A stretch of 64,000 bases of DNA from an uncultured Clostridia bacterium. GTDB lineage: Bacteria; Bacillota; Clostridia; TANB77; CAG-508. Numbering within the stretch: the stretch's first letter is position 1; each line of letters opens with the position of its first letter. The stretch lies in NCBI GenBank assembly GCA_946529215.1, contig CAMMZC010000004.1:1618-65617 (forward strand), in the 5' to 3' direction. The notes beneath the pieces are model-generated. The model had not been told where the DNA came from and searched no databases. It saw only the letters and a program-made list of their open reading frames with translations. Both the position numbers and the translations under genes were made by a program. This document shows, piece by piece, positions 1-64,000 of the stretch.

Positions 1-1
1 G

Positions 2-2068
2 GGATCTTCCAGTATGATGAGTTCTTTCTCATCTTCGGTTTTTTCTCAAATGATAGATGATAAAGAAACTTTAAACAACTCTTATGATGTTTTGGCAGGA
101 CATTGGCCACAAAAATATGATGAAATGGTGATTGTACTTTCAGAAAGAAGCACAATTTCAGATTTGTTGGTGTATTCGTTAGGATTTAGAGATACAGAAG
201 AATTAAATGATATTGTTAAAAAAATAATGAGTGGGGAAAAAGTTAAAATAAAAAATGATGCAATGACATTTACTTATGAAGATTTGATGAATAAAGAATT
301 GAAGCTCATAATGCCTTCAGATACTTACAAATACAATAAAAAATATGATATTTATGAAGATATGTCTGAAGATGAAAAATATATGAAAAAACTTTATGAA
401 AAGGCAATGAATTTAAAAATAGTTGGTGTAGTAACAGCTAAAGAAGGTGTTTCGTCAATGGCTTTAAATCCGGGAGTTGCCTATACAAGTGATTTGGTGG
501 ATTATATAATCGAAGAATCTTCAAAAACAGATATAGTAAAAAAACAACAAAAAAATGAAAAAATAGATGTGCTTTCAGGTAAAAAATTTGATGAAAAGAA
601 AAGTGATTTAGGACTTGATTTTAAAGACTTAATGGAAGTAGATACAGATAATTTAAAAAAAGCATTTAATATAAAAATAGATGAAAATGCTATGAAAAAA
701 CAAACAGAAAAATATATGAAAGAAATTAATAATGCAATTACGACAAATACATCACCTGCAAAAAAAGCATTTTCAAATAATTTAAATACATTAGCAGACG
801 GAATGTTTAATAGTATTAAAGGTGAATTTACATTAGATGATATAGATAAAAAAGTAGATAATTATTTAAAAAGCAAAGAAGCTACAAAATCTTTAACAGG
901 GTTAGAATCCAAATATGTAATACCTAAAAATACTTTCAAAACAGCTTATTCGGGATTATTAAAAGGATTATTACAAGTATATGTTGCATCATACACTGCT
1001 GCAAATTCAGCTATGCAACAGAATATACAAAATGTTAATCCACAGAATATACAAGATTTACAAAATGGTAGTCTACAAAATATGGATCCTGCAATGTTAG
1101 AACAAATGCAAAAAGCAATGGCAAATAATTCATCAACAAAAAGTGAAAAAAATGTGAATACAAAAGCAAAAATTGATAAAGAAATTACAAAAAAAGTTTT
1201 AAAAGAATATACAAAAAGTACTGCAATACAAAAAACAATAGATACTATGGGAACTGCAATGACAGAAGCTAAGATGAAAAAAACTGTACTTACAAAAGTA
1301 GGAGAACTTACAGCAAATATTACAAAAAGTTTTGCTTCAGCATTTAATGTGGACCAAGATAAAATTGCAGGTTCATTTAAAATGAAGATGACAGAAGAAG
1401 AAATAACTAGAGTAATAACTGCAATGCTTACAGATACAGAAACAAATGCAAAAATTAATCTTACAAAATTTGGATATCAAGACAAAGAAGAACCAACATA
1501 TATTTCGTCCTATTTTAGAAGTTTTGATGGAAAAGAACATTTTAAAGATTTTATAAATTCATATAACGAAAAAGTAAAAGCAGATGGAGATGAAGATAAA
1601 GAAATCAATTATACAGATACAACAGGAATTCTTATGGGTTCAGTAAAAACAATTGTAAATGCTGTAACTTATGTTTTAATAGCATTCATATCTATATCAC
1701 TGGTAGTTTCTTCAATTATGATAGGAATTATAACATATATTTCTGTATATGAAAGAACAAAAGAAATAGGAATTTTAAGAGCAATTGGTGCTTCAAAGCA
1801 CAATATTTCGTCAATATTTAATGCAGAAACATTTATTATAGGTCTTTTATCAGGATTATTTGGAATAGGATTTACTTACGCAGTTGTACCACTTATAAAT
1901 AAAGTGCTACATCATTTTATTGGAAATATTCCACTAAATGTAACATTCTATTTCAAAAATGCGGTCGTGTTAGTTATTTTAAGCGTTATTTTAACTTTAA
2001 TTGGTGGATTAATTCCTGCAAAAGCGGCTTCTAAGAAAGATCCAGTTATTGCACTTAGAACTGAATAA
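2..2068 (+). CDS. ABC transporter permease, FtsX/MacB family, 5'-partial (the open frame runs off the window start)
   Basis: The frame is open from nt 2. The C-terminal ~120 aa form a multi-TM FtsX-type domain (IGIITYISVYERTKEIGILRAIGASKHNISSIFNAETFIIGLLSGLFGIGFTY). The N-terminal part is a long hydrophilic Lys/Asn-rich extracytoplasmic region. Confidence 0.7.
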   Translation, partial: GSSSMMSSFSSSVFSQMIDDKETLNNSYDVLAGHWPQKYDEMVIVLSERSTISDLLVYSLGFRDTEELNDIVKKIMSGEKVKIKNDAMTFTYEDLMNKELKLIMPSDTYKYNKKYDIYEDMSEDEKYMKKLYEKAMNLKIVGVVTAKEGVSSMALNPGVAYTSDLVDYIIEESSKTDIVKKQQKNEKIDVLSGKKFDEKKSDLGLDFKDLMEVDTDNLKKAFNIKIDENAMKKQTEKYMKEINNAITTNTSPAKKAFSNNLNTLADGMFNSIKGEFTLDDIDKKVDNYLKSKEATKSLTGLESKYVIPKNTFKTAYSGLLKGLLQVYVASYTAANSAMQQNIQNVNPQNIQDLQNGSLQNMDPAMLEQMQKAMANNSSTKSEKNVNTKAKIDKEITKKVLKEYTKSTAIQKTIDTMGTAMTEAKMKKTVLTKVGELTANITKSFASAFNVDQDKIAGSFKMKMTEEEITRVITAMLTDTETNAKINLTKFGYQDKEEPTYISSYFRSFDGKEHFKDFINSYNEKVKADGDEDKEINYTDTTGILMGSVKTIVNAVTYVLIAFISISLVVSSIMIGIITYISVYERTKEIGILRAIGASKHNISSIFNAETFIIGLLSGLFGIGFTYAVVPLINKVLHHFIGNIPLNVTFYFKNAVVLVILSVILTLIGGLIPAKAASKKDPVIALRTE

Positions 2069-2070
2069 AA

Positions 2071-2110
2071 AGATGGAAAAGGGATATGTTTCTCTTTTCC
2101 ATCTTTTTAA
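2071..2110 (+). terminator. Rho-independent terminator after the permease gene
   Basis: Hairpin agatggaaaaggg...ctcttttccatct followed by a T-run (ttttt), directly after the stop at 2068. Confidence 0.6.
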
Positions 2111-2181
2111 AAAATCTATTGACTATAGAAAGAAAAAGAGATAAAATACTATGTAGGAAAAATAAAGGAGGAATGGTGTAA

Positions 2182-4875
2182 ATGAGAAGTTTTTTGAAAC
2201 AAAAAAGAGGTAAGCTTTTAGTTCTAATTTTAACAATTATGTTATTATTAGGAGTAGCAAGTATTGTTAAAGCTGCAGGTTTACCAGAAGCACAAGATGG
2301 TGTAATAACACTTACAGAAGATGTTACATTAGATGAAGATGTAACTGCGAAAATTGTAGTTCCTTCAGGAAAAACAGTTACTATAGATTTAAATGGTCAT
2401 ACAATAACAGCAACATCAAAACAAGTTGCAATTACAAATGAAGGAAAATTAACAATTAAGGGTGAAGGAAAAGTAGTTGCAGATGGAAATTATGCTGTAT
2501 TAAATCATGGCGAATTATTAACAATTAATGGAGGAAATTACTCAAAGACAGATGAAAAAGCTACACAATCTTTAATTTCAAATGGTTGGTATACTAATTC
2601 ACAAAATACTAGTGGTGCAATATCAAATATGATAATCAATAATGGAACATTTGATGGAGGGTCTTATACAGCACTAAAAAATGATAGTTATGGAAATATT
2701 ACTATAAATGGAGGAACATTTACTAGTACACAATCTACAGCAGGTGTTCAAGAAACAGGAAATGGTATTACAATAAATGGTGGTACATTTGATGCAGTGG
2801 TTTATGTACAAAATTATACTTCTGTAGACGGTGTTTCTAAAGAAGCACATTTTAATGGAGGAACATTTAATAAAGCTGTTAAATGTGAAGAAGGAAATAC
2901 TTCATCGCCTAAAGCATCAAGTGTAAAAGTATTTATAGAAAAAAAGGCAGAATTTAACAATAATTTATCAATTTTAAATTCTTCTGCAAAAACAGGAACA
3001 ATTCCTTTTGCAGTTGAAAAATTTGATGTGAAAAATATTGGTGGTTCATTAACTTTCGCAGGAAAGAATGCAGATTGTAAATTACCAGCTTTAAATTTAG
3101 ATGGATTGACAATTGGAGGTGGACTAACTTTAAGCTATGTAGAAAAAAGTGTAATTAGCAACACTATAGTAAATGGATCGGAAATAAAAGCAGGAAATGT
3201 AGTTTTAAAAAATGTAACTGCAAAGATGTTTACAAATAACGCCAAAAATGCAATTGCATCATTTGAAGAAGGTACAAAAATCACAAAAATAAAAGAAACA
3301 TCTAACATTGGAAACTCAATAGTTATAGATGGAGCAACTATAGATTCTATAGTTAATACAGGAAAAACAAAAATGATGGGATTCGATTCTATTACTGTAA
3401 AAAATGGAAATGTTGGAACAATAGACACAAGTAAAGGTGATATTGAAATAACAGGTGGTAAAGTTGAAAAAATTACAATAGTCGATAAATTCGTAAAAGC
3501 AAATCCTGTAAATGTAACAGTATCAGATGGTGCATTTATAGATGTTATAGACAATCAAAGAGATGGAGATGATAACGCTACAGTAGAAACCAATATAAAT
3601 CTTCCAGAAAATTGTACTATTTCAGAGGAAGGAAAAGTACTTATAAATATTTCTTCAGTAATAGTTTCAAATATTGAAAAAAAATATACATACACAGGAG
3701 AGAATCTAGTACCTGAACCAACAATAAAAAATGAAAATGAAAAACTTAAAAAAGATACAGACTATACAATTGAATATAAAGATAACAAAGAAGTAGGAAA
3801 AGCTACAATTACTATAACAGGAAAAGGAAAATATACAGGAACAAAAGAAGTTAGTTTTAATATAGAAAAAGCTACGTATGATATGAGCAATGTGAAATTT
3901 GAAGACTTAACAGTTACCTATGATGGAAAATCTCATATAATTACTGCAACAGGACTTCCTAGTGGAGTAAAAGTAGAATACAAAAACAATGAAAAAATAG
4001 AAATGGGAGAATACACTGCAACTGCTGTATTTATAAGCGATTCAGAACATTATAATGCTATTGCAGATATGACGGCTACATTAAAAATAATTGGTAAAGA
4101 CATTTCTAATTTTACAGTATTAAAGATTGATAATCAATTATTTACAGGAAAAGAAATAAAGCCTAGTGTAGAAATAAAAGATGGGGATGTAGTCTTAAAA
4201 AATGGAACAGATTATACTGTATCATACAGTAATAATATAAATACAGGTAAGGCAACAGTAACTATAACAGGAAAAGGAAAATATTCAGGAGCAAAAACAA
4301 CTACATTTAATATTACTCCAACTAAATTAAAGAAATTAAAAATAAAATCACAAAAGAATAAAAAAATTACATTACAATGGGCAAAAAATGATGGTAAAGT
4401 AACAGGATATAAAGTTTATATGTACAGTTCTAAAACGAAGAAATATGAATATGTAGGAAAAACAAAAGATACAAAATATACAATTAAAAATCTTAGAGCA
4501 GCTAAAAAATATAAGTTCAAAGTAAGAGCATACAAAAATATAGATGGTACACAGTATTTGGGCTCTTGCACAAAAATTACTGCTTATACAGCACCTTCTA
4601 CTCCAGTTTTAAAAAGGATAACAACATATAAAAAACAAGTGGCTTTAAAATGGAGTAAAGTAAAAGATGCAATTGGATATAAGATTTATAGATCAACTGA
4701 TGGTAAGAATTATAGTAGAATGAAAACATTATCTAATAAAAATGCAACAGACTATTTGAGATGGGGATTGAAAAAAGGTAAAACATACTATTTCAAGATC
4801 AGAGCATTTATTACTAAAAACGGAAAGCAAATTTTTGGTTCATATAGTAATGTGAAATATATTAAAGTTAAATAA
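2182..4875 (+). CDS. Secreted or cell-surface protein with a signal peptide, beta-helix-like repeats, Ig-like (Big_3-type) repeats and Fn3-like C-terminal domains
   Basis: N-terminal signal peptide (KLLVLILTIMLLLGVASIVKA). Repeated TINGGTF/NGGTF motifs typical of a parallel beta-helix. Duplicated ...GKATITITGKGKYTG... / ...GKATVTITGKGKYSG... Ig-like modules. C-terminal tandem ~90-aa units with W..A....V.GYK.Y...K.K.Y......KDTKYTIKNL...KKYKFKVRAY (Fn3-like). RBS aaggagg precedes the ATG. Confidence 0.7.
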   Translation: MRSFLKQKRGKLLVLILTIMLLLGVASIVKAAGLPEAQDGVITLTEDVTLDEDVTAKIVVPSGKTVTIDLNGHTITATSKQVAITNEGKLTIKGEGKVVADGNYAVLNHGELLTINGGNYSKTDEKATQSLISNGWYTNSQNTSGAISNMIINNGTFDGGSYTALKNDSYGNITINGGTFTSTQSTAGVQETGNGITINGGTFDAVVYVQNYTSVDGVSKEAHFNGGTFNKAVKCEEGNTSSPKASSVKVFIEKKAEFNNNLSILNSSAKTGTIPFAVEKFDVKNIGGSLTFAGKNADCKLPALNLDGLTIGGGLTLSYVEKSVISNTIVNGSEIKAGNVVLKNVTAKMFTNNAKNAIASFEEGTKITKIKETSNIGNSIVIDGATIDSIVNTGKTKMMGFDSITVKNGNVGTIDTSKGDIEITGGKVEKITIVDKFVKANPVNVTVSDGAFIDVIDNQRDGDDNATVETNINLPENCTISEEGKVLINISSVIVSNIEKKYTYTGENLVPEPTIKNENEKLKKDTDYTIEYKDNKEVGKATITITGKGKYTGTKEVSFNIEKATYDMSNVKFEDLTVTYDGKSHIITATGLPSGVKVEYKNNEKIEMGEYTATAVFISDSEHYNAIADMTATLKIIGKDISNFTVLKIDNQLFTGKEIKPSVEIKDGDVVLKNGTDYTVSYSNNINTGKATVTITGKGKYSGAKTTTFNITPTKLKKLKIKSQKNKKITLQWAKNDGKVTGYKVYMYSSKTKKYEYVGKTKDTKYTIKNLRAAKKYKFKVRAYKNIDGTQYLGSCTKITAYTAPSTPVLKRITTYKKQVALKWSKVKDAIGYKIYRSTDGKNYSRMKTLSNKNATDYLRWGLKKGKTYYFKIRAFITKNGKQIFGSYSNVKYIKVK

Positions 4876-4882
4876 TAAAAAA

Positions 4883-4906
4883 GGATGCAAAACTGCATCC
4901 TTTTTT
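4883..4906 (+). terminator. Rho-independent terminator
   Basis: ggatgcaaaactgcatcc hairpin followed by tttttt, immediately after the stop at 4875. Confidence 0.65.
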
Positions 4907-4977
4907 AAAAATTTTCATTGTTTTTTTATATTAGATATATTATAATAAAAGTAGAAAATTTTTTTAGGAGAAAAATT

Positions 4978-6090
4978 ATGGGTACAAAAGAGTTAGTAAA
5001 AAGCGAAGTAGAAGAATATGCCAAATTTGATTTAATAAGATATGCACAAGTTTGGGAAGATGCAGATATCTTATTAGAAGCTTTGCAAATAAACGAAAAT
5101 GACAATATTCTATCAATTGCATCTGCAGGTGAAAATGCTCTTGCAATGCTTACAAAAAATCCAAATAAGGTTTATGCAATAGATTTAAATTCAAATCAAA
5201 TAGCATGTACAGAATTAAAAAAGATTGCATATAAGTTTTTAAATTATGAAGAATGTATGCAATTAATAGGTGTTTTTGATTGTAGTAATAGAACTGACAT
5301 ATATGACAAAATTAAAAAAGAATTAAGTGATGAATCACAAAAATATTTTGATGAAAATATAGAGATTATAAAAAAAGGAATAATACACACAGGAAAGTTC
5401 GAAAAATATTTTCTAATCTTTGGGCAAAAGGTATTGCCACTAATACATAACAAAAAAACAAGAAAAGAATTATTAGAAAAAAAGACAAAAGAAGCAAGAA
5501 TTGTTTTTTATAACAAAAAATGGAATAACATAAGATGGAATTTATTGTTTAGAATATTTTTCTCAAGAACTGTAATGGGCAAGTTAGGTAGAGATAAAGC
5601 ATTTTTTAGATATGTAAATGTAAATGTTGCTGAGCATATTTTAGCAAGAACAAAATATGCAATAACAGAGTTAGATACCTCAGAAAATCCCTATTTACAT
5701 TATATAATAAATGGTAAATATGAAAATGTGTTACCATTAGCATATAGAAAAGAAAATTTTGAAACGATAAAAAGAAATATAGACAAATTAGTTTTATTAA
5801 AAGAATCAGTAGAGACATTTATAGAAAGAGATGATATAGACTATATTAGCAAATACAATTTAAGTGATATTTTTGAATATATGGATGATACTCAGATGTG
5901 TAAGATATTTGAAAAAATGAATATAAAGTCTGGAAAAGGAACAATTATTGCATATTGGAATATGCTTGCAGACAAGAGATTATCAAAGTATTTTCAAAAC
6001 CTTGAATTTAAAGAAAAAGAGTCAGAGGAATTACTAAAAAGAGATAAAGCATTCTTTTATAGTAAATTTATTGTAGAAGAGATTATTTAA
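4978..6090 (+). CDS. DUF3419/BtaA-like protein (S-adenosylmethionine:diacylglycerol 3-amino-3-carboxypropyl transferase family)
   Basis: The likely start is ATG 4978 (MGTKELV) after the RBS aggag. The track ORF starts upstream at 4918. The segment IRYAQVWEDADILLEALQINENDNILSIASAGENALAMLTKNPNKVYAIDLNSNQIACTELKKIAYKFLNYEE matches, as I remember it, the conserved N-terminal core of BtaA/DUF3419 proteins. Confidence 0.55.
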   Translation: MGTKELVKSEVEEYAKFDLIRYAQVWEDADILLEALQINENDNILSIASAGENALAMLTKNPNKVYAIDLNSNQIACTELKKIAYKFLNYEECMQLIGVFDCSNRTDIYDKIKKELSDESQKYFDENIEIIKKGIIHTGKFEKYFLIFGQKVLPLIHNKKTRKELLEKKTKEARIVFYNKKWNNIRWNLLFRIFFSRTVMGKLGRDKAFFRYVNVNVAEHILARTKYAITELDTSENPYLHYIINGKYENVLPLAYRKENFETIKRNIDKLVLLKESVETFIERDDIDYISKYNLSDIFEYMDDTQMCKIFEKMNIKSGKGTIIAYWNMLADKRLSKYFQNLEFKEKESEELLKRDKAFFYSKFIVEEII

Positions 6091-6105
6091 AGAATGGAGA
6101 AATAA

Positions 6106-7452
6106 ATGATAATAGAATGGAAAAGCATATTATTAATAATAACAATAATATTTGTAATGCTTTTAATTATAAAATTAATAGATAAAAAAAGAAAACTAAA
6201 TGGGGAAGTAAAAAGAAAATTATTCCATACTAGTATGGGAATATCAATGCTTTTATTGCCACATATTTTTACTTCAACATTATCTGTAGGTGTGCTTGGA
6301 ATTATTGCATTAGTAATAATGTATTTTTTGAAAAATACGAAATTAAAAAATTGTCTTGGCACAATACTTTATGATATTGATAGGGAGTCACTAGGAGAAG
6401 TATTTTTTGTGATCTCGGTTTTTTCAATTTTCTATTTATCAAAAGGAGATAAGATTTTATATAGTATTCCAATACTAATATTAACATTTGCAGATAGTAC
6501 GGCAGCACTTATTGGAAAAAATTATGGAAAAAATAACTTGGCACAATTTAATGAAGATACTAAAAGTTTAGAAGGCAGCTTTATGTTTTTTATGGTTGCT
6601 TTTATGACAACACTTGTTCCAATACTTCTATATACTAATGTAGGAAGAGAGGAAACTTTAATAATATCTGCAATAGTTGGTTTTAATGTTGCACTAGTAG
6701 AAATGATTTCACATTCTGGAAATGACAATTTATTAATTCCTTTAACAACTTTTGCTTTTGTATCCACACATATAGGATATGATTTGCAAACATTAAGATT
6801 ACATTTAATATTTTTTATAGCAATATTTTTACTTGTTACAATTGCAAATAGAGTTAAAGCATTAAGTAAGTTAGCAATTGTAGAAGCAATAGTAGTGGGG
6901 TATTTAACTACAATACTTTATGGAGGTTATGCAATTATTCCACCACTAATTTTGATAATGACTGTAATGAGATTACCAAAAAGAAGACCTAATGAAAAAG
7001 AAAACATATATGATGCTAGAATAATAGAAACTAATGTACTTATCCCAATAGCGATTTGTGGACTTGTTGCAATAACAGGTTGGAAAAAAGAATTTTTTAT
7101 GATTTATGCTACAGCATATGCTATGCATTTAATAGTAAATACCTTTGTCAGACTTAAATACTATATTAATTTATCAGAGACAGATAGTATTTTACTTTCA
7201 ATAGCAAAAGGATTTGGACTCATTTTCATACCAAGCTTAATCATACAAAAATTAGTATTTAATGAGATGATAAATTTTATAATGTTTATTACAATGATTA
7301 TTGCTATGGTTTTAAGTGCAGTAATGATTTATATAAAAAAGAAAAATGTGAAAATAGAAGAAATATCAATAGACAATGGTTTTATGCATATGAAAATAGT
7401 GTTTATTCTAACAATGGCAATAGGAGCAGTACAATTAATTCAAATACTTTAG
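6106..7452 (+). CDS. Polytopic membrane protein with an N-terminal CTP-transferase (CdsA/dolichol-kinase/phytol-kinase-like) domain
   Basis: About 12 predicted TM helices. The motif DSTAALIGKNYGKNNLAQFNEDTKSLEGSFMFF resembles the K...KT.EG signature of the CTP_transf_1 (PF01148) family. It sits 15 nt downstream of the previous gene. Confidence 0.5.
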   Translation: MIIEWKSILLIITIIFVMLLIIKLIDKKRKLNGEVKRKLFHTSMGISMLLLPHIFTSTLSVGVLGIIALVIMYFLKNTKLKNCLGTILYDIDRESLGEVFFVISVFSIFYLSKGDKILYSIPILILTFADSTAALIGKNYGKNNLAQFNEDTKSLEGSFMFFMVAFMTTLVPILLYTNVGREETLIISAIVGFNVALVEMISHSGNDNLLIPLTTFAFVSTHIGYDLQTLRLHLIFFIAIFLLVTIANRVKALSKLAIVEAIVVGYLTTILYGGYAIIPPLILIMTVMRLPKRRPNEKENIYDARIIETNVLIPIAICGLVAITGWKKEFFMIYATAYAMHLIVNTFVRLKYYINLSETDSILLSIAKGFGLIFIPSLIIQKLVFNEMINFIMFITMIIAMVLSAVMIYIKKKNVKIEEISIDNGFMHMKIVFILTMAIGAVQLIQIL

Positions 7453-7468
7453 AGAAGAAAGGGTTTTT

Positions 7469-8392
7469 ATGGAATTTAAAATAGATAAGCAAGGAAAAGA
7501 TATTAGAGTAGCTTTAATTAATGAAGAAAAAGAAATAGCAAAAGCAACTTGCTATTTTGAAAATACTCCTATGGTTGATGATAAAAATATAGGATGTATA
7601 GGAGAATTTGAAACAGAAGATAAAGAAGCAGGAGTTAAAATTTTAAACAAATGTGAAGAAATTTTAAAAGAAAAAAATGTTAGCTTAATTGTTGCTCCGA
7701 TGAATGGGAATACATGGAAAAAGTATAGAACTATGAAATATACAAACGGAGATAGTTTGTTTTTATTAGAAAATGTGAATCCTATAGAACATAATGAAAT
7801 ACTGAAAGAAGCGGGATTTGAAGAAATTGATACATATACTTCAACAAAAGGATTTATAAAAGATGCATATAAGTCAGAAGCATTAGATTTAGCAGAAGAA
7901 AATTTGAAAGAAGAAAATATTATAATTAGAAATTTTAACAAACAAAACTACATTACGGATTTAAAGAAGATTTTTAATGTTTCCAAACAAAGTTTTACTA
8001 GAAATCCATTTTATACACCAATAGAGGAGAATGACTTTTTGAAACAGTATGAACAATATGTTGCTATGTGTGATGAAGAATTAATTTTATTAGCTGAAAA
8101 AGATGGACAAGAAGTAGGTTTTGTATTTTGTGTTCCAAATTTTAATGAGGCTAAAGAAGGTAAGAAAATTGAGACACTTATTCTAAAAACTATAGCTGTT
8201 TTACCAGAATATGAGTATTTAGCAATTGGAAATGTGTTATTAAACAAAATTTCAAAAGTTGCTGAAAATAAAGGATTTTTAAAATGGATTTTTGCATTTA
8301 TGTATAGTAATAATACTTCTCAAAAAATGGCAAAAAGAAATGGAACAGAGATAATTAGAGAATATGCACTATATGGAAAGAATTTTGCCTAG
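7469..8392 (+). CDS. GNAT-fold acyltransferase-like protein (possible N-acyltransferase)
   Basis: 307 aa, cytoplasmic. The C-terminal part VLPEYEYLAIGNVLLNKISKVAENKGF resembles a degenerate GNAT motif A. It lies inside the operon, 16 nt after the previous stop. Confidence 0.4.
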   Translation: MEFKIDKQGKDIRVALINEEKEIAKATCYFENTPMVDDKNIGCIGEFETEDKEAGVKILNKCEEILKEKNVSLIVAPMNGNTWKKYRTMKYTNGDSLFLLENVNPIEHNEILKEAGFEEIDTYTSTKGFIKDAYKSEALDLAEENLKEENIIIRNFNKQNYITDLKKIFNVSKQSFTRNPFYTPIEENDFLKQYEQYVAMCDEELILLAEKDGQEVGFVFCVPNFNEAKEGKKIETLILKTIAVLPEYEYLAIGNVLLNKISKVAENKGFLKWIFAFMYSNNTSQKMAKRNGTEIIREYALYGKNFA

Positions 8393-8433
8393 CAATACTT
8401 GCTTCTTGTTTTAATTTAAGGAGGAATTTTATA

Positions 8434-9927
8434 ATGAACCTAGCAAATCAATTGGTTATAAATCGCAATAATAGGCCAAATAAAATTTGTTTAATTCAGA
8501 ATAACAGAAGAATTACATATGATGATTTATATAAAAAAGTATCAAATTTTAAAAAATATATTGAGCAAAGAGGAATAAAAAAGGGAGATAAAGTATTGGT
8601 TTTAGCTCCGATGTCAGTAGACTTATATGTTACTCTTCTTTCTGTTTGGGCACTTGGTGCAACAGTATGTTTTATGGATGCTGGATTTATAAAAAACGGA
8701 ATGAAGAAAAATGAATTTGATGATATAAATGCAGTTATTGGAATAAGTAAGTATATTTTATACTCAAACATAAATAAAAATTTAAGAGGACTAAAGATAA
8801 AAATAAATACAAGTGTAATTGAGAAATTAAATGAAGAAAGCTTATTAGAAAATCAAGAAGTAGATAAAGATTTTCCAGCTATTATGACATATACAAGTGG
8901 AACAACAGGAAAACCTAAAATAGCAGCAAGAAGTCATGAATTTTTAGAATGTCAAGCAAACATTTTACAGAAACATTTGAATTATGAAAGTGAAGATATT
9001 GAGCTTTCTTCAATACCAATTTTTACATTATCTAATATAGATATAGGAATTACTACTGTTATAGCAAATGCAAATTTTTCTAATTTAGGTAGCTCAAATT
9101 CAAGAAAACTTATTAATCAAATAATAGAAAACAAAATAAATAGATTAATGGCAGCTCCAGGTGTACTTAATTTAATAATTAATTTTTGTTTAAAATATGA
9201 TATTACATTAAGCAATATAAAAAAGGTTTTTACAGGAGGAGGGGCAATATTTTTAGATTTTATAGAAAAATTAAAAAAAGTTTGTCCAAATGCAAAAATA
9301 TATACACTATATGGTTCTACAGAAGCGGAGCCAATTGCAGAACTTGATATTGATGAGATGACTTTTAAATATTATGAAGATACAAAAAATGGAAAAGGTA
9401 TTTTGGCTGGAAATATAATTGGTGTAGATGATTGCCGAATTATAAAAACAGGAGTAAATGAAATAGGTAGTATTACAGAAGAAGAATTTAAAAATATGCA
9501 AACTGATGAAGTTGGAGAAATAGTTGTAACAGGAAGTAATGTGCTTAAAGGATATGTAAATGGAATTGGTGACAAGGAAAATAAATTTAAAGTAAATGAT
9601 AAAATTTACCATAGAACAGGCGATTTAGGTTTAATAGATGAGAATAATAAATTATGGCTTAGAGGTAGAATTAAAGAACCATATTTTAACATAGAAGCAT
9701 GCTTACATGCAAAATTAAAAATTGGTAAGACTGCTATTTTTAAATATAATGAAAAACTTATTTTAGTTTTAGAAAAAAGTGATTTTAACACTTTAGAAGA
9801 AATAAAAGATGCAATTTCATTTGCAAAAATTGATGAAATAAAATATGTAAAGAAGATTCCTGTTGATAAAAGACACAGTACAAAAGTAGATTATAAAGAA
9901 TTAAAGAGAATTTTAGGAATGGAGTAA
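8434..9927 (+). CDS. AMP-dependent synthetase/ligase (acyl-CoA or acyl-ACP synthetase-like adenylating enzyme)
   Basis: Adenylation core motifs: MTYTSGTTGKPK (A3), YGSTEAEP (A5), YHRTGDLGLIDENNKLWLRGR (A7/A8) and a C-terminal Lys. RBS aaggagg precedes the ATG. Confidence 0.8.
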   Translation: MNLANQLVINRNNRPNKICLIQNNRRITYDDLYKKVSNFKKYIEQRGIKKGDKVLVLAPMSVDLYVTLLSVWALGATVCFMDAGFIKNGMKKNEFDDINAVIGISKYILYSNINKNLRGLKIKINTSVIEKLNEESLLENQEVDKDFPAIMTYTSGTTGKPKIAARSHEFLECQANILQKHLNYESEDIELSSIPIFTLSNIDIGITTVIANANFSNLGSSNSRKLINQIIENKINRLMAAPGVLNLIINFCLKYDITLSNIKKVFTGGGAIFLDFIEKLKKVCPNAKIYTLYGSTEAEPIAELDIDEMTFKYYEDTKNGKGILAGNIIGVDDCRIIKTGVNEIGSITEEEFKNMQTDEVGEIVVTGSNVLKGYVNGIGDKENKFKVNDKIYHRTGDLGLIDENNKLWLRGRIKEPYFNIEACLHAKLKIGKTAIFKYNEKLILVLEKSDFNTLEEIKDAISFAKIDEIKYVKKIPVDKRHSTKVDYKELKRILGME

Positions 9928-9929
9928 TT

Positions 9930-10832
9930 ATGAATTTTATTAAAAAATGGTATACATATCAAAAGGAAAGATTTCCAGTATTAATGTATGGAATATATAT
10001 TTTTGCAATAGTATTTTCTACATATAGTTTTGTGAATTGGTTAAATAACTCATTGTCATATTCAAGTGTAATAATAAAACCATTTGAATTTAAATGGAAT
10101 ATTGTAGGAATAATGTTTATTGTTGCTTTTTTACAGTTTTTAATGGTACGAATTATAGATGAATTTAAAGATTATGAAGAAGACTGCAAATACAGACCAT
10201 ATAGACCAGTACCAAGAGGCTTAGTTACTTTAAAAGAATTAAGAGTGTTATTCATAATATGTGTAATTATACAATTTTCAATAACAGCGATTTTTTGTGC
10301 AAATGCAATACCATTTTTAATTGCAGTGTGGATATTTTTTGCTATTATGAGTAAAAGTTTTTTTATAAAGAAAATAGTAGAAAAACATATATTACTAGAG
10401 GTGGCATTAGATGAGATATTAATGCCAGTTTTAGTTGTATATTTATCTATTTTTCCACTAAAACAAATTGTAATTGATAAATACTTTTTCTTATTTTTAA
10501 TTATGACATATATAATTTCTTGGATAGTTGAAATAGCAAGAAAAGTAAGATGCAAAGAGGATGAAGAAAAAGGTGTAAAAACTTATACAGCAGTATTTGG
10601 AATTAAAAAAGCTACTCTACTTTTGAGTGCACTAGAAATAATTTTAGCATGTATTCAAGGTATAATATTAAAAAAATATACTATTTCAGTTATATGCTTA
10701 ATTTTGGCAGTTATTTTAATTAATATTGGATTTATAACAAAACAAAATAAAAAGTTTGCAAAACTTACAGAATTATCAGCAAATATGTATATTTTCCTTG
10801 TTTATTTTAGTATGGGATTATTATTAATTTAA
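9930..10832 (+). CDS. UbiA-family prenyltransferase-like integral membrane protein
   Basis: 300 aa with about 8 TM helices. DEFKDYEEDCKYRPYRPVPRGLVTLKELRVLF is very similar to the UbiA motif NDxxDxxxD...RPLPSGxVTxKEAxxLF. Its start overlaps the preceding stop (9927/9930). Confidence 0.55.
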   Translation: MNFIKKWYTYQKERFPVLMYGIYIFAIVFSTYSFVNWLNNSLSYSSVIIKPFEFKWNIVGIMFIVAFLQFLMVRIIDEFKDYEEDCKYRPYRPVPRGLVTLKELRVLFIICVIIQFSITAIFCANAIPFLIAVWIFFAIMSKSFFIKKIVEKHILLEVALDEILMPVLVVYLSIFPLKQIVIDKYFFLFLIMTYIISWIVEIARKVRCKEDEEKGVKTYTAVFGIKKATLLLSALEIILACIQGIILKKYTISVICLILAVILINIGFITKQNKKFAKLTELSANMYIFLVYFSMGLLLI

Positions 10833-10846
10833 GGAGAACGAAAGAT

Positions 10847-13800
10847 ATGAAATATGTATTAGAAAGTGATAGTAATAATTACGAACTTATGGGTGGAAAG
10901 GCAACAGCTTTGTCTAGAATTGGAAAAGTGTTAGATAATATTCCAGAATGGTTTGTTGTAGCATATACTGGATTTAATAAAGAAACCAGAGTTATTGATG
11001 ATGAGGCAAAAAAAGAAATAGAACAAAAGCTAAAAGAGTTTTCTGAAGGTGATTATTTTGCAGTTAGATCTTCAGCAGGAAATGAAGATTCTAGTGATAA
11101 CTCTTTTGCAGGACAATTTGACACGTTTTTGTATGTAAAAAAACAAGATGTAATTCAAAAAGTATGTGATGTATATTTATCAGCATTTTCTGATAGAATT
11201 GATACATATAGAAAAGAAAATAATATAGAAGAAATAATGATTCCATCTGTTATAGTACAGAGAATGGTAAATTCGGAAAAAGCTGGAGTTGCATTTGGAG
11301 CAAATCCAGTTAATTCTAATATAAAGGAAGTTGTGGTATCAGCAGTTTTTGGATTAGGAAGTGGGCTTGTAGATGGAATTGCAACTGCAGATACATATAA
11401 GATAGAAAACAATAAATTAAAAAAAGAAATTGTTTCAAAAGATTTTATGCATGTTTTAGATGGAAAAGATGTAATTCAAAAAGAGGTTAGCAAAGAGCAA
11501 AAAGATGTACAAGTATTAAGTGATAAACAAATTTTAGAAGTAAAAGATTTGGTAAAAAAAGCAAGTGAATTTTTTGGAAGATATCAAGATATTGAATGGG
11601 CTTATGAAGGAGAAAAACTATATTTACTGCAATCTAGACCTATTACTACTTTAACAAGTAGTAAAGAAGGAAAAATAAATGTATTTGATAATAGTAATAT
11701 AGTAGAAAGCTATGGAGGAATTACAACACCTTTAACTTTTTCTTTTATAAGAATGGTATATGAAAATGTTTATATAGAATTATGCAAAATATTTAATGTA
11801 AAACAAGAAAAAATCGAGATGAACTCTAGTATGTTCAAAAATATGCTTGCACTTATTGATGGAAGAGTTTATTACAATTTGTATGGATGGTATGGCTTAC
11901 TTTCTATGTTTCCAGGACTTGGAAGCAATAAAAAATTTATGGAACAAATGATGGGAGTAAAAGAATCTTTGCCAGATGATTTATTCCCTGTACCTCAAGC
12001 TACTTTTAAAGATAAAATAGGACTTGTAAATACAGGATGGGGGTTGGTAAAAGGCTTTTTAAAAATTAGAAAAATGACAGATAAGTTCTATGACAGACTA
12101 AATGATGCATTGGAAGATAAAGACATAAATAGTATGGATTTATACGAGTTACACGATTATTATTATGAGCTTGAAAAAAAGTTATTACATAAATGGGACG
12201 CACCACTTGTAAATGATTTTTTAGCTATGATTTTTTATGGACAATTAAAAGAACAATGTAAAGAACTTTTTCAAGAAGAAGGAAATATGGTACATAATGA
12301 CTTATTGTGTGATGAGGGTGGAATAATTAGTAGTGAGCCTGCAAAAAGAATTAAAGAAATGGCCAAAATCGCAAAAGATAATGATGAACTTATAAAACTT
12401 TTAGAAAATAAAGATTTTTTATATGTTCAAAAAGAGCTTCCAAAATATGAAGAATTCAATAAAATGCTTAATGAGTATTTAGATAAGTTTGCAGATAGGT
12501 GTTTAGAAGAACTTAAATTAGAAACGCTTACACTTAGAGATAATCCTTCAAGTTTATATTCATCAATTGCGACATTTGCAAAAAGAATAAAAGAAAAAGG
12601 ATTAGAAGAAATAGACGAGAAAAAGAATAGGGAGAATGCAGAAAAAAGAGTAAGAGAAAAATTAAGATTTAAATTTACAAAAAAAGCTAAATTTGATTTT
12701 ATTTTGAAACAAGCAAGATACACAGTAAAAAATAGAGAAAATCTTAGATTTGAAAGAACTAGACTTTTTGGAAGGGTAAGAGAGCTATTTTTAAGAATAG
12801 GTTTTATTCTAACTTCTATGAATGTAATTGAAGATAAAAGAGATATTTTCTATTTAGAAGTAGATGAAATATTATTTTATATAGATGGAAAATCTACTAC
12901 AAATAATTTAAAGGAATTAATAAGTATAAGAAAAGAACAATATTTGAAATATCAAAATATGAGCCCAGATGACAGATTTTATTCTTATGGAGCAGTTAAT
13001 ATTGGTAATACCTTTAAAAGAGAAAGTGATGTACAAGGTGATAAAAAAGCAAAATTAGAATTAAAAGGAATTGGAGCATCACCAGGAAAAGTAACAGGTA
13101 GAGTAAGAGTAATTAGAAATCCTGAGAATGCGAAATTAGAACAAGGAGAAATTTTAGTTGCAGAATTTACTGATCCTGGATGGATAATGCTATTTCCAGC
13201 TGCAAGTGGAATATTGGTTGAAAGAGGAAGTTTACTTTCACATTCAGCTATAGTTTCTAGAGAACTTGGAATACCAGCAGTTGTTGGAATAACAGGATTA
13301 ATAGATACTTTAAAAGATGGAGATATTGTTGAACTAGATGGAACTTCTGGAATAGTAAAAGTAAAAAATCAAGAAATAAGAAATTTAAGAGAATTATTGT
13401 ACAATTCTGCAAATGAATATGGAGATAATGTATTATATCCAGAAAACAATATTACATATAAAGAATTTAAAGAAAGAGTAACTTCATTAAGTGGTTATTT
13501 AGTAGATAAAGCATTTAAAAATATTGCTATTTTATCTGAAAATAGATATGAGTGGGAAATGACATTTTTTGCAATAGTTTGCTGTGGAAAAATTGTTATA
13601 CCAATAGATAAAAGTTTGCCTAAAAAAGAAATTGAAAATATTATAAATAGTGCAAAAATAGAAGCAGTATTTTGTTCTGGAAAATATGAAAATGAAGTAA
13701 AAGAGATTAAAGAAAGTAATCAATATTTAAAAAACATTATATCTTTTGATAGTAATGATTTTGCTAATTTAATTAATCAAGAACCAAGAGAACAAGATAG

Positions 13801-15112
13801 TATAGAAATAGAAGAAGATGATATTTGTGCAATCATATTTACTTCTGGAACAACAGAAAATCCTAAAGGTGTAATTCTAACTCATAGAAATATATGTTCT
13901 AATGTAGTAAATGTTTCAAAAGTATTTGAAATAACACAAAATGATAGATGCTTATCTGTAGTGCCACTAAATCACGTATTAGAAGGATTATTTTGCTTTT
14001 TACAATCTTTTTATAAAGGCGCACAAAGAGTATTTTGTAACGAATTAGATGAAATAATAAACTATATAAAAAAATACAAGATTACATTTATGGGAGCTGT
14101 TCCAGCAATTTATGAATATTTATATAAACAAAAAGAAGAATTAAAACAAGAAATAAATCATATAAATATGTTTATGAGTGGAGGAGCTAAATTACAAGAA
14201 AATCTTATTAAAGGATATGAAGAAATCGGAATACAATTAGTGCAAGGATATGGTTTAACAGAATGTTCTCCAGTTGTAAGTATAGAAAATAATACTAGTA
14301 GTAAAATGGGCTCGGTCGGAAAAGTAATACCAGGAGTAGAAGTGGTAATAAAAGATCAAGATGAAGAGGAAATAGGCAAAATTTTAGTAAAAGGAGAAAA
14401 TATAACAAAAGGCTATTTCGAAAATGTGGAAGATACTCAAAAAACAATAATTGACGGATGGCTACATACAGGTGATTTAGGTAAAATAGATGAAGAAGGA
14501 TACTTATTTATATGTGGAAGAAATAAAGATTTAATAGTACTTGAAAATGGTAAAAAGATTTTTCCAAGTGAGATAGAAGGTTTATTAAATAAAATAGAAA
14601 ATGTAAAAGAGTCACTTGTTTATGAAAAAGAAAATAAGTTATATGCAAAAATAATTTGCTCAAAAGATATTTTTGAAAATAAAGAAGAGAAAGAAATATA
14701 TCAATTTTTGAATGACGAGATTGAAAAGATAAATGAAAATCTTCCTCAGTTTAAGCGAATTAACGACATTGTTTTATCTACTGAAGAATTGGAGAAAACA
14801 GTAACAGGCAAAATAAAGAGAAACGCTGAATTAGATAAAATTTTTAAAGAAGAACCTATTGATAATAGTGAAAACAATGAAGCTACTTATTTTGGAAAAA
14901 TTAAGAGCATTTTAACAAAACAACTAGGAAATAAAGAAATAAATCTTGAGTCTGAATTATTAAGAGATTTAGGTGCAGATTCTTTAGATTTGGTAGAAAT
15001 ATTTCTTTCTTTAGAAAAAGAATTTAATATAAAAATTACAAAAGAACAAAGAATGAGTGTTAAAAAGGTTAGAGATATTTTGAATATATTACAAAATATC
15101 GAAAAACAATAA
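10847..15112 (+). CDS. Tri-module fusion protein: PEP-utilizing / rifampin-phosphotransferase-like (PPDK_N ATP-grasp plus phosphohistidine swivel domain), an acyl-AMP ligase (adenylation) domain, and an acyl carrier protein
   Basis: aa 1-330 carry PPDK_N motifs (GGKATALSRIG, FAVRSSAGNEDSSDNSFAGQFDTFLYV, QDIEWAYEGEKLYLLQSRPITTL). aa ~730-810 form a PEP-utilizers mobile domain with a catalytic His (GEILVAEFTDPGWIMLFPAASGILVERGSLLSHSAIVSRELGIPAVVG). aa ~870-1330 form an AMP-binding domain (IIFTSGTTENPKGVILTHRN, GYGLTECSP, GWLHTGDLGKIDEEGYLFICGRNKD, TVTGKIKR). The C-terminus is an ACP with a phosphopantetheine-attachment site (LGADSLDLVEIFLSLEKEF). Confidence 0.8.
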   Translation: MKYVLESDSNNYELMGGKATALSRIGKVLDNIPEWFVVAYTGFNKETRVIDDEAKKEIEQKLKEFSEGDYFAVRSSAGNEDSSDNSFAGQFDTFLYVKKQDVIQKVCDVYLSAFSDRIDTYRKENNIEEIMIPSVIVQRMVNSEKAGVAFGANPVNSNIKEVVVSAVFGLGSGLVDGIATADTYKIENNKLKKEIVSKDFMHVLDGKDVIQKEVSKEQKDVQVLSDKQILEVKDLVKKASEFFGRYQDIEWAYEGEKLYLLQSRPITTLTSSKEGKINVFDNSNIVESYGGITTPLTFSFIRMVYENVYIELCKIFNVKQEKIEMNSSMFKNMLALIDGRVYYNLYGWYGLLSMFPGLGSNKKFMEQMMGVKESLPDDLFPVPQATFKDKIGLVNTGWGLVKGFLKIRKMTDKFYDRLNDALEDKDINSMDLYELHDYYYELEKKLLHKWDAPLVNDFLAMIFYGQLKEQCKELFQEEGNMVHNDLLCDEGGIISSEPAKRIKEMAKIAKDNDELIKLLENKDFLYVQKELPKYEEFNKMLNEYLDKFADRCLEELKLETLTLRDNPSSLYSSIATFAKRIKEKGLEEIDEKKNRENAEKRVREKLRFKFTKKAKFDFILKQARYTVKNRENLRFERTRLFGRVRELFLRIGFILTSMNVIEDKRDIFYLEVDEILFYIDGKSTTNNLKELISIRKEQYLKYQNMSPDDRFYSYGAVNIGNTFKRESDVQGDKKAKLELKGIGASPGKVTGRVRVIRNPENAKLEQGEILVAEFTDPGWIMLFPAASGILVERGSLLSHSAIVSRELGIPAVVGITGLIDTLKDGDIVELDGTSGIVKVKNQEIRNLRELLYNSANEYGDNVLYPENNITYKEFKERVTSLSGYLVDKAFKNIAILSENRYEWEMTFFAIVCCGKIVIPIDKSLPKKEIENIINSAKIEAVFCSGKYENEVKEIKESNQYLKNIISFDSNDFANLINQEPREQDSIEIEEDDICAIIFTSGTTENPKGVILTHRNICSNVVNVSKVFEITQNDRCLSVVPLNHVLEGLFCFLQSFYKGAQRVFCNELDEIINYIKKYKITFMGAVPAIYEYLYKQKEELKQEINHINMFMSGGAKLQENLIKGYEEIGIQLVQGYGLTECSPVVSIENNTSSKMGSVGKVIPGVEVVIKDQDEEEIGKILVKGENITKGYFENVEDTQKTIIDGWLHTGDLGKIDEEGYLFICGRNKDLIVLENGKKIFPSEIEGLLNKIENVKESLVYEKENKLYAKIICSKDIFENKEEKEIYQFLNDEIEKINENLPQFKRINDIVLSTEELEKTVTGKIKRNAELDKIFKEEPIDNSENNEATYFGKIKSILTKQLGNKEINLESELLRDLGADSLDLVEIFLSLEKEFNIKITKEQRMSVKKVRDILNILQNIEKQ

Positions 15113-15119
15113 TTTAATA

Positions 15120-15148
15120 TTGACAAACAATAAATTTTATGATAAGAT
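15120..15148 (+). promoter_or_regulatory. Sigma-A-type promoter (TTGACA-N17-TAAGAT)
   Basis: ttgaca at 15120-15125, a 17-nt spacer, then taagat at 15143-15148. It lies upstream of the DUF2975-like gene. Confidence 0.4.
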
Positions 15149-15253
15149 ACTTCCATAATAAAAGTGGAGGTATTTTTATATTGCGCTAATATATGGGGAC
15201 CGATTTGTCGAGCAAGAAAATACCTTAAATAAAAAAGAAAGGATTTGATTATT

Positions 15254-15721
15254 ATGGAGTTAACAGGAAAAAAAGGAATAGGTAATTTATTAAAAATATT
15301 TTTACAAGTATGTTTTTATGTAGGAATATTGGTTTTAGTAGGATTACCATTTGTTTTAAATTTAATGGGACTAAACCTTAATGCATGTATGTTTGTCATA
15401 TATCCAAATGGAATTGTCTTATTAATTATAGCAAAAAAATTTATTAAATTATTTGATAGCTTGAAAAATAATGAACCATTTAGTGAAAAAAATGTAAAAA
15501 TCTTAAAAAGAGCAGGTATAGCAGCTTTAGTAGGCTCATTTTTGTGGCTATTAGATTTTCTTTATGAAGTTTTTCTTGCAAAATCAGAAACAATAGTATC
15601 TAATTTAGCACTAATATTTTTGTGCATATTATTTTTAGGAGTTGCAATTGCTTTATACATTTTATCAGAATTATTTAAACAAGCAACTGAGTACAAACAA
15701 GAAAATGAATTAACAATATAA
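15254..15721 (+). CDS. Small multi-TM membrane protein (DUF2975-like)
   Basis: About 155 aa with 4 hydrophobic helices. It is followed immediately by an XRE-type HTH gene, the usual DUF2975-XRE pair arrangement. ATG 15254 follows the RBS aaaggat. The track ORF starts at TTG 15245. Confidence 0.45.
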   Translation: MELTGKKGIGNLLKIFLQVCFYVGILVLVGLPFVLNLMGLNLNACMFVIYPNGIVLLIIAKKFIKLFDSLKNNEPFSEKNVKILKRAGIAALVGSFLWLLDFLYEVFLAKSETIVSNLALIFLCILFLGVAIALYILSELFKQATEYKQENELTI

Positions 15722-15760
15722 TTTGATAGAACAATTACACATAATGTGAAGGAGGAGACG

Positions 15761-15970
15761 ATGATAATAGTTAATTTAGATGTAATGATGGCAAAAAGAA
15801 AAATTTCATCTTATGAACTTGCAGAAAAAGTTGGAATAACCCCAGCCAATTTATCTATATTAAAAACTAATAAAGGAAAAGCTATAAGGTTTTCTACATT
15901 AGACAAAATATGCGAAGTTTTAGATTGCAAGCCGGGTGATATATTGGATTATGAAGAAGAAAATAATTAA
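15761..15970 (+). CDS. XRE/Cro-C1 family helix-turn-helix transcriptional regulator
   Basis: MIIVNLDVMMAKRKISSYELAEKVGITPANLSILKTNKGKAIRFSTLDKICEVLDCKPGDIL is a typical small HTH_XRE protein. ATG 15761 follows the RBS aggagg. The track ORF starts at GTG 15746, inside the RBS. Confidence 0.75.
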   Translation: MIIVNLDVMMAKRKISSYELAEKVGITPANLSILKTNKGKAIRFSTLDKICEVLDCKPGDILDYEEENN

Positions 15971-16051
15971 GTAGATTTTTTATAGGAATTATTATGAAAA
16001 TTCTAAAGTGGATTTGTAAAAAAGTATTCAATTGAAAGGGATGATGATAAA

Positions 16052-17527
16052 ATGACTGATATATTTTTAGGAGCAATAATTTTTGCTATATGGAGTGTAT
16101 CACTTTTTTATGGTAAAGCAATAGGTCTTTCTATGTTGCTGTATATAGTACCAATCACTTTATTTATACTTCATATTATAGAAAAAAGAAATAATGATAT
16201 TAATAAAAATGCAAAATTTTTAATGATACCAATTGTACTTTTATCAAGTACATATTTTATATATAACAATTTATTTTTTAATGGATTAAATACATTAATA
16301 ATACCTACATTAATTGTGTTAATGATTTTAGGATTATTTAAAGAAAAATTTGAGATAAATTTAAATATATTTGCAAAACTATTTAAAGTATTTTTTAAAC
16401 CATTTGATAATATTGGAGAAGCTTTAAAAAAATCAAGAAAGATTTTTAATCAAAAAGAAAATACAAATATTGATTTAGAAAAAAGAAAAAATGTAAAAAG
16501 AGTTATAAAAGCTTTAATAATAACAATACCTGTAGTATTTGTAATAGTTTGTCTTCTTTCAAGTGCAGATCAAATTTTTGGAAATGTATTTGGAAACATC
16601 ATAGACAATATTTTTGAATTAATTAGAGGAATTCAGTTTTCTACTGTAACAGAAATTACAATTCTTATAATATTTGCATTTTTCTATTTATTAGGATTTT
16701 TCTACTATATTTCTTCAAAATATGAAATAGATAATAAAGAAAAAATAGACAAGAAAAAAGATAGTTTTACAATAAAGATGATACTTGGAGCTTTAAATGT
16801 AATTTATCTAATATTCTGTTATATACAAATTAAATCCTTATTTATGAGACAAACAAATCTTAATTACGCAGAATATGCAAGACAAGGATTTTTTCAATTA
16901 ATGATAGTATCTTTAATAAATCTATATACTATATTGCTTGCAAAAAAAAGAGAAATGCAAGATGAGACTAAAAATAAATATATAAAAATAATGAGCTTAG
17001 CAATGGTGATATTTACATTTATTATACTAATTTCTGCAGCATATAGAATGTACCTTTATGAAAGTGCTTATGGTTATACATTTTTAAGGCTTTTGGTATA
17101 TTGCATATTATTTACAGAAGCGGTTATGCTAATTCCAACAATTTTGTATATTATAAACAAAAAGATAAATCTTCCAATTGTTTATTTTTCAATAGTTATA
17201 AGTGTATATATATGTATGAATTTTGCGAATTTTGAAAATATAATTGCAAAAAGAAATGTAGATAGATATCTTCAAACAGGAAAAATAGATTTGCTTTATT
17301 TGGAAATGGATACAGGAACAGATGCAATTAAACAAATTGTGAGAATATTAGATGCAAATGAAAATGAAGTAGGAATAAAGCCAGAGACTAGAAGATATTT
17401 ACAGGAAATGTATTTAGATTTAGAATCAGAAGAAATGGATATTAGAGATTTCAATCTTTCTAAAATATTGGCTAAGAAAAAGATAAGTGAGAGATTGGAA
17501 GAAATAGGGGGATTAATGGATTATTAA
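16052..17527 (+). CDS. Polytopic integral membrane protein, function unknown
   Basis: 491 aa with at least 10 hydrophobic segments and no recognisable catalytic motif. Confidence 0.55.
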   Translation: MTDIFLGAIIFAIWSVSLFYGKAIGLSMLLYIVPITLFILHIIEKRNNDINKNAKFLMIPIVLLSSTYFIYNNLFFNGLNTLIIPTLIVLMILGLFKEKFEINLNIFAKLFKVFFKPFDNIGEALKKSRKIFNQKENTNIDLEKRKNVKRVIKALIITIPVVFVIVCLLSSADQIFGNVFGNIIDNIFELIRGIQFSTVTEITILIIFAFFYLLGFFYYISSKYEIDNKEKIDKKKDSFTIKMILGALNVIYLIFCYIQIKSLFMRQTNLNYAEYARQGFFQLMIVSLINLYTILLAKKREMQDETKNKYIKIMSLAMVIFTFIILISAAYRMYLYESAYGYTFLRLLVYCILFTEAVMLIPTILYIINKKINLPIVYFSIVISVYICMNFANFENIIAKRNVDRYLQTGKIDLLYLEMDTGTDAIKQIVRILDANENEVGIKPETRRYLQEMYLDLESEEMDIRDFNLSKILAKKKISERLEEIGGLMDY

Positions 17528-17658
17528 AGAGAAAAAGTGTAGACATATTTGATAATATATTGTATAATATATTATATAAGAATAAAGATTGGAAAATAAT
17601 TAAGAAATAAATTATTCTAATTATATTTATGTTTTAGAAGAAAAGGAATGTAATAAAA

Positions 17659-18543
17659 ATGGATAAAAATCAAATTATTGAATTTCTTGGAAGTGAAGAA
17701 ATATATGAAAAGTATAGAAAGCTTGTAATTGATGAACTTAAAAAACAAATAGAACTTTTAGGGCTTACTACTCATTTTGAAGGGACAAATGTATATGAAC
17801 AATTTGCGGATTTTTATATACAAGGCTGGTTATATTCAAATCAGAGAGCTGTAGATAAAATATGTGAATTGAAGAATAAAAATTTTAGTCAAGAAGAAAT
17901 AAAAGAATATATAAATAAAAATCCAATTATACCAGATGATATACAAAGAATAATAAGTGAAGAATTTATGTATATATTTGACGATAAAGACATATCTACA
18001 GAAAAAAAACAAAAAAAAGAAGATTATTTTAAAAATCCAGAATTGTTATCTGAAGAAGAGGCATTAAATTTAATGAAAAAAGATAACCAAGAGGAAGTAT
18101 TTAAAACAATGGAATTCTTTAATTTACAAAGCTTTAAAGATGAATTAAATTTACAAAAAAGACATTTTTTAAATATTAACTCAGATCCAAAAAATGTAGG
18201 ATTTGGTAGAAAAGGAATAAAAAGTGTAATAAGGGAAAATACAGGATCTAAGCCATCGATGAGAGAGCTACCTGAAAATGAAGAATATGATTATGATGTA
18301 AATTCAGATCAAATTTTTATAATAGGTTTTCCAAAAGGATATCCTTATGTTTATGCATATATTCCTAATAAAGAATACCCAAAAGGAACATTACGTAGCA
18401 CATTAATTCAAAATGAAATAGATTCTAAATGTACTGATGAGTTAGAAAGTTTATATAAAAAATATCAAGGAAAAGTAGATTTTGGTGGTATATATAGACA
18501 AGTTATGGAAAGAGTTAATATTAATGGAATGGGAAAAGAATAG
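17659..18543 (+). CDS. Hypothetical cytoplasmic protein
   Basis: 294-aa ORF with the RBS aaaggaatg upstream. No family recognised. Confidence 0.5.
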   Translation: MDKNQIIEFLGSEEIYEKYRKLVIDELKKQIELLGLTTHFEGTNVYEQFADFYIQGWLYSNQRAVDKICELKNKNFSQEEIKEYINKNPIIPDDIQRIISEEFMYIFDDKDISTEKKQKKEDYFKNPELLSEEEALNLMKKDNQEEVFKTMEFFNLQSFKDELNLQKRHFLNINSDPKNVGFGRKGIKSVIRENTGSKPSMRELPENEEYDYDVNSDQIFIIGFPKGYPYVYAYIPNKEYPKGTLRSTLIQNEIDSKCTDELESLYKKYQGKVDFGGIYRQVMERVNINGMGKE

Positions 18544-18567
18544 ATAAAATGAAAGGATATTAAAATA

Positions 18568-19014
18568 ATGACATATGAACAAGTATTAAGAGAAGTAGAC
18601 TATATAATACAGAATATGCCTATTGAAATTCAGAATAAAATACCAAATGATTTTAAAGGTGCTATAACGAATAATATGGATATAAATTATATTCCAAAAC
18701 CTTTTAATGGGGCAAAATCATTAGATGAACAAAATATTTCTGAAGAAACAAAAAAAATATTAGCATTAATTTATAGAAACTATATAGTTTCAAATGAAGA
18801 AAGAAAAAAGTTACTTATTGAAGAAGATAAGATTTTAAAAAAATCTGAAGATGAAAAGAAAGAAAAATTTAATACAAAAGATATATTTAATAATACAAAG
18901 AATTTTCAAAATATTAATCAAAATGAAGGTGAATCAAAAATAATAGAATTTAAAAATGAAAAATGGTATAAAAAATTTTTTGAAAAAATATTTAGTTTTT
19001 TAACTAAAAAATAG
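18568..19014 (+). CDS. Hypothetical Lys/Glu-rich protein
   Basis: 148-aa ORF starting 24 nt after the previous gene. No family recognised. Confidence 0.45.
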   Translation: MTYEQVLREVDYIIQNMPIEIQNKIPNDFKGAITNNMDINYIPKPFNGAKSLDEQNISEETKKILALIYRNYIVSNEERKKLLIEEDKILKKSEDEKKEKFNTKDIFNNTKNFQNINQNEGESKIIEFKNEKWYKKFFEKIFSFLTKK

Positions 19015-19033
19015 AAGAATATAAAAATAATAT

Positions 19034-19062
19034 TTGCATATAATAAAAATTTATATTATAAT
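19034..19062 (+). promoter_or_regulatory. Near-consensus sigma-A promoter (TTGCAT-N17-TATAAT) with no obvious coding target
   Basis: ttgcat at 19034-39, a 17-nt spacer, tataat at 19057-62. Downstream is a GC-rich structured ~60-nt segment (ggcggcagaagtcttcggacgatgcc, with a UUCG tetraloop hairpin) and then a T9 run. Confidence 0.4.
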
Positions 19063-19133
19063 ATATAAGGATGGCGGCAGAAGTCTTCGGACGATGCCTA
19101 GGGGAAGTAGATAATATGTCTATTTCTTTTTTT

Positions 19134-19172
19134 TTGTTGTATAGGAAAAATCGAATTTTTCCTATACAACAA
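19134..19172. terminator. Perfect 16-bp-stem hairpin flanked by a T-run and an A-run (bidirectional terminator-like element)
   Basis: ttttttttt-gttgtataggaaaaatcg-a-atttttcctatacaac-aaaag. A second hairpin (gaaattttc-taac-gaaaatttc) and the palindrome ttcgcgcgcgaa follow at 19185-19215. Confidence 0.5.
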
Positions 19173-19316
19173 AAGCTTTGCACAGAAATTTTCTAACGAA
19201 AATTTCGCGCGCGAACAAAGACAGAGCGTGTAAATAATTTAAAGACAATAAAAATTTAATCACGCTCCTTTTGTTCTACATAATAATAGTCAAATCATAA
19301 AAAATCTAATTAATTA

Positions 19317-19345
19317 TTGACAAATTTAAAAAAATAGAATATAAT
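19317..19345 (+). promoter_or_regulatory. Consensus sigma-A promoter (TTGACA-N17-TATAAT) for the abiEi-abiEii operon
   Basis: ttgaca at 19317-22, a 17-nt spacer, tataat at 19340-45, about 60 nt upstream of the AbiEi start. Confidence 0.55.
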
Positions 19346-19408
19346 GTTATTATAAAGTACACAATATACAATAATAATTACTAAATAATAACAAAGAAGG
19401 TGAAAGAT

Positions 19409-20053
19409 ATGAATATTTGTAAGACTGTTTTGGAGTGTATAGATCAATATCCTCAAGATGAACCAATATTTATTGAAGACATAAAAAGATATGTAATACA
19501 AAAGTGCAAAAATGAAGAAAAACAAAATGTTTCAAAAAATATAAATGTTATTTTAAATAGATTAAAAAACGAAGGTATTATTAGAGCAGAATATAAAGGT
19601 GTATATTATAAGCCTGTGTATACTATATTTGGAGAAATGGGGTTAGATACTAATAAATTAAGAAAACTAAAATATTTAGAAGATAGAGATGGGAATATAA
19701 AAGGTTATATAATAGGAGCAAAATTATTCAATATGCTTGGTTTAACAACTTTAGTACCCAATGTTACAGACATAGTTACAAATGAATGTAAGTATCATAA
19801 ACAATATGATGAAAAACTAAGAACCTATATAACAAAGCCTAAAATAGAAATAACAAATGAAAATTATAGGTACTTGCAGTTTATAGATATATTAGAAAAC
19901 AAAGATAATATTTATATTGAAGCTGATAATGCAAATGAAATTTTATATAGTATTATTGAAGAATGTAAATTAGATTTTGAAAAAATAATAAAATATGTTA
20001 GAGAAACAAATAGTAAAAATGTATTAGACAAGTTGTTAGTTCTAGCAAGATAG
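19409..20053 (+). CDS. abiEi: AbiEi-family antitoxin / transcriptional regulator (type IV toxin-antitoxin, abortive infection)
   Basis: About 215 aa. The central motif GYIIGAKLFNMLGLTTLVPN resembles the GY.sg.sAL..hGL AbiEi signature. It sits immediately upstream of a DUF1814 nucleotidyltransferase. ATG 19409 follows the RBS agaagg. The track ORF starts at GTG 19400. Confidence 0.6.
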   Translation: MNICKTVLECIDQYPQDEPIFIEDIKRYVIQKCKNEEKQNVSKNINVILNRLKNEGIIRAEYKGVYYKPVYTIFGEMGLDTNKLRKLKYLEDRDGNIKGYIIGAKLFNMLGLTTLVPNVTDIVTNECKYHKQYDEKLRTYITKPKIEITNENYRYLQFIDILENKDNIYIEADNANEILYSIIEECKLDFEKIIKYVRETNSKNVLDKLLVLAR

Positions 20054-20064
20054 GAGAACAGATA

Positions 20065-21021
20065 ATGCAATTTCATTTGAAAGAACAGGATTTTAAAAAA
20101 TTTATTAATGATATGAGCAAAAATATCAATATTGATGCAGACATAATCGAAAAGGACTATTATGTTTGTTCTGTATTAAAAGAATTAGCTGAAAAACAAG
20201 ATTATTTAAAAGCTTATTTTAAAGGTGGAACTGCTGTATATAAAATATTAGATACGATGAATAGATTTTCAGAAGATATTGATTTAACTGTTGAAGTAAT
20301 AAAAGAAGCTTCAAACAATAGCAATAAAACAAGATTAAAAAAATCTGCATTAGGATATAAAATACCTGGCTTAGAATTGGATAAAGATAAAACAAAAGAT
20401 GTTAAACAAAGTGTTACAGCATATTATAAATATAAATCTTTTTTTGAAAATGTAAAAAATCAGTTACATAAGGCAGGAGAAATACAAGTTGAAGCGACAT
20501 CATTTACAATTAGTGAACCTACAGAATTATATGTAATAGAACCTATTTTATATAAATATGCAAACGAAAGAGAAAGAGAGATTTTAGCAAAAGAATTTGA
20601 TATAAAACCTTTTGAAATAAAAGTTCAAAAATTAGAAAGAATCTTTATAGACAAGCTATTTGCAGCTGAACTATATTTTGAAAAGCAAATGTATATTGAT
20701 TTATCAAAACATTTATATGACTTAACTATATTGTTTAAAACAAAGAGGATACAAGATTTTTTACACAATAAAAAAGAGTATTTAAAAATTGTTAATTATA
20801 AAAGAGAAGAAGAAATCTATAGAAAAGGTGGAGTAGATAGAAAAAATAAAATTAAAGATTTTGGCTACTTTGATATGGAATATAATGATGATTTCTTAAA
20901 AGCCTTTAAATTAATGCAAGATAAGTATATTTTTAAAGATGAATATAGAATAACAATAGAAGATGTGAAAGAGGTGTTAAATGAAGTTAGAGAGTGGATA
21001 ATAAAATTAGAGAGGATGTAA
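20065..21021 (+). CDS. abiEii: AbiEii-family nucleotidyltransferase toxin (DUF1814)
   Basis: YFKGGTAVYKILDTMNRFSEDIDLTVEV matches the AbiEii KGGTAL...RFSEDxDxT nucleotidyltransferase motif. It starts 11 nt after the AbiEi stop. Confidence 0.75.
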   Translation: MQFHLKEQDFKKFINDMSKNINIDADIIEKDYYVCSVLKELAEKQDYLKAYFKGGTAVYKILDTMNRFSEDIDLTVEVIKEASNNSNKTRLKKSALGYKIPGLELDKDKTKDVKQSVTAYYKYKSFFENVKNQLHKAGEIQVEATSFTISEPTELYVIEPILYKYANEREREILAKEFDIKPFEIKVQKLERIFIDKLFAAELYFEKQMYIDLSKHLYDLTILFKTKRIQDFLHNKKEYLKIVNYKREEEIYRKGGVDRKNKIKDFGYFDMEYNDDFLKAFKLMQDKYIFKDEYRITIEDVKEVLNEVREWIIKLERM

Positions 21022-21034
21022 TGAGGCATCCTCT
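21013..21034 (+). terminator. Stop-codon-overlapping hairpin (gaggatg-taatgagg-catcctc) followed by tttaattaa
   Basis: Inverted repeat seen directly. It is a weak terminator because the T-tract is only ttt. It is near-identical to the hairpin at 33266-33292. Confidence 0.35.
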
Positions 21035-21374
21035 TTAATTAAGTGTGACAGGAATTTCGACTCCCAAAATATTTAATAAAACAATATAAAAATAATCATA
21101 AAATCACTATGCAAATTGGAATAAATGTGATATAAATATTATTAGAAAGACTTATATAATTAAAAATTGAAATGGTAGATTTTAATGAAATATTATACGA
21201 AGAAATGATACAATTATTGAACCAAAATCAAATGAAGAAGCAAAGAAAATAATAGAAGAACAATATTATAAAGAATTAGAAGAATCATATCAGAATGGGC
21301 TAAGATATTCAAAGGAAAACTATCCTAAGTTTGTTAGTGATGAAGTAGATGAAAGATTTTTAGCTTTACATTTA

Positions 21375-21806
21375 ATGCCAAAAAGTATTTTTAAAGAATT
21401 AAAAATATATGAAAAAGAAAATCAAAAAGAATTTGAAAAAATTGAAGAAGAGGCAGAAAAAGAATTAAGTAATCAAAATATACCTGAAGATATATTAAAT
21501 ATATTTTTTGAATTTCATGATGGAAATATAAAAGAATTAGCACAAAATGGTGAAGACATTGTTTTAACAATAGAAACTGAAGAAGAGCAAATAAAAATAG
21601 TGAATTTTAAAAACGGTGTATTTTTAGAGAATGAAATCGAAGAATACACAAAAAAAGATATAAATGAGTATTGTGTTTGGTTATATTATGAATTATATAA
21701 AAGAAATGATAAGTATGAATTACATATTTTAATTCAGAAAGAAGAAGGGTTAAAATATGTTACAATTAAATGTGATAATATTCAAAATGTGATAGAAAGA
21801 AACTAA
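21375..21806 (+). CDS. Hypothetical acidic protein; probably the downstream part of a frameshifted gene that begins at ATG 21172
   Basis: The frame of this ORF stays open upstream to 21187 with no ATG. An ORF in another frame (21172: MVDFNEILYEEMIQLLNQNQMKKQRK*) ends within the a-rich run ccaaaatcaaatg. This is consistent with a 1-nt frameshift or a sequencing error. Confidence 0.4.
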   Translation: MPKSIFKELKIYEKENQKEFEKIEEEAEKELSNQNIPEDILNIFFEFHDGNIKELAQNGEDIVLTIETEEEQIKIVNFKNGVFLENEIEEYTKKDINEYCVWLYYELYKRNDKYELHILIQKEEGLKYVTIKCDNIQNVIERN

Positions 21807-21846
21807 AAATAGACGCCTGGTATATATGACAAAGGAGGAAAGATAG

Positions 21847-23451
21847 GTGAAAGAATTACTAAAAGTAGTAGCAAAGAAATTATTTATATGGTCAATTATT
21901 GTTAATATGATATATTCTATAGCAGATTATGGAGAATCATTTGCACTATCATATTTTGGTACTAGTCCATTGTTATTAAATAAGTTAATTGTTCTAACTA
22001 TAGTATTGATTGCGATTGAATTGATAAAATTAATAACATGTAAAATTGGCTCATATATAGATAATATAAATGACACAAAAACACAAACTGCGATAGAAAA
22101 ATACTATTTTAGAAAATTGCAATCTATGACAATGAAGCAAATTTCAAATATTCATACAGGATATATACATAAGTTAATAACAAATGTATCAAGATATTTT
22201 TTTGAAATTACTTGGCAATTTGAAATTAGTGTAATTCCATTGATAATAGGCGGAACGTCAATATTTATTATGATTTGCAAAGAGTCAATTTTAACAGGAG
22301 TAATATGCATTATAATATCAGCTTTAGCAGTATTTACAAAATATAAAATGATTAGAAATATGCAAAAATATCAAAAAAATGTAAATGATGCATCATCAAA
22401 ATATAATGCAAAATTTATAGATTTTATACAAAATATTATAGCTGTAAGAAAACTTAATATTGGAGATTTTTGCGAAGATAAAATTACAGAAAATTCTAAT
22501 GAGTATTTAAAAGCTACGAAATTAAATGAAAGAAAAAGATCAATGACTAATGGTGTATTTACTGGGCTAATGGATTTATTATATTTAGTAATTTTAATAG
22601 TTGCAATTACGATGACAAAAAATGGACAAGATGCACTTCCATATATATTATTTTTTATAACAGCGTTGGGTAAATTATATTCAAACTTGAATAGTTTGGT
22701 TAAATTGATAGATATGTGCGAAAGATTTAAGACATCAAAAAAACAGTTAGACGAATATTTTAAAAATAGTAAAGAAACAAATATTGTTAAAGACTTTCAA
22801 GAGATAAAATTGCAAAATGTTATATTTTCATACGCGAAAAATTCAGCAAAAATAAAAATTCCAGAATTTATATTAAAAAGAGGAGAAAAAATTAGCATAA
22901 TGGGAGAGTCAGGACAGGGAAAGACAACTATAATGAACATACTTGCTGGACTATATCCTTTAGAAAATGGAAAGCTATTAATAAATAGTAATGAGATTAA
23001 AGACACTAGATTAGATTTAGTTTTTGTATCACAAGAAGTTGATTTATTCGATTTAAGTATAAGAGATAATTTGTGCTTAGGTAAAGAAATATCAGATGAA
23101 AAAATACTAGAATTAATAAAAGAAGCAGGATTAATTGATTGGTATAATGAATTACCACAAGGTTTAGATACGATGGTTGGAGAAAGAGGAATAAAACTAT
23201 CTGCAGGGCAAAAACAAAGATTAAATATAATTAGAGGGATTTTAATAGATAAGGATTTATACTTTTTTGATGAACCTACTTCTAATTTAGATAGTTTGTC
23301 AGAGGAAAAAATAACGAATATGATTGAGAAATATTTGAAAGACAAAACATATGTAATTGTAACACATAGACCTAAACTAAAATATTTATGTAATAGGCAT
23401 TATATATTTGAAAATCATATGATGAAAGAAGTAGTAAAAATTGTAATTTGA
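21847..23451 (+). CDS. ABC exporter, fused six-TM permease plus ATP-binding domain
   Basis: GTG start after the RBS aaggagg. An N-terminal TM domain is followed by Walker A (IMGESGQGKTT), the ABC signature (LSAGQKQRLNIIRGIL) and Walker B (LYFFDEPTSNLD). Confidence 0.8.
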   Translation: MKELLKVVAKKLFIWSIIVNMIYSIADYGESFALSYFGTSPLLLNKLIVLTIVLIAIELIKLITCKIGSYIDNINDTKTQTAIEKYYFRKLQSMTMKQISNIHTGYIHKLITNVSRYFFEITWQFEISVIPLIIGGTSIFIMICKESILTGVICIIISALAVFTKYKMIRNMQKYQKNVNDASSKYNAKFIDFIQNIIAVRKLNIGDFCEDKITENSNEYLKATKLNERKRSMTNGVFTGLMDLLYLVILIVAITMTKNGQDALPYILFFITALGKLYSNLNSLVKLIDMCERFKTSKKQLDEYFKNSKETNIVKDFQEIKLQNVIFSYAKNSAKIKIPEFILKRGEKISIMGESGQGKTTIMNILAGLYPLENGKLLINSNEIKDTRLDLVFVSQEVDLFDLSIRDNLCLGKEISDEKILELIKEAGLIDWYNELPQGLDTMVGERGIKLSAGQKQRLNIIRGILIDKDLYFFDEPTSNLDSLSEEKITNMIEKYLKDKTYVIVTHRPKLKYLCNRHYIFENHMMKEVVKIVI

Positions 23452-23496
23452 TTAAATATGATATAAATATAGTTAGAATGAAAACAAGGTGGAAGA

Positions 23497-23754
23497 ATGG
23501 AACGAGAATTAGAAAATAAAATATTTATGGCAAACGAATATACCAATAAAGATGATATGGAAGAAAAAATAAAAGAATATATAGAAGTATTAAAATTTAA
23601 ATATCCAAATGCTATTATTACTAGAGAATTTTATAAAGGTCAAAATGTTCTTATCAGAGCTACAGAAGTAAGTAATAAAGTAATTGCTAATAAACAAGTA
23701 AATAAGGAAAGAGAAATAGACGATTGGTATATAAGACAAAGGAGTGAGAGATAA
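23497..23754 (+). CDS. Hypothetical small protein (85 aa)
   Basis: ORF with the RBS aaggtggaag. No family recognised. Confidence 0.35.
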   Translation: MERELENKIFMANEYTNKDDMEEKIKEYIEVLKFKYPNAIITREFYKGQNVLIRATEVSNKVIANKQVNKEREIDDWYIRQRSER

Positions 23755-23961
23755 ATGGACGAGTATATTTGTAAAATAGCAACACTTGAAGAAATGGAAA
23801 AGAATTGGAATTATTTAATTGAAGTACATCCAAATAATAACGCATGGAAAATTTATAAAGAGGAAGCTATAAAAAATATGAAAGAGAAAAACACCATAGT
23901 ATACTATGGGATTTTAAATGGAACTATTATGCTAATCAAATATTTAATGGCATTATATTGA
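23755..23961 (+). CDS. Hypothetical small protein (68 aa)
   Basis: Its start abuts the previous stop (taaATG). No family recognised. Confidence 0.3.
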   Translation: MDEYICKIATLEEMEKNWNYLIEVHPNNNAWKIYKEEAIKNMKEKNTIVYYGILNGTIMLIKYLMALY

Positions 23962-24071
23962 TATTTGAGATATAGAATGGAAAGAGAATATTAAAGGGAA
24001 AAATTGAGGTATGGTATTATTTTAAGAAAGACAATTAACAACAAAATAGAATTATGTGAATCGAAAGAGGC

Positions 24072-24100
24072 TTGACATTAGTTGACATAAATGATATAAT
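24072..24100 (+). promoter_or_regulatory. Consensus sigma-A promoter (TTGACA-N17-TATAAT) upstream of the tandem-Nudix gene
   Basis: ttgaca at 24072-77, a 17-nt spacer, tataat at 24095-24100. Confidence 0.5.
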
Positions 24101-24146
24101 ACTTTTGGAAATTTATTTACATCAAATATAAAATGGAGGTACTCAT

Positions 24147-25367
24147 ATGTCTAATCAATTAGATGATTTTTTGAAAGAATATAAAAGTAAAGAAATCGGA
24201 AAAGCAGAGATAGGTAAAAGCTCTGACGGATTAAATACACATAAAGTCAAGTTTCCAGATGGTACTATACAATATAGAGAATTTGTAAAAAAGAAACCAA
24301 CTGCAATTTTACTAGCTAAAACTAGGGATGGCCAAACAATTTGTATAGGGAAGACAGCTGCAAATTGTTCTGAAGGTGCGTTACTTAAACTTCCTTCAGT
24401 AGAGTTAGAAGAAGAGAACGAAGAAGCAATAAAAGTAGCTTTGAGAAAAATTTTGAAAGAGGTAGGTTTTGAAACTGGAGAAATCATTCCTATAGGTTTT
24501 CACTATCAAGATCCAGGGTTAAGTGGGGAAAGAGTATATGAGTATTGTGCGATTGATTGTTATCAGGTTTCAGAACCAGGATTAGCTAAGGAAAAGAATG
24601 AAAAGACAATTTTTTTATCTCAAGAAGATATAAAAAAAGCTATTATAAAAAATAAGTTACTTGATGCAAGTTCTTTAATTGTTTTGATGAGAACACTATT
24701 ATTAAATGAAAAAATTCAAAATGCAGAAGAAAAAGAAAATTATAAATTGGATGAGCTTTTAGAAAAGTGCAAATGTACACAATTAGGAGAAACACTATCA
24801 GGAGGAAGTTTTTATAAAATTATGGAACGTATGGTTCAACTACCTGATGGTACCAAACAGAAAACAGTATTTGTGAAAAAGAAACCTGCTGCAATAGTAC
24901 TAGCTATAACTACAAAAGGAGAAATAATTTCTATTGTTCAACCTATTGCCAATTGTCCTGAAGGTTCATTGCTTGAATTTCCAGCTGGCTATTTGGAGGA
25001 GACAGAAGAAGCTACAAAAGCGGCTTTGAGAGAACTTCTTGAAGAAACAGGATTTGAAACAAAAAAAGTTATTTCTTTAGGTTATCATTATCAAGATTCG
25101 GAATTAAATGGAGAAAGAGTATATGAGTATTGTGCAATTGATTGCAGTCAAGTTTCAGAACAGGTATTAGATAGGGGAGAATATATTAAAACAATTCTTT
25201 TATCACAAGAAGAAATAAAGAATGCTATTATCAGTGGCAAGTTACTTGATGCTAATTCTTTAATAGCTTTTATGAAAGTACTTTTATTAAATGAAAGAAT
25301 TAAAATTTTAGAAAATAGAAAAGGAGAACCAGATGGTGTATTACCCCACCAAAAAGGAGAACGTTAG
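24147..25367 (+). CDS. Tandem-Nudix protein (two NudF/ADP-ribose-pyrophosphatase-like domains; the first Nudix box is degenerate, the second intact)
   Basis: Clear internal duplication of ~190 aa (DGTIQYREFVKKKPTAILLAKTRDGQ... and DGTKQKTVFVKKKPAAIVLAITTKGE...). The second repeat has a canonical Nudix box, GYLEETEEATKAALRELLEETGF (GX5EX7REUXEEXGU). The first has SVELEEENEEAIKVALRKILKEVGF, lacking the G and the REx2EE residues. Confidence 0.7.
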   Translation: MSNQLDDFLKEYKSKEIGKAEIGKSSDGLNTHKVKFPDGTIQYREFVKKKPTAILLAKTRDGQTICIGKTAANCSEGALLKLPSVELEEENEEAIKVALRKILKEVGFETGEIIPIGFHYQDPGLSGERVYEYCAIDCYQVSEPGLAKEKNEKTIFLSQEDIKKAIIKNKLLDASSLIVLMRTLLLNEKIQNAEEKENYKLDELLEKCKCTQLGETLSGGSFYKIMERMVQLPDGTKQKTVFVKKKPAAIVLAITTKGEIISIVQPIANCPEGSLLEFPAGYLEETEEATKAALRELLEETGFETKKVISLGYHYQDSELNGERVYEYCAIDCSQVSEQVLDRGEYIKTILLSQEEIKNAIISGKLLDANSLIAFMKVLLLNERIKILENRKGEPDGVLPHQKGER

Positions 25368-25445
25368 ATTAATAATGGGAGTTATAAGTATTATTTAAAA
25401 ATATAATTAAATAGGGATAAAAAAAAATTAGAGATTTATGTAAAT

Positions 25446-25474
25446 TTGACAAAACTAAAATAATATGTTAAAAT
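25446..25474 (+). promoter_or_regulatory. Sigma-A promoter (TTGACA-N17-TAAAAT) for the GNAT / ABC-2 gene cluster
   Basis: ttgaca at 25446-51, a 17-nt spacer, taaaat at 25469-74. A ~150-nt untranslated leader follows. Confidence 0.55.
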
Positions 25475-25579
25475 AGAAAACATAATTTAAGAGTTTATCT
25501 AGGATTGCCTAAATCCGAGCGATAAAGGACAATTATAATAGAGATTGTTTACACGATGTAAGATATATAAAAAGTCTTG

Positions 25580-25620
25580 CAAAGGAGTCTTAAAAGATTC
25601 TTTTGTGAGGCTTATTTTTT
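25580..25620 (+). promoter_or_regulatory. Leader hairpin (12-bp stem with two G-U pairs) followed by a U-tract; possible attenuator or riboregulatory element
   Basis: caaaggagtctt-aaa-agattcttttg, then tgaggcttatttttt, just upstream of the first GNAT start (GTG 25634). Confidence 0.3.
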
Positions 25621-25633
25621 ATTATAAGGGGAA

Positions 25634-26161
25634 GTGATTGAATTGGATATTATAATCAGAACAGCGACAATTAATGATGCTGAAAAGGTTGCAAAAATCA
25701 AAATAGAAGGTTGGCAAACAGCATATAGAGGTATTATAGATGATGAATTTCTTGATAATATGAACTTAAATGAAGAAATAGAGAAAAGAAAAGATAATAT
25801 AAAAGATGGTGAAGATATTATTGTAGCAGAATTTAACAATGAAATTGTAGGATTCTGTTTATATAGAAATTACATTAAAGATCCTGAAAGCTATCCTAAT
25901 GCAGATTGTGAAATATCATCTCTTTATGTAAAAAGTTCATTAAAAAGAAAAGGAATAGGCACAAAATTAATGCAATATGTAATTCAAAAACTACAAAATC
26001 AAGGAAAAACTAAAATGATTTTAGGTTGCTTAAAAGGAAACTATCCTTCAAGAGCTTTCTATGAAAAAATGGGAGGAAAACTTTTAAAAAAAGAAAAAAT
26101 TACATTTGGAAATAAAGAATATGAAGAAGTAATATATGAATATGATATTGCTAAAATGTAA
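25634..26161 (+). CDS. GNAT family N-acetyltransferase
   Basis: GTG start after the RBS aaggggaag. GNAT motif A: VKSSLKRKGIGTKLMQYVIQK. Confidence 0.75.
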   Translation: MIELDIIIRTATINDAEKVAKIKIEGWQTAYRGIIDDEFLDNMNLNEEIEKRKDNIKDGEDIIVAEFNNEIVGFCLYRNYIKDPESYPNADCEISSLYVKSSLKRKGIGTKLMQYVIQKLQNQGKTKMILGCLKGNYPSRAFYEKMGGKLLKKEKITFGNKEYEEVIYEYDIAKM

Positions 26162-26182
26162 AAATGAAGGGAATGAAAATAT

Positions 26183-26599
26183 ATGGATTATAAAATTGAA
26201 AATAATATAACTCCAGAAGAATATAATGAATTAAGAAATTCGGTAGGCTGGGATTCAAAAGAAAAACATATAATACAAAACGCATTAGATAGTAGCGTTG
26301 TAGTAAAGAAAGTAATTTTTGAAAATAAAACAATAGGAATGGCTAGAGCAATTGGAGATGGATTATATTACCTAATTGTAGATGTTGTTGTTCATTCAGA
26401 TTATCAGAAAAAAGGTATAGGTAAATTATTAATAGAATCAATCGTTAAATATATAGAAGAACGTACTGAAATAGGACAAAAGTGCAGTATAAATTTAATA
26501 TCTATGAAAGGAAAAGAAAAATTTTACGAAAAATGTGGATTTAGAACAATACCTTTTGATTACACAGGGTATGGAATGACATTGAGAATTGAAAAGTAA
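26183..26599 (+). CDS. GNAT family N-acetyltransferase
   Basis: 138 aa. VHSDYQKKGIGKLLIESIVKYI is GNAT motif A. Confidence 0.75.
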   Translation: MDYKIENNITPEEYNELRNSVGWDSKEKHIIQNALDSSVVVKKVIFENKTIGMARAIGDGLYYLIVDVVVHSDYQKKGIGKLLIESIVKYIEERTEIGQKCSINLISMKGKEKFYEKCGFRTIPFDYTGYGMTLRIEK

Positions 26600-26613
26600 G
26601 GAGTGAGTAATTA

Positions 26614-27171
26614 ATGGAAATTAAAAGTAAAAGACTTATTTTAAGAAATTGGGAAGATGGAGATGTAAATGATATAGTAGAAGGATTAAATAATATAGAG
26701 GTTGCAAAATGGTTGGCTAGTGTTCCTTATCCATATACTGAAAATGATGCTAGAAATTTTATTGAAAGAGCTAAGAATAATGATGAAAATGTAAAAATAG
26801 CATTAGCAATTGTTTTAAAAGAAAGCAATAAAGTAATCGGTGGTACAGAAATTAGAAATATCAATAAAAAAGATGGAACAGCAGGTGGTGGAATATGGCT
26901 TAATGAAAAATATCAAAAGAATGGTTATGGAACTGAGGCTTTCAGTAGCAGAAATAAATATTGTTTTGATGTTTTAGGTTTAAGAAGAATTGAAAATGGC
27001 TACTTTCCAGATAATGAAAAATCAAGAAAAATGCAGATGAAATTAGGTTATAAAGATGAGGGAATAAGAAGAAAGAAATTCCTATGTTTAGCAACAAATG
27101 AATATGTAGATGAATGTATAACAGGATTGTTGAAAGAAGAGTTTATAGAATGGAGTGATAAAAATGTATAA
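26614..27171 (+). CDS. GNAT family N-acetyltransferase (RimJ/RimL-like)
   Basis: 185 aa. LNEKYQKNGYGTEAF plus the RimL-like layout (MEIKSKRLILRNWEDGD...). Confidence 0.7.
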   Translation: MEIKSKRLILRNWEDGDVNDIVEGLNNIEVAKWLASVPYPYTENDARNFIERAKNNDENVKIALAIVLKESNKVIGGTEIRNINKKDGTAGGGIWLNEKYQKNGYGTEAFSSRNKYCFDVLGLRRIENGYFPDNEKSRKMQMKLGYKDEGIRRKKFLCLATNEYVDECITGLLKEEFIEWSDKNV

Positions 27172-28012
27172 GAAAATAGAACCTAATAATAAAATTTTTG
27201 AAAATGCTGAATATCAAAAAGATAAATATAAATTTAATATTGTATCTAAAATTTTAGCAGGAGAAGAAGTATTACTATATAGTGATGAACAAAATTACTT
27301 TTTAGCAAGAAACAAAGTAGGAATGCCAACATGGATTTGGACAAAAGATGGATTAGAAGATAAACAAATACTTGAAGAAATAAAAGAAGCAATGAAATTA
27401 TTTTTAACAGATTTAGATTGTGATCAATTTACTTGTAAAAAAGAATATTATAATTATCTAATGCAAACTAGTTATGATAAACTTAATAATGAAGATTACT
27501 TTGAGTTAGGATTTTTAACTTGTAATAAAGTGAAAAGCGTAAAACAAACAGACGGAAAGATGATGATGTGTACAAAAGAAGATTACGAAACTCTTTTGAG
27601 TCTTTTTGTACAATTTACTGAATTTATGAATAAAACAACAAATAATAATAGTAAAGCCAATATAGAAGAATTAAAAGAAGAAATGAATAGTCAAATAGAA
27701 CAAAATCACTTATTTTGTTGGAAAAATAAGGAAGAAAAAATAGTTTGCATTGCAAATTTTCAGGTGTTGGGAGATACTGCTAGAATAGGGCATGTTTTCA
27801 CATTAGAAGAAGAAAGAGGAAAAGGTTATGCTGCTAATTTGGTTCATGATTTAACAGAAAGATTATTAAATGAAGGATTACAGCCACTATTATATACAGA
27901 TTATAATTATCCGGCATCTAATAAAGCATATATTAATGCAGGATATGAAGATAAAGGAATACTAGTTAATTTTAGCTGTAGTAGAGAAAAAAGAAAAGTG
28001 AAACAGAAATAG
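27164..28012 (+). CDS. Two-domain protein with a C-terminal GNAT acetyltransferase domain
   Basis: The C-terminal part, GHVFTLEEERGKGYAANLVHDLTERLL, is GNAT motif A. Its start overlaps the previous stop (ATG 27164, or GTG 27155). Confidence 0.6.
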   Translation: MYKKIEPNNKIFENAEYQKDKYKFNIVSKILAGEEVLLYSDEQNYFLARNKVGMPTWIWTKDGLEDKQILEEIKEAMKLFLTDLDCDQFTCKKEYYNYLMQTSYDKLNNEDYFELGFLTCNKVKSVKQTDGKMMMCTKEDYETLLSLFVQFTEFMNKTTNNNSKANIEELKEEMNSQIEQNHLFCWKNKEEKIVCIANFQVLGDTARIGHVFTLEEERGKGYAANLVHDLTERLLNEGLQPLLYTDYNYPASNKAYINAGYEDKGILVNFSCSREKRKVKQK

Positions 28013-28082
28013 TTTTATAAAAGGAATTTTGGACAAAAGAACCGTCCCTTTGTCCACTTTGTCTAGGGAGGAAGTGATTAAA

Positions 28083-29063
28083 TTGAATATTATAGAAGTA
28101 AACAATCTTTCAAAAGATTATAAATACAAAGTAAAAAACAAAGAAAGAGGATTTTTATACAATCTATTTAATGAAAAAGAGAAAGTCGTAAAAGCTGTAG
28201 ATAATATTTCTTTTAATGTAGAAGCTGGAGAAACTGTTGCATTTATAGGACCAAATGGTGCAGGCAAATCAACTACTATTAAAATGCTAACAGGTATTTT
28301 GTATCCAACAGAAGGAAATATTAAAATATGTGGATGTACTCCAATAAAAGATAGAAATAAATTAGCTTACAATATTGGAACAGTATTTGGGCAAAGGAGT
28401 CAATTATTGCCAAACTTACCATTAACAGAAAGTATGGAAATGTTTGGTGCTATGTATGATGTGAATAAATCTGCAATAAAAAATAGAATAGAGGATTTAT
28501 CAAAATTATTTGGTTTAGAAGATTTTATTCAGCAACCTGTCAGAAAACTTTCGCTAGGACAGAGAATGAGAGCAGAAATTGCAACTTCATTAATACATAG
28601 TCCAAAAATAATATTCCTAGATGAACCAACAATAGGACTAGATGTTGTTTCAAAAAAGAGTTTACGAGATTTACTACTAAAAATAAATAGAGAAGAAAAT
28701 GTAACTATATTTCTAACAAGTCATGATACAGAAGATATCCAAAGTATATGTGATAGATGCATAATAATAAATCACGGAAAAATAATTATTGATACTGCTA
28801 CAAATAATTTAATGAGTGAATATATAAAAAATAAAAATATAATAATAACTCCAAATGTTGAATTTAATGAATTCCCAGAGTTGAAAGAAGGAATGGAATA
28901 TGTCCAAAAAGATACTAACCAAATAAATGTAAGTGTAGATACAGAAAAAATAGATATCAAAGATGCTTTACGAGAATTGATTAAGACTCATGATATTGAT
29001 GATATAAACATAATAAACGAATCACTTGAAAGCATAATAAGGAGTATTTATGAAAAAAATTAA
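28083..29063 (+). CDS. ABC transporter ATP-binding protein (ABC-2 exporter type); start codon uncertain (TTG 28083, GTG 28074 or ATT 28077)
   Basis: Walker A (GPNGAGKST), signature (LSLGQRMRAEIATSL), Walker B (IIFLDEPTIGLD). The RBS agggagg lies at 28065-71. A hairpin, ggacaaa-N9-tttgtcc, lies at 28031-55 just upstream. Confidence 0.75.
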   Translation: MNIIEVNNLSKDYKYKVKNKERGFLYNLFNEKEKVVKAVDNISFNVEAGETVAFIGPNGAGKSTTIKMLTGILYPTEGNIKICGCTPIKDRNKLAYNIGTVFGQRSQLLPNLPLTESMEMFGAMYDVNKSAIKNRIEDLSKLFGLEDFIQQPVRKLSLGQRMRAEIATSLIHSPKIIFLDEPTIGLDVVSKKSLRDLLLKINREENVTIFLTSHDTEDIQSICDRCIIINHGKIIIDTATNNLMSEYIKNKNIIITPNVEFNEFPELKEGMEYVQKDTNQINVSVDTEKIDIKDALRELIKTHDIDDINIINESLESIIRSIYEKN

Positions 29064-29847
29064 GTATGCTTTTACAGTAATTAGAATTTTTATGAAAAAT
29101 CAAATACAAGATCGAACAAATTTAATATTAGATGTTTTCAATATGATTGCAAGATGTTTTATTGTGTTCTTGTTATATGCTTACATATTTGAATTAAATG
29201 GTGGTAGAATTAATGGAGTTGATTATAAAACAACAATGTGGAGTATGTTTATATATTTTTGTATTATGATTTTTAATGTTAGAAGATTAGACAATATAAT
29301 AATGACTGATGTAAGAAGCGGAAATGTTGAAATGTTTATGAATAAACCATCTAATTATCTTACAATAAGCTTTATGAATGTTATAGGAAAAGGCATTTTT
29401 TCATTTTTATTCATAAGCATATTAGGAAGTATTATTATGGCATTTGCTGTAGGTGTTCCAAATTTAAATTTACCTGTATTTATTCCTACATTTTTCATAG
29501 TATTAATTCTAGGCCAAATTTTAGGATTATTAGTGTATGGAATTATAGGTCTTATGGCATTTTTTATACAAGATATCAGACCTATCCATTGGATAGTTGA
29601 TAAAATTGTTATGATACTTGGGGGGAGTTATTTACCTATATCAATGTTTCCTAACTTTATGAAATTATTTGCATTTGTAAGTCCTTTTGGAGCAATAAAT
29701 TTTGCATCTAGCACTGTATATGAATCATGGAATAACGAATTTATTATTAGAATTGTTTTACAGCTTTTTTGGATAGTAGTATTTGGAATTTTATTAAGAT
29801 ATGTGTATAAAAAATCCAAAGAAAAAGCTATGATAAATGGAGGTTGA
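29050..29847 (+). CDS. ABC-2 family transporter permease
   Basis: 265 aa with 6 TM helices. Its start overlaps the ATPase stop. Confidence 0.6.
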   Translation: MKKIKYAFTVIRIFMKNQIQDRTNLILDVFNMIARCFIVFLLYAYIFELNGGRINGVDYKTTMWSMFIYFCIMIFNVRRLDNIIMTDVRSGNVEMFMNKPSNYLTISFMNVIGKGIFSFLFISILGSIIMAFAVGVPNLNLPVFIPTFFIVLILGQILGLLVYGIIGLMAFFIQDIRPIHWIVDKIVMILGGSYLPISMFPNFMKLFAFVSPFGAINFASSTVYESWNNEFIIRIVLQLFWIVVFGILLRYVYKKSKEKAMINGG

Positions 29848-29850
29848 TTT

Positions 29851-30642
29851 ATGAGAAGCATAAAGTTAGCTTTATTAAATATTAAGAAAAATATAAAAAA
29901 TGAAAAAGAATTAAAAAGTTCATTTATAATCTCAGTTGTAGGAATGATGTTAAACAATATAGCATTTTTAATTCTGTGGTATTATTTTGGAAAAACAGTA
30001 GGAGAATTAAATGGATGGAAACCAATGGATATATTTGGATTATATGGATTTTCTTGTACTAGCTTTGGAATAGTGGCTTCATTATTTTATGGATTGTTTG
30101 AGATACCAAACTATATAAGTACAGGTAATTTTGATAAATACTTATTAACACCCAAAAATATTCTTTTAAAAGTTTCAACATCAAAAATATCAACAAGTGC
30201 ATTTGGGGACTTATTATTTGGAATTACTTGTTTTATAATATTTTCAGTATATAGTAAAATATCTTTAATACAATTGATGTTAGCAATTTTTTTAATTATT
30301 ATATCATCAATAGTGTTTTACGCATTTTCACTAGTATGTATGAGTATCTCATTTTATCTAATGGATGGATATAATGTTTCTCAAGGCTTATATGGAATGT
30401 TTGTAAGCAATTCAATTTACCATGGAGGAGCATATACAGGGGTATTAAGAATTGTTTTTACTTTTGTAATGCCATCACTATTATTAGGTGCGATACCAGT
30501 TGAAATTATAAAAAATATATCTTTAAAAAGTATAATAATGATTGTATTATTAGCAATTTGCTGGTTGATTTTTTCAATTGGATTTTTTTATAAGTCATTA
30601 AAAAAATATGAAAGTAATAATTTATATGGATTTGGTGGATAA
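29851..30642 (+). CDS. ABC-2 family transporter permease
   Basis: 263 aa with 6 TM helices. It starts 3 nt after the previous gene. Confidence 0.6.
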   Translation: MRSIKLALLNIKKNIKNEKELKSSFIISVVGMMLNNIAFLILWYYFGKTVGELNGWKPMDIFGLYGFSCTSFGIVASLFYGLFEIPNYISTGNFDKYLLTPKNILLKVSTSKISTSAFGDLLFGITCFIIFSVYSKISLIQLMLAIFLIIISSIVFYAFSLVCMSISFYLMDGYNVSQGLYGMFVSNSIYHGGAYTGVLRIVFTFVMPSLLLGAIPVEIIKNISLKSIIMIVLLAICWLIFSIGFFYKSLKKYESNNLYGFGG

Positions 30643-30695
30643 TTGGACAAAGGTATGTTTCTTTTGTATAAAGAAAAAAAGGAGGTTGATCATAA

Positions 30696-31258
30696 TGAAA
30701 TATTTTAAAAAATTAATAGGAGAAAGAATATATTTATCTCCAATGAATATAGAAGATGCAGAAAAATATGTGGAATGGTTTTGTGATTTTAAAATGACAG
30801 ATGGAGTTGGAAAAAGCAGTAGCATTACAACAGTTCAATCAGAAATAGAGTGGATTGAAAATAATAATAAAAATGGTGATTTGAATTTTGCAATTGTTAA
30901 TTTAGAAAATGATGAACTAATAGGAAACTGCGGAATTATGCATATAAATCATAAAGATAGATGTGCAGAAGTAGGACTATTTATAGGAAATGAGGAAAAC
31001 AGAAATAAAGGATATGGAGCAGAAACTTTACAACTACTATTAGATTATGGTTTTAATTATTTAAACTTAAATAATATTCATCTTGGAGTTATGGCTTTTA
31101 ATGAGAGGGCTATAGCATGCTATAAAAAAGTTGGATTTAAAGAATATGGAAGAAGAAGAGAAAGCTATTTCTTAAATGGAAAATACTATGATCACGTTTT
31201 TATGGATATTCTTGCAAGAGAATTTGATGGAAGCTATATAAAAAATAAAAATGCATAA
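30696..31258 (+). CDS. GNAT family N-acetyltransferase (RimL-like)
   Basis: The RBS aggagg precedes ATG 30696 (MKYFKKLIGERIYL...). The track ORF starts upstream at 30608. Motif A: NEENRNKGYGAETLQLLLDYGF. Confidence 0.7.
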
Positions 31259-31341
31259 TTATACCTATTTTGAATACAATATAAATATCCGTAAAAAAAT
31301 TACGGCAAATATTGACAAATGCAAAACGAAGGAGTATAATT

Positions 31342-32472
31342 ATGATAGGTGATAATATGTTAGAAAAATTTAGTGTAAAGAATTATAAAAATTTTAAAGA
31401 TGAAATAACTATAGATTTCAAAGAAAAGCACGATTATCAATTTAACAAAAATTGTATAAAAGATGGAGTTTTAAATAAGGTCATAATATTTGGAAATAAT
31501 GGCGAAGGAAAGAGCAATATCGGATATGCAATATTCGATATTGTTGGAACATTAACAGATAAATATACTATTCCGCCACAAGCAAATGACTTTCTTAATG
31601 CAGATAGTGACTGCAAAGAAGCTGAGTTTTCATATACATTTAAATTTGGAGATATTATTGTACAATATAATTATAAAAAAAGTGAATTTAAAAAGATGAC
31701 ATTTGAAGAATTATATATTAACAATGAAAAAGTATATGAATATGATTTTGTAAAAAAGAGTTTTAATCATCAAAATATGAAAATGATTGAGGCTGAAACA
31801 TTAAATTTTGAATATTATGAAGCCAATATAGCTGTCCTAAGATATATTGCAAACAATACAACTCAAACAGATGAGTCAATAGTTAAGAAAATAATGCAAT
31901 TTGTAACTAGAATGTTATGGTTTAGATCATTAAGGGATAATAGTTTTATTGGAATGGAAATAGAGAATACAGATATAGCAGAATGGATTATATCGAACAA
32001 TTTAGTTAAAGAGTTTAATGAATTTTTAAGAGAAAATGCAAATTTGAATTTAAATGTAGGAAATGCGGAATTAATGGGAACTAAAAATACTAATATTTTA
32101 ATAGAAAAACATAAACATAGACCATTAGTGTTTAATAATGTTGCATCATCTGGAACTAATTCTCTATTATTGTATTTTTACTGGTATAAACATTTTAAAG
32201 ATGTTAAATTTCTATTTATAGACGAATTTGATGCATTTTATCATTTTGAATTGTCTAGAAATATCATAAAAAATTTGCTTAAATATGACAATATGCAAAC
32301 TATACTGACATCACATAACACCTATTTAGTGGATAATAATTTATTAAGACCAGATTGTTATTTTATATTAAAAGATGGAGCTTTGAAGTCATTTGCGGAT
32401 AGTACAGATAGAGAATTACGAGAAGGCCATAATCTAGAAAAAATGCTAAGACAAGGGGAATTTAATGGATAA
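31342..32472 (+). CDS. AAA_21/ABC-type ATPase, AbiLi/RloA-like, the ATPase of an OLD/PARIS/AbiL-type defense pair
   Basis: N-terminal FSVKNYKNFKD...KVIIFGNNGEGKSNIGYAIFDIVG (Walker A). The C-terminus has LFIDEFDAFYH (Walker B) and TSHN (D/H-loop). The RBS aaggag precedes ATG 31342. The track ORF starts at 31312. Confidence 0.65.
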   Translation: MIGDNMLEKFSVKNYKNFKDEITIDFKEKHDYQFNKNCIKDGVLNKVIIFGNNGEGKSNIGYAIFDIVGTLTDKYTIPPQANDFLNADSDCKEAEFSYTFKFGDIIVQYNYKKSEFKKMTFEELYINNEKVYEYDFVKKSFNHQNMKMIEAETLNFEYYEANIAVLRYIANNTTQTDESIVKKIMQFVTRMLWFRSLRDNSFIGMEIENTDIAEWIISNNLVKEFNEFLRENANLNLNVGNAELMGTKNTNILIEKHKHRPLVFNNVASSGTNSLLLYFYWYKHFKDVKFLFIDEFDAFYHFELSRNIIKNLLKYDNMQTILTSHNTYLVDNNLLRPDCYFILKDGALKSFADSTDRELREGHNLEKMLRQGEFNG

Positions 32473-33217
32473 AAAGAATTTGCTATTTATAACAGAAGGA
32501 GAAATCGATGAACCAAAGTTTATAGAAAAAATGTTAAAAAAATGCCTACCTAATGTAGAATATAATGTTTATTCGTATACTACAACTATACATACATTAG
32601 CAAGAAAACTATTTAGCAAAAATGGAGAGATTGATGAAGATTTGGATATTAAAGGTGTTTTAAAAGAAGAAGAAACTGATTTGTCTAAAAGACGAATATT
32701 AGAAAAAAGTTATACTGATATAATTTTAGTTTTTGACTTTGAGCCACATTGCGATTCTCCTGAATTTGAAAAAATAAAAAAGATGCTACAATACTTCACT
32801 GATTCATCAAATATGGGAAAGCTATATATTAATTATCCTATGATGCAATCATATAAACATTTAAAAAAAATGCCAGATAATGATTTTATGAATAGAAAAA
32901 TAGCAAGGCAAGATGCATCAAAATATAAAGATATAGTAAACGATGAAAGCTTTTACAAAAATTTAAGCAAATATAATTATCCAATTTTTATGGGAATAAT
33001 AGGTCATCATCTTATGAAAGCAAATTATATATTAAACAGAAAATATGAGTTAATGAGTAGGGATGAATTTATAAATTTGGATTACATTAAAATATATGAT
33101 AAAGAATGGAGGTCTAATAGAAAAGATGGTGTAGTAGATGTTCTAAATACTTTTGTATTTTTTATAGTTGAATATAATTCAACAAGAATGATAGAAAAAG
33201 TAAAAGAGTTTATGTGA
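32465..33217 (+). CDS. RloB-like / AbiLii-like Toprim-family protein, partner of the preceding ATPase
   Basis: It starts with an 8-nt overlap on the ATPase stop (ATGGATAA). The N-terminal LLFITEGEIDEPKFIEKML resembles the RloB signature (i.cEGktE..Yf), and the later ILVFDFE sits at the vvfDrD position. Confidence 0.55.
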   Translation: MDKKNLLFITEGEIDEPKFIEKMLKKCLPNVEYNVYSYTTTIHTLARKLFSKNGEIDEDLDIKGVLKEEETDLSKRRILEKSYTDIILVFDFEPHCDSPEFEKIKKMLQYFTDSSNMGKLYINYPMMQSYKHLKKMPDNDFMNRKIARQDASKYKDIVNDESFYKNLSKYNYPIFMGIIGHHLMKANYILNRKYELMSRDEFINLDYIKIYDKEWRSNRKDGVVDVLNTFVFFIVEYNSTRMIEKVKEFM

Positions 33218-33265
33218 AAAAGACTATAGAGTTTATTATATATTTTAAAACTGGAATATATTATT

Positions 33266-33292
33266 AGAGGATACAATCACGTATCCTCTTTA
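33266..33292. terminator. Hairpin (agaggatac-aatcac-gtatcctct) followed by ttaattat; a sequence relative of the hairpin at 21013-21034
   Basis: Inverted repeat seen directly. Two more hairpins follow: ggaaagt-tac-actttcc at 33301-17, and ggtttttt...aaaaacc near 33382-33402. Confidence 0.4.
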
Positions 33293-33427
33293 ATTATATA
33301 ATAGGAAAGTTACACTTTCCATTAAAAAAATTTAATTTTATTTTCACTTCGAGTTGCGTAGCTACTTTAGAAGCTTTATAGGGTTTTTTATTATATAAAA
33401 CCTGATGCGTAAAATATTTCTTCAGCC

Positions 33428-34567
33428 TTACAAAATAGCCCCTAAAACAAATATACCCAAAATATCATTATAAATAGTATCAAACTGAGATATTGGAAGC
33501 GGGTTTTGACCTTCACCTACTTCAACAGTATATCCTGGTCTATTGTAATCTTGAATAAACCAATCTTTGTATCCTGCAAAGCTTGAATTAAATGGAGTTT
33601 TTTCTAAAGAATAGCCACTTACTCTTGCAAATTCATTTCCAATGAATAAGGCTCTTGGTGGATTATAGTTTTGAAATTGCCAAAAGATTACTTCACCTTG
33701 AGTATGAAATGCTATAACTAAGCTAAAATTATGTTGTAAAGTAAAGTTATAAATAGCTAAAGATTCTGGTTCTGTTAGTGGACCAAATCCTACAAAATCT
33801 CGTGGAGCAGGTGAGGTGAATCCTTGAGAAAATTTAATCTGTCTTGCTTGTTCCCAACCTGCAGGAAATTGCAGATTTAGGTCAATTCCGCCCGGATATT
33901 TGCTTTCCAACCATCAGGGAAAGGAATATTTGGGTAACGGCTAGCAATAAGCTCTGTATTTGTATATAAAGAGGAATTTGGGCTTATTTCTCCTGTGACT
34001 AGATCAACTCCATCAGGATTAACCATTGGCATAATATAAATTGTGCAATAATTATAAATGTTTCTTGCATTTACTTCATAAATTGGCAGATTATTTGTGT
34101 AGCAGTAACAATAATCAGCTAAGAATTTCATAATCAAAGGGGTACAAATCCATTCGTTTGCGTGGAACGAGCTTGAGTAAAATACCTCTCTAGAACCATT
34201 TCCAATTTTTATAACAGGAAGTGGTTTACCAAGCACACTTCTTCCAACAGATGTAATTTCTATAAAAGGATAAAGTCTTTTTAAGCTATCTAGATTTATT
34301 TGCAAAATAGATGAGCTATAACGAATATTGGTTGGAACAATAAATCCTAAACCACCATCTATGTATGGACGAAGTGCAAACCAAGTACGAGGACCAACAA
34401 TCCCATCTGCAACTAGATTGTTTTGCTTTTGAAACTGGGTTACTGCGTTTTTTAAATTAGGACCAAAAATGCCATCAATTTTTCCACGATATAGTCCTAA
34501 ATAAATAAGTATATTTTGCAGAAATTCTACCATCGGACCGAGTAGATCCAATTCTTAAAGTTTTCAT
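33428..34567 (-). pseudogene. Frameshifted gamma-D-glutamyl-L-diamino-acid endopeptidase (peptidoglycan-binding domain plus M14 zinc carboxypeptidase), at least two frameshifts
   Basis: Three minus-strand frames encode one protein. ATG 34567 gives MKTLRIGST... and then a stop. The TTG-initiated 224-aa ORF has the PG_binding_1 motif (GPNLKNAVTQFQKQNNLVADGIVGPRTWFAL) and the M14 Zn motif (SSFHANEW). The overlapping 160-aa ORF (33428-33910) continues the M14 domain in another frame. Confidence 0.6.
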
Positions 34568-34818
34568 TTAAAATATCATTCCTTTCTTGCTTAACTTAAA
34601 GGCATATGTAGCTATGGAAGACTATTTCTTTCAAACTAATTACCTAAAATATTATATGCATTAATTATTGCATAGTGTCTTTGATAAAAAAATTTAAAAA
34701 ATTTGCATAAATTGACTTTTTTTATATTTTATGTTATATTTTATATTAATAGGAATAATGTTTAAAATTTATAGTTATATGACGTAATAAATGAAAATTA
34801 GAAAGGAATGATTTTAAT

Positions 34819-35343
34819 ATGGAGAAAAAATCAATAGAAGAATTTAGAAAAAAAATTAGAGAAGCGGTTCATAAATTACAAACAACATTACCAAACCCAT
34901 TGACAAAAGAAGAAGAAGTATCAATAACTGCACTTATAAATATATTTGCTGCATACACAATAGAGAGTGGATGTGGAGGAACATTTGACTTACTAGATTT
35001 AATAGGGATGCCAATTTCGGAGTATGAAGATAATTGTATAGATGAAAATAAAGATAATACAAAAGAATATGACAGATATATAGAAACAATTGAAGAAATT
35101 ATAAAAAATAGTCCACCTTTATTATCATCAAGTAAAAATGAACAAGAAATAGCTGAAAAAATACCCTATCTTCATATACTTATAGATGATGATTTAAAAA
35201 TAGTAAATCATGCAAGTCAATTTTTGTATAGTACAGATAAAAATGATAAAGTAATAAATGATTATTTTGTAAAGTCGCATGCACAACATATTAGAGATAT
35301 AGGAAAAGAAAAAAGTGATAGATTAGAAGATATAACTATCTAG
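34819..35343 (+). CDS. Hypothetical protein (174 aa)
   Basis: ORF with the RBS aaaggaatg upstream. No family recognised. Confidence 0.45.
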   Translation: MEKKSIEEFRKKIREAVHKLQTTLPNPLTKEEEVSITALINIFAAYTIESGCGGTFDLLDLIGMPISEYEDNCIDENKDNTKEYDRYIETIEEIIKNSPPLLSSSKNEQEIAEKIPYLHILIDDDLKIVNHASQFLYSTDKNDKVINDYFVKSHAQHIRDIGKEKSDRLEDITI

Positions 35344-35365
35344 GATTTTAAAAATTATAAAATTT

Positions 35366-35394
35366 AAAACAAGTAGGATATTCCTACTTGTTTT
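35366..35394. terminator. Bidirectional terminator hairpin between convergent genes
   Basis: aaaacaagtaggata/ttcctacttgtttt is a perfect 13-bp stem flanked by A and T runs. It lies between the + gene ending at 35343 and asnB, which ends at 35393 on the - strand. Confidence 0.55.
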
Positions 35395-37240
35395 AAATTT
35401 TTACTTCTGGTTCATACCTTTCAAGCCACATATTTACCTGACAAAGATAAGCCATAAGTTGAGGACCTGTCATTAGCTGACCAAACCAAGGTCTTGAAAA
35501 AGCCTTTCCATCTGTTTCTAATATTTCCAAAATATAGTTTCTATTTAAAAGATAATTTATAGGAGCATTTGAATCAGACATTATTTTAGAAAGCATTTCT
35601 TTAACTTTTGCAAGATAAGTAGGATTGTGAGTTTTAGGGTATGGAGATTTTTTTCTTTCTACAATTTCTTCAGGTAAGAAGTCTTTGCACACATAACGAA
35701 GCAAGCCTTTTTCACGTCCATTTAAAGCTTTCATTTCCCAAGGCACATTCCACATATATTCAGCTAAACGATAGTCGCAAAATGGTACACGAATTTCGAG
35801 TCCATTATACATTCCCATTCTATCAGTTCTCTCTAGCAAAGTTTGCATAAACCAATTTATTGTTAAGTAAGAAATTTTTCGCTTTTCAGCGGTTTCTTTA
35901 GAGTCGCAATCTAAAATTTCTACTTCACTTAGACTTTCATTATATCTGTAATCAATATAGTCTTTTAAATTCACTTCTTTTGCAATAGATGGATTTAAAA
36001 TATGTTGTCTTTCTTTAATTGCAATTGACCAAGGAAAAGTACCAGATTCTAGTGCGTCTTTTCTAAAGAACCAAGGATATCCTCCAAAAATCTCATCTGC
36101 ACATTCACCCATTAAGACTACAGTTTGCTCTTGCTTCACAGTTTTGCAAAATAAAATCAAAGAAGAGTCGACATCAGCCATTCCAGGCACATCTCTTGCA
36201 AGCATTGCATCTTCCAAATATTTTGCTAAATCAGGAGTATCTAAAACTACTTTTTGATTTACAGAATAGCTATTTTCAGTCATCAAATTTATATAGTAAT
36301 TATCTGAATTTGGTTGAAAATCAGATTTTACAAAATTTTTATCATTATCCACATAATCCACAGAATATGTAGAAATTGGGGATAAGTTATTTGATTTTCT
36401 ATAGTTTCCGATAAGTTTTGTTAAAATACTTGAGTCAAGACCACCTGAAAGAAATGTACAAAGTGGAACATCAGAAACAAGTTGTCTATTAATAGAATCT
36501 TCAAGCAAGCTTCTTAAATGCTCACAAGTATCGTGAAAACTTTCTGTATGTGGTTTACTTTCAAGTTTCCAATATCTTTCAATATGAAGACCAGATTTAT
36601 TTAAAACTGCAAAATGTGCAGGTTTTATTTCAAAAATATTTTTATAAACAGTAAATCCTGGGGTATGTGCAGGGCCAATACCAAATAGCTCAGAAATTCC
36701 TTGCTTATCTATAGTTTTAGGCATATTTGGAAATTTAAAAATTGCCTTTAGTTCAGAAGCAAATATAAATGTATCATCAAAAATAGCATAAAATAAAGGC
36801 TTTACACCAAAGTGGTCTCTTGCTAAAAACAATTCTTCTTCACGTGAGTTCCAAATTGCAAAACTAAAAATTCCATTTAAATGATGAACTACATCTTTAC
36901 CATAGTGAATATAGCTTTTTAGTAAAACTTCTGTATCTGAATGGCTTTCAAATTCAAAACCATTTTCTTTTAGTGTTTCTCGCAGTTCTTTTGTATTGTA
37001 TATTTGACCATTATACACAATTACATATTCTCCAAAAGAGTATTTTTTTATCATTGGCTGTTTTCCGCCTTCTGGGTCAATTACAATAAGCCTTTTGTGT
37101 CCTAATGCTACATGCTCTTTTAAATAATATCCATCTTCATCAGGACCTCTTTTACTAAGCTCATTTGTCATTTGAGTTAATACGTTTTTGTTAGTTGAAA
37201 TATTTTTTTTATAATTTACAAATCCAACAATTCCACACAT
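35393..37240 (-). CDS. asnB: Asparagine synthase (glutamine-hydrolysing)
   Basis: N-terminal MCGIVGF (class-II glutamine amidotransferase Cys2), the SGGLDSS PP-loop and a typical length of 615 aa. Confidence 0.9.
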   Translation of the reverse strand: MCGIVGFVNYKKNISTNKNVLTQMTNELSKRGPDEDGYYLKEHVALGHKRLIVIDPEGGKQPMIKKYSFGEYVIVYNGQIYNTKELRETLKENGFEFESHSDTEVLLKSYIHYGKDVVHHLNGIFSFAIWNSREEELFLARDHFGVKPLFYAIFDDTFIFASELKAIFKFPNMPKTIDKQGISELFGIGPAHTPGFTVYKNIFEIKPAHFAVLNKSGLHIERYWKLESKPHTESFHDTCEHLRSLLEDSINRQLVSDVPLCTFLSGGLDSSILTKLIGNYRKSNNLSPISTYSVDYVDNDKNFVKSDFQPNSDNYYINLMTENSYSVNQKVVLDTPDLAKYLEDAMLARDVPGMADVDSSLILFCKTVKQEQTVVLMGECADEIFGGYPWFFRKDALESGTFPWSIAIKERQHILNPSIAKEVNLKDYIDYRYNESLSEVEILDCDSKETAEKRKISYLTINWFMQTLLERTDRMGMYNGLEIRVPFCDYRLAEYMWNVPWEMKALNGREKGLLRYVCKDFLPEEIVERKKSPYPKTHNPTYLAKVKEMLSKIMSDSNAPINYLLNRNYILEILETDGKAFSRPWFGQLMTGPQLMAYLCQVNMWLERYEPEVKI

Positions 37241-37463
37241 AAGCTCCTCCTATTAAGTACAATTCACAGTTTAATATATTTATTATATTAACTTTGAGTA
37301 GTACTATGATTAGCAGTGAATTGCAAATCTTTATAAAGTATTATATGCAATATTTTGAAAAATGTTATTGATATTTAAGAAAGATTATAGTAAAATAGGT
37401 TTAAAAAGAAAAAGTAAATTTGAAATAACAAAATATTTAACATAAATAGAATGGAGGAGCACA

Positions 37464-38327
37464 ATGAGACCTGTTGTACCTCAAAAAAAAATAAACATTA
37501 AATTATTAATTGTATATATAATAATATTTGTGGCTTGTGTAGTTGGAATTGCCTTTGCACTAGCAAAAACAGAATATTTTGAAGAAGAAAATGTAGGAAG
37601 AGCTTTAGGAATAATAGACAAAGATTCTGAAAAAGAAGATGAATATAACGAACTAAAAAATGATTTTGATACAATTTTTACAAATCAAATAGAAAATTTA
37701 CAACAAGGAAATATCAATATACAAAAAATCAGTAATGATTATGATGTAGTAGTTACAGCATTTAATTATAAAGAAGATAAAGAAAATTGTGCAATAGATG
37801 TTTCGATACCATATATAAATGTTAATCATTCGTCAGCAAAAGAGTTTAATAAAAGAGTAAAACAGATATACAGGCAAAAAGCAGAAATTTTAAAAAATCA
37901 AACAAGTAGTATGAATATTATCTACACTGTACAATATAAAGCTTACTTACAAAATAATATTCTATCTTTAGCAATTCGATCTGAATATAAAGAAGGTGAA
38001 AAAAGCCAAAAGATTATGGTAGACACTTTTAACTACAATGTCGTAGAACAAAGAAAAGTTACGATAGATGAGATTTTAAAAATTAAAAATTTAAGAAATA
38101 CAGAAGCAACAAATAAAATTCGAAATGAAATAAAAGCTATACAAGAGCAAAATCAAGCATTAATAAGTTCAGGATATTCGATATATCAAAGAGATTATAA
38201 TTCTTCAATATATGATGTTTTAAACTGCAAGCAATTTTTGTATGGAAAAAATGGAATGCTATATGTTATTTATCCGTATGGAAATGAAGATAATACAAGC
38301 GAGACAGATATTGTAATCTTTGAATAA
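37464..38327 (+). CDS. Membrane-anchored hypothetical protein (single N-terminal TM, large extracytoplasmic domain)
   Basis: N-terminal LLIVYIIIFVACVVGIAFALA forms a TM helix. The rest is hydrophilic. No family recognised with confidence. Confidence 0.5.
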   Translation: MRPVVPQKKINIKLLIVYIIIFVACVVGIAFALAKTEYFEEENVGRALGIIDKDSEKEDEYNELKNDFDTIFTNQIENLQQGNINIQKISNDYDVVVTAFNYKEDKENCAIDVSIPYINVNHSSAKEFNKRVKQIYRQKAEILKNQTSSMNIIYTVQYKAYLQNNILSLAIRSEYKEGEKSQKIMVDTFNYNVVEQRKVTIDEILKIKNLRNTEATNKIRNEIKAIQEQNQALISSGYSIYQRDYNSSIYDVLNCKQFLYGKNGMLYVIYPYGNEDNTSETDIVIFE

Positions 38328-38508
38328 AAAAAATCCAGCTGTCTGTATAAACTGCTGAATTTTTGAAAATAAAAGGGGATGTAAGTTAGTTATTATTTTT
38401 AACTAACATATAATAAAATAATAAACTAGTTTTTTGTTCAAATTGTGAATAAAAAGTGAAGTTATTGTTATATATTCAAATCAATATAAAAAGTAAAGGA
38501 ATGATTGT

Positions 38509-39075
38509 ATGAATAAAACTAAGAGAAAAATTTTTGAAACTTCTATGAAGTTGTTTGCAAAAAAAGGGTATGATGCAACAAGTATAGAAGACATAACAGA
38601 AACAGTAGGAGTTGCAAAAGGAACTTTATATTATCATTTTACAAGCAAAGAAGAGATTTTTGATTTTTTAATTGAAGAAGGAATTAAGCTTTTACAAAAT
38701 AGTGTAGATATAAAAACTGCAAAATATACAAATTATTTAGATAAAATAAAAGCAATAGTTTTGATTCAAATAAAAATAGTAAATAAATATGAAGATTTAA
38801 TTAACATTATACTTACGCAACTATGGGGAAAAGAAAAAAGAAATCTAAAATGTCAAAAACTAATTTATGATTACATAGATAAAATCGAAGAGATTGTAAA
38901 ATTAGGGATAGCTAATGGGCAAATAAAAAAAGGAGATTCAAAAATTATTGCATCAGAAATATATGGTTTAATCTGTTCAACATTAGTGTATAAAATGAGA
39001 GAGCAGGAAAAATTTAATATAACAGATATGTATAATATTTTCGAAATAACTCTTATAAAAGGACTTAAAAAGTGA
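38509..39075 (+). CDS. TetR/AcrR family transcriptional regulator
   Basis: N-terminal HTH KRKIFETSMKLFAKKGYDATSIEDITETVGVAKGTLYYHFTSKEEIF. Confidence 0.8.
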   Translation: MNKTKRKIFETSMKLFAKKGYDATSIEDITETVGVAKGTLYYHFTSKEEIFDFLIEEGIKLLQNSVDIKTAKYTNYLDKIKAIVLIQIKIVNKYEDLINIILTQLWGKEKRNLKCQKLIYDYIDKIEEIVKLGIANGQIKKGDSKIIASEIYGLICSTLVYKMREQEKFNITDMYNIFEITLIKGLKK

Positions 39076-39195
39076 AAGTATTTTGACAAGTCAAAAAAGC
39101 AATTGCCCTAAAAAATGTATAAGTTAAATAAAAATAATGATATAATAAATTAAAATTAAGAACGCTTAAGCTGCTAGTACGTAGGGATAAAAGAA

Positions 39196-39256
39196 ATATT
39201 ACAAAAATATTACAAAAATGAAATAAAAGTGTAATAAAAATGTTACAAAAATGTAA
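39196..39256 (+). repeat. Tandem direct repeats of an 11-mer (ATTACAAAAAT x2, then the degenerate copies GTAATAAAAAT and GTTACAAAAAT) in the upstream region of the next gene
   Basis: Seen directly: aatATTACAAAAATATTACAAAAATgaaataaaagtGTAATAAAAATGTTACAAAAATgtaaac. A TTGTAG-N17-TATAAT promoter follows at about 39270-39305. Confidence 0.4.
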
Positions 39257-39350
39257 ACAAGAAAAAACGCCAATTTACTTGTAGAAATTTGCAACTTGTT
39301 GTATAATCAAAGTAGATTATGTAGTATAAACAAAGGAGGGAACTTTACAA

Positions 39351-40465
39351 TGTCTAAATTTGGCATAGTAAATATGAGCATGGTAATTACGGAGGAAAAG
39401 ATTTTATCAAATATTGATAAAGTTCAAAAACTTATAAATCCAAATAGTAAAAAACAAATAATAGAATTAGAAGAAGATTCTGACTTTAAAGATTTAGTAG
39501 AATCTATAAAAACATATTTAATAGAATATCCAAAGAAGAAAAATTTTCCAGTCAGTGTATATAAAGCTGCTTACGGATTAGTTGAGTTTGCTACATCACA
39601 ATTTGAAGAAAATACTAAAAAGATAGAAGGACTTATTAAGCAAAGAGAAGAAAATATTATTTTATCTGGTATTTTAAAAGATACATTAGGAATAGTTGAA
39701 AATGGAGAAGAAAGTTGGGAAGAACAAGTTGCTAAAGTTTCTAGCAAATTTGATGATGAAACAATAACTAATTTAAATAATATAGGAACTATTGAAGATA
39801 CTGATTCTACTGAATATAAAAACGCTGTGAAAAAAGTAAAAGCAAGAATAAATAATTTAGAATCTAATTTACATATAGAAATAGATATGGAAAGACTAGA
39901 AGATAGTTCTAAAGCTTTAAGTTACATAGGAATCGAAGTCGCAGATGCATTAAAACTAATACCTGCACCAGAAGAACAATTAGAAGCTGTTGCTGAACAA
40001 AATGCGATAGATGAAAAAGCTAAGACAACAGAACTTGCGATTTCTAAAGAAACTGAAACAGAAGAAACATTAGAACAATTAGTAAATGAAACATTGGCTG
40101 AGACAACCACAACATCTACTGTTTCTACTACAGCTGGAGCAACAAGAAAAGCAAAAGTTGCAAAAACAGGAGTTACAGGAACAGTTGCAACAGCAGGAGT
40201 AACAAATGGTGTAGTAGGAGCAACTGAGACAGCTAGCACTGTAGCAGGAACAACTAATGTTGGTGGAACAACTGGAATTCAAGAAACATTTAAAACAGAG
40301 CAACAACAATATATTGAGGAAACTACATTTGAAGCTAAGCCATCATTATGGCAAAGATTTAAAAATAGTAAATTTGTTAGAGCAGCAACTTATGTGTTTA
40401 GAATTAAAGTTAGAATTGAATTACCAAGTAATGCACTTCCAGAAGGAAGAGGAGAAAATAGGTAA
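39351..40465 (+). CDS. Hypothetical protein with a Thr/Ala/Gly/Val-rich low-complexity region
   Basis: ATG 39351 (MSKFGIV) follows the RBS aaaggaggg. The track ORF starts at 39296. Residues ~250-320 are TTTSTVSTTAGATRKAKVAKTGVTGTVATAGVTNGVVGATETASTVAGTTNVGGTTG. It is followed by a strong terminator. Confidence 0.5.
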
Positions 40466-40506
40466 TTACTATATGTAAAAAAATAAATATTTTTTATAAA
40501 GCATTG

Positions 40507-40534
40507 CAGACACTCGTGTGGGGTGTCTGTTTTT
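40507..40534 (+). terminator. Rho-independent terminator
   Basis: cagacac-tcgtgtgggg-tgtctg followed by ttttt. Confidence 0.65.
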
Positions 40535-40671
40535 GATAGGTGCAAAAAAATATGTTTACAAAATGAAAAAAAAATGATATTATATAGAAAATAAAAACGT
40601 GCAGAGAAGAACTGGTTTCAACTGGACTAAAAAAGAACTGGTCTCTTTTGCACAGAGAGGAAGTAATAAAT

Positions 40672-41340
40672 ATGGGATTTGTTGTAGCAATAGATGGACC
40701 TGCTGGTTCAGGGAAAGGAACAATAACAAAGTTAATAGCAGAAAAAAGGAACCTAGTATCAATAGATACAGGCGCAATGTATAGATGTGTAGCTTTAGAT
40801 TGCTTAAATAAAGGGATAAAGCCTAATGACATAGAAGGAATAAAGGCTATTTTAGAAAATATAAATATAGAGTTAACAAAAGAAAATGGAGAACAAAAAG
40901 TGTTTCTAAATGGAGAAGATGTAAGTAGAGAAATAAGAGAGCCAAGAGTAAATGAAGCAGTTTCTCCTTTTTCAGCTATTAAAGAAGTAAGAGACATAAT
41001 TACTCCAATGCAAAGAAAAATGGCGGAGAAACAAGATATAATTATGGAAGGAAGAGATATTGGTACTGTTGTATTTCCAAATGCAGATGTAAAAATATTT
41101 TTAGATGTTTCTCTTGAAGAAAGTGCTAGAAGAAGATATAAACAAAATCTAGAAAATGGAATAGAGACAACTTATGAAAATGAATTAGAAAAGTTAAAGC
41201 AAAGAAACAAATATGATTCAGAAAGAGATATTGTGCCATTTGTAAAAGCTGAAGACGCTATATTAGTAGATTCTACAAATATGAGCATAGATGAAGTAGT
41301 AGAAACAATTTTAAAAATAATAGATGAAAAATTAAAATAA
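40672..41340 (+). CDS. cmk: Cytidylate kinase
   Basis: MGFVVAIDGPAGSGKGT P-loop and a typical length of ~220 aa. The RBS agagagg precedes ATG 40672. The track ORF starts at TTG 40648. Confidence 0.9.
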   Translation: MGFVVAIDGPAGSGKGTITKLIAEKRNLVSIDTGAMYRCVALDCLNKGIKPNDIEGIKAILENINIELTKENGEQKVFLNGEDVSREIREPRVNEAVSPFSAIKEVRDIITPMQRKMAEKQDIIMEGRDIGTVVFPNADVKIFLDVSLEESARRRYKQNLENGIETTYENELEKLKQRNKYDSERDIVPFVKAEDAILVDSTNMSIDEVVETILKIIDEKLK

Positions 41341-41352
41341 GAAGGAGATAAC

Positions 41353-41952
41353 ATGAAAGTTATTAAAAATATTAGAAAAGCAATAGTTAGAGGTGCAATC
41401 TATTTGTATTGCAAAATTGTATATAGAGCAAAAATTACAGGAACTGAAAATATTCCTAGAAGTGGAGCAATTTTGCTTTGCGCAAACCATAAAAGTTTTT
41501 TAGATCCACCATTAATTGAGTCTACATGCAAAAGACCAGATGTTAGATTTTTAGCTAAAAAAGAACTTGCAAAAAGCAAATTTTTAGCACATATGGGAAA
41601 TCTATTCGGAGAAATTTTAGTTGAAAAAGATGCGAAAGATATGAAAGCTGTAAAAGAAGTTTTAAAAGCATTCAAAAACAATGAAGCAATTGCAATTTTT
41701 CCAGAGGGAACAAGAAATGGCTTAGCTAAAGGAGAAAAGGTTAAAGATGGAGCTGCTTTTTTTGCACTTAATTCAGATGCTATAGTTATTCCTGTTGGAG
41801 TAAAAGGCGGAGATAAACCTTTTCAAAAGGCTTATGTTACTTATGGTAAGCCAATAGATTTTTCTGAAGAGAAGAAAAATAGAAAAGACAAGGAAGTAGT
41901 AGAGAAAACTACAGAAAAAATAATGGAAGAAATTTTAAAATTGACAAAATAA
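41353..41952 (+). CDS. plsC: 1-acyl-sn-glycerol-3-phosphate acyltransferase
   Basis: Acyltransferase motifs CANHKSFLDPPLI (HX4D) and FPEGTRN. It sits directly downstream of cmk, as in many Firmicutes. Confidence 0.8.
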   Translation: MKVIKNIRKAIVRGAIYLYCKIVYRAKITGTENIPRSGAILLCANHKSFLDPPLIESTCKRPDVRFLAKKELAKSKFLAHMGNLFGEILVEKDAKDMKAVKEVLKAFKNNEAIAIFPEGTRNGLAKGEKVKDGAAFFALNSDAIVIPVGVKGGDKPFQKAYVTYGKPIDFSEEKKNRKDKEVVEKTTEKIMEEILKLTK

Positions 41953-42189
41953 ATTGAGGGAATATATATTATTTATCAAAAAAATATTAAATCGCGCGCG
42001 ATTAAATCGTGCACAATTTAATTATTTTCTACATAAAAATATAATTTTGGTAAAATCAAAGTTTTTGACAACAATTTATTATAAATCATATAATGATTTG
42101 TAATTAGCAAAGCAACTGACACAATCATTATAGAATAGAAATATAACAATACTGACTTTTAGCAATGATAGAAAGGAATTGGGTTTAAT

Positions 42190-45090
42190 ATGAATGACAA
42201 AATAGTAATAAAGGGAGCCAAGGAGCATAATTTAAAAAATATAAATGTTGAAATTCCTAGAGACAAGATGGTTGTAATAACAGGCTTATCAGGTTCTGGT
42301 AAGTCTTCTTTAGCGTTTGATACAATTTATGCAGAAGGACAAAGAAGATATGTAGAAAGTTTATCTTCGTATGCAAGACAGTTTTTAGGAGTAATGGAAA
42401 AGCCTAATGTTGATAAGATAGAAGGACTTTCACCTGCAATTTCAATAGACCAAAAAACAACATCAAAAAATCCTCGTTCAACAGTTGGAACAGTTACAGA
42501 AATATATGACTATATCCGTCTTTTGTATGCAAGAATAGGTGTACCATACTGTCCAAATTGTAACAAAAAAATTGAAAAACAAACTTTAGACCAAATTGTT
42601 GATAAAGTTTTAGAATTAGAAGAAGGAACAAGAATTCAAGTTCTTGCGCCTGTTGTTCGTGGTAAAAAAGGTGAATACAAAAAAGAATTAGAAAGCTACA
42701 GAAAAGCAGGATTTGTAAGAGTTCAAATTGATGGACAAGTTTATGATTTATCAGAAGATATTCAAATAGATAAAAACAAAAAGCATTACATAGAAATTAT
42801 TGTAGATAGATTAGTAATTCGCGAAGATATAAAAAGCAGGCTTACAGAATCTGTTGAAACAGCACTTTCTCATGCAAATAAATTAGTTGTAATAGAAGTT
42901 GCAAATAAGTTAGAAGAAAACAAGAAAAAATTAAATGATTTAGGTGCTAGAGATACTGCAAGTAGCAAAATGAAAGATGCAGAAACAAATGGCTCAAAAC
43001 AAATATTATTTAGTTGCAATTACGCTTGTCCTGATTGTGGATTTAGTTTTCCGGAAATAACTCCAAGAATGTTTTCTTTTAATGCACCAATGGGGGCTTG
43101 TCCATTATGTTTAGGTATTGGATATCTTATGAAAATGGACGAAGACTTAATTATTCCAGACAAAAACAAAACATTATATGATGGGGTAAAAGCATTTGGA
43201 GCAAGTACAATGAAACGTGGAGATACAATGGCAAAAATGTATTTTGAATCAATTGGAAGACACTATGGTGTAGATATTAAGAAGCCAATTAAGAAGCTTC
43301 CAAGAGAATTTTTAGAAAAAATCCTTTATGGAACAGGTGATGAAGAAATAGATTTTGAATATGAATCAAGTATTGGAACAAGACAATTTACTGCTCCATT
43401 TGAAGGTGTTATTCCAACACTAGAGAGACGTCATAATGAGACAAAATCTCAAGGAATGAGAGATTTTTATGAGATGTATATGAGCAATTCTGATTGTCCA
43501 ACATGTAAAGGTGCAAGACTTAAAAGAGAGGTTTTGTCAATTAGAATAGGGGATAAAAACATAAATGAATTAACATCAATGTCTATTGAAAAAATTCAAA
43601 GTTATTTAAGAAGTGTAGAACTTTCACAAACAGAAAAGCTTATTGCAGAAATGATTTTAATAGAAATAGACAAAAGACTTCAGTTTTTAATAGATGTAGG
43701 ATTATCTTATTTAACACTTTCAAGAAGTGCAGGAACATTATCTGGAGGAGAGGCACAAAGAATAAGGCTAGCAACACAAATAGGTTCAGGACTTACAGGA
43801 GTTTTATACATCCTTGATGAACCAAGCATAGGACTACATCAAAGAGATAATGCAAAATTAATTGCAACTCTTAAAAAATTAAGAGATTTAGGAAACACAC
43901 TAATAGTTGTAGAACATGATGAAGACACAATGTATGCAGCAGACCAGATTATAGACATTGGACCAGGTGCAGGAGTTCATGGAGGAAACCTAATTGCACA
44001 AGGAACCGCAGAGGAAATTAAGCAAGTAGAAGGTTCAATTACAGGAGCATACTTAAGTGGAAGAAAGAAAATAGAAATACCTAAAAAACGTAGAAAACCG
44101 GTTAAAGGCAAAAATATAGAAATAGTGGGAGCAACAGAAAACAATCTTAAAAATATAAGCGTAAAATTCCCACTTGGAGTATTTAACTGTGTTACAGGAG
44201 TTTCAGGTTCTGGAAAATCAACACTTGTAAATGAAATATTGTACAAAACAATTGCAAGAGACCTAAATGGTGCAAACGAAAAGCCTGGAAAATGCAAAGA
44301 AATAAAAGGTTTAGAAAATATAGACAAAATAATAAACATAGACCAATCTCCAATAGGAAGAACACCACGTTCAAATCCAGCAACATACACAGGAGTTTTT
44401 GATGATATAAGAGATATCTTTGCTAGCACAAATGAAGCAAAACTTCGTGGATACAACAAAGGAAGATTCAGCTTTAATGTTCCAGGAGGTAGATGTGAAG
44501 CTTGTAATGGAGATGGAGTTCACAAAATAGAGATGCACTTTTTAGCAGATGTTTATGTACCATGTGAAGTATGTAAAGGAAAAAGATACAATTACGAAAC
44601 ATTAGAAGTAAAATATAAAAACAAGAATATTGCAGATGTGCTAGATATGACAGTTGAAGAAGCATTAGAATTTTTTGATAAAATACCAAAAATAAAACAA
44701 AGAATTCAAACTCTATATGATGTAGGATTAGGATATATCAAACTTGGACAACCTTCAACAACTTTATCTGGTGGAGAAGCACAAAGAGTAAAACTTGCAA
44801 CAGAGCTTTCAAAGAGAGCAACAGGGAAAACTCTATACATATTAGATGAACCTACAACAGGGTTACATATAGCAGATGTTCATAGATTAATAAATATCTT
44901 GCAACGTCTTGTAGATACAGGAAATACAATAATTGTAATAGAACACAATTTAGATTTAATAAAAACTTGTGACCACATAATAGACTTAGGACCAGAAGGC
45001 GGAGATGGAGGAGGAACAGTAGTTGCAATTGGAACTCCTGAGCAGGTTGCAAAAAATGAGAAGAGCTTTACTGGGGAATTTTTGAGATAA
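42190..45090 (+). CDS. uvrA: Excinuclease ABC subunit A
   Basis: Two ABC ATPase modules ([28 protein letters not shown]; [17 protein letters not shown]), zinc-finger CxxC pairs and a length of 966 aa. Confidence 0.95.
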
Positions 45091-45115
45091 TTTTCTGAAT
45101 TTTAAGTGAACATAG

Positions 45116-45154
45116 CAAAAACAACTCTTTACATTGTAGTAGGGAGTTGTTTTT
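45116..45154 (+). terminator. Rho-independent terminator of uvrA
   Basis: aaaaacaactc-N17-gagttgttttt. Confidence 0.6.
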
Positions 45155-45207
45155 GTTGATAAGTACTGTTTTTTCCTGTTTCAACAGGAGACATTTTTTA
45201 TTGCATA

Positions 45208-45229
45208 GGAAAAATCGCTAGATTTTTCC
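45208..45229. repeat. Hairpin ggaaaaatc-gcta-gatttttcc, sharing its core with the hairpin at 19134-19172
   Basis: Both loci contain ataggaaaaatcg...atttttcc...(g/a)caacaa, and in both a promoter and a suspected accessory module follow within ~150 nt. Confidence 0.35.
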
Positions 45230-45417
45230 GGAGCAACAAGGTTAAGTTTCTTTGATTCGTGCGGTTGCCAAGCAACCTGCACATGTGTCGAAGCCACTTT
45301 TCTTATTTGTAATATTTCTGTAATCAAAACTTAATATAAAAAAGTAATAAATTTATTGAAAGATAAAAAGTAAATTGATATAATACAAGTATAGTAATAG
45401 AAAAAAGGATGTGTACT

Positions 45418-48400
45418 ATGGAAAAATTAGATTTACAAACGTTTAGAGAACTAAAACAAGAAGTAATTGATATGATAAATAAATATAAAGAAGCAGATGA
45501 CAGAGGAGAATATCTTTCTGATGAAGAAGTACAACAATTTTTAACAAGATATAAAGAAATTATAGAAATATTATCAGAACATGATTTAAGTGATATAGAT
45601 TTTGAAGAATGGCGAGGAATGTATATCGGAACCAATGATGATTTTCCAATAGATTTCTCAAAAACAAAGGCAAATTTAGATTTTTCGATTATTGAATATG
45701 AAGACTTTTCTGATTTTGATTTTCCAAATTTTAGAGGTTGTCAAATAAAAAATTTTGACTTTGATAAATACAAATATAGCCCAGAGATGTTTGATGAGGG
45801 ATTTAGAAAAGAAAATGAAGGAAGATTCTTAAGTGAAAATATACCAGAAGATATTAGGGACAGATTTTATACTGGAAAACTTACATTAACAGATATAAGA
45901 AATAATCCTGAATTAGCTAACAAAATTTCAGAAAAAAATATAGATTATGAATTGAGATATATTTATAATTTTTTAGGTAGAGAAGAATTTTGTAAATTAG
46001 ATGAAGCCTTTATAGATGGTACATTTGGTTACAGTTGGAAAGAAGTATTAGAACAAAATCCTGATAAAAAAACAGCAAACGAAATTATGCCTATTTTATA
46101 TAAAGCGGCGAGAGAAAAGATAATTGGATATCGTGATGTATACCCATTTAACAGATTTGATTATTCACAAGAGCAATTAGGGCAGAAGTTTAAAGAGTTG
46201 AATCCAGATTTATTTTTACCTGAAGAAACACCTGATATTATAAAAGAAAGATATTATCACCATATCTTGTCAATTTTAGAATTTTCTGAAAATTTAAAAT
46301 ATTTTGAAGGGAAAAAAATTTCACAAGCATTTGTAAATGGATTTTCAACAGAAGGCATAAAACTAGTATCTCTTTATGGAGATAATCTATATCAACTTTT
46401 TAGTAAATATAAGCCAATAATGGATAAAATAATAACTACTAGCATAATTAGAATTATTGAAATACCAAATGGACCAATAACAGAGGAACAAAGAACAGAA
46501 ATAATGAAAACAATTGTAAAAGAATGCTTTGGGGGATATAATAGAATTGATGGAGTAGAAGATTGGTCAATGTTAAAGATGGTGCTAGATTTCGTATCTT
46601 TAACGGATCTAGTAGGAGCTGATATCAGAGCACAAGCTCTATTAGGAAAATATAATATTGATGATTTAATTGAAGCTGGTTTAGAGTTCAATGAAACTTA
46701 TAGTGAAGGAAAACTTGTTACTAATTTAGAAAAATTAAAAAAGTTATCTAATATTATTCAGCCAGAAGATATGATTCATTTATGTGGCTTAACAAAATTG
46801 ATCTTAATCGAAAAATATGGAATAGATAAACTAATAGAATATGGAATAAAAGATTTAGATGAATTATCAGAAACAATAAATGATTTATATAAAATTAAGG
46901 AAATGCTTGAAAAAAGACCTATAGAGCTAATTAATATGGGAGGTAATTATTCACAACAAAATAGAAAATTTATAGAGAAATATGGAATAGATAATATTAT
47001 TGCTTTAGACGAAGAAACAAATGGAATGTTTTCTCATCAGCTATGGCATAATGATATTTTTTTATCGATGATGGCTATTGCAGATAGTAGAACTCCTGAA
47101 AAAGAAAATGATAAACAGCTTACTTATAATCAATTTAGAGATAGAATGTATGAAATTTTGCTACATGCAAGAGATGAAAGAGGGGTATTAACTTCAAGAG
47201 ATTTCCAAGATTACGATTTTATTCAAGGTAAATTCAGAGAGGAACATCAAGAAATATTTATAGACGAAGATCTTCCAGAAGATGTAAAAAGAGCTTTTTA
47301 TACTAGACATATGACAGCAGAAATGGTAATGCAAAATCCTGAACTTATTCAATTACTACAAGGAAAAGATTTAAGCAGAGCATTTCCACAAAATATGACA
47401 GCTGGTCTTGCTTTATTACAGAAAGATAAAGAGGGAAATATAATCGGAGGAATTCCCAATACAGTAAATATGGCTGAGTGCCTTTCACAAAAATTAGGAC
47501 AAGAAGAATTTTTGAAAATATGTGCTGATTATGGAAAATGTTTAGATGAAATTAATTTATTTATTGGAGATGAAAAAACACCTGAAGAGATTAAAATGCT
47601 TATAGAACATACAATTTATCTAGATATAAAACAAAGAGGAATAGAGTATTTTGAAGAATTACCATTAAGTTTTCAAAAAAAACATCCAGAATTATTCCTT
47701 CCAAAAGAAGTTGATGAAGAATTAAGAAGTAAATTCTATGCTGGAAAATTATCTTTTGAAGATATAAGAAAAAATCCACAATTAAAAGATATTTTACGCA
47801 CAAAGGATGTTAGTGTAGGCTTTGGTAGAATAAAATATGTACAGCCAACGCTTTTTAGAAATGTTCAAAGAGATGTTAAGCCAATGTGGGAAATATTATC
47901 TGAGCAAGAAATTATGGATTTCGCTGAAGAATATGGAAGATATTTAAATGATGTCGACCAAAGTATTTTTATTGAAGGACAAAGCAAAGAAGAAATAAAA
48001 AAAGCATTAGAAGCAAATATTGAGCAAAATATTTTAGACAGAAAATCTTTATTTGCTCCAAGTGTACCATCATTTTTTAAACAAATTCACCCAGACATGT
48101 TTTTAGATAGTAATGCTCCTGATGAACTAAAATCTGTTTTTTATGATGCCTCAAGAATACGTAATAGAATTTATGGTGGAGAAATTGATTTTCAGCTAAT
48201 AAAATACCATCCAGAATGGAGAGAATTTTTACAAGGTAAAGATTTAAGTAGAGCATTTTCGAGCGAGTATAGTGAACTATTTAAAAGATTTGATAGTAGT
48301 ACTCTTATGAAATTAGGAACAAGAAATCCAGAGACTATAGAAAAAATGGTGCAAAATCATATGGAAGATGTCTTAGAAGGTTGGTATAAATCTACAGGAG

Positions 48401-50340
48401 GAAAATACGTTCCTCATCATGTGGTTATGCTTAACTTCCCAGAGGGCGAAATAGATAGTTTTATTAGCAATAGCAAAAGATGGTCACAACTAATGAGAAT
48501 AGATAACTATAGTTTGAATGATGATGGAAAAGCGGCTATATTAAAAGCAGCATATGCTATGGGAGTATTTCAAGGCAATGATGATGGATTTAATAAAACT
48601 ATGAAATTATTTATCGATGTTCCTCAAGAATTAACACAAGAAGAATATAGAAAAGTGACATGTATGATTGTTAGAGAATTTGATCCATTTAGGTGGAGTG
48701 GAAATTATAGTGATCCACAGAAAAAAAATGAAGAAATGAAAAGCTTATTTGAACAAGCATATACTTTAAATGAAAATGGTAAATATGTCTTTAGTATGGA
48801 TAAGCAAAAGAATAAAGACCGTGTTAGAATGGTAAGAGAGATATTAGAAAAAGCACAAATACCAAGAATTTTAACACCAATAAAGGCACATCAAATGTTT
48901 GATTCTTTTGCAATGGAATATAATCCTGACTTTGTTAGATTTTTTAACGAAAATGTTGAAGAAATTTTATCTAATCCAGAATATACAAAAAATATTGCAA
49001 CAATACAAAGACAATTTAAAGATATTGTGAGAACAAATGCTGGTAGAAGATTAACTCTTGATGTAGCACTAGATTATATTAAAAGTATTGTATATACAGA
49101 TATTGAAGTTGGAAATGAGGGAGTTGCAGAGCAAGCAAAAATTGCTGGATATTCTCAAAAAGATTTTGAAACAATACAAAGTCTATTTAATGAAGGCGAA
49201 GTAAGAGATTTTTCAAGTATTCCAAGAATACAAGGAAGTACAAAAGGATACACTTATGAAATGCTTAGATGTGATGATCCATTAGCATTAACAATTGGAA
49301 CTCTTACAGATTGTTGCCAAGAAATACATGGAGCTGGACAAACAAGTATGGAACATAGTGTTGTATCTCCAGATGGAAGAGTATTTGTTGTAAGAGATGC
49401 AGAAGGAAGATTAGTTGCACAAAGCTGGTTCTGGAGAAATCAATATACAGGCTGTTTTGATAATATTGAAATACCTCATAGAATATTTGAAATATATGAA
49501 AAAGAGCATCCAGATGTTGGTAGAAAAGGATTAACTACTGATGTATTAGAAGTTTATAAAAAAGCAGCTCAAGACTTAATGCAAGAAGATGCAATAGTAT
49601 ATCAAGAATTATTGGAAAATGGAATTATAACTCAAGAACAATATGATGCATTATTATTAGGAAAAGTGACAATTGGATTAGGTTATAATGATATTGCAGA
49701 TGCTATTAGAACTGATAAAACAATACATCAAGAAACAGATAAGGTTGGAGTAAAAGCTACAGATAGGTTACCACATCCATATACAGATGCGAGTACACAA
49801 TATACAATTGCAGAAAGAGAAGGTATAGTAAAGTCAGAATATGAAAATTTATATGTTCATCAAGATGATATACCTGTGTATGATGGAACAAATATGTCTA
49901 ATACAGTACTACTAACAATGAAGAGAATGGAACAGGGGACAGACAGAGATAATTTAGCGTATTTAGGTGAAAGAAGTGATGAAAAAAACTTACCAAAATC
50001 ACAAAGAATTATCAATAGCATAGCTAGAGAATATGGACTAGATCCAAATGATACACGAGTAATGGCTACTGCAAGAATAGCTCTTATATATAGTAAAGAC
50101 AAAGATAATAATGTAATAATTAGTGATTTATTATTTTCACCATTGAAAAAAGGATTAACTGAAGAACAAAAACAAAAAGTTACAGCACATATAATGCATC
50201 AAGTAAAAAAGGCATTAAAACAAATAGGTGTACAAGATTCTAAAGTTGATATATCATCATTAAGTGAAGAACAGAGGCAGATGCTACAATCTGTTATGCA
50301 AGAAATAGAAAAAGAAAATGATGAAAGAGGTGAAAGATAA
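45418..50340 (+). CDS. Very large (~1640 aa) cytoplasmic protein with internal ~300-aa repeats and a Cys/His-containing C-terminal core; function unknown
   Basis: ATG 45418 follows the RBS aaaggatg. Repeated units contain F(L/I)PxExPE(D/E)xKxxFYxGxL(S/T)xxDIRxNPxL...L(Q)GKDLSRAF; KDLSRAF occurs twice, at DNA 47361 and 48232. The C-terminal region has ...YEMLRCDDPLALTIGTLTDCCQEIHGAGQTSMEHSVVSPDGRVFVVRDAEGRLVAQSWFWRN.... No signal peptide or TM segment. Confidence 0.6.
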   Translation: MEKLDLQTFRELKQEVIDMINKYKEADDRGEYLSDEEVQQFLTRYKEIIEILSEHDLSDIDFEEWRGMYIGTNDDFPIDFSKTKANLDFSIIEYEDFSDFDFPNFRGCQIKNFDFDKYKYSPEMFDEGFRKENEGRFLSENIPEDIRDRFYTGKLTLTDIRNNPELANKISEKNIDYELRYIYNFLGREEFCKLDEAFIDGTFGYSWKEVLEQNPDKKTANEIMPILYKAAREKIIGYRDVYPFNRFDYSQEQLGQKFKELNPDLFLPEETPDIIKERYYHHILSILEFSENLKYFEGKKISQAFVNGFSTEGIKLVSLYGDNLYQLFSKYKPIMDKIITTSIIRIIEIPNGPITEEQRTEIMKTIVKECFGGYNRIDGVEDWSMLKMVLDFVSLTDLVGADIRAQALLGKYNIDDLIEAGLEFNETYSEGKLVTNLEKLKKLSNIIQPEDMIHLCGLTKLILIEKYGIDKLIEYGIKDLDELSETINDLYKIKEMLEKRPIELINMGGNYSQQNRKFIEKYGIDNIIALDEETNGMFSHQLWHNDIFLSMMAIADSRTPEKENDKQLTYNQFRDRMYEILLHARDERGVLTSRDFQDYDFIQGKFREEHQEIFIDEDLPEDVKRAFYTRHMTAEMVMQNPELIQLLQGKDLSRAFPQNMTAGLALLQKDKEGNIIGGIPNTVNMAECLSQKLGQEEFLKICADYGKCLDEINLFIGDEKTPEEIKMLIEHTIYLDIKQRGIEYFEELPLSFQKKHPELFLPKEVDEELRSKFYAGKLSFEDIRKNPQLKDILRTKDVSVGFGRIKYVQPTLFRNVQRDVKPMWEILSEQEIMDFAEEYGRYLNDVDQSIFIEGQSKEEIKKALEANIEQNILDRKSLFAPSVPSFFKQIHPDMFLDSNAPDELKSVFYDASRIRNRIYGGEIDFQLIKYHPEWREFLQGKDLSRAFSSEYSELFKRFDSSTLMKLGTRNPETIEKMVQNHMEDVLEGWYKSTGGKYVPHHVVMLNFPEGEIDSFISNSKRWSQLMRIDNYSLNDDGKAAILKAAYAMGVFQGNDDGFNKTMKLFIDVPQELTQEEYRKVTCMIVREFDPFRWSGNYSDPQKKNEEMKSLFEQAYTLNENGKYVFSMDKQKNKDRVRMVREILEKAQIPRILTPIKAHQMFDSFAMEYNPDFVRFFNENVEEILSNPEYTKNIATIQRQFKDIVRTNAGRRLTLDVALDYIKSIVYTDIEVGNEGVAEQAKIAGYSQKDFETIQSLFNEGEVRDFSSIPRIQGSTKGYTYEMLRCDDPLALTIGTLTDCCQEIHGAGQTSMEHSVVSPDGRVFVVRDAEGRLVAQSWFWRNQYTGCFDNIEIPHRIFEIYEKEHPDVGRKGLTTDVLEVYKKAAQDLMQEDAIVYQELLENGIITQEQYDALLLGKVTIGLGYNDIADAIRTDKTIHQETDKVGVKATDRLPHPYTDASTQYTIAEREGIVKSEYENLYVHQDDIPVYDGTNMSNTVLLTMKRMEQGTDRDNLAYLGERSDEKNLPKSQRIINSIAREYGLDPNDTRVMATARIALIYSKDKDNNVIISDLLFSPLKKGLTEEQKQKVTAHIMHQVKKALKQIGVQDSKVDISSLSEEQRQMLQSVMQEIEKENDERGER

Positions 50341-50341
50341 T

Positions 50342-51637
50342 ATGGATAATATAAGAGAAATATTAGGAAATGCAACAATGGCTTATACTAATATGGAGGC
50401 AAATATAGATGGGAAAAAGGTAGCTCAAAATATATTTGAATTATTAGATGAAAATAAGGAAGGTATTGAAAAAGCAAATAAAATAGATGTAAAAAATAAT
50501 AATGGATTTAAAATAAACTTTGATATGTTTCAAAAACTAGATAATGAAATTAATGATACCCAAGATGTTTATAGAAAAGTTTTATCTATGAAAAAAAATG
50601 AAAATAATTATTTAGAAGGAAAGCAAACAGATAATTTAGGAACTATTTGTCTTGTTTATGATGGAAATACATATTGCTTATTAGAATTAGTTTTAAAAGC
50701 AATATTGACACATAATAGCATAATTATTACAAGTGAATCTGACTATATGAAAGCTACAAATGAACTAATAGTAATTTTAATTCAAAGAATATTAGAGGCA
50801 TATAGCATAGATAAAAACTTAGTACAAATATTATATACAAGCAGATTAGAAGAACTTTTGTCAAATAATACAAGCATAAATAAAGTAATTGCTATTGGAA
50901 ATAGAAATTTTCAAAACAAAATAAGAAAAATTTCAAAAGTAGAAGTTATTTGCAAGGGATACAACAACTTTGATTTATACATAGAGGATTTGACAAATTT
51001 AAGTTTTATAAAAAATATAATAAAAGAAGAGGAAAATATAGATATATATGTAAAGAGTGGCTTAAAAGTTCCTTTTGAAGACTATATTGAAGTAGAAGAT
51101 ATTGATGAGGCAATAGCACAAATAAATTTTAATACATCAGGCTATAGTAGTAGCATATTTACAGATAATAATCAGAACGCATCTGAATTTTTAAGAGAAG
51201 TTAAAACAAAGAACGTATCTGTTAATAGTAGTCCACTAATCAAAGGGAGTGTGGATTTAGATATTAATTTACTTCTAACAAGAAAAAATATGTTTTATCC
51301 AAATCCATTGACTGAGGGTACAGAAAAAAGTAAGTTTGAGTTTCCAACAGCAAAAGCTATTCTTGAAAAAAATAAAAGTAAAGAAGAAAAAATGAGGATA
51401 GAAGAAATGCAAAAAGAAAACACAAAATTAATAGAAAATAGTGAATATATACAGAAACAGTCAAAAATACAATTGGATAAAAAAGAAATGGAAGTAAAGG
51501 AATTACAAAGACAATTATCAGAATCTCAAAACCTAGCAAATAAGTATATGAACATTTTTAGAAAATCATTTTTTAGTAGATTATTTGGTAGATTAAAAAA
51601 AGAAGAAATTGAGAATGACACAAAATTGCTTTCGTAG
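50342..51637 (+). CDS. Degenerate ProA-like (gamma-glutamyl-phosphate reductase / ALDH-fold) protein with a C-terminal coiled-coil extension; likely non-catalytic
   Basis: It is translationally coupled to the upstream giant gene (the track ORF start at 50318 overlaps its stop; ATG 50342). The N-terminal ...EGIEKANKIDVKNNNGFKINFDMFQKL..., the core LGTICLVYDGNTYCLLELVLKAILTHNSIIITSESD and the region IDEAIAQINFNTSGYSSSIFTDNNQNASEFLREVKTKNVSVNSSP run parallel to ProA ILNANAQDV...[48 protein letters not shown] and [45 protein letters not shown]. The segment around the catalytic Cys is missing or shortened. The last ~90 aa are heptad-like (EEKMRIEEMQKENTKLIEN...KELQRQLSESQNLANKY). Confidence 0.55.
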   Translation: MDNIREILGNATMAYTNMEANIDGKKVAQNIFELLDENKEGIEKANKIDVKNNNGFKINFDMFQKLDNEINDTQDVYRKVLSMKKNENNYLEGKQTDNLGTICLVYDGNTYCLLELVLKAILTHNSIIITSESDYMKATNELIVILIQRILEAYSIDKNLVQILYTSRLEELLSNNTSINKVIAIGNRNFQNKIRKISKVEVICKGYNNFDLYIEDLTNLSFIKNIIKEEENIDIYVKSGLKVPFEDYIEVEDIDEAIAQINFNTSGYSSSIFTDNNQNASEFLREVKTKNVSVNSSPLIKGSVDLDINLLLTRKNMFYPNPLTEGTEKSKFEFPTAKAILEKNKSKEEKMRIEEMQKENTKLIENSEYIQKQSKIQLDKKEMEVKELQRQLSESQNLANKYMNIFRKSFFSRLFGRLKKEEIENDTKLLS

Positions 51638-52106
51638 CAAGTGTGTTGATAATAGGAACTGATTTTATTTTGATAGTGCGATTAGTGAAATTTTGATATT
51701 CAATGGTACCAGTTCTTTACCAGTACGTTTTGTCGAAAAATGTAGAATAATGTTGATAAAAAGTTTATTTTTAGTTAGATTTTTTATTGACATTATTCTT
51801 TTTTTATGTTAATATATGTATATGTTAGTTTTTATAGCCTAAAAAAATATAGCTATGAATTATAAAGTTTATATGCAATAAATGTTTTAAATATTGCAGA
51901 TCGTTTTTTTAAAAATATTTAATATCATTAATTGAATTTTTATGGGGAAGTTTAATTCGATTTTTGTATTCAATAGATTAATGTTTAAAGGGGCAGAATG
52001 TTTTTCTAATATCAAGCAAAAATTTTGGAAAGGTAGGTGTAATTAATAATATAAGTAATAATTATATATTTATAGCAGAATTAAAATAGAGAAAGAAGAA
52101 ATAAAA

Positions 52107-52858
52107 ATGGATTTAGAAATTATTAATAACACCTCAGATATTATAAAATGTCAAAACACAGATGATGTATTAAAAGATGTATGCTATATTATAGACTCAG
52201 AGAACAATATGCACATCGTTCAGTAAATATTGCATTAGTTCAAAGAAATTGGTTTATTGGATATAGAATTGCAGAAGAAGAATTAAAGGGAAAAGATAGA
52301 GCAGATTATGGAGAAAAAATAATAAAAAAATTATCAAAAGAATTAACAAAAAAATATGGAAAAGGCTTTGATAGAAGACAATTATATTATTGTTTAAAGT
52401 TTTACAAAACTTTTCCTGAAATTGTGAACGCAGTGAGTTCACAATTTAAAAGATTATTATCATGGACACATTACAGAATTCTATTACAAGTTTTTGATAA
52501 AGAAGCAAGAGATTGGTATGAAAAAGAAGCTTTAAAAGAAAGCTGGGGAACAAGAACATTACAACGAAATATTGATACGCAGTATTACTATAGACTTCTA
52601 AAGTCACAAGCAAAAGAACCTGTAATAAAAGAAATGCAAGAAAACACAAAAGAATTTGAATTAGAAAAGAAATTAGAATTTATAAAAAGTCCTGTAATAG
52701 CAGAATTTTTAGGATATTCATTAGACAGTAAAGTAAATGAAACAGAACTAGAAAAAAGTATAATAAATAATTTACAAAAGTTTATGATGGAATTAGGAAA
52801 GGGATATGCTTTTGTTGCAAGACAACAACAGTTAAAAAAAAGCAATCACAAATTGTGA
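52107..52858 (+). pseudogene. DUF1016/YhcG-family (PD-(D/E)xK nuclease) gene remnant with an N-terminal frameshift and a C-terminal truncation
   Basis: The 52181 frame gives ...REQYAHRSVNIALVQRNWFIGYRIAEEELKGKDRADYGEKIIKKLSKELTKKYGKGFDRRQLYYCLKFYKTFPE, matching the YhcG N-terminal domain (ARQQAARAVNSELVQLYWNIG...RADYG...GRGFSKRNL). The first ~25 codons lie in another frame (52107: MDLEIINNTSDIIKCQNTDDVLKDVCYIIDS). The ORF stops at ~225 aa, before the nuclease domain. Confidence 0.55.
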
Positions 52859-52893
52859 CCGCATATCAAAATAAAAAGAAAGGAGAAAATTAT

Positions 52894-53757
52894 ATGGAAA
52901 ATAATAAATTAGAAACAATAACAAAGTTATTTGAAGGAAAAGAGATAAGAAGTGTATGGGATGCTGAAAAGGAAGAGTATTTTTTTAGTGTAGTAGATGT
53001 AATAAGTGCACTAACTAATAGTACTGAACCAAGAAAATATTGGTCAGTTTTAAAAAGTCGATTAAAAAAAGAGGGCAGTGAAGTGACAACAAATTGTAGT
53101 CAGTTGAAAATGTTAGCTCCAGATGGAAAAATGCGTTTAAGAGATGCGATGTCAACTCGTGATATTTTTAGACTTATTGAATCTGTACCAAGTAGCAAAG
53201 CTGAGCCTTTCAAACTATGGCTAGCGCAAATGGGAAGTGAAAGAATTGATGAAGTTTTTGACCCAGAAATAGCAATAAAAAGAGCAGTAAATTATTACAG
53301 AAATAGAGGATATAGTGATAAGTGGATAGAAGCAAGACTAAAAGGAATACTAACAAGAAATAAACTAACAGATGTATGGAAAGAAAACGGAATAGAAAAA
53401 GATTATGAATATGCAATACTTACAAATGAAATATATAAAAGTTGGTCAGGAATGAAAGCAAGTGAATACAAAAAGTATAAAAACATAAGAAAAGAATCTT
53501 TAAGAGATAATATGACTGATATAGAAGTTGCGCTAACTGATTTAGGTGAGATTGCTACGAGAGAATTAGCGAAAGAACATAAACCTTATGGGTTAGAACA
53601 GAACAAAAATATTGCGAAAATGGGAGGACATGCTGCAAAAGTTGCAAGAGATGATTTAGAAAAGAACTTAGGAAAATCAGTTATAAGTCATAAAAATGCT
53701 TTGGATTATCAATATGAAAAGACAAAGGAGTTAAATGAAGGGGAAAATCACCACTAG
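52894..53757 (+). CDS. DinD-like / Bro-N-domain DNA-damage-inducible-type protein
   Basis: ATG 52894 follows the RBS aaaggagaaaa (MENNKLETITKLFEGKEIRSVWDAEKEEYFFSVVDVISALTNS...). This resembles the Bro-N/DinD N-terminus (F..ir.v..g.ewfsa.Dva.aLg). The track ORF starts at 52855, overlapping the yhcG remnant. Confidence 0.45.
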   Translation: MENNKLETITKLFEGKEIRSVWDAEKEEYFFSVVDVISALTNSTEPRKYWSVLKSRLKKEGSEVTTNCSQLKMLAPDGKMRLRDAMSTRDIFRLIESVPSSKAEPFKLWLAQMGSERIDEVFDPEIAIKRAVNYYRNRGYSDKWIEARLKGILTRNKLTDVWKENGIEKDYEYAILTNEIYKSWSGMKASEYKKYKNIRKESLRDNMTDIEVALTDLGEIATRELAKEHKPYGLEQNKNIAKMGGHAAKVARDDLEKNLGKSVISHKNALDYQYEKTKELNEGENHH

Positions 53758-53816
53758 ACAACATTAAAAAAAAGTGATAAAATTCTTAAAAATAGAAAAA
53801 CAACAAGGAGGAAATT

Positions 53817-56072
53817 TTGGAACTAGAAGGAGAAGTTACATCAATAATATATCAAAATGAAGTAAATAGCTACACAATTGCTGAGATGTATGTAGATGAA
53901 ATAGATGGAAAAGAAGACAATTTGATAACAATTGTAGGGTATTTGCCTTTTGTAGTTGAGGGAGATGAGCTTAAAGTTACAGGCAAATTTGTTGAGCATA
54001 AAGAATATGGAAGACAGTTTAAAGTAGATACTTTTGAAAAGCTTATGCCACAGACTTTAGAGGCGTTAGAAAGATATCTTGGAAATGGAATGATAAAAGG
54101 TGTAGGACCTGCAACTGCAAGAAAAATTGTAGAAAAATTTGGAGATGAAACAATTAGCACAATTAAATTTCAACCTTTAAAGCTTTCACAAATAAAAGGA
54201 ATTACGAGAGAAAAGTCGTTAGAAATTTCTGAAAGTTTTATAGAACATTGGGAAGTTTGGCAAATAGTTGGATTTTTAGAGAGGTTTGGAATAGGTGCGG
54301 AAAATTCCAAAAGAGTCTACGACGAGCTTGGCACAAATGCAATTGAGCAAATTGAAGCAAATCCATACATTTTAATAGATATTGCAAGAGGCGTAGATTT
54401 TAAGCAAGTTGATAAAATGGCAATGGATTTAGGTATAGAAGAAAATAATGATAAAAGAGTTAAAAGTGCTATAAAATATGCTCTTATAAGAATTACTTAT
54501 AACGGACATTGTTGCACACTTGAAGAAAATTTAATAGAGTATGTAAGAAGCTTGTTAGGAATTAATCTAGAAGATATTGAAAATAGTTACATTAACCTTA
54601 AAGCTACAGGAGAGATTGTTGAAGAAGAACGTGAAAATGGCGAAATATGGGTGTATTTGGCAAACTTTTTTGACACAGAAAATGCAATAGCAAATAAAAT
54701 TATAGATTTAAGTAATGCTCAAAACACCAAATATATTAAAAATATTAAAAAAGAACTTGGTAAAATTGAGATTATAGATGATATTGAGCTTTCAGAAAAA
54801 CAAAAAGAAGCAATAGAAGCTGTAAATGACAATAATGTAAGTATTATAACAGGAGGGCCAGGTACTGGAAAAACAACAATTATAAAATCTATTATTCATA
54901 TTTACGAGTCAAAAGGCAAAAAGATCGTTTTAGCGGCTCCAACAGGAAGAGCTGCAAAAAGAATTACAGAAACTACAGGAGAAGAGGCAAGCACACTTCA
55001 TAGACTTTTAGAAATTGGTAAATTTGATGATAATATTTTTTTGAAAAAACAACAAGAATATCAAGGAACTCCAATAGATGCAGATGTTGTAATAGTTGAT
55101 GAAGTTTCAATGGTAGATATGTTTTTGATGAATTATCTTGTAAGTTCTTTATATAAAGGGACAAAACTAGTTTTGGTAGGAGATAGTGACCAACTTCCAT
55201 CTGTAGGACCAGGCAGTGTTTTGAAAGATTTAATTGAATCAGAAGTTATAACAACAATTCATTTGGACAAAGTTTTTAGACAAGCTGCAAAAAGTCAGAT
55301 AGTTGTAAATGCACATAGGGTAAATGAGGGAGAATATTTCTTGCCAAAAGAAGAGTTAGAAGAAGATTCTAAACATGATTTTTTTGTTATAAATGAAAAA
55401 AATCAAGAAAAAATACTATATCAAGTTTTATCTTTATGTACAGGAAGACTTCAAAATTATGGAGATTACGATTTTTTCAAAAATATTCAAATACTTACAC
55501 CTACCAAAAAAGGAATGCTTGGAACAAAAGAACTAAATGCATATTTGCAAAATGCATTAAATCCTGAAGATAAATTTAAAGATGAAAAACGTGCAAATGG
55601 AGCAATTTACAGAGTTGGCGACAGAATAATGCAAGTTAAAAACAATTATGATATAACTTGGGAAAAAGAAAATCCTTCAAAAGAAGATGGCATAGAATAT
55701 GGAACAGGCGTGTTTAATGGAGAAATTGGAACTATTGTAGAAATAGATGAAAGAGAAAAAAGTGTTACTATAAAATTTGATGACGAAAAGGTAGCTATTT
55801 ATGCATACACAGATTTAGAACAAATAGAACATAGTTATGCTATAACTATCCACAAAGCACAAGGAAGTGAGTTTGATGTTGTTATAATGTGTGTTCCAAG
55901 AACTGCTCCAGTGCTTCTTACAAGAAATTTGCTATATACAGGAATTACAAGAGCAAAAGAACTTTTAATTATTGTGGGAGATAAAAATGTTACAGAATTT
56001 ATGATTAATAATGTGGATAGTAAGAAGAGAAACACAGGTTTAAAATATAAACTTATGCGATTAAAAAATTGA
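53817..56072 (+). CDS. recD2: ATP-dependent RecD-like DNA helicase (RecD2)
   Basis: TTG start after the RBS aaggagg. N-terminal RecD2-type OB/HhH region, Walker A (ITGGPGTGKTT), the DEVSMVD Walker B and C-terminal SF1B helicase motifs (QGSEFD, TRAKE). Length 751 aa. Confidence 0.85.
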   Translation: MELEGEVTSIIYQNEVNSYTIAEMYVDEIDGKEDNLITIVGYLPFVVEGDELKVTGKFVEHKEYGRQFKVDTFEKLMPQTLEALERYLGNGMIKGVGPATARKIVEKFGDETISTIKFQPLKLSQIKGITREKSLEISESFIEHWEVWQIVGFLERFGIGAENSKRVYDELGTNAIEQIEANPYILIDIARGVDFKQVDKMAMDLGIEENNDKRVKSAIKYALIRITYNGHCCTLEENLIEYVRSLLGINLEDIENSYINLKATGEIVEEERENGEIWVYLANFFDTENAIANKIIDLSNAQNTKYIKNIKKELGKIEIIDDIELSEKQKEAIEAVNDNNVSIITGGPGTGKTTIIKSIIHIYESKGKKIVLAAPTGRAAKRITETTGEEASTLHRLLEIGKFDDNIFLKKQQEYQGTPIDADVVIVDEVSMVDMFLMNYLVSSLYKGTKLVLVGDSDQLPSVGPGSVLKDLIESEVITTIHLDKVFRQAAKSQIVVNAHRVNEGEYFLPKEELEEDSKHDFFVINEKNQEKILYQVLSLCTGRLQNYGDYDFFKNIQILTPTKKGMLGTKELNAYLQNALNPEDKFKDEKRANGAIYRVGDRIMQVKNNYDITWEKENPSKEDGIEYGTGVFNGEIGTIVEIDEREKSVTIKFDDEKVAIYAYTDLEQIEHSYAITIHKAQGSEFDVVIMCVPRTAPVLLTRNLLYTGITRAKELLIIVGDKNVTEFMINNVDSKKRNTGLKYKLMRLKN

Positions 56073-56170
56073 TTAATATATGAAATTTTTCAATTTATAT
56101 ATTAATCAAAAAAGTTTATAAGGGAGGAAACTATATAATTAGCAAAATATTAGACATAATTTATCCACCT

Positions 56171-56782
56171 GTGTGTGGATTTTGTGGAAAACTAGATAAA
56201 AATTCTTTATGTAATAAGTGTAAAATTAGAATACAAAAAAATGCTATTTACAAAATAGAAGATTACAGAGAAACAACAAGTTTTTTTGATGAACATTTAT
56301 ATTTATTTCAATATGATGGGGAAATAAGAGATGCAATTTTGAATTTTAAATTTAATGAGCAAACTTACATTTATAAGTCTTTTTTAGAATTTTTAAAAAA
56401 TAATGAAAAAATTTGTACACAAATAAAAAAATATGATATAATTATGCCTATACCGATAAGCAAAAAAAGATATAAGCAAAGAGGATATAACCAAAGTGCA
56501 TTAATTGCAAGAAATTTGACTAAAATACTAAATGTTGATTATAAAGAAAATGTTTTGGTTAAAATAAAGAATAATAAACCACAAAGTGAGTTAGGACAAT
56601 TTGAAAGAAGTACAAATGTTAAAGGTGTATATAAGCTTAAAGAGACAGGAAAGATAAATAAAAAAAAGATCTTATTAATAGATGATATTTTTACAACAGG
56701 AAGTACAGCAAACGAATGCGCAAAAGTTTTAAAAGAACATAATGCAAATGATGTGGGGATTTTTACTTTAGCTAAGGACTAA
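56171..56782 (+). CDS. comFC: ComF family protein (ComFC-type phosphoribosyltransferase-domain competence protein); the true start probably lies upstream at about 56135 with a non-ATG codon
   Basis: N-terminal Cys pairs (CGFCGK...CNKC) and a C-terminal PRTase motif (LLIDDIFTTGSTANE). The reading frame stays open upstream through ISKILDIIYPP, and the RBS gggagg lies at 56122-27. Confidence 0.7.
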   Translation: MCGFCGKLDKNSLCNKCKIRIQKNAIYKIEDYRETTSFFDEHLYLFQYDGEIRDAILNFKFNEQTYIYKSFLEFLKNNEKICTQIKKYDIIMPIPISKKRYKQRGYNQSALIARNLTKILNVDYKENVLVKIKNNKPQSELGQFERSTNVKGVYKLKETGKINKKKILLIDDIFTTGSTANECAKVLKEHNANDVGIFTLAKD

Positions 56783-56863
56783 TATATCTTGGGTTATATT
56801 TTGAGTTAAAAATATATTAATAATTGCAAACAAAAAAAGTGCTAGATTAAAGGAGAGAAGCTT

Positions 56864-58810
56864 ATGGATGATTTATTAGAAAGTGTATTAGATTATGTTA
56901 GATCAGATTACACAGATTATGCAATAATGATAAATGGAGAATGGGGTTCAGGAAAGACATATTTTTGGAATAATCAAATAAAAAGAAAAATAGAGTCATT
57001 AAGTTTAAATGGAAAGAGATATAAAACCATATATATGTCTTTGTATGGAATTTCTAACTTAGAAGAAATAAGCAAAAAAATTTTTATAGAAACAACTCAA
57101 CTTATGGACAAAGATTTAAGAAGATATATGCAAACACATGAGCATGACGGAATACCAGAATATGCAAAAACAAGCATAGATATGGCAAATCTTTTCGGAG
57201 TTTCAAAAAGTGGAGAGAAAATAGATTATGATGAATTTTTTGCTGTTACAGATAAAGTTTTATGTTTTGATGACCTAGAAAGAGCAAATGTTGATGTTAT
57301 AGACATTTTGGGTTATATTAATAACTTCGTTGAACATGATCATATGAAAACAATAATTATTTGTAATGAAAAAGAATTGGCAACAAAGATGAAAAGTGAA
57401 AATTTAGAAATGAAGACTTTTATTGCAACATATCTTTTAGATAAACAAGGTGAATTAAATAACAATGATTTACCTATGGTTGAGAAAATAAAAGATAGAA
57501 TAGAAAAAGTCTTTGAAAGAACAAATGATTATGAAAGAATTAAAGAAAAGCTTATAGGAGAAACTTTTGAATATGCACCCAAATTTGATTATATAATTAA
57601 TGGAATTCTTATGAGGTATGAATCTAATCCATCACTTTTAAAGTTTTTAAGAGAAAATTCAAGTTATATAATGGCAACATTTAAAAGAAGTGGTACGAGA
57701 AATCTACGTATTTTAAAACAAGCTTTAAATGATTTTAAAAAAATTTATGAGATGACGGAAAAGCTTTATCCAAATACTAATAGACGTGTAATGCAAACAA
57801 TGCTTATATTTACTATTGCGGCATCTTTTGAAATTAAAGCAGGAAAAATAACAAAAGAGAAATTTAAATATATAGAGGATAATGAAGAATATAAATCAAT
57901 TTTAGTTTCTTCAAGAGTTTTGATGGATAACAAACAATTTTATATAAAAGAATTTGATAGTAATTATTACTACAATTTTAAAGCAGAATATAGATTTTTT
58001 AAATTTATAGAGTACTATATTAGAACAAGAATTTTTGATATGAAACTATTTAAAAAAGATATGGAAGAAGCTGAACTTGCTTCAGGTGGTGAAAAAGATA
58101 TGCCTGCATACAAGAAAATTTTGGTGGAGGAATATTGGAAAATTCCTGATGACAAATTTTTTGATGTAGTGTATGAAGCTCTAGAAGACGTAAAAAAAGG
58201 AAAACTTCAGTTAATTGAAATTGCAAAATTATTTGTTTATTATATTTATTTTTACAATAATAATTTAATAAGCTATGATTTAAAAACATTAAAAGAAGAC
58301 TTTATAACAGGAATGAATATAGCAGTTGCACATTCAAGATATTTTCCAAATGTACGTGAAGAACTTGAAAAAATATCTATTTACAACAATTCTTCTGATG
58401 ATATAAATGATGTGGTAAGTAGTTTTAATCAACTTAATGATGAATTGCTTGAAAAAGAATATGAAATAAAAGCAGAAGAAATATTCAAAAACATTCCTAT
58501 GAAAATGGAACAATTTTATGAAAGATTTGATGCTGAATGTATGGATATACCAATCTTTAAATATTATGATCCATATCAAATTTTACAAAGAATTTCTTGT
58601 GCACCAAATGAAGATATAGTTATTATAAAAGAAAGAATGATAAAAAGAGCTAATCAACATCCAGAAGTATTAAAAGAAGAAATGAAAAATATGAATTCTT
58701 TAAAACGTATGATTACAGACTACTTAAAAGGCAAAGATACCACAATTAAAACTGTAATTATGAAAGGATTTGCAAAAGATTTAGAACAAATTATTGCTGA
58801 GGAAGACTAA
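56864..58810 (+). CDS. KAP-family P-loop NTPase
   Basis: N-terminal YAIMINGEWGSGKTYFWNNQI is the KAP Walker A (G.WGsGKS/T). A Walker B-like CFDDLER is also present. Length 648 aa. The RBS aaaggagag precedes the ATG. Confidence 0.7.
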   Translation: MDDLLESVLDYVRSDYTDYAIMINGEWGSGKTYFWNNQIKRKIESLSLNGKRYKTIYMSLYGISNLEEISKKIFIETTQLMDKDLRRYMQTHEHDGIPEYAKTSIDMANLFGVSKSGEKIDYDEFFAVTDKVLCFDDLERANVDVIDILGYINNFVEHDHMKTIIICNEKELATKMKSENLEMKTFIATYLLDKQGELNNNDLPMVEKIKDRIEKVFERTNDYERIKEKLIGETFEYAPKFDYIINGILMRYESNPSLLKFLRENSSYIMATFKRSGTRNLRILKQALNDFKKIYEMTEKLYPNTNRRVMQTMLIFTIAASFEIKAGKITKEKFKYIEDNEEYKSILVSSRVLMDNKQFYIKEFDSNYYYNFKAEYRFFKFIEYYIRTRIFDMKLFKKDMEEAELASGGEKDMPAYKKILVEEYWKIPDDKFFDVVYEALEDVKKGKLQLIEIAKLFVYYIYFYNNNLISYDLKTLKEDFITGMNIAVAHSRYFPNVREELEKISIYNNSSDDINDVVSSFNQLNDELLEKEYEIKAEEIFKNIPMKMEQFYERFDAECMDIPIFKYYDPYQILQRISCAPNEDIVIIKERMIKRANQHPEVLKEEMKNMNSLKRMITDYLKGKDTTIKTVIMKGFAKDLEQIIAEED

Positions 58811-58843
58811 GGTTCCTTTTGGGGAGTGAGGAAAAAAGGAACC
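58811..58843 (+). terminator. Hairpin terminator after the KAP NTPase gene
   Basis: ggttcctttt-N13-aaaaggaacc, immediately after the stop. Confidence 0.5.
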
Positions 58844-58981
58844 TCAGAGTTACTTTTGGAATGAAAATAAAATTCAATTTCGAAATGTTATATTTTAGGA
58901 TGAAAGTAAAAGTATAATTAAAATAATAAAGAAAAGGTTTATGAAGGCAAAAATACCTGCCAACATAGACCTTATTTTGAA

Positions 58982-59200
58982 CTATGTTTCATTATCTTTA
59001 TCTTCAACAATACATAGCAATTCATCAAAAGTACAGTTTAAATTTTTACAAAATCCTTCAAGATATTTATACGAAATGGACTTTTTACCACATTTTAAAG
59101 CTTTATTTAAATTATAAAAAGTAATATCCATCTCATTACATAACCAAGATTTTGTTTTTCCTTGCTTTTTTAAAAGTTTTTCTACATTTAAAATTATCAT
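58982..59200 (-). CDS. Small XRE/Cro-type HTH regulator (72 aa)
   Basis: ...KKQGKTKSWLCNEMDITFYNLNKALKCGKKSISYKYLEGFCKNLNCTFDELL is HTH_XRE-like. It is convergent with the KAP gene. Confidence 0.55.
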   Translation of the reverse strand: MIILNVEKLLKKQGKTKSWLCNEMDITFYNLNKALKCGKKSISYKYLEGFCKNLNCTFDELLCIVEDKDNET

Positions 59201-59324
59201 TATAAAGAACCTCTTTTCAATATTACAATTATACTCGGAAACTCCGTAATAGTAGTTGGTTTCAGCAAATATATTTTATAATATTGTATTTACAAGTACT
59301 AGCACTTGTAAGTGAGGCTTACTT

Positions 59325-59918
59325 CTATTCATGCATTAATTTTCTTATTGCGTCATACAAAAATGGCTTATATTCTTCAATTGGAAGAGGCTCATTATAT
59401 AAAATAGAATTAAAGCATGTTGAGCTGACTAATTCTATAATCATATATAAAGTAACATCTGGATTTTTTAGCTTAATATTTTGTTCTTTTATACCTTTTA
59501 AAAATAGTGTATGTATGCCATCTTCTTCAGATTCTGATTTTTGATAAAGCTTGTTTACAGTTTTGCTATAAACTCCCCATGACAAGTTTTTTGAGATGAA
59601 TTTTAGCAATATTGTATTTTTAGAAAGCTCATTTATTATATGATTTACAATAAAAATTATTTGGTCATCTAAAGATTTAATGTAGTTTTTTCTTAACTCA
59701 CTTACCGCATCTGAAAAAAGCTTTTTTGACTTTTTTTCTATTAAAATATCTCTTAATTCATATTTGTCTTTAAAATATAAATAAAAAGTACCTTTGGCTA
59801 CATTTGATTCATCTACAATTCCTTGAATAGAAGTATCTTTTAACCCTTTTTCTGTAAAAAGTTTAAAAGCACTTTCTAATAGTCTGTTTTCTTTTTCTGG
59901 ATCTTTCTCTCTTTTCAT
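59325..59918 (-). CDS. TetR/AcrR family transcriptional regulator
   Basis: N-terminal HTH LLESAFKLFTEKGLKDTSIQGIVDESNVAKGTFYLYFKDKYEL. It is divergent from the MMPL transporter gene. Confidence 0.8.
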   Translation of the reverse strand: MKREKDPEKENRLLESAFKLFTEKGLKDTSIQGIVDESNVAKGTFYLYFKDKYELRDILIEKKSKKLFSDAVSELRKNYIKSLDDQIIFIVNHIINELSKNTILLKFISKNLSWGVYSKTVNKLYQKSESEEDGIHTLFLKGIKEQNIKLKNPDVTLYMIIELVSSTCFNSILYNEPLPIEEYKPFLYDAIRKLMHE

Positions 59919-60561
59919 ATTTATTGTCAGTCCTTTCCTTCAAAATACAAGATTTAATAAAAAGAATCTATAGCAAATTTTTACTAAACTATTTATATTA
60001 TTGCACAAAAAGGGCGAGTAGTCAACTTGAAAAAGTTACAATTCACAGCTAGATAAAAAATATTAATAAGACAATTCATATTATTTTATTATAAATTTGA
60101 TGAGTAATAATATATTTTTATAAAAATTTGTAAAGCATTTTTCGAACCAAACAAAGTTTATGAAACATACTGAAATGTTTAGCCTATTACTTTCGAAAAT
60201 CAAAAATAAGCATTTTTTATAAAGTGGTCTAATTCTTTTGACTAAAATAGTCGTTAAAATTTATTGTGAGTAATTCTCAGCTTGCTATCAAAAAAAGGGG
60301 TGCGTAGAAATATATTGTAAAAATAAATATATAATGCTTCTTTTCAAATTATAATCAACAGTGAAGCGTAAATTAAAAATGACTTTTGGTCAAATTTTTT
60401 GAAAAAACATATTGACTAATGGTCATTTTTGTAATATAATCTTAATATAATAATAAGTAATAGATAGACTTAGTTGTTTATATAAAAAAAAGAGAAAAGT
60501 CCCAAAATCAGAAAAAATTAACACAATTTGACTTAAACCAACACAGAAAGGAAGGTAAAAA

Positions 60562-62619
60562 ATGAGTAAATTTATAGTAAAGCACAGTAAATTAATTCTT
60601 GTAATCGCAATTATTTTGCTTATTCCAGCACTAATTGGATATAAGGCAACAAGAATTAATTATGATATTTTGACATATTTGCCAGATACAATAAAAACAG
60701 TACAAGGAGAAGATATACTTTCAGAAGATTTTAAAACAGGAGCATATTCGATAGTTGTATTAGACAATATGCCTACAAAAGAAATTTTAAAACTAGAGGA
60801 TAAAATAAAACGAGAAATAGATAATGTTGAGATTTGCGCAAGCATTGCAGATGTTGTAGGGGAGGAAATTCCTATCGAAATGTTACCAGATGAAATAAAA
60901 GACAAAGTGTATAAAGATGGTTCAACACTTATGATGGTTACATTTAAAGATGCAATTTCATCTGATGAAACAATGCAATCTATTGAAAAATTAAGAGAGA
61001 TAACTGATGAAAGATGCAAAATAAGTGGAATGTCTGCCACTCTTTTAGATACAAGAAGTTTATCAGAATCAGAAATCCTAATTTACGTAATAATTGCAGT
61101 TGCACTTTGTTTAATTATTTTACAACTAGCTTTAGATTCTTATGTTGCACCAGTGTTACTTCTTTTAAATATTGGTTTTGCAATACTTTACAATATGGGA
61201 ACAAATATATTTTTAGGACAGATTTCATATATTACAAAAGCAATAAGTGCGGTTTTACAATTAGGTGTTACAATGGATTTTGCAATATTTTTGTATCATA
61301 GTTTTGTTGCAGAAAAAGAACACACAAAAAATATTAATGAAGCAATGAGTATTGCAATTTCGAAAACAATGACATCTGTTATAGGAAGTTCTTTAACTAC
61401 TATTGCAGGCTTTTTAGCATTATGTAGTATGGATTTAGGACTTGGAAAAGATATAGGAATTGTAATGGCAAAAGGTGTATTATTTGGACTTGTATGTGTT
61501 ATTACAGTTTTACCAGCATTAATACTTACATTTAATAAAGCTATTGAAAAAACAAAACATAAAGAAGTTTTACCTAAATTTAAAACAATTACAAAATTTG
61601 TTACAAAACACTATATAGTTCTTGCAATTGCATTTGTTGTAATTCTTCCAATTGCATATTATGGTTATAAAAACACAAAAGTATATTACAAATTAGATAG
61701 CTCTTTACCAGATACTTTGGCGAGTGTTTCTGCAAATAATGAAGTAAAAGAAAAATTTAAAATTGTATCTCCAGAAATACTTTTAATAGATAGTAATTTA
61801 AGTGATGAAAAAGTAAATAAAATGCTTGATGAAATAGATAATTTGGAAGGTATAGATTGGTCTTTAAGTTTATCTAAAATTTCAAAAGCAGGTATTCCTA
61901 CAGAGATGTTACCTGAGGATTTAACTAAAAAAATAAAAAATGACAAATATCAGTTAGTAGTTATAAATTCTAAATACGAGATGGCTACAAATGAGCTAAA
62001 TAAGCAAATAGAAGAAGTAAATAAAATACTTGAAAAATATGATAAAAACGCAATTCTTGCAGGAGAAGGACCTTTAATGAATGACTTAGTAGAGGTATCT
62101 GACCATGACTTTAATAGTGTAAATACAGTATCAATTGGTATTATATTTTTAATAATGATGTTTGTACTTAAATCTATTTCATTGCCAGTAATTTTAATAT
62201 GCATAATTGAATTTGCAATATTTATAAATATGGGAATACCATTTTTTACAAATACTACATTGCCATTTGTTGCCTCTATTGTAATTGGAACAATTCAGTT
62301 AGGAGCTACAATAGATTACGCAATTTTAATTACAACAAAATATATTGAGATGAGAAAACAAGGAAAAAATAAACATGAAGCAGTTGAATTCGCAGTAGGA
62401 ACTTCTGTAAACTCTATATTTGTAAGTGGTTTGTGTTTCTTTGGAGCAACATTTGGAGTTGGAGTTTATTCGAATATAGAAATGATAGGATCACTTTGTA
62501 CTTTAATGGCAAGAGGTGCGATTGTAAGTACAATTACAGTTGTTTTAATGCTTGCAGCATTTTTGATGATTTTTGATAAGGTGATTTGTAAAAGTACAAT
62601 TGGCATGAAAAATATATAG
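60562..62619 (+). CDS. MMPL-family (RND-superfamily) membrane transporter
   Basis: 685 aa with 12 TM helices in two 6-TM bundles, each followed by a large extracytoplasmic loop (MMPL architecture). The RBS aaaggaagg precedes the ATG. Confidence 0.8.
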   Translation: MSKFIVKHSKLILVIAIILLIPALIGYKATRINYDILTYLPDTIKTVQGEDILSEDFKTGAYSIVVLDNMPTKEILKLEDKIKREIDNVEICASIADVVGEEIPIEMLPDEIKDKVYKDGSTLMMVTFKDAISSDETMQSIEKLREITDERCKISGMSATLLDTRSLSESEILIYVIIAVALCLIILQLALDSYVAPVLLLLNIGFAILYNMGTNIFLGQISYITKAISAVLQLGVTMDFAIFLYHSFVAEKEHTKNINEAMSIAISKTMTSVIGSSLTTIAGFLALCSMDLGLGKDIGIVMAKGVLFGLVCVITVLPALILTFNKAIEKTKHKEVLPKFKTITKFVTKHYIVLAIAFVVILPIAYYGYKNTKVYYKLDSSLPDTLASVSANNEVKEKFKIVSPEILLIDSNLSDEKVNKMLDEIDNLEGIDWSLSLSKISKAGIPTEMLPEDLTKKIKNDKYQLVVINSKYEMATNELNKQIEEVNKILEKYDKNAILAGEGPLMNDLVEVSDHDFNSVNTVSIGIIFLIMMFVLKSISLPVILICIIEFAIFINMGIPFFTNTTLPFVASIVIGTIQLGATIDYAILITTKYIEMRKQGKNKHEAVEFAVGTSVNSIFVSGLCFFGATFGVGVYSNIEMIGSLCTLMARGAIVSTITVVLMLAAFLMIFDKVICKSTIGMKNI

Positions 62620-62836
62620 TTTTCAAATTATTAATTGAATATATAAGATATTTTTCAAATAATCTTAGCTAACTTGCGTTTAACGCTAAAAAATTCTAAT
62701 TAATTTTGCAAGCACCCTCAAAAAATTTTGTTTTGAGATTCCCTTGCAAAATTACTAAGAATTTTTAAGCTACTTAGTTAAATAAGATTGTTTTAAAAAT
62801 ATTTATATATTCAAAAAAAGAAAGGATGATAATTTT

Positions 62837-64000
62837 ATGAAAAGTTTTTTTAAAAGTGCAATTTCGCTAATTGCAATAATTACAACAATTGCTTATGTTT
62901 CACCAGTATATGCAATTTCAAATAAAGAGACAATTTATAGCAAAATGGATTCAAATGGTGAAGTCTATAAAACTATAATTACAACAAAAGATGGGGAAGA
63001 TGTAAAACAAGAAGAAACAGAAAAAGATTTGCCTATAGAGACAAAAATTTCTTATGAATTAGATGGAAAAGATATTAAACCAGAAGATTTGACAGGAAAA
63101 AGCGGAAAAGTAAAAATTAAAATTGAATATAAAAATAAATCTTCTAAAAATGTGATTATAAATGGCATAAGTCAAACAATGTACACACCTTTTATGGTTA
63201 CATTAGGCACAGTTATAAATAACAAAAATAATAAAAATATAAAAGTTTCAAAAGCGGGAAGAATTGTTGAAAATGGCGAAAAGACAATAGTTGTAGGAGT
63301 AGTATTTCCAGGACTTGAAGAAAGTTTAAATTTAGGAGGAAGACTTGCGAAAGTTGATGTGCCAGACTCAATAGAAATTACAATGGACTCAAAAGATTTT
63401 GAAATGTCAAATATAATTACATATGCAACTCCAAAAGTTTTAACAGAGGACATTGATTGGAGCGAATTAGATGAGTTATTTGATAAAGTAAATGAACTTC
63501 AAAATGGGATAAATAAAATCGAAGATGGGGCAAAAGAGTTAAATAAAGGAACAAGCAAGTTAGATAATGGAGCAAAAGACCTAAAAAAAGGAACTTCTAA
63601 AATTTATGAAGGAAGCAAGGAAATCAAAAATCAAGTTTTAAATTCAGTAAAAGCTATGGAAAATAACAAAGAAAAAGTACTTGATGAAAAAACTTTAAGT
63701 TCAATTGGAAAAAAAGCAATTAAACAAGCTTCTACAAGCATAGAAAAAAAAGTAGATGGAATAAAAGATTTGGCAGAAAAAGGAGCTATAAAAGAAGTAA
63801 AAAAACAAGAAGATATGATTTTAAATGGAGTAATGAGTTTAATAAAAAATAAGATTGAAACTAAAATGCCAGAACTAGTTGCAGGAATAAGTAAAGGCGT
63901 TACAAAAGCTATGGAAACACAACTTGAAACATTAGAAAAACAAGCAGTACAAGTAGGTACAAGCTCAATAGATTTAAGTGGATTATCTAAAAATGCAAAA
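62837..64000 (+). CDS. YhgE/Pip-like secreted or membrane protein, 3'-partial (runs off the window end)
   Basis: Signal peptide or N-terminal TM (SAISLIAIITTIAYVSPVYA). It then has repeated ...G.KEL.KGTSKL..G.K.L.KGTSK... heptads typical of the YhgE/Pip N-terminal domain. The frame has no stop before nt 64000, so it is absent from the supplied ORF list. Confidence 0.5.
   Translation, partial: MKSFFKSAISLIAIITTIAYVSPVYAISNKETIYSKMDSNGEVYKTIITTKDGEDVKQEETEKDLPIETKISYELDGKDIKPEDLTGKSGKVKIKIEYKNKSSKNVIINGISQTMYTPFMVTLGTVINNKNNKNIKVSKAGRIVENGEKTIVVGVVFPGLEESLNLGGRLAKVDVPDSIEITMDSKDFEMSNIITYATPKVLTEDIDWSELDELFDKVNELQNGINKIEDGAKELNKGTSKLDNGAKDLKKGTSKIYEGSKEIKNQVLNSVKAMENNKEKVLDEKTLSSIGKKAIKQASTSIEKKVDGIKDLAEKGAIKEVKKQEDMILNGVMSLIKNKIETKMPELVAGISKGVTKAMETQLETLEKQAVQVGTSSIDLSGLSKNAK

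Follow-up and report, generated by a model that had tools for sequence, protein, structure and literature searches.

A predicted dikinase joined to an acyl-loading module at the end of an operon that points to lipid biosynthesis in uncultured gut Clostridia

What is the function of a polypeptide that combines a relative of rifampin phosphotransferase (RPH) with an adenylation domain and an acyl carrier protein (ACP), and do these parts act on one and the same substrate? Such a protein, 1421 aa long, is encoded at 10847..15112 (+) in the window, i.e., the 64,000-nucleotide stretch of DNA from an uncultured Clostridia bacterium analysed here, where the gene closes an operon. The DNA around the gene is AT-rich and metagenomic, with 26% GC. 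We favour, with moderate confidence, the explanation that a dikinase module and an acyl-loading module became fused by loss of a stop codon, and that both belong to an operon that would build a membrane lipid or lipid-like metabolite.

Domain organisation and authenticity of the fusion gene

The gene comprises 1421 codons in one frame with no internal stops, and a ribosome binding site (AGGAG) is located approximately 9 nt 5' of its ATG. The product consists of five domains, all encoded on the plus strand: an ATP-grasp (PPDK_N) domain (aa 1-280; 10847..11686), an RPH-type substrate-binding domain (aa 281-740; 11687..13066), a His-swivel (PEP-utilizers mobile) domain (aa 741-840; 13067..13366), an acyl-AMP-forming (ANL) adenylation domain (aa 854-1335; 13406..14851) and an ACP (aa 1351-1412; 14897..15082), with a short linker (aa 841-853; 13367..13405) after the swivel domain. 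The assignments are based on Pfam matches to PPDK_N (aa 52-278, E 3e-56), the PEP-utilizers mobile domain (aa 765-835, E 3e-24), AMP-binding (aa 854-1191, E 3e-74), AMP-binding_C_3 (aa 1228-1330) and PP-binding (aa 1351-1412; 32.4 bits vs a cut-off of 20.8), on the precomputed Pfam family PF27448 ('Rph_4th'), which falls between the ATP-grasp and swivel domains, and on HMM alignment to the RPH structure 5FBS, NCBIfam and PDB matches, motif positions, invariant alignment columns and, for the linker, alignment columns and an ORF check of split loci. No match to PEP-utilizers_C (the PEP/pyruvate TIM barrel) was found in a Pfam search of the 1421-aa protein. The single frame and the Pfam matches thereby bear out the first-pass annotation, which had described a multidomain fusion in one ORF that lacks the TIM barrel. 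Its N-terminal domains were also correctly named, but this part extends over approximately 840 aa rather than 810. Moreover, the region that it took for a middle linker (aa 330-720) is instead the substrate-binding domain, which is among the best conserved parts of the protein: its mean identity among fused homologues is 79%, exceeded only by the short swivel domain (82%).

The exact 1421-aa sequence is present on at least three contigs with records from NCBI, JGI/IMG and ENA, and full-length fused homologues (1403-1463 aa, 53-90% identity), drawn from many separate assemblies, fall into approximately 40 clusters when grouped at 90% identity. The fusion protein is a genuine multidomain enzyme, in which known modules are combined in a new domain architecture.

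[quoted passage not shown] R630-E631-x-x-R634 aligns with the catalytic R666-E667-x-x-K670, and the phospho-carrier His799 (codon 13241-13243) with His825, while residues 271-519 could not be aligned to RPH. The RPH-Lm counterparts of K18, R74, T93, R630, E631, R634 and H799 are essential as judged by mutagenesis (PMC4844700). His799 is part of the swivel motif SHSAIVSRELGIPAVVG (aa 798-814) and does not vary across 21 fused and 26 unfused homologues; the catalytic residue of the His domain, named in the first pass as a point to check, is thus conserved. The closest solved structures are those of Listeria RPH (5FBS/5HV1; E 1e-69 with the single sequence and 1e-85 with a profile), and a fold search with an AF2 model of the kinase half gave a full-length match to RPH only, PEP synthase and PPDK matching the ATP-grasp part only; both results agree with the RPH layout proposed in the first pass. 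The model is of low confidence (pLDDT 62.6, pTM 0.39), and the fold evidence is thus chiefly sequence-driven. Homology suggests that module 1 belongs to the RPH / PigC / 'PRK06241' family and acts as a dikinase on small molecules; the same phospho-His mechanism is accepted for PigC/HapC and for HpeHI (PMC13534948, PMC12167813).

The adenylation domain of the second half (module 2, aa 854-1421) carries the core motifs TSGTTENPKG (999-1008), GYGLTE (1134-1139), TGD (1208-1210), GR (1224-1225) and GKIKR (1321-1325). It is closest to enzymes of the long-chain fatty-acid-CoA ligase type (NCBIfam PRK06187, 340 bits), and its PDB matches are fatty-acyl-CoA synthetases, luciferases and AasS; in the NCBIfam search no equivalog threshold was reached for the adenylation/ACP (A-ACP) part. 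Ser1379 (codon 14981-14983) in GADSLD (aa 1376-1381) is the predicted phosphopantetheine attachment site, and D1378 and S1379 are invariant in 21 homologues. The motifs of both domains are intact and conserved; the adenylation domain is complete and the DSL carrier site intact, as originally noted. Outside the cluster, the nearest relatives of the A-ACP are long-chain acyl-CoA-synthetase-type proteins of approximately 570 aa (36-41% identity). Module 2 is therefore a putative fatty-acid-type adenylating enzyme with its own ACP, predicted by homology to carry out acyl loading.

Operon context

The chief clue to the function of the fusion protein is its operon context. This context had been missed in the first pass. 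A G+C-rich palindromic hairpin flanked by runs of A and T (4876..4907; terminator scan and sequence reading), the predicted terminator of the upstream fn3 gene, sets the 5' boundary of the operon. Gene 1 (4978..6090, +) encodes a DUF3419/BtaA-like protein, a predicted SAM-dependent transferase (Pfam DUF3419, E 2e-67) of the family to which the betaine-lipid enzyme BtaA belongs; its start is likely ATG 4978 and not TTG 4918, as homologues align from approximately residue 17-27 and as read from the ribosome binding site. The following gene (6106..7452, +) encodes a polytopic membrane protein of 448 aa with approximately 11 hydrophobic segments, the N-terminal ≈215 aa of which are conserved across phyla with the motifs E..RK..H, D..A..G, KS.EG and G.DNL.P; possibly this protein is an enzyme of the CdsA / polyprenol-kinase type. 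Next is a GNAT-like acyltransferase (7469..8392, +; 307 aa), in which an N-terminal domain with no assigned family precedes the C-terminal GNAT domain (Pfam Acetyltransf_1, E 1.5e-8, aa 188-292) and which has syntenic homologues in all related loci. A stand-alone ANL ligase of 497 aa without a carrier domain (8434..9927, +; Pfam AMP-binding, E 7e-40) shares merely 21-27% identity with the fused adenylation domain; its NCBIfam matches, PRK09274 (268 bits) and an OleC-like model (145 bits), are both under cut-off. Finally, directly before the RPH-like gene, is a gene for a UbiA-family intramembrane prenyltransferase (9930..10832, +; 300 aa; Pfam UbiA, E 5e-18; NCBIfam PRK13592, 87 bits), with approximately eight TM segments and the Asp-rich motif DEFKDYEEDCKYRPYRP, as read from sequence and hydropathy. 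UbiA and the RPH-like gene are constant neighbours and lie side by side in 50+ loci.

This six-gene set, in which the RPH-like gene is the last, was found across at least six phyla (Clostridia, Verrucomicrobiota, Bacteroidota, Acidobacteriota, Melainabacteria and Proteobacteria), and a UbiA/RPH-like pair is present on one short contig from Planctomycetales. HMG-CoA reductase adjoins UbiA in eight loci, although it is absent from the Clostridial clusters, MMPL exporters lie within the cluster in two loci, and a variant cluster has genes for CarS-like, CDP-alcohol phosphatidyltransferase and PS decarboxylase proteins. Given these links, and a gene set that includes UbiA and a DUF3419/BtaA-like protein, the operon context points to lipid biosynthesis, with a membrane lipid or lipid-like metabolite as the suggested product.

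Origin of the join and roles of the two modules

In a search of 1.84 billion representative proteins the fusion was restricted to one clade of uncultured gut Clostridia, and no published description of it was found in the full-text literature, searched partly for the gene cluster rather than for the fusion; the impression that this architecture has no characterised example thus still stands. Close relatives have the RPH-like protein (approximately 840 aa) and the A-ACP (approximately 545-600 aa) encoded by adjacent or overlapping genes, and many keep the RPH-like gene while the A-ACP is absent, so the covalent join is real yet evolutionarily optional. The linker differs in length from one fused homologue to another (up to ≈70 aligned columns) and is K/E-rich in some; split relatives have their stop and start codons at this position. 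Since a single in-frame stop parts the two ORFs in loci L016 and L036, the simplest explanation of the fusion is that two adjacent genes belonging to one pathway lost the stop codon that separated them. The cluster also shows a second fusion, independent of the first, that links the RPH-like protein to its other neighbour, DUF3419, which suggests that fusions in this cluster follow gene adjacency. In one lineage the gene is fragmented, and some copies may therefore be decaying.

Among fused homologues, identity is 46% and 42% in the A-ACP half but 68-82% in the kinase half, so that the former evolves much more rapidly. Each A-ACP homologue examined, down to 44% identity, is located directly 3' of the RPH-like gene of the cluster, and adenylation domain divergence follows that of the RPH-like part (Spearman 0.80 and 0.89), which fits one acquisition of the A-ACP followed by co-inheritance. 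This constant position and the correlated divergence argue that the two modules share a pathway.

In the mechanism that we propose, the ATP-grasp domain would bind ATP and His799 on the swivel would take the beta-phosphate, with release of AMP and Pi; the swivel domain would then deliver this phosphate to the substrate-binding domain, and R630, E631 and R634 there would place it for transfer to a substrate oxygen. Module 2 would form an acyl-AMP and load the acyl group onto the phosphopantetheine arm at Ser1379 of its own ACP. Both modules would serve the operon that the fusion gene terminates: the kinase would phosphorylate an alcohol of lipidic or isoprenoid type, or the corresponding monophosphate, and so feed or follow the adjacent UbiA transferase, and the acyl-ACP would be the donor for the GNAT-like acyltransferase. 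UbiA enzymes normally require diphosphate donors, and a single kinase is therefore insufficient to explain the donor supply. The kinase probably acts on an intermediate that is a lipid or an isoprenoid, and the A-ACP probably provides an acyl chain; any choice of specific substrates and of an acyl-ACP acceptor is speculative. The known substrates of characterised RPH-family enzymes are rifamycins, bipyrrole aldehydes and phenolics, and none of these enzymes is known to act on a lipid (PMC4844700, PMC13534948, PMC12167813).

The fused state is old and widespread in the clade (the deepest branches of a rough NJ tree are all fused), the A-ACP is always joined to or directly 3' of the RPH-like gene and never of another cluster gene, and with the swivel and the ACP the chain has two mobile carriers whose geometry allows hand-over. 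The RPH-like module might then act on an intermediate tethered to the ACP in cis, three activities working on one bound substrate, e.g. by phosphorylating a hydroxyacyl-S-ACP or by forming an activated phosphoester on the tethered intermediate. We consider this unlikely. The linkage is dispensable, many relatives being split or lacking the A-ACP while the kinase is still highly conserved; kinase orthologues in other phyla have no ACP anywhere in the cluster; the RPH-like gene ends the Clostridial operon, where an appended gene would fuse by default; the parallel fusion to DUF3419 tracks adjacency in another gene order; and the constraint on the A-ACP half is much weaker. The same observations count against the single machine implied in the first pass, in which one substrate is phosphorylated, activated and tethered.

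A condensation as in PigC/TamQ, where transient phosphorylation would turn an oxygen into a leaving group before coupling with an acyl-ACP-derived nucleophile and no stable phosphate ester would result, appears quite unlikely. The NCBIfam PigC and RedH models do extend over nearly all of the kinase half (aa 50-840; 326 and 314 bits), PigC/HapC chemistry passes through a phosphorylated intermediate with the same domain set, and in the tambjamine pathway the A-ACP enzyme TamA cooperates with the PigC homologue TamQ. These scores are, however, about a quarter of the cut-offs (1300 and 1350), the operon contains neither genes of a pyrrole pathway nor a reductase or aminotransferase that would turn the acyl-ACP into an amine nucleophile, and the cluster context is one of membrane lipid enzymes.

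Automatic annotation would name the protein a phosphoenolpyruvate synthase or a rifamycin-resistance phosphotransferase joined by chance to an acyl-CoA ligase: unfused homologues are called 'phosphoenolpyruvate synthase' in their source records, the top-scoring NCBIfam model carries the label PEP synthase (741 bits) and RPH is the nearest solved structure. This is very improbable considering the absent TIM barrel, scores far below the cut-offs for TIGR01418 PEP_synth (249 vs 740) and the RPH equivalog (323 vs 999), the unalignable substrate-binding residues 271-519, and operon partners that are constantly UbiA and lipid-type genes; moreover, distant clades of the RPH family confer no rifampin resistance (PMC4844700). 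An assembly or gene-calling artefact that merged two or three genes through sequencing error, as AT-rich metagenome DNA (26% GC) and close relatives with separate genes, some parted by one stop codon, might suggest, is scarcely credible given the identical product on at least three contigs from different sources and the approximately 40 clusters of fused ORFs (53-90% identity), with linker lengths that vary as in real interdomain linkers; the chimera envisaged in the first pass is thus not what we find.

Comparison with known systems

Of the known systems, RPH-Lm (5FBS, 5FBT, 5FBU, 5HV1) matches the kinase half best in both sequence and fold. It has the same order of ATP-grasp, substrate-binding and C-terminal His swivel domains, likewise without a TIM barrel, and its K22, R117, T136, R666, E667, K670 and H825 all have counterparts here. 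However, identity is approximately 22% in a structural alignment and half of the substrate-binding domain is unalignable, and RPH is a stand-alone resistance gene without an A-ACP tail. PigC, HapC, RedH and TamQ have the RPH-like domain set and phospho-His mechanism in common with the kinase half, but in the tambjamine pathway the RPH-like enzyme and the A-ACP TamA are separate proteins of a pyrrole pathway with reductase/transaminase, whereas here they are fused or adjacent with no pyrrole genes. The two-component phenolic dikinases HpeHI, CreHI and PpsAB (phenylphosphate synthase) have the same catalytic modules, HpeI being a structural match to the ATP-grasp part (fold search, low-confidence model), and show that the family tolerates splitting or joining at domain borders; they are catabolic, act on small phenolics and are split after the ATP-grasp, in contrast to the one-chain kinase with an extra biosynthetic module described here.

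AasS and the A-ACP didomains that serve for loading in lipopeptide and lipid pathways resemble module 2 in having an ANL domain in which all core motifs are present and, in the didomains, an ACP with the DSL serine behind it, while here the A-ACP is joined to a dikinase and not to a condensation, ketosynthase or reductase partner. Finally, the operon can be likened to systems in which UbiA works together with head-group enzymes and with membrane enzymes that phosphorylate or cytidylylate, i.e., archaeal DGGGP synthase / CarS / CDP-alcohol transferases and the plant VTE5/VTE6 phytol salvage that feeds the UbiA-type VTE2/ChlG. Variant clusters hold CarS-like, CDP-OH transferase and PS decarboxylase genes, with HMG-CoA reductase linked in other phyla; on the other hand, neither a GGGP synthase nor a G1P dehydrogenase was seen in the clusters. 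An RPH-type dikinase as the phosphorylating enzyme lies outside both the archaeal and the plant VTE5/VTE6 routes.

The fusion gene and its operon

The fusion gene (10847-15112, + strand) is a single open frame of 1421 codons without an internal stop, and an AGGAG ribosome binding site is located upstream. The Pfam domains comprise, in order, the PPDK_N ATP-grasp (PF01326, aa 52-278, E 3e-56), the PEP-utilizers swivel (PF00391, aa 765-835, E 3e-24), AMP-binding (aa 854-1191), AMP-binding_C_3 (aa 1228-1330) and PP-binding (PF00550, aa 1351-1412, 32.4 bits relative to a cut-off of 20.8), such that the adenylation (A) domain comes directly after the swivel domain. The precomputed annotation of the fusion protein and its homologues places Rph_4th (PF27448) between the ATP-grasp and the swivel, and the PEP/pyruvate TIM barrel (PF02896) gave no Pfam match in the protein at E ≤ 0.01. 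The first-pass annotation, which had described one polypeptide combining an ATP-grasp and a His-swivel domain, lacking this barrel, with an A domain and an acyl carrier protein (ACP), is thus borne out with only small boundary corrections.

It had also considered that the frame could be an assembly chimera of separate genes. This is excluded by the identical protein on at least three contigs (NCBI, JGI/IMG and ENA all have records of the exact 1421-aa sequence) together with many diverged fused homologues, which form approximately 40 clusters at 90% identity clustering, originate from many assemblies and are 1403-1463 aa long with 53-90% identity. Moreover, the length of the interdomain linker differs widely among the fused homologues (up to approximately 70 aligned columns), as in real linkers.

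Six closely packed genes (gaps of 2-41 nt) make up an operon that begins after the terminator hairpin (4876-4907) of an upstream fn3-domain gene and ends with the fusion gene. The first operon gene encodes a DUF3419/BtaA-like protein of 370 aa (4978-6090); the mechanically predicted ORF starts at a TTG at 4918, and homologues and the AGGAG at 4966-4970 point to the ATG at 4978. It is followed by genes for a 448-aa membrane protein with approximately 11 transmembrane segments (6106-7452), a GNAT-like protein (7469-8392), a stand-alone ANL ligase (8434-9927) and a UbiA prenyltransferase (9930-10832). The membrane protein belongs to no Pfam family, and its AF2 model (pLDDT 77.8, pTM 0.70) had no specific match among solved structures. 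Its N-terminal approximately 215 aa are kept across phyla and carry charged motifs typical of an enzyme, and its C-terminal half is limited to Firmicutes-type versions. The CdsA/CarS/polyprenol-kinase superfamily is a tentative candidate for its affiliation. There was no Rfam match (riboswitch or other RNA) anywhere in the window, a look for tRNA or mobile-element signals near the cluster found no tRNA genes, and the promoter scan, which showed no enrichment over shuffled sequence, is given no weight here.

The window is AT-rich (approximately 26% GC) and resembles a bacterial chromosome, with uvrA, asnB and recD2 among its genes. Some other regions deserve mention. In the region 19400-21021, a 217-aa ORF without a Pfam match and the AbiEii-type nucleotidyltransferase toxin gene that follows it (20065-21021) probably form a type IV toxin-antitoxin or abortive-infection pair. 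Five GNAT acetyltransferase genes, four of them in a row, are clustered beside an ABC-2 transporter set (25634-28012 and 30608-31258). A 1643-aa ORF (45409-50340) gave no Pfam match at E ≤ 1e-4, and the 439-aa ORF after it only a fragmentary aldehyde-dehydrogenase match. The region 52181-58810, which encodes a DUF1016/YhcG PDDEXK nuclease, a Bro-N protein, a RecD2-like helicase and a KAP-family NTPase, has the flavour of defence or mobile elements. Finally, an MMPL-family transporter gene (60562-62619) with a divergent TetR regulator gene (59325-59918) is located approximately 45 kb from the lipid-type operon.

The kinase half and the acyl-loading half

The closest solved proteins to the kinase half are the structures of the Listeria monocytogenes rifampin phosphotransferase (RPH; E 1e-69, or 1e-85 with a profile). 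This agrees with the RPH-type layout proposed in the first-pass annotation, as does Foldseek, where RPH was the sole full-length match and PEP synthase, PPDK and HpeI matched the ATP-grasp only; the AF2 model used was of low confidence (pLDDT 62.6) and served for coarse ranking only. The ATP-grasp, the substrate-binding domain and the C-terminal swivel, without a TIM barrel, are those of the RPH-type small-molecule dikinase superfamily (RPH/PigC/PRK06241).

With respect to individual residues, RPH R117 and T136 are matched in the HMM alignment by R74 and T93, which are invariant in the homologues, and K18 was assigned as the counterpart of the RPH lysine by motif position alone. The phospho-carrier position, His799, aligns with RPH His825 and is invariant in 47 sequences; it lies in a swivel that is C-terminal, not central. 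R630-E631-x-x-R634 aligns with RPH R666-E667-x-x-K670, with Lys replaced by Arg at the last position. Mutagenesis of RPH has shown that the residues aligned to R74, T93, R630, E631, R634 and His799 are needed for the two half-reactions (PMC4844700), and these six positions of the kinase half do not vary among the homologues.

The region between the ATP-grasp and the swivel had been referred to as a middle linker; this does not hold, since it is the substrate-binding domain (Rph_4th) and among the best-conserved parts of the protein. In the comparison with RPH suggested for it, the agreement is partial: PF27448 is annotated and R630-E631-x-x-R634 aligns, but residues 271-519 gave no alignment to the Listeria protein.

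Among narrower assignments, PEP synthase (TIGR01418/PRK06464) falls short at 249 bits versus 740 and 261 versus 598, and the TIM barrel is absent. The models for the rifamycin-inactivating phosphotransferase proper (NF041857/NF000283) gave 323 bits versus 999 and 226 versus 1700, in two separate stretches, and those for PigC/RedH 326 versus 1300 and 314 versus 1350, also below their equivalog cut-offs. The nearest curated model, NF004881 (PRK06241.2-2, labelled 'PEP synthase'), covers aa 48-842 in one stretch with a sub-threshold score of 741 bits versus 883, and the case illustrates how misleading 'phosphoenolpyruvate synthase' annotations can be. Taken together, the aligned catalytic residues and the missed curated thresholds argue that the kinase half would work, by homology, like an RPH-family dikinase rather than being a rifampin phosphotransferase, PEP synthase or PigC.

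In the other half, the ANL core motifs A3, A5, A7, A8 and A10 are all present (TSGTTENPKG, GYGLTE, TGD, GR and GKIKR), and in the (D/H)S(L/I) motif of the ACP D1378 and S1379 are invariant, in keeping with the suggested complete A domain and carrier with an intact phosphopantetheine site. Most ANL motifs are invariant across 21 fused homologues, with A10 being degenerate in three deep-branching ones. The nearest relatives outside the gene family are long-chain acyl-CoA-synthetase-type proteins of approximately 570 aa (36-41% identity), and the nearest solved relatives of the A domain are fatty-acyl-CoA synthetases, luciferase-type ANLs and the acyl-ACP synthetase AasS. The best A-domain models are likewise long-chain fatty-acid ligases, every score being below the equivalog cut-off. 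No PPTase was detected among the window ORFs scanned, which were the larger ones except for a few such as 39296-41952.

Fused, split and lost states

All relatives are from uncultured gut Clostridia, their MAGs originating from Hadza people and from rabbit, ruminants and chicken. According to an ORF check of the fetched related loci (designated L001, L002 etc.), the fused state is present in the window, L001/L002, L005 and L007, and the split state in L006, L008, L012-L014, L016, L017, L019, L036 and L037. In the split form an RPH-like gene of approximately 840 codons is directly followed by an A-ACP gene encoding approximately 545-600 aa, and in L016 and L036 one in-frame stop divides the two. 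The A-ACP gene is absent in L003, L009, L018, L020-L029 and others. Where present, A-ACP homologues down to 44% identity are always located directly 3' of the RPH-like gene of the cluster, with overlapping stop and start codons.

The divergence of the A domain follows that of the kinase (Spearman 0.80 and 0.89), which indicates that A-ACP was probably acquired once and then co-inherited with the kinase. A rough neighbour-joining tree built on the kinase part has only fused proteins on the deepest branches of the clade, with split forms and those lacking A-ACP placed between fused ones; this suggests that the fusion may be old and was followed by repeated fission and loss. The A-ACP half is much less constrained: its mean identities are 46% and 42%, whereas the three domains of the kinase half reach 68%, 79% and 82%. 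In one lineage (L084:7670-11979 and L085:1033-5342) the fused gene is broken into three ORFs, of 121 aa (start of the ATP-grasp), 1076 aa (remainder of the kinase and the A-domain core) and 193 aa (C-terminal A subdomain and ACP), with the same break on at least four contigs; the gene has either decayed or been split naturally at the hinge of the A domain.

When aa 222-1421 were searched against 1.84 billion representative proteins, fused proteins were found in this gut Clostridia clade only. The same fusion was detected in no other lineage among these representatives, the other long matches being an RPH-DUF3419 protein, a di-A-domain protein and an NRPS. The first of these (P0341, 1336 aa) is an independent fusion of an RPH-like part (aa 269-929) to a DUF3419/BtaA-like part (aa 943-1309), and the latter is 42% identical to the DUF3419 protein in the window. 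In other phyla (the Gram-negative gene order) the RPH-like gene has DUF3419 as its neighbour on the downstream side, so P0341 joins neighbours of another gene order, and fusions here therefore seem to join whichever genes adjoin. Hence, the fact that the two halves are linked speaks for a common pathway but does not necessarily imply substrate channelling.

A gene cluster across phyla and its possible function

The six-gene set is common to every related Clostridial locus. The order UbiA, RPH-like, DUF3419, membrane protein, GNAT-like and ANL is found in Verrucomicrobiota, Bacteroidota/Chitinophagales, Melainabacteria and Proteobacteria. The arrangement differs in Acidobacteriota, where the DUF3419 and membrane protein genes are several kb off on the opposite strand or undetected, and in Planctomycetales only the UbiA/RPH-like pair was seen, on one short contig. 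An HMG-CoA reductase gene is located directly upstream of UbiA in eight non-Clostridial loci (L044, L046, L047, L049, L050, L051, L055 and L060; e.g. L047:7710-9071 and L060:7793-9034), and L046 and L060 additionally encode, between their RPH-like and DUF3419 genes, an MMPL/RND exporter with a sterol-sensing-type domain.

A variant cluster is present in Lachnospiraceae and Oscillospiraceae (L077:5246-14870 and L081:7757-16694, also L074 and L080), with genes for a CarS-like cytidylyltransferase, two RPH-like paralogues, a CDP-alcohol phosphatidyltransferase, UbiA and a GNAT-like homologue (355 aa). Some of these loci, e.g. L081, also have a PS decarboxylase gene, and an ANL ligase gene is present in L077 only. 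The variant has the appearance of a full phospholipid head-group pathway joined to the UbiA/RPH-like pair. Since UbiA, HMG-CoA reductase, MMPL, CarS, CDP-alcohol transferase, PS decarboxylase and the BtaA family belong to lipid and isoprenoid metabolism, we infer that the product is a membrane lipid or a lipid-like metabolite, with the constant UbiA/RPH-like pair as the core.

By homology, His799 would take the beta-phosphate of ATP with release of AMP and Pi, whereupon the phospho-swivel would swing to the substrate-binding domain and an oxygen of the substrate would be phosphorylated. The gene context points to a lipidic or isoprenoid alcohol, or the monophosphate of such an alcohol, as the most likely substrate, which the kinase would handle jointly with UbiA. 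The A domain is predicted to adenylate a fatty-acid-like carboxylate and load it onto Ser1379, and the GNAT-like acyltransferase is the most plausible taker of the acyl-ACP because aminolipid and AHL synthesis provide known examples of GNAT-fold enzymes that use acyl-ACP.

One possible reading, in which our confidence is tentative, is that the RPH-like module is the first lipid- or isoprenoid-directed small-molecule dikinase and partners UbiA in an undescribed multi-phylum lipid pathway (BtaA-like, GNAT-like and ANL, with or without HMG-CoA reductase, MMPL and CarS/CDP-alcohol transferase/PS decarboxylase), and that in the gut Clostridia clade the pathway acquired an A-ACP of its own that became joined to the kinase, so that the resulting kinase-synthetase hybrid has two swinging carriers in a single chain. 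Should the operon make a membrane lipid, the lipid would represent a new class, and phospho-histidine swivel chemistry would have a new application.

The RPH/PigC/'PEP-synthase-like' dikinases constitute a very large family (15,941 representatives match at E ≤ 1e-30, a count to which the A-ACP half of the query also contributed) with few known substrates, i.e. rifamycins, bipyrrole aldehydes and phenolics. The fused and split forms act as a Rosetta stone that ties a conserved branch of this family to an acyl-loading unit, UbiA and lipid-type genes, and thereby offer a concrete and testable route to the function of the branch. The hosts are gut Clostridia that are abundant but uncultured, and Verrucomicrobiota, Bacteroidota, Acidobacteriota and others have related clusters. 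The main value is guilt by association, which opens a widespread uncharacterised family branch, and probably a new lipid pathway, to experiment.

Literature searching found no account of the fusion or of the gene cluster, in line with the remark in the first-pass annotation that the architecture was not familiar from characterised enzymes. The six-gene 'ebo' UbiA cluster of eustigmatophytes reportedly has a different gene set, and the UbiA neighbourhoods of the Lipocone paper are unrelated. Each module on its own is of a known kind, and the fusion protein is predicted to work like both an RPH/PigC-type dikinase and an A-ACP loading unit; their combination is undescribed, confined to one clade and, in evolutionary terms, optional. 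The closest functional parallel is offered by the tambjamine pathway, in which a PigC homologue acts together with an A-ACP enzyme, the two being separate proteins.

Follow-up and report, generated by a model that had tools for sequence, protein, structure and literature searches.

The DNA analysed here, a 64,000-nt stretch that as a whole is called the window, comes from an uncultured rumen Clostridia bacterium and carries on its forward strand a gene for a 406-aa protein composed of two Nudix-like halves (Table 1). AbiEi/AbiEii genes are found at 19400-21021, approximately 3 kb upstream of this gene, while GNATs and an ABC-2 exporter follow it at 25634-31258 and a PDC-M12A/B candidate system lies about 6 kb downstream. 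The promoter of the tandem-Nudix gene is kept in the orthologous loci L003, L004 and L005, and the homology between loci starts at its –35 element. The original prediction, made by a model from the sequence, had assigned to the gene a consensus promoter of its own and a position between an Abi module and a GNAT/exporter cluster, and both descriptions are borne out. An operon with AbiE was considered and discarded, as AbiE is separated from the tandem-Nudix ORF by an ABC exporter, two small ORFs, the remnant of a gene and the promoter of the tandem-Nudix gene itself. At gathering thresholds no Rfam family was found in the whole window, and the leader of the downstream GNAT gave chance-level matches only.

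Table 1. Positions in the window of the tandem-Nudix gene, its surrounding signals and the residues discussed in the text.
Feature	Position	Strand	Remark
68-aa ORF, N-terminal remnant of a 344-aa GNAT/AAA_33 gene	23755..23961	+	Left edge of the replacement
Cassette of promoter and tandem-Nudix gene, ~1.44 kb	23997..25435	+	Missing at the syntenic locus in the closest relatives
Sigma-70-type promoter, TTGACA-17-TATAAT with TG before the –10	24072..24100	+	12/12 consensus match
Ribosome-binding site GGAGG	24135..24139	+	7 nt 5' of the ATG; kept in orthologous loci
Tandem NudF/ADPRase-like Nudix ORF	24147..25367	+	406 aa; profile matches and half-versus-half alignment
N-half, Nudix module with dead catalytic box	24147..24740	+	aa 1-198; predicted to lend elements to the partner site
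R44-E45, beta3 of the N-half	24276..24281	+	Equivalent to Bd-NDPSase R37'/E38'
Degenerate Nudix box of the N-half, V85..F108	24399..24470	+	Degeneracy kept in all four orthologues
P123-G124, loop L8 of the N-half	24513..24518	+	Equivalent to the Bd-NDPSase G115' region
K150 in place of the L9 catalytic/metal-binding Glu, N-half	24594..24596	+	K in all N-halves
C-half, intact Nudix module	24741..25364	+	aa 199-406
Intact Nudix box of the C-half, G281 YLEETEEATKAALRELLEETG F303	24987..25055	+	Exact GX5EX7REUXEEXGU fit
E345, L9 catalytic Glu of the C-half	25179..25181	+	Equivalent to Bd-NDPSase E140; E in all C-halves
Downstream promoter (25446-25474), conserved leader, terminator-like hairpin (25572-25613) and T-run	25446..25633	+	Before the conserved GNAT

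The promoter and the gene behave as a small unit. In fact, when the window is compared by blastn with L007 and L014, homology ends at 23996 and resumes at 25436, and a species-representative relative is without the tandem-Nudix gene at the same locus; in L003, instead, the cassette (window 24065-25467) is located at a different place, inside a GNAT cluster. The gene remnant at the left edge is 76% identical over 59 aa to L007 16320-16496 (tblastn), where the corresponding gene is intact. When the cassette was examined for flanking repeats and target-site duplications, only the internal duplication of the gene and short AT-rich chance matches emerged, and the 16-nt core of an intergenic repeat of L004 and L005 is absent from the window. 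The leader that precedes the downstream GNAT is outside the Nudix protein and within the conserved unit. The comparison of neighbours, which had been proposed as a check, reveals that GNATs recur in every locus with a readable neighbour (the short contig of L005 only begins one), while efflux genes recur less consistently. The tandem-Nudix gene is, in short, a rare accessory gene of uncultured rumen Clostridia, carried as a cassette in variable loci that are rich in GNAT and efflux genes.

The rarity of this gene is extreme: only four sequences were found in total among 5.8 billion and 1.84 billion proteins and 241 million metagenome records, and the tandem alignment used as query found no relatives in the GTDB species representatives, so that a common housekeeping arrangement of tandem NudF is not what the databases contain. 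A 3090-aa protein (P0098) matched over 22 stretches in a representative search is an unrelated T/D/G-rich repeat protein and was rejected as spurious. A protein identical to that of the window (P0001) is present in NCBI, JGI, ENA and Logan assemblies, and at least four independent assemblies, made from different samples, contain an intact ORF of 405-408 aa.

The original prediction described the protein as two fused NudF-like repeats, the second with a perfect Nudix box and the first deprived of the invariant Gly and of the Glu residues of REx2EE, and this reading is confirmed at each point. Aligned with each other by BLASTP, the two halves (aa 1-195 and 196-406) are 54% identical over 188 residues (E 6e-65), and the duplication is still detectable in the DNA as stretches of 300 nt (77% identity) and 140 nt (73%) with a spacing of 585-588 nt. 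In a neighbour-joining tree the N-half and C-half are sister groups, with the N-half on a long branch. The proposed comparison with Pfam NUDIX (PF00293) gave 51.7 bits for the whole protein against a cut-off of 21.1, with a match confined to aa 245-357 of the C-half (E 1e-13); for the C-half searched alone (aa 196-406) the E-value is 2.4e-11, and the N-half searched alone against Pfam gave no match. By NCBIfam, the N-half has a weak similarity to YffH/AdpP only. TIGR00052 (NudF, YffH/AdpP) is the top NCBIfam family for the whole protein and the N-half, but not for the C-half alone, and the score of 41.4 bits is below the trusted cut-off of 79.55. The profile score, the box of the C-half and the predicted alpha/beta/alpha fold place the protein in the Nudix superfamily, and its two homologous modules, which are mutually closest relatives in one chain, place it among the double-Nudix-domain proteins. 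A CoA-type Nudix, considered in view of the GNAT neighbours, was rejected, as no NuCoA-like motif was seen by eye before the box and all of the profile matches are of the ADPRase type.

In the C-half the box GYLEETEEATKAALRELLEETGF fits GX5EX7REUXEEXGU exactly. The corresponding segment of the N-half, VELEEENEEAIKVALRKILKEVGF, has V85 for the Gly, RK101 for RE and K104-E105 for EE, plus a 1-aa insertion; it still holds E92, R100, E/D105 and G107, and the family alignment reveals no functional Nudix box in a shifted register anywhere in this half. The loss of the L9 Glu, replaced by K150 in the N-half, can be added to the residues listed in the original prediction; this Glu is present in 122 of the 125 family sequences (98%). 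Furthermore, the aromatic residue of loop L1 is F222 in the C-half and S26 in the N-half. In the 125-member family alignment the N-half has thus lost all five positions that a chain provides to its own site (cis elements: box G, E16, E19, L9 Glu and L1 aromatic), whereas the C-half keeps every one of them. Glu has become Lys at four positions of the dead site (K81, K101, K104 and K150), and these lysines are conserved or nearly so, which, as against simple decay, can be read as a new basic pocket. The arginine of the QYR motif, present in 115 of the 125 sequences (92%), is missing from both halves (A71 and I267) and also from the clade relatives P0012 and P0014 and from P0004-6, the latter three with QPIG or QPIA.

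The known enzymes of this type explain how one half may serve the site of the other. In the NDP-sugar hydrolase of Bdellovibrio bacteriovorus (Bd-NDPSase), base recognition is composite, with L1 from the chain itself and beta3' and L8' from its partner; Y19 (L1) of the same chain and R37', E38' and G115' of the other hold the base, while Mg2+ is bound by the Glu residues of the box and by E140 on L9 (PMC4629899), the catalytic Glu that corresponds to E. coli E162; the QYR arginine (Bd R64) orients the beta-phosphate. At the positions lent to the partner (trans elements) the two halves of the window protein exchange their roles. The beta3 pair, R in 70 and E/D in 84 of the 125 family sequences, is RE in all N-halves, and T/I followed by V/Q in the C-halves (T240/V241 in the window protein); the L8 pair, P in 41/125 and G in 80/125, is PG in the N-halves, and S followed by E/D in the C-halves (S318/E319). 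The N-half, therefore, keeps R and E on beta3 and P and G in L8, the four trans positions, and the C-half has lost every one of these. This reciprocal cis/trans pattern is the same in the four orthologues, except that L1 of the N-half, where position 26 is otherwise S, T or H, has a Tyr in the L005 protein.

The structural model of the pseudo-dimer, also suggested as a check, was computed with AlphaFold2 on the whole 406-aa chain and is compact (mean pLDDT 81, pTM 0.83), with the same order of strands and helices in both halves and, in each, the strands of the three-stranded N-terminal beta domain that characterises this family. Foldseek aligns it to domain-swapped NDP-sugar/ADP-ribose hydrolases with E 9e-15 and TM 0.78 over 170-180 of the 180-182 target residues, and its probability for Nudix structures is 1.00. 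On the basis of the pTM, the homology and the residue pattern, the fused chain is predicted to fold as an intramolecular domain-swapped dimer. The best sequence and fold match is the Bdellovibrio Bd3179 NDP-sugar hydrolase (NudF; 5C7Q/5C7T), and 5c7q is the best PDB sequence match of the C-half (E 8e-16). Bd3179 and E. coli NudF/YffH likewise have an N-terminal beta domain before the Nudix fold, and share with the window protein the Nudix box, the Glu on L9, the aromatic residue on L1 and the beta3 R/E; the composite-active-site logic of these enzymes would carry over as well. However, they form homodimers, with chains of ~180-210 aa and two equivalent sites, whereas the window protein is fused and has the residues at one site only. 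Each of its halves has an additional N-terminal helix compared with Bdellovibrio NudF and E. coli ADPRase-type chains. Unlike Bd3179, moreover, it lacks the QYR arginine in both halves and DxK, and stays below the NCBIfam cut-off.

Purifying selection acts on both halves. The dN/dS estimates, which are noisy because the effectively independent orthologues are three, are 0.24-0.46 for the N-half and about 0.15 for the C-half, well below 1 in both across dS values up to about 0.7. Within the N-half, the beta element at aa 28-60 is the most strongly conserved, with a dN/dS of 0.08 in diverged pairs (0.13-0.20 for that of the C-half). The dead box has values of 0.17-0.35 overall and 0.17-0.25 in diverged pairs, the intact box 0.014-0.10 and 0.014-0.04, respectively, and the latter is 93-100% identical among orthologues (100% between T1 and T3 or T4) despite dS values of 0.3-1.2.

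The explanation that we consider probable is a duplication-fusion in which one composite site was kept while the other decayed, leaving a monomeric, single-site hydrolase. A NudF/ADPRase-type Nudix diphosphatase underwent a lineage-specific duplication and head-to-tail fusion; enzymes of the ancestral type are domain-swapped homodimers with two sites, each built from the Nudix box, L1 and L9 of its own chain and from beta3 and L8 of the partner, and the fused halves are predicted to adopt this swapped arrangement within one chain. After the fusion, complementary losses in both halves would have retained one site, composed of the C-half box (G281..G302), E345 and F222 together with R44/E45 and P123/G124 of the N-half, and let the other decay, to which V85, K101, K104, K150 and S26 of the N-half and T240/V241 and S318/E319 of the C-half would belong. 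The product would most likely be a monomeric, Mg2+-dependent nucleoside-diphosphate-X hydrolase with a single site, in which the half with the dead box acts as scaffold and nucleoside-recognition partner and not as a second ligand sensor.

As regards the substrate, a Pro about 15 residues after the last Gly of the box marks ADPRases, and DxK on helix alpha3 marks NDPSases (PMC4629899). The window protein has P123 in L8 of the N-half, S318 at the equivalent position of the C-half, and DAS and DAN at the alpha3 motif, without DxK, which points weakly to the ADPRase rather than the NDP-sugar sub-type. Since the ADPRase proline is in the loop that would serve the live site and the DxK of GDP-sugar enzymes is absent, an ADP-ribose-like substrate may be proposed, tentatively, because the arginine for the beta-phosphate is missing in the whole clade; the lack of this QYR arginine in both halves and in the nearest single-domain relatives means that activity or substrate could differ from those of classical ADPRases. 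The strong promoter of the gene, with which it travels as a small cassette, and the abundance of GNAT and efflux genes in the variable loci that harbour it suggest a possible accessory role in nucleotide detoxification or house-cleaning.

The original prediction offered a different view of the N-half, which would bind but not hydrolyse, in a pseudoenzyme-plus-enzyme or sensor-plus-hydrolase arrangement. The former description stands, one box being dead and the other intact, and the latter is not supported. A sensor that binds an ADP-ribose-type ligand without hydrolysis and regulates the C-half could account for the purifying selection on the N-half and for the retained E92, R100, E/D105 and G107; the four conserved or near-conserved Glu-to-Lys changes could make a metal-free phosphate-binding pocket, and non-catalytic Nudix ligand binders are known (PMC4974056, PMC5389931), such as NrtR and TRPM2 NUDT9-H, which bind ADPR. 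However, the site of the N-half box has lost, besides the catalytic Glu, the L1 aromatic and the R/E of beta3 and P/G of L8 from the partner, and the decay of these nucleoside-recognition residues argues against binding without hydrolysis. In addition, conservation within the N-half is strongest in the beta element that would serve the other site, whereas the dead box is its most relaxed segment. We consider this reading unlikely. In a related proposal the decayed site became a new, metal-free pocket lined by lysines (K81, K101, K104, K150) for another phosphorylated ligand, which allosterically gates the live site; we regard this as unlikely too. If true, the cassette would by itself be both sensor and effector for a nucleotide signal or a toxic nucleotide, possibly in mobile-element or phage conflicts, since other members of the clade adjoin conjugation-like or phage-like genes.

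A link to phage defence or counter-defence had also been drawn, with the enzyme degrading or generating ADPR-derived signals, or restoring or depleting NAD-related metabolites, in concert with defence genes nearby. The AbiE and PDC-M12 genes, the accessory nature of the cassette in a variable locus and the presence of Nudix enzymes in the NAD/ADPR conflict literature are in favour of it, as are the neighbours of the nearest fused relatives, which resemble mobile-element genes: a TrwB-like coupling protein and a topoisomerase for P0004, and MazG, a 5'-3' exonuclease and a sigma factor for P0006. Yet in L003, L004 and L005 the gene has neither AbiE nor PDC-M12 next to it, and PDC-M12 and the flanking GNAT are present also in a relative without the tandem-Nudix gene. 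The sole PADLOC match is to the generic Nudix PDC-S07 (24.7 bits), no relative was found among 2.9 million IMG/VR viral contigs, and the gene has its own promoter, with the GNAT as the only conserved partner gene; a protein-model match joined to a conserved partner linkage, as in known defence or anti-defence systems, was not found. The link is therefore not sustained, and we give it a low probability. Finally, it is very improbable that the gene is a duplicate turning into a pseudogene, or an assembly artefact, as its rarity, the faster evolution of the N-half and the adjoining gene remnant might suggest, because the intact ORF recurs in independent assemblies, both halves have dN/dS values well below 1, and promoter, ribosome-binding site and C-half box are conserved.

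Preferring, then, the single composite site, the window protein can be compared with other Nudix proteins. NrtR, TRPM2 NUDT9-H, DBC1 and Syndesmos/NUDT16L1 likewise have a Nudix box without the catalytic Glu, retained under selection, but they keep the binding of their own ligand or partner, whereas the dead site of the window protein has lost the base-recognition residues too, so that a degenerate box with ligand residues kept in the same site, as in the NrtR/NUDT9-H type, is not found here; unlike in that type, the residues retained by the dead half would serve the neighbouring live site. The same complementary-degeneration logic is known from the deoxyhypusine synthase and AdoMetDC/prozyme of trypanosomatids, which are heterodimers of paralogues with one live and one dead shared site, though on unrelated folds and in separate polypeptides. 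Double MutT/Nudix duplication-fusions (Lin et al. 2009, J Genet Genomics 36:603) are cited in a survey that includes seven two-Nudix proteins (PMC5389931). The window protein has in common with them two Nudix homology domains per chain and a lineage-specific duplication-fusion. The domains of the 2009 cases (Deinococcus DR0004/DR0329, Drosophila) are reportedly of the MutT type and not ADPRase-type swapped dimers. An independent duplication-fusion in the same superfamily branch is P0072 (MBU0976396.1), a 383-aa tandem NudF-like protein from a Patescibacteria MAG, which shares 24% identity with the window protein; its two halves group as sisters, at 45% identity, and again the N-half is more degenerate in cis elements, but E7 and R15 are lost in both boxes and there is no clean reciprocal loss of trans elements. 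Searches of the literature on tandem, pseudodimer and degenerate-box Nudix proteins yielded no description of a fused ADPRase pseudo-dimer or of a reciprocal decay of a composite site. Nothing that we found suggests a new kind of system.

If the model holds, the protein would be a clean natural case of an obligate homodimer with shared active sites fused into one chain, in which complementary mutations across both halves keep one composite site and lose the other. For tandem Nudix proteins this provides a rule applicable at the level of the sequence, to judge sites and not domains, and a caution that a domain with a dead box is not a sensor by default. Furthermore, a monomeric, single-site enzyme of the ADPRase type would be a possible engineering scaffold, the halves of which can be mutated separately, as is impossible in a homodimer, and the substrate of the tandem-Nudix protein could reveal an unrecognised nucleotide-detoxification activity.

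The predicted tandem-Nudix gene is borne out, encoding a 406-aa product behind its own consensus promoter (see the table of features), and it does consist of two fused NudF-like repeats: the N- and C-halves are 54% identical over 188 aligned residues (E 6e-65), and the duplication is visible also in the DNA as matches of 300 nt (77% identical) and 140 nt (73% identical), with a spacing of 585-588 nt. The Pfam NUDIX match is confined to the C-half, the N-half on its own matching no Pfam family, and the nearest NCBIfam models for both halves are YffH/AdpP, NudE and ADP-ribose diphosphatase, with scores under the trusted cut-offs. As had been noted, the second Nudix box is perfect and the first lacks the Gly and Glu residues: the C-half box GYLEETEEATKAALRELLEETGF is an exact GX5EX7REUXEEXGU, whereas the N-half region VELEEENEEAIKVALRKILKEVGF carries G to V85, RE to RK101 and EE to K104-E105, plus a one-residue insertion.

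Among relatives with a solved structure, the best matches are the Bdellovibrio NDP-sugar hydrolase (5C7Q/5C7T), the Bacillus methanolicus ACT/ADPRase, Thermus Ndx2/Ndx4 and the ADPRases of E. coli, Klebsiella and M. tuberculosis; an AlphaFold2 model of the tandem protein (mean pLDDT 81, pTM 0.83) matches the same structures (TM 0.78 over 170-180 of 180-182 target residues). Bd3179-type enzymes form domain-swapped homodimers that contain two catalytic cavities, and in Bd3179 the opposite monomer supplies 46% of the buried ADP-ribose surface (PMC4629899). The base is sandwiched between Y19 of the own chain and R37' of the other, whose E38' and G115' main chain provides its hydrogen bonds; L1, L8' and beta3' form the "nucleoside recognition module", the box glutamates and E140 of loop L9 bind Mg2+, and R64 orients the beta-phosphate (PMC4629899).

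The site residues described for Bd3179 (PMC4629899) were scored in an alignment that joined the eight halves of the four orthologous tandem proteins to 125 single-domain relatives taken from an exhaustive representative search, distinguishing elements that serve the active site of their own half (cis) from those lent to the partner (trans).

Site elements in the two halves of the tandem protein and in 125 single-domain relatives
Element	Acts in	Family	N-half	C-half
Box G1	cis	G 125/125	V85	G281
Box E16	cis	E 124/125	K101 (I in two orthologues)	E296
Box E19	cis	E 123/125	K104	E299
L9 Glu	cis	E 122/125	K150	E345
L1 aromatic	cis	F/Y/W 86/125	S26	F222
beta3 Arg	trans	R 70/125	R44	T240 (I in other orthologues)
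beta3 Glu	trans	E/D 84/125	E45	V241 (Q in other orthologues)
L8 Pro	trans	P 41/125	P123	S318
L8 Gly	trans	G 80/125	G124	E319 (D in other orthologues)

The N-half has lost all five cis elements and retained all four trans elements, while the C-half has kept 5/5 in cis and lost 4/4 in trans. This pattern is the same in all four orthologues, the single exception being the protein from locus L005, whose N-half has Tyr as its L1 residue. Taken by active site instead of by domain, the composite site around the C-half box has all its elements, and that around the N-half box is predicted to have lost both catalysis and nucleoside recognition. "Pseudoenzyme plus enzyme" is thus right at the domain level, one box being degenerate and the other intact, but the proposal that the N-half binds without hydrolysing, as a sensor, is not supported, because the site around its box is also without the nucleoside-recognition elements.

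The selection pattern agrees with this site-by-site reading. In diverged pairs, dN/dS is 0.08 for the N-half beta element (aa 28-60) and 0.014-0.04 for the C-half box; constraint is looser on the N-half box, which is dead (0.17-0.25), and on the beta element of the C-half (0.13-0.20). Over its whole length the C-half has a dN/dS of about 0.15 and the N-half one of 0.24-0.46, and therefore both halves are maintained, for different reasons.

The tandem protein would fold the swapped dimer of its family within a single chain, with only one of the composite sites live, and for that site the N-half would act as scaffold and trans-acting nucleoside-recognition module; it would therefore be a monomeric, single-site, Mg2+-dependent nucleoside-diphosphate-X hydrolase. 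Its substrate is probably ADP-ribose-like, because the L8 loop serving the live site has the ADPRase proline and the DxK motif was not found in the alignment; this prediction is uncertain, as the QYR arginine, 92% conserved in the family, is missing in both halves as well as in the nearest relatives. For the Glu to Lys changes at K81, K101, K104 and K150 of the dead site, the simplest explanation is charge compensation after loss of Mg2+; less probably, these lysines may form a rebuilt basic pocket.

The window comes from an uncultured Clostridia bacterium of the ruminant gut, as indicated by proteins more than 90% identical that are named "Clostridia bacterium" and by sample names that mention sheep and ruminants. 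Among GTDB representatives the closest is the goat-omasum MAG RGIG2666 (L014), which, like the near-identical contig L007, has a core about 93% identical to the window. Homology to both stops at 23996 and returns at 25436, so promoter and tandem gene form a discrete cassette of about 1.44 kb. On its left, the 68-aa ORF is 76% identical over 59 aa to the intact 344-aa GNAT/AAA_33-kinase fusion gene of L007, and a 59-nt piece of the 3' end of that gene remains at 23938-23996; these remnants record a deletion/replacement event at the left cassette edge. The same cassette (window 24065-25467) lies elsewhere in the orthologous locus L003, behind the fourth GNAT, and follows a MatE fragment in L004; its inter-locus homology begins at the promoter -35 element. 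The G+C content at 24000-25000 (about 0.29-0.31) is slightly above that of the surrounding island (0.22-0.26), consistent with acquisition from elsewhere. An intergenic repeat (about 35 nt by eye) with the 16-nt core TTTGGGGAYNGRGCAA borders both the Nudix cassette and the GNAT leader; it is confined to the T3/T4 orthologue lineage, was not found in the window, and may represent a REP-like or recombination element between cassettes that is specific to this lineage.

Features of the window and of related loci
Feature	Position	Strand	Description
68-aa ORF	23755-23961		left of cassette; N-terminal remnant of 344-aa GNAT/AAA_33 gene
Tandem-gene promoter	24072-24100	+	TTGACA-17-TATAAT, TG upstream; perfect consensus match
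RBS	7 nt upstream of tandem-gene ATG	+	GGAGG, from sequence
Tandem gene	24147-25367	+	two NudF-like halves
GNAT promoter	within 25446-25633		TTGACA-17-TAAAAT with TG, near-consensus; between Nudix stop and 172-aa GNAT
GNAT leader region	25446-25633; L004 2200-2400; L005 1400-1580; L007 17365-17570
AbiEi/AbiEii pair	19400-21021		type IV toxin-antitoxin / abortive infection; island cargo, absent from L007/L014
PDC-M12A/B	31312-33217		PADLOC candidate system; PDC-M12A E 1e-121, PDC-M12B E 2e-46
KAP-family P-loop NTPase	56864-58810		PADLOC candidate single-gene system PDC-S49, E 2e-76
TTTGGGGAYNGRGCAA core copies	L004 749-764, 2147-2162, 2380-2395; L005 1324-1339, 1558-1573

The promoter of the next unit is present 3' of the tandem gene in every locus, as is, wherever the contig extends beyond it, the leader of a 172-aa PaiA/ArsN1-like GNAT. 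This leader of about 150 nt forms two small hairpins and then a terminator-like hairpin of about 20 bp with a T-run just before the GNAT start; in four loci it is better conserved than the flanking coding DNA, and where it varies this is mainly in the loops of the hairpins, with no compensatory pairs seen. It matched no Rfam family and may control the GNAT cluster as an attenuator or riboswitch of an uncharacterised type.

An Abi module does lie near the tandem gene, as had been noted, and the PDC-M12A match is an AAA_21 ATPase that is also AbiLi-like. Nevertheless, the proposed link to phage defence is not supported: AbiE and PDC-M12 show no linkage to the gene in other loci, and the PDC-M12 pair is conserved in a relative without the Nudix cassette. 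The recurrent companions are instead GNATs and efflux proteins (a DrrA-like ABC-2 exporter, MatE), and a relative's version of the island carries an APH-like kinase, a HAD hydrolase and an MccF-like S66 peptidase, so that, judged from gene content, the locus looks like a small-molecule modification/resistance hotspot rather than a defence operon. Elsewhere in the window (4918-15112), a gene run resembling a small biosynthetic cluster encodes DUF3419, an unassigned 448-aa protein, a GNAT, an AMP-binding enzyme and a UbiA prenyltransferase; it also encodes a 1421-aa protein that combines PPDK_N, PEP-utilizer, AMP-binding and PP-binding domains.

The tandem arrangement is rare. A search of 5.8 billion proteins returned three tandem proteins (100, 80 and 76% identity) and one of 241 million metagenome records added that of L005; GTDB species representatives and IMG/VR yielded none. 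When 1.84 billion cluster representatives were scanned with HMMER, 4611 relatives were found, among the best 150 of which the only tandems were the cluster of the window protein and one unrelated protein, P0072 (MBU0976396.1), a 383-aa NudF-like fusion from a Patescibacteria MAG with halves 45% identical. The nearest relatives with a single Nudix module, P0004/P0013 and P0005/P0006 (loci L013, L012), carry it fused to domains of about 150-170 aa without Pfam match, C-terminal in the former pair and N-terminal in the latter; P0004 adjoins a topoisomerase and a TrwB-like coupling protein, resembling a conjugative element, and P0006 adjoins MazG, a 5'-3' exonuclease and a sigma-70 factor.

In the tree, the N-halves, on a long branch, and the C-halves are sister groups, and therefore the duplication is specific to the tandem-gene lineage; likewise, the halves of P0072 are each other's sisters, which makes it an independent duplication-fusion. 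As in the window protein, its N-half is the more degenerate, but both its Nudix boxes are off consensus. Double Nudix proteins arising by independent duplication-fusion have already been described (Lin et al. 2009, as cited in PMC5389931); a fused pseudo-dimer of the ADPRase type did not turn up in our literature search. The tandem protein is a double-Nudix protein of the ADPRase family, with a tidy, complementary decay of sites after fusion of a homodimer.

Follow-up and report, generated by a model that had tools for sequence, protein, structure and literature searches.

The systems closest to the locus described here combine an ABC-type ATPase with Toprim chemistry. In AbiL, from the Lactococcus lactis plasmid pND861, an AAA_21/ABC ATPase gene (AbiLi) is followed by an overlapping small gene encoding a RloB/Toprim protein (AbiLii). 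PARIS (AriA and AriB; class 4 OLD-like) is likewise a split ABC ATPase and Toprim-superfamily effector, often carried on mobile elements, and it provides the best-understood mechanistic model, in which a sensor scaffold frees a nuclease toxin: the AriB Toprim nuclease is retained by AriA and, once set free, cuts tRNA-Lys (PMC11464382). Pairs of AAA-ATPases and TOPRIM_OLD proteins act as toxin-antitoxin pairs (PMC10440598). The RloA/RloB ORFs of Campylobacter and other AAA_21 plus RloB pairs also join an ATPase to a RloB-type Toprim protein, often within type I RM loci, and a separate Toprim-fold effector is a theme common to HEC-01 (ABC ATPase plus Toprim) and to mad3–mad4 of MADS (ATPase plus DUF4276 Toprim). 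HEC-01 gave no protection in its first E. coli screen, activity being reported in a later study. OLD proteins of class 1 and class 2 (Gabija GajA) use the same ABC ATPase and Toprim chemistry in defence, with both domains fused in one protein and, in class 2, a UvrD-like helicase partner (PMC10568477).

PDC-M12 belongs to a set of 145 computationally predicted candidates (Payne et al., bioRxiv 10.1101/2024.01.29.577857; PADLOC-DB v2). It was nominated through homologues that lie inside BREX, DISARM or type I RM loci (272 RefSeq instances). The paper texts searched contain no mention of PDC-M12, and no function or domain assignment for it was found. Here we describe a two-gene locus in a 64,000-nt stretch of DNA from an uncultured Clostridia bacterium (the window), which a sequence-only reading had described as an AbiL/OLD/PARIS-like module. 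Its features are collected in Table 1.

Family identity and gene pairing

Judged by profile matches over the full length of both proteins, the pair is PDC-M12. The two genes are adjacent, lie on the plus strand and overlap by 8 nt, in keeping with the two-gene definition of the family. The ATPase matches PADLOC PDC-M12A (PDLC04426) with an E-value of 1.2e-121, its residues 6–375 spanning positions 1–368 of a 369-position profile. The partner matches PDC-M12B (PDLC04431) at 2.2e-46, and four more PDC-M12B profiles match it as well. The pair shows no structural difference from PDC-M12, though the window copy is not embedded in another defence system. Copies from an E. coli plasmid and a Vibrio phage match the same profiles. 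The original description was correct in recognizing an AAA_21 ATPase paired with a RloB-like Toprim protein, but the family is PDC-M12 and not AbiL or PARIS.

PDC-M12 is a sister of AbiL. The AbiLi profile matches the ATPase at 4.3e-38, far more weakly than PDC-M12A does, while a genuine AbiL pair used as a control gave 8.9e-97 with AbiLi, 3e-29 with AbiLii and only 3e-20 with PDC-M12A. The window ATPase is only ~24% identical to an AbiL-type ATPase. Its partner matches neither AbiLii nor PF13707, the homology being one of profile to profile only, and its motif 3 reads NYPMMQSYxH in place of SNPCFELWxxxH. PARIS differs in the size of the ATPase, which has 371 aa in the window compared with about 55 kDa for AriA. 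Only the generic, AAA_21-derived AriA profile of 304 positions matched the ATPase (6.3e-14), AriA structures were not among the top 50 PDB fold matches of the ATPase model, and DUF4435/AriB was absent both from the partner's profile matches and from the top families of 35 of its relatives. RloA/RloB differ in that the window partner falls outside Pfam RloB and no RM locus lies near the pair. HEC-01 and MADS have ATPases of different clades (weak matches to HEC-01A at 4e-3 and to mad3 at 1e-6), and the partner has no HEC-01B or mad4 match. The comparison with class-2 OLD proved mistaken: GajA is a fused ATPase–Toprim protein beside a UvrD-like helicase (PMC10568477), and the window has instead two separate ORFs and no helicase, with a GNAT acetyltransferase and an M14 peptidase as neighbours. 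The GajA profile matches the ATPase at 4.8e-3 over 47 residues only. AbiL, PARIS and OLD proper were all rejected on the failure of the profiles which define their nuclease partners.

The pairing is strict. The ATPase gene lies directly upstream of the partner gene in 76 of 80 genomes, and of 73 loci, 67 have an overlap of either 8 nt (44 loci) or 11 nt (23 loci). The 8-nt start/stop overlap reported from the sequence is present in the window, as it is in the copies from the E. coli plasmid and the Vibrio phage. The association is not due to chance, given profile matches of 1e-121 and 2e-46, a gene order kept in 76/80 genomes and an overlap kept in 67/73 loci. No recurring third gene was found among 111 neighbours. 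Downstream of the pair, the terminator-like hairpin stands back to back with a minus-strand hairpin at 33320–33304.

Table 1. Features of the PDC-M12 locus, in window coordinates
Feature	Position	Strand	Basis or remark
Promoter-like site, TTGACA-17 nt-TATAAT	31312..31340	+	12/12 consensus matches; putative function
ABC-type ATPase gene, PDC-M12A; AAA_21/AbiLi-like	31342..32472	+	PADLOC, Pfam, AF2 model
Walker A, GNNGEGKS, aa 46-53	31492..31515	+	G46, N48, G51, K52 invariant (33 homologues)
ABC signature (C-loop), ASSGT, aa 263-267	32143..32157	+	S264, G266 invariant (33 homologues)
Walker B and D-loop, FLFIDEFD, aa 285-292	32209..32232	+	F287, D289, E290, F291, D292 invariant
H-loop, TSHN, aa 318-321	32308..32319	+	T318, H320, N321 invariant (33 homologues)
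Conserved ATPase C-terminal tail, DSTDRELREGHNLEKMLRQGEFNG	32398..32469	+	Low-confidence prediction; conservation in 33 homologues
ATPase stop/partner start overlap, 8 nt, ATGGATAA	32465..32472	+	Translational coupling
Partner gene, PDC-M12B, 250 aa	32465..33217	+	PADLOC profile, hhalign, AF2 model, BFVD
Toprim motif 1, LLFITEGEIDEPKF, aa 6-19	32480..32521	+	Glu11 right after beta-1, plus Glu16
Toprim motif 2, ILVFDFEPH	32723..32749	+	Asp91-x-Glu93, end of beta-3; DxD equivalent
Motif 3, LYINYPMMQSYKH	32822..32860	+	Counterpart of RloB SNPCFELWYLLH
Terminator-like hairpin, then TTAATTATAT	33266..33289	+	9-bp stem, 4 GC pairs; consensus match only

The ATPase and its conserved tail

Two ATG codons may begin the ATPase gene, giving 376 aa from position 31342 and 371 aa from 31357, with the stop codon ending at 32472. 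The first, chosen in the sequence-only reading, does have AAGGAG 5' of it, but the second, at which the PADLOC profile and the distant homologues begin, is more likely. The TTG at 31312 offered by the ORF tool was rejected, being the -35 box of the promoter match, a match to consensus only and the sole one of 12/12 within 30900–33700. Numbering the motifs from Met 31357 and scoring conservation across 33 homologues, all the nucleotide-binding motifs are invariant or nearly so, and the Walker A, Walker B and D-loop elements originally claimed are all present and conserved.

The assignment to the AAA_21 type is likewise upheld, with a Pfam score of 57 bits (cutoff 27; E 3.7e-15) alongside the AbiLi match, and 4407 homologues are found at E<=1e-10. 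The AF2 model (pLDDT 86) has an ABC-head fold, the top PDB matches of which include Rad50 and SMC heads and retron PtuA, at E-values of about 1e-10, and also RecF. Such folds, together with a weak SMC_N match (3.7e-8) and the presence of UvrA and RecD2 genes elsewhere in the window, might suggest a housekeeping ATPase of DNA repair or chromosome maintenance, akin to RecF, RecN or SbcC, with an accessory protein. Yet the SMC_N score of 33.5 bits lies under the 40-bit cutoff, whereas AAA_21 is well over its own, so that the ATPase does not group with the recF/recN/sbcC proteins which would have spoken against a defence ATPase. A protein of 371 aa leaves no room for a coiled-coil insertion, the model contains no coiled coil, and the retron PtuA defence ATPases fit the fold equally well; the likeness of the fold to Rad50 and SMC heads is a generic ABC-head similarity, common to PtuA. 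Finally, the pair is patchily distributed and horizontally transferred, occurring on plasmids, in a phage and in archaea, and of 5426 E. coli genomes only 9 have it; this mobile distribution is incompatible with a core repair function. The repair explanation is effectively refuted.

The C-terminal tail combines strong conservation with low predicted order. Twelve of its residues are invariant (D348, T350, R352, E353, R355, G357, H358, N359, K362, G367, E368 and F369), and pLDDT in the AF2 model is <50 at 349–359 and 367–371. Its last codons hold the ribosome-binding site of the partner gene, the G-E-F codons reading GGnGArTTy, 4–7 nt 5' of the partner ATG, in most loci. As a protein segment, the tail may form a protein–protein contact.

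A remote RloB relative

The partner has a large family, with 1602 cluster representatives at E<=1e-3 (clusters at 50% identity); no identical protein was found in the contig index. Its sequence has no match in Pfam, NCBIfam or PDB sequences, nor does the family profile match any PDB sequence. The kinship with RloB emerges when the family is considered as a whole. PF13707 (RloB) is matched weakly by 10 of 35 relatives, with a best E-value of 9.8e-5, and a Toprim family by 4 of the 35. Aligned by hhalign against an RloB alignment, the family gives a probability of 95.2% and an E-value of 2.9e-8 over 110 columns which include three motifs. This link required the RloB alignment, since with single RloB sequences the first motif alone was aligned, at low probability. 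The AF2 model (pLDDT 94) has as its top match in BFVD a RloB-like viral protein (probability 0.98). Foldseek found nothing significant for the model in the PDB, the best matches being receiver/flavodoxin-like folds (E >= 0.05); topoisomerase II reached an E-value of 0.17. The partner is thus a remote relative of RloB: a divergent RloB-like protein of the Toprim superfamily and presumably a nuclease effector. Its divergence at 250 aa had been correctly noted. A partner devoid of Toprim or RloB similarity had been proposed as grounds for abandoning the assignment, and a plain Pfam and NCBIfam search does come back blank, but the family-level searches show the link; the check would misfire here because the RloB relationship is visible only at that level.

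Residue counts across 78 members of the family locate the conserved positions. In motif 1, position 11 is Glu in 77 of the 78, Gly12 is present in all 78 and position 16 is Glu or Asp in 77; beta-1 comprises residues 2–10 in the model, and the motif aligns with ...CEGxxTEPxYF of RloB. This bears out the RloB/Toprim glutamate motif which had been recognized at the N-terminus. Motif 2 aligns with VWCVFDVD of RloB, and its Asp91-x-Glu93 lies where beta-3 (residues 85–91) ends; Asp91 is found in 78/78 members and position 93 is always acidic (Asp in 58, Glu in 20). With Glu11 directly after beta-1 and Asp91-x-Glu93 after beta-3, the partner therefore carries the Toprim signature as described for RloB (PMC12065111, PMC10440598). 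The predicted metal-binding triad of Glu11, Asp91 and Glu93 is intact, and its acidic residues are essentially invariant.

In motif 3, Asn123, Tyr124, Pro125, Met126 and His132 are nearly invariant. Position 128 is Glu in 55 of the 78 members and Gln in 23, the window having Gln128, which hhalign pairs with Glu144 of RloB, where the Glu is invariant. In the clade to which the window belongs, this substitution could alter or reduce catalysis. The helical C-terminal half of the partner is specific to the family and includes an invariant Tyr154-Lys155 and Lys185.

Distribution, mobility and proposed function

The pair is found in Bacillota, Spirochaetes, Mollicutes, Saccharibacteria, Bifidobacteriaceae and Methanomassiliicoccales, and the partner family is represented in gut and rumen Bacillota, spirochaetes, mollicutes, Saccharibacteria and methanogenic or gut archaea. 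The pair is carried on plasmids, in a prophage and on an integrative element. In the nine E. coli genomes it is plasmid-borne every time, and on mobilizable plasmids of 4.0–4.4 kb (the plasmid version is represented by NZ_CP023904.1, positions 897–2796) it is the only cargo besides the replication and mobilization genes. In the Vibrio filamentous prophage, which is 10 kb long, the pair is in the 3' part, past the core genes for replication and morphogenesis; prophages of this kind have an accessory locus that has been reported to be enriched in defence genes (PMC11630473). One copy adjoins an integrase, on an element whose RM systems are swappable, and one adjoins an AIPR gene, and some have a type I REase, a type IV REase or RM cargo beside them, though defence-like neighbours account for only about 10% across genomes.

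In the window, the pair lies among genes for GNAT acetyltransferases, an ABC transporter, an M14 peptidase and an asparagine synthase, with no defence island and no RM, BREX or DISARM genes near the pair. No mobile-element boundaries were found around this copy, the repeats around it are AT-rich chance repeats only, and the window contains no tRNA genes and no notable Rfam match. In the closest relative the pair is found at this site too, which left no empty site for comparison.

This distribution bears on two further explanations. The pair might be mainly an addiction module of toxin–antitoxin type which stabilizes the elements that carry it, with the partner as toxin, the ATPase as its neutralizer and defence at most a side effect. 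The sparsely cargoed E. coli plasmids fit such a role, as do the copies beside integrases and in the filamentous prophage; AAA-ATPase and TOPRIM_OLD proteins are validated as toxin–neutralizer pairs (PMC10440598), and tight translational coupling would fix their stoichiometry. Against this, the window and many other genomes hold the pair chromosomally, among housekeeping genes and without mobile-element genes nearby, the site is shared with the closest relative, an ATPase of 371 aa that keeps all its catalytic motifs would be a costly antitoxin, and the family was nominated from positions within RM, BREX and DISARM loci. We regard a mainly addictive role as unlikely, and PARIS has been described as both defence and addiction, roles which are not mutually exclusive (PMC13064643).

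That PDC-M12 was nominated from copies lying within BREX, DISARM or type I RM loci would suit a back-up to restriction of the PrrC or PARIS kind, one that would be triggered specifically by phage anti-restriction proteins and would work only beside RM, BREX or DISARM. RloA and RloB are restriction-linked ORFs (PMC10440598), Ocr and Stp trigger PARIS and PrrC, and restriction genes do accompany some copies. However, no RM, BREX or DISARM gene lies near the window pair or on the 4-kb plasmids, and RM genes are absent from most neighbourhoods. The cassette must thus be capable of working by itself, and an obligate back-up is quite improbable.

We consider it probable, with moderate confidence and by analogy with the described systems, that the locus is a self-contained, horizontally mobile PDC-M12 cassette, sister to AbiL, in which the ATPase would act as a sensor that keeps hold of a nuclease toxin. 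The likeliest mechanism is one modelled on PARIS, as inferred for AbiL. An oligomer of the ATPase would bind the nuclease-like partner and hold it inactive; on sensing a cue from a phage or other foreign element, it would release or activate the partner, which would then cut nucleic acid (tRNA or DNA) and so stop growth and phage replication. Complex formation, nuclease activity, trigger, target and defence phenotype are all features which we infer for the window pair.

A more tentative possibility is that PDC-M12 is a functional defence family whose biology is its own and not simply that of AbiL. Three features hint at this. The helical C-terminal half of the partner could choose a nucleic-acid target that is new, such as one particular tRNA, the effector could be held through the invariant but disordered tail of the ATPase (aa 348–369), and Gln128 may signal a sub-lineage in which metal use or regulation has changed. 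Were this so, PDC-M12, with its spread to gut archaea and Saccharibacteria, would be a cross-domain immune module.

As regards the window, the outcome is one of routine annotation: a single candidate cassette for defence, standing alone in the chromosome of a Clostridia bacterium. For the family, a previously unannotated partner is now placed in the RloB/Toprim lineage, with residues named for mutation, and the natural E. coli version on 4-kb plasmids lends itself to direct testing against standard coliphage panels. Should PDC-M12 prove to be a defence system, the group of ABC ATPases with Toprim nucleases that includes OLD, Gabija, PARIS, AbiL and MADS would gain a widespread branch.

Gene structure and family of the pair

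As the sequence-only reading had described, the ATPase gene and that of its 250-aa partner overlap by 8 bases (ATGGATAA), together running from 31342 or 31357 to 33217. The start given by the ORF tool, TTG 31312, is the -35 hexamer of a perfect TTGACA-17-TATAAT match, the sole 12/12 site in the region. ATG 31342, the start in the sequence-only reading, is preceded by AAGGAG and ATG 31357 (MLEKF...) by GGTGA; the latter is the more likely start, since the PADLOC profile and most distant homologues begin there. With this promoter-like site and a terminator-like hairpin, the pair looks like its own transcription unit, as judged from consensus matches. The terminal G-E-F codons of the ATPase (GGnGArTTy) double as the partner's Shine-Dalgarno sequence, and the two genes overlap by 8 nt at 44 of 73 loci and by 11 nt at 23, which indicates that translational coupling is conserved.

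Features of the pair and of its surroundings (ATPase motifs numbered from the Met at 31357)
Feature	Position	Strand	Detail
Promoter-like site	31312-31340		TTGACA-17-TATAAT
ATPase ORF	stop at 32472	+	six-frame ORF list
Walker A of ATPase			GNNGEGKS
ABC signature of ATPase			ASSGT
Walker B and D-loop of ATPase			FLFIDEFD
H-loop of ATPase			TSHN
Partner ORF, 250 aa	32465..33217	+	six-frame ORF list
Terminator-like hairpin	33266-33289		3' of pair
Fusion gene	10847-15112	+	1421 aa
GNAT acetyltransferase genes	25634-31258	+	five
ABC-2 transporter operon	28029-30642		
Variable region	about 26206-30687		
M14 carboxypeptidase gene	33428-34551	-	ORFs 33877-34551 and 33428-33910
Very large ORF	45409-50340	+	1643 aa
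Following ORF	50318-51637		439 aa
RecD2-type helicase gene	53817-56072		
KAP NTPase gene	56864-58810	+	648 aa

Against PADLOC-DB the ATPase matched PDC-M12A over the whole profile (E 1.2e-121), with further matches to AbiLi (4.3e-38) and the generic AAA_21-type AriA profile (6.3e-14); the partner matched five PDC-M12B profiles (best 2.2e-46) and no other profile. On these profile matches the pair is a PDC-M12 member by PADLOC's own definition. PDC-M12 was already catalogued as a candidate family, to which the window adds a further member. It belongs to a set of 145 untested 'phage defence candidates', derived by Payne et al. from cassettes of genes lying inside BREX, DISARM or type I RM loci and then entered in PADLOC, and is their cassette CAS_00072, with 272 RefSeq instances. 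Two later studies assayed other PDC systems, PDC-M12 not among them, and a literature text search found no mention of it.

Relationships of the partner and the ATPase

Although Pfam and NCBIfam profile searches of the window's partner returned no family, family-level tests identify it as RloB/Toprim-like, as had been proposed for this divergent protein from its N-terminus, which indeed reads MDKKNLLFITEGEIDEPKF. The family comprises 164 close homologues and 1602 representatives of 50%-identity clusters at E <= 1e-3, nearly all of them stand-alone proteins of about 250 aa. Scanned singly, 10 of 35 members match Pfam RloB (best 9.8e-5) and 4 of 35 match Toprim. Reference RloB proteins were taken from plasmid loci where the RloB gene comes after an AAA_21 ATPase. 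When alignments of PDC-M12B (78 sequences) and RloB (29 sequences) were compared by hhalign, they matched with 95.2% probability (E 2.9e-8) over 110 columns, pairing LFIxEGxxDEPxF with LIVCEGxxTEPxYF, ILVFDF[DE]P with VWCVFDVD and NYPMx[EQ]SYxH with SNPCFELWxxxH. The AlphaFold2 model from the family alignment (pLDDT 94, pTM 0.91) has the order beta1(2-10)-alpha-beta2(31-39)-alpha ... beta3(85-91)-alpha-beta4(118-124), followed by a helical C-terminal half. Foldseek found no significant match in the PDB; in a viral structure set the best match was an 'RloB-like protein', aligned over the whole length (probability 0.98, E 4e-3, TM 0.40/0.45).

RloB has been placed in the Toprim superfamily, with a Glu after beta-1 and DxD after beta-3 (PMC12065111; PMC10440598). 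In the PDC-M12B model E11 lies directly after beta-1 and D91-x-E93 at the end of beta-3; among 78 diverse members E11 is Glu in 77, D91 is Asp in 78, and position 93 is Asp or Glu in all. Position 128, which pairs with an invariant RloB Glu, is Glu in 55 of the 78 relatives and Gln in the window's clade. This E/Q split is new from the present analysis, as is the sequence-based assignment of PDC-M12B to RloB/Toprim with named, predicted catalytic residues.

The Walker A, Walker B and D-loop attributed to the ATPase are present, and all four ABC motifs show little or no variation among 33 aligned homologues. By Pfam the protein is AAA_21 (57 bits, cutoff 27) and not of SMC_N type (33.5 bits, cutoff 40). 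Its model is an ABC head (pLDDT 86) in which coiled coil is absent, and the best PDB fold matches, to Rad50 and SMC heads, retron/Septu PtuA and RecF, all have E of about 1e-10 and TM of 0.4-0.5, so that it is about equally far from each solved relative. A repair function for the pair is considered highly improbable. The C-terminal 24 residues (DSTDRELREGHNLEKMLRQGEFNG) are almost invariant, yet have pLDDT < 50, a combination that makes a protein-contact tail likely. A conserved disordered tail doubling as the partner's ribosome-binding site is new from the present analysis.

The sequence-only reading had likened the pair to AbiL, PARIS and class-2 OLD systems. Likeness to the first two stands, membership does not: the AbiLii/RloB profiles and the AriB/DUF4435 profiles of PARIS do not match the window's partner, whereas PDC-M12 profiles do, and a true AbiL control pair sorts elsewhere (AbiLi 9e-97, AbiLii 3e-29, PDC-M12A just 3e-20). 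The pair may be akin to both in its proposed working while a member of neither. OLD nucleases of either class were rejected, and the class-2 comparison was mistaken, since in both classes the protein is a fusion, accompanied in class 2 by a helicase (PMC10568477). AbiLii can be superimposed on an OLD nuclease (PMC13064643). The earlier interpretation was otherwise essentially right, and the observation itself real.

Distribution, mobility and neighbourhood

In 76 of 80 partner-encoding genomes the gene directly 5' of the partner, in the same orientation, encodes a homologue of the ATPase; the exceptions are three loci at contig ends (L008, L038, L070) and one with a partial match only (L069). 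Among the hosts, sampled for the most part in gut and rumen, are Clostridia, Erysipelotrichales, Negativicutes, Mollicutes, Spirochaetes, Saccharibacteria, Bifidobacteriaceae and Methanomassiliicoccales archaea. In a subclade from Holdemanella, Eubacterium, Bulleidia and Bifidobacteriaceae (L018, L020, L021, L023, L025, L028, L032, L034) the partner is 39-41% and the ATPase 33-35% identical to the window's, against about 55% for the ATPase at loci outside it with equally distant partners. Such values suggest that the ATPase, the presumed sensor, diverges faster there or was exchanged. Copies in gut and rumen archaea (Methanomassiliicoccales/Thermoplasmata MAGs L040, L042, L043, L065) and a CPR bacterium (Saccharibacteria MAG L064) have partners 31-38% and ATPases 41-46% identical to the window's, which, provided that the bins are clean, implies horizontal transfer across domains.

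Mobilizable Escherichia plasmids of 4.0-4.4 kb carry the pair and no other cargo. Of 5426 complete E. coli genomes, 9 have it, each time on plasmids of this kind. In Vibrio it lies within the 3' part of 10-kb filamentous prophages, past the core phage genes; prophages of this type have an accessory locus in which defence genes are reportedly enriched (PMC11630473). Given this carriage, the pair might primarily be an addiction or stability module for mobile elements, a role compatible with defence, albeit an unlikely one.

In one gut lineage the pair adjoins a tyrosine integrase; both are part of an integrative mobilizable element that otherwise carries RM systems, which are interchangeable. 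At L086-L091, gut metagenome contigs with P0034, such an element has a conserved backbone of integrase, PDC-M12 pair, DUF6076, HTH_17, Phage_rep_org_N, IstB-like and NikA/MobC genes, and downstream RM cargo that swaps between N6_N4 methyltransferase with HinfI, IceA with two methyltransferases, and C5 methyltransferase with unknown genes. Elsewhere the pair adjoins an AIPR gene or sits among housekeeping genes. The 111 nearest neighbours at 28 dereplicated loci include no recurring gene, and only some 10% match defence profiles; that the pair is a strictly RM-dependent back-up is improbable. Together, carriage by plasmids, prophages and elements and the lack of a recurring neighbour identify an autonomous, horizontally mobile and often 'solo' cassette. 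Payne et al. reported this pattern for systems found by embedding.

The window's pair has GNAT acetyltransferases, an ABC-2 transporter, a split M14 peptidase gene and asparagine synthase as neighbours, and lies at the same site in its closest relative (L001, a goat-omasum Clostridia MAG). A search around it for a tRNA, Rfam element or flanking repeat found no insertion mark. The GNAT genes flank the ABC-2 operon, and a segment just upstream of the pair is without counterpart in L001 and hence variable. The M14 carboxypeptidase gene also encodes a peptidoglycan-binding domain and is broken into two overlapping ORFs, either by a frameshift that made it a pseudogene or by an error in sequencing. 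Further away, the very large ORF downstream of uvrA, overlapped at its end by the next, has no Pfam match at E 1e-5, and the RecD2-type helicase gene adjoins one encoding a KAP-family P-loop NTPase domain. KAP NTPases have occasional links to defence or conflict systems. The fusion of PPDK_N, PEP-utilizers mobile, AMP-binding and PP-binding domains is, by domain content, an unusual NRPS-like loading enzyme architecture.

Proposed working of the pair

The pair unites intact ABC ATPase motifs with a Toprim-superfamily partner whose acidic residues are intact, and shows obligate pairing, coupled translation and carriage by plasmids, prophages and integrative elements. In PARIS, AriB is held by an AriA hexamer until a trigger frees it to cut tRNA-Lys (PMC11464382), and AAA-antitoxin/TOPRIM_OLD-toxin pairs have been validated (PMC10440598). 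By analogy with these, an ATPase oligomer would sequester the putative nuclease partner and, on sensing a phage or foreign-element cue, free or activate it; the partner would then cleave tRNA or DNA, halting growth. This defence reading, with the ATPase holding a nuclease and releasing it on cue, is regarded as reasonably probable. The natural E. coli plasmid copy, an observation new from the present analysis, suits direct testing of the pair.
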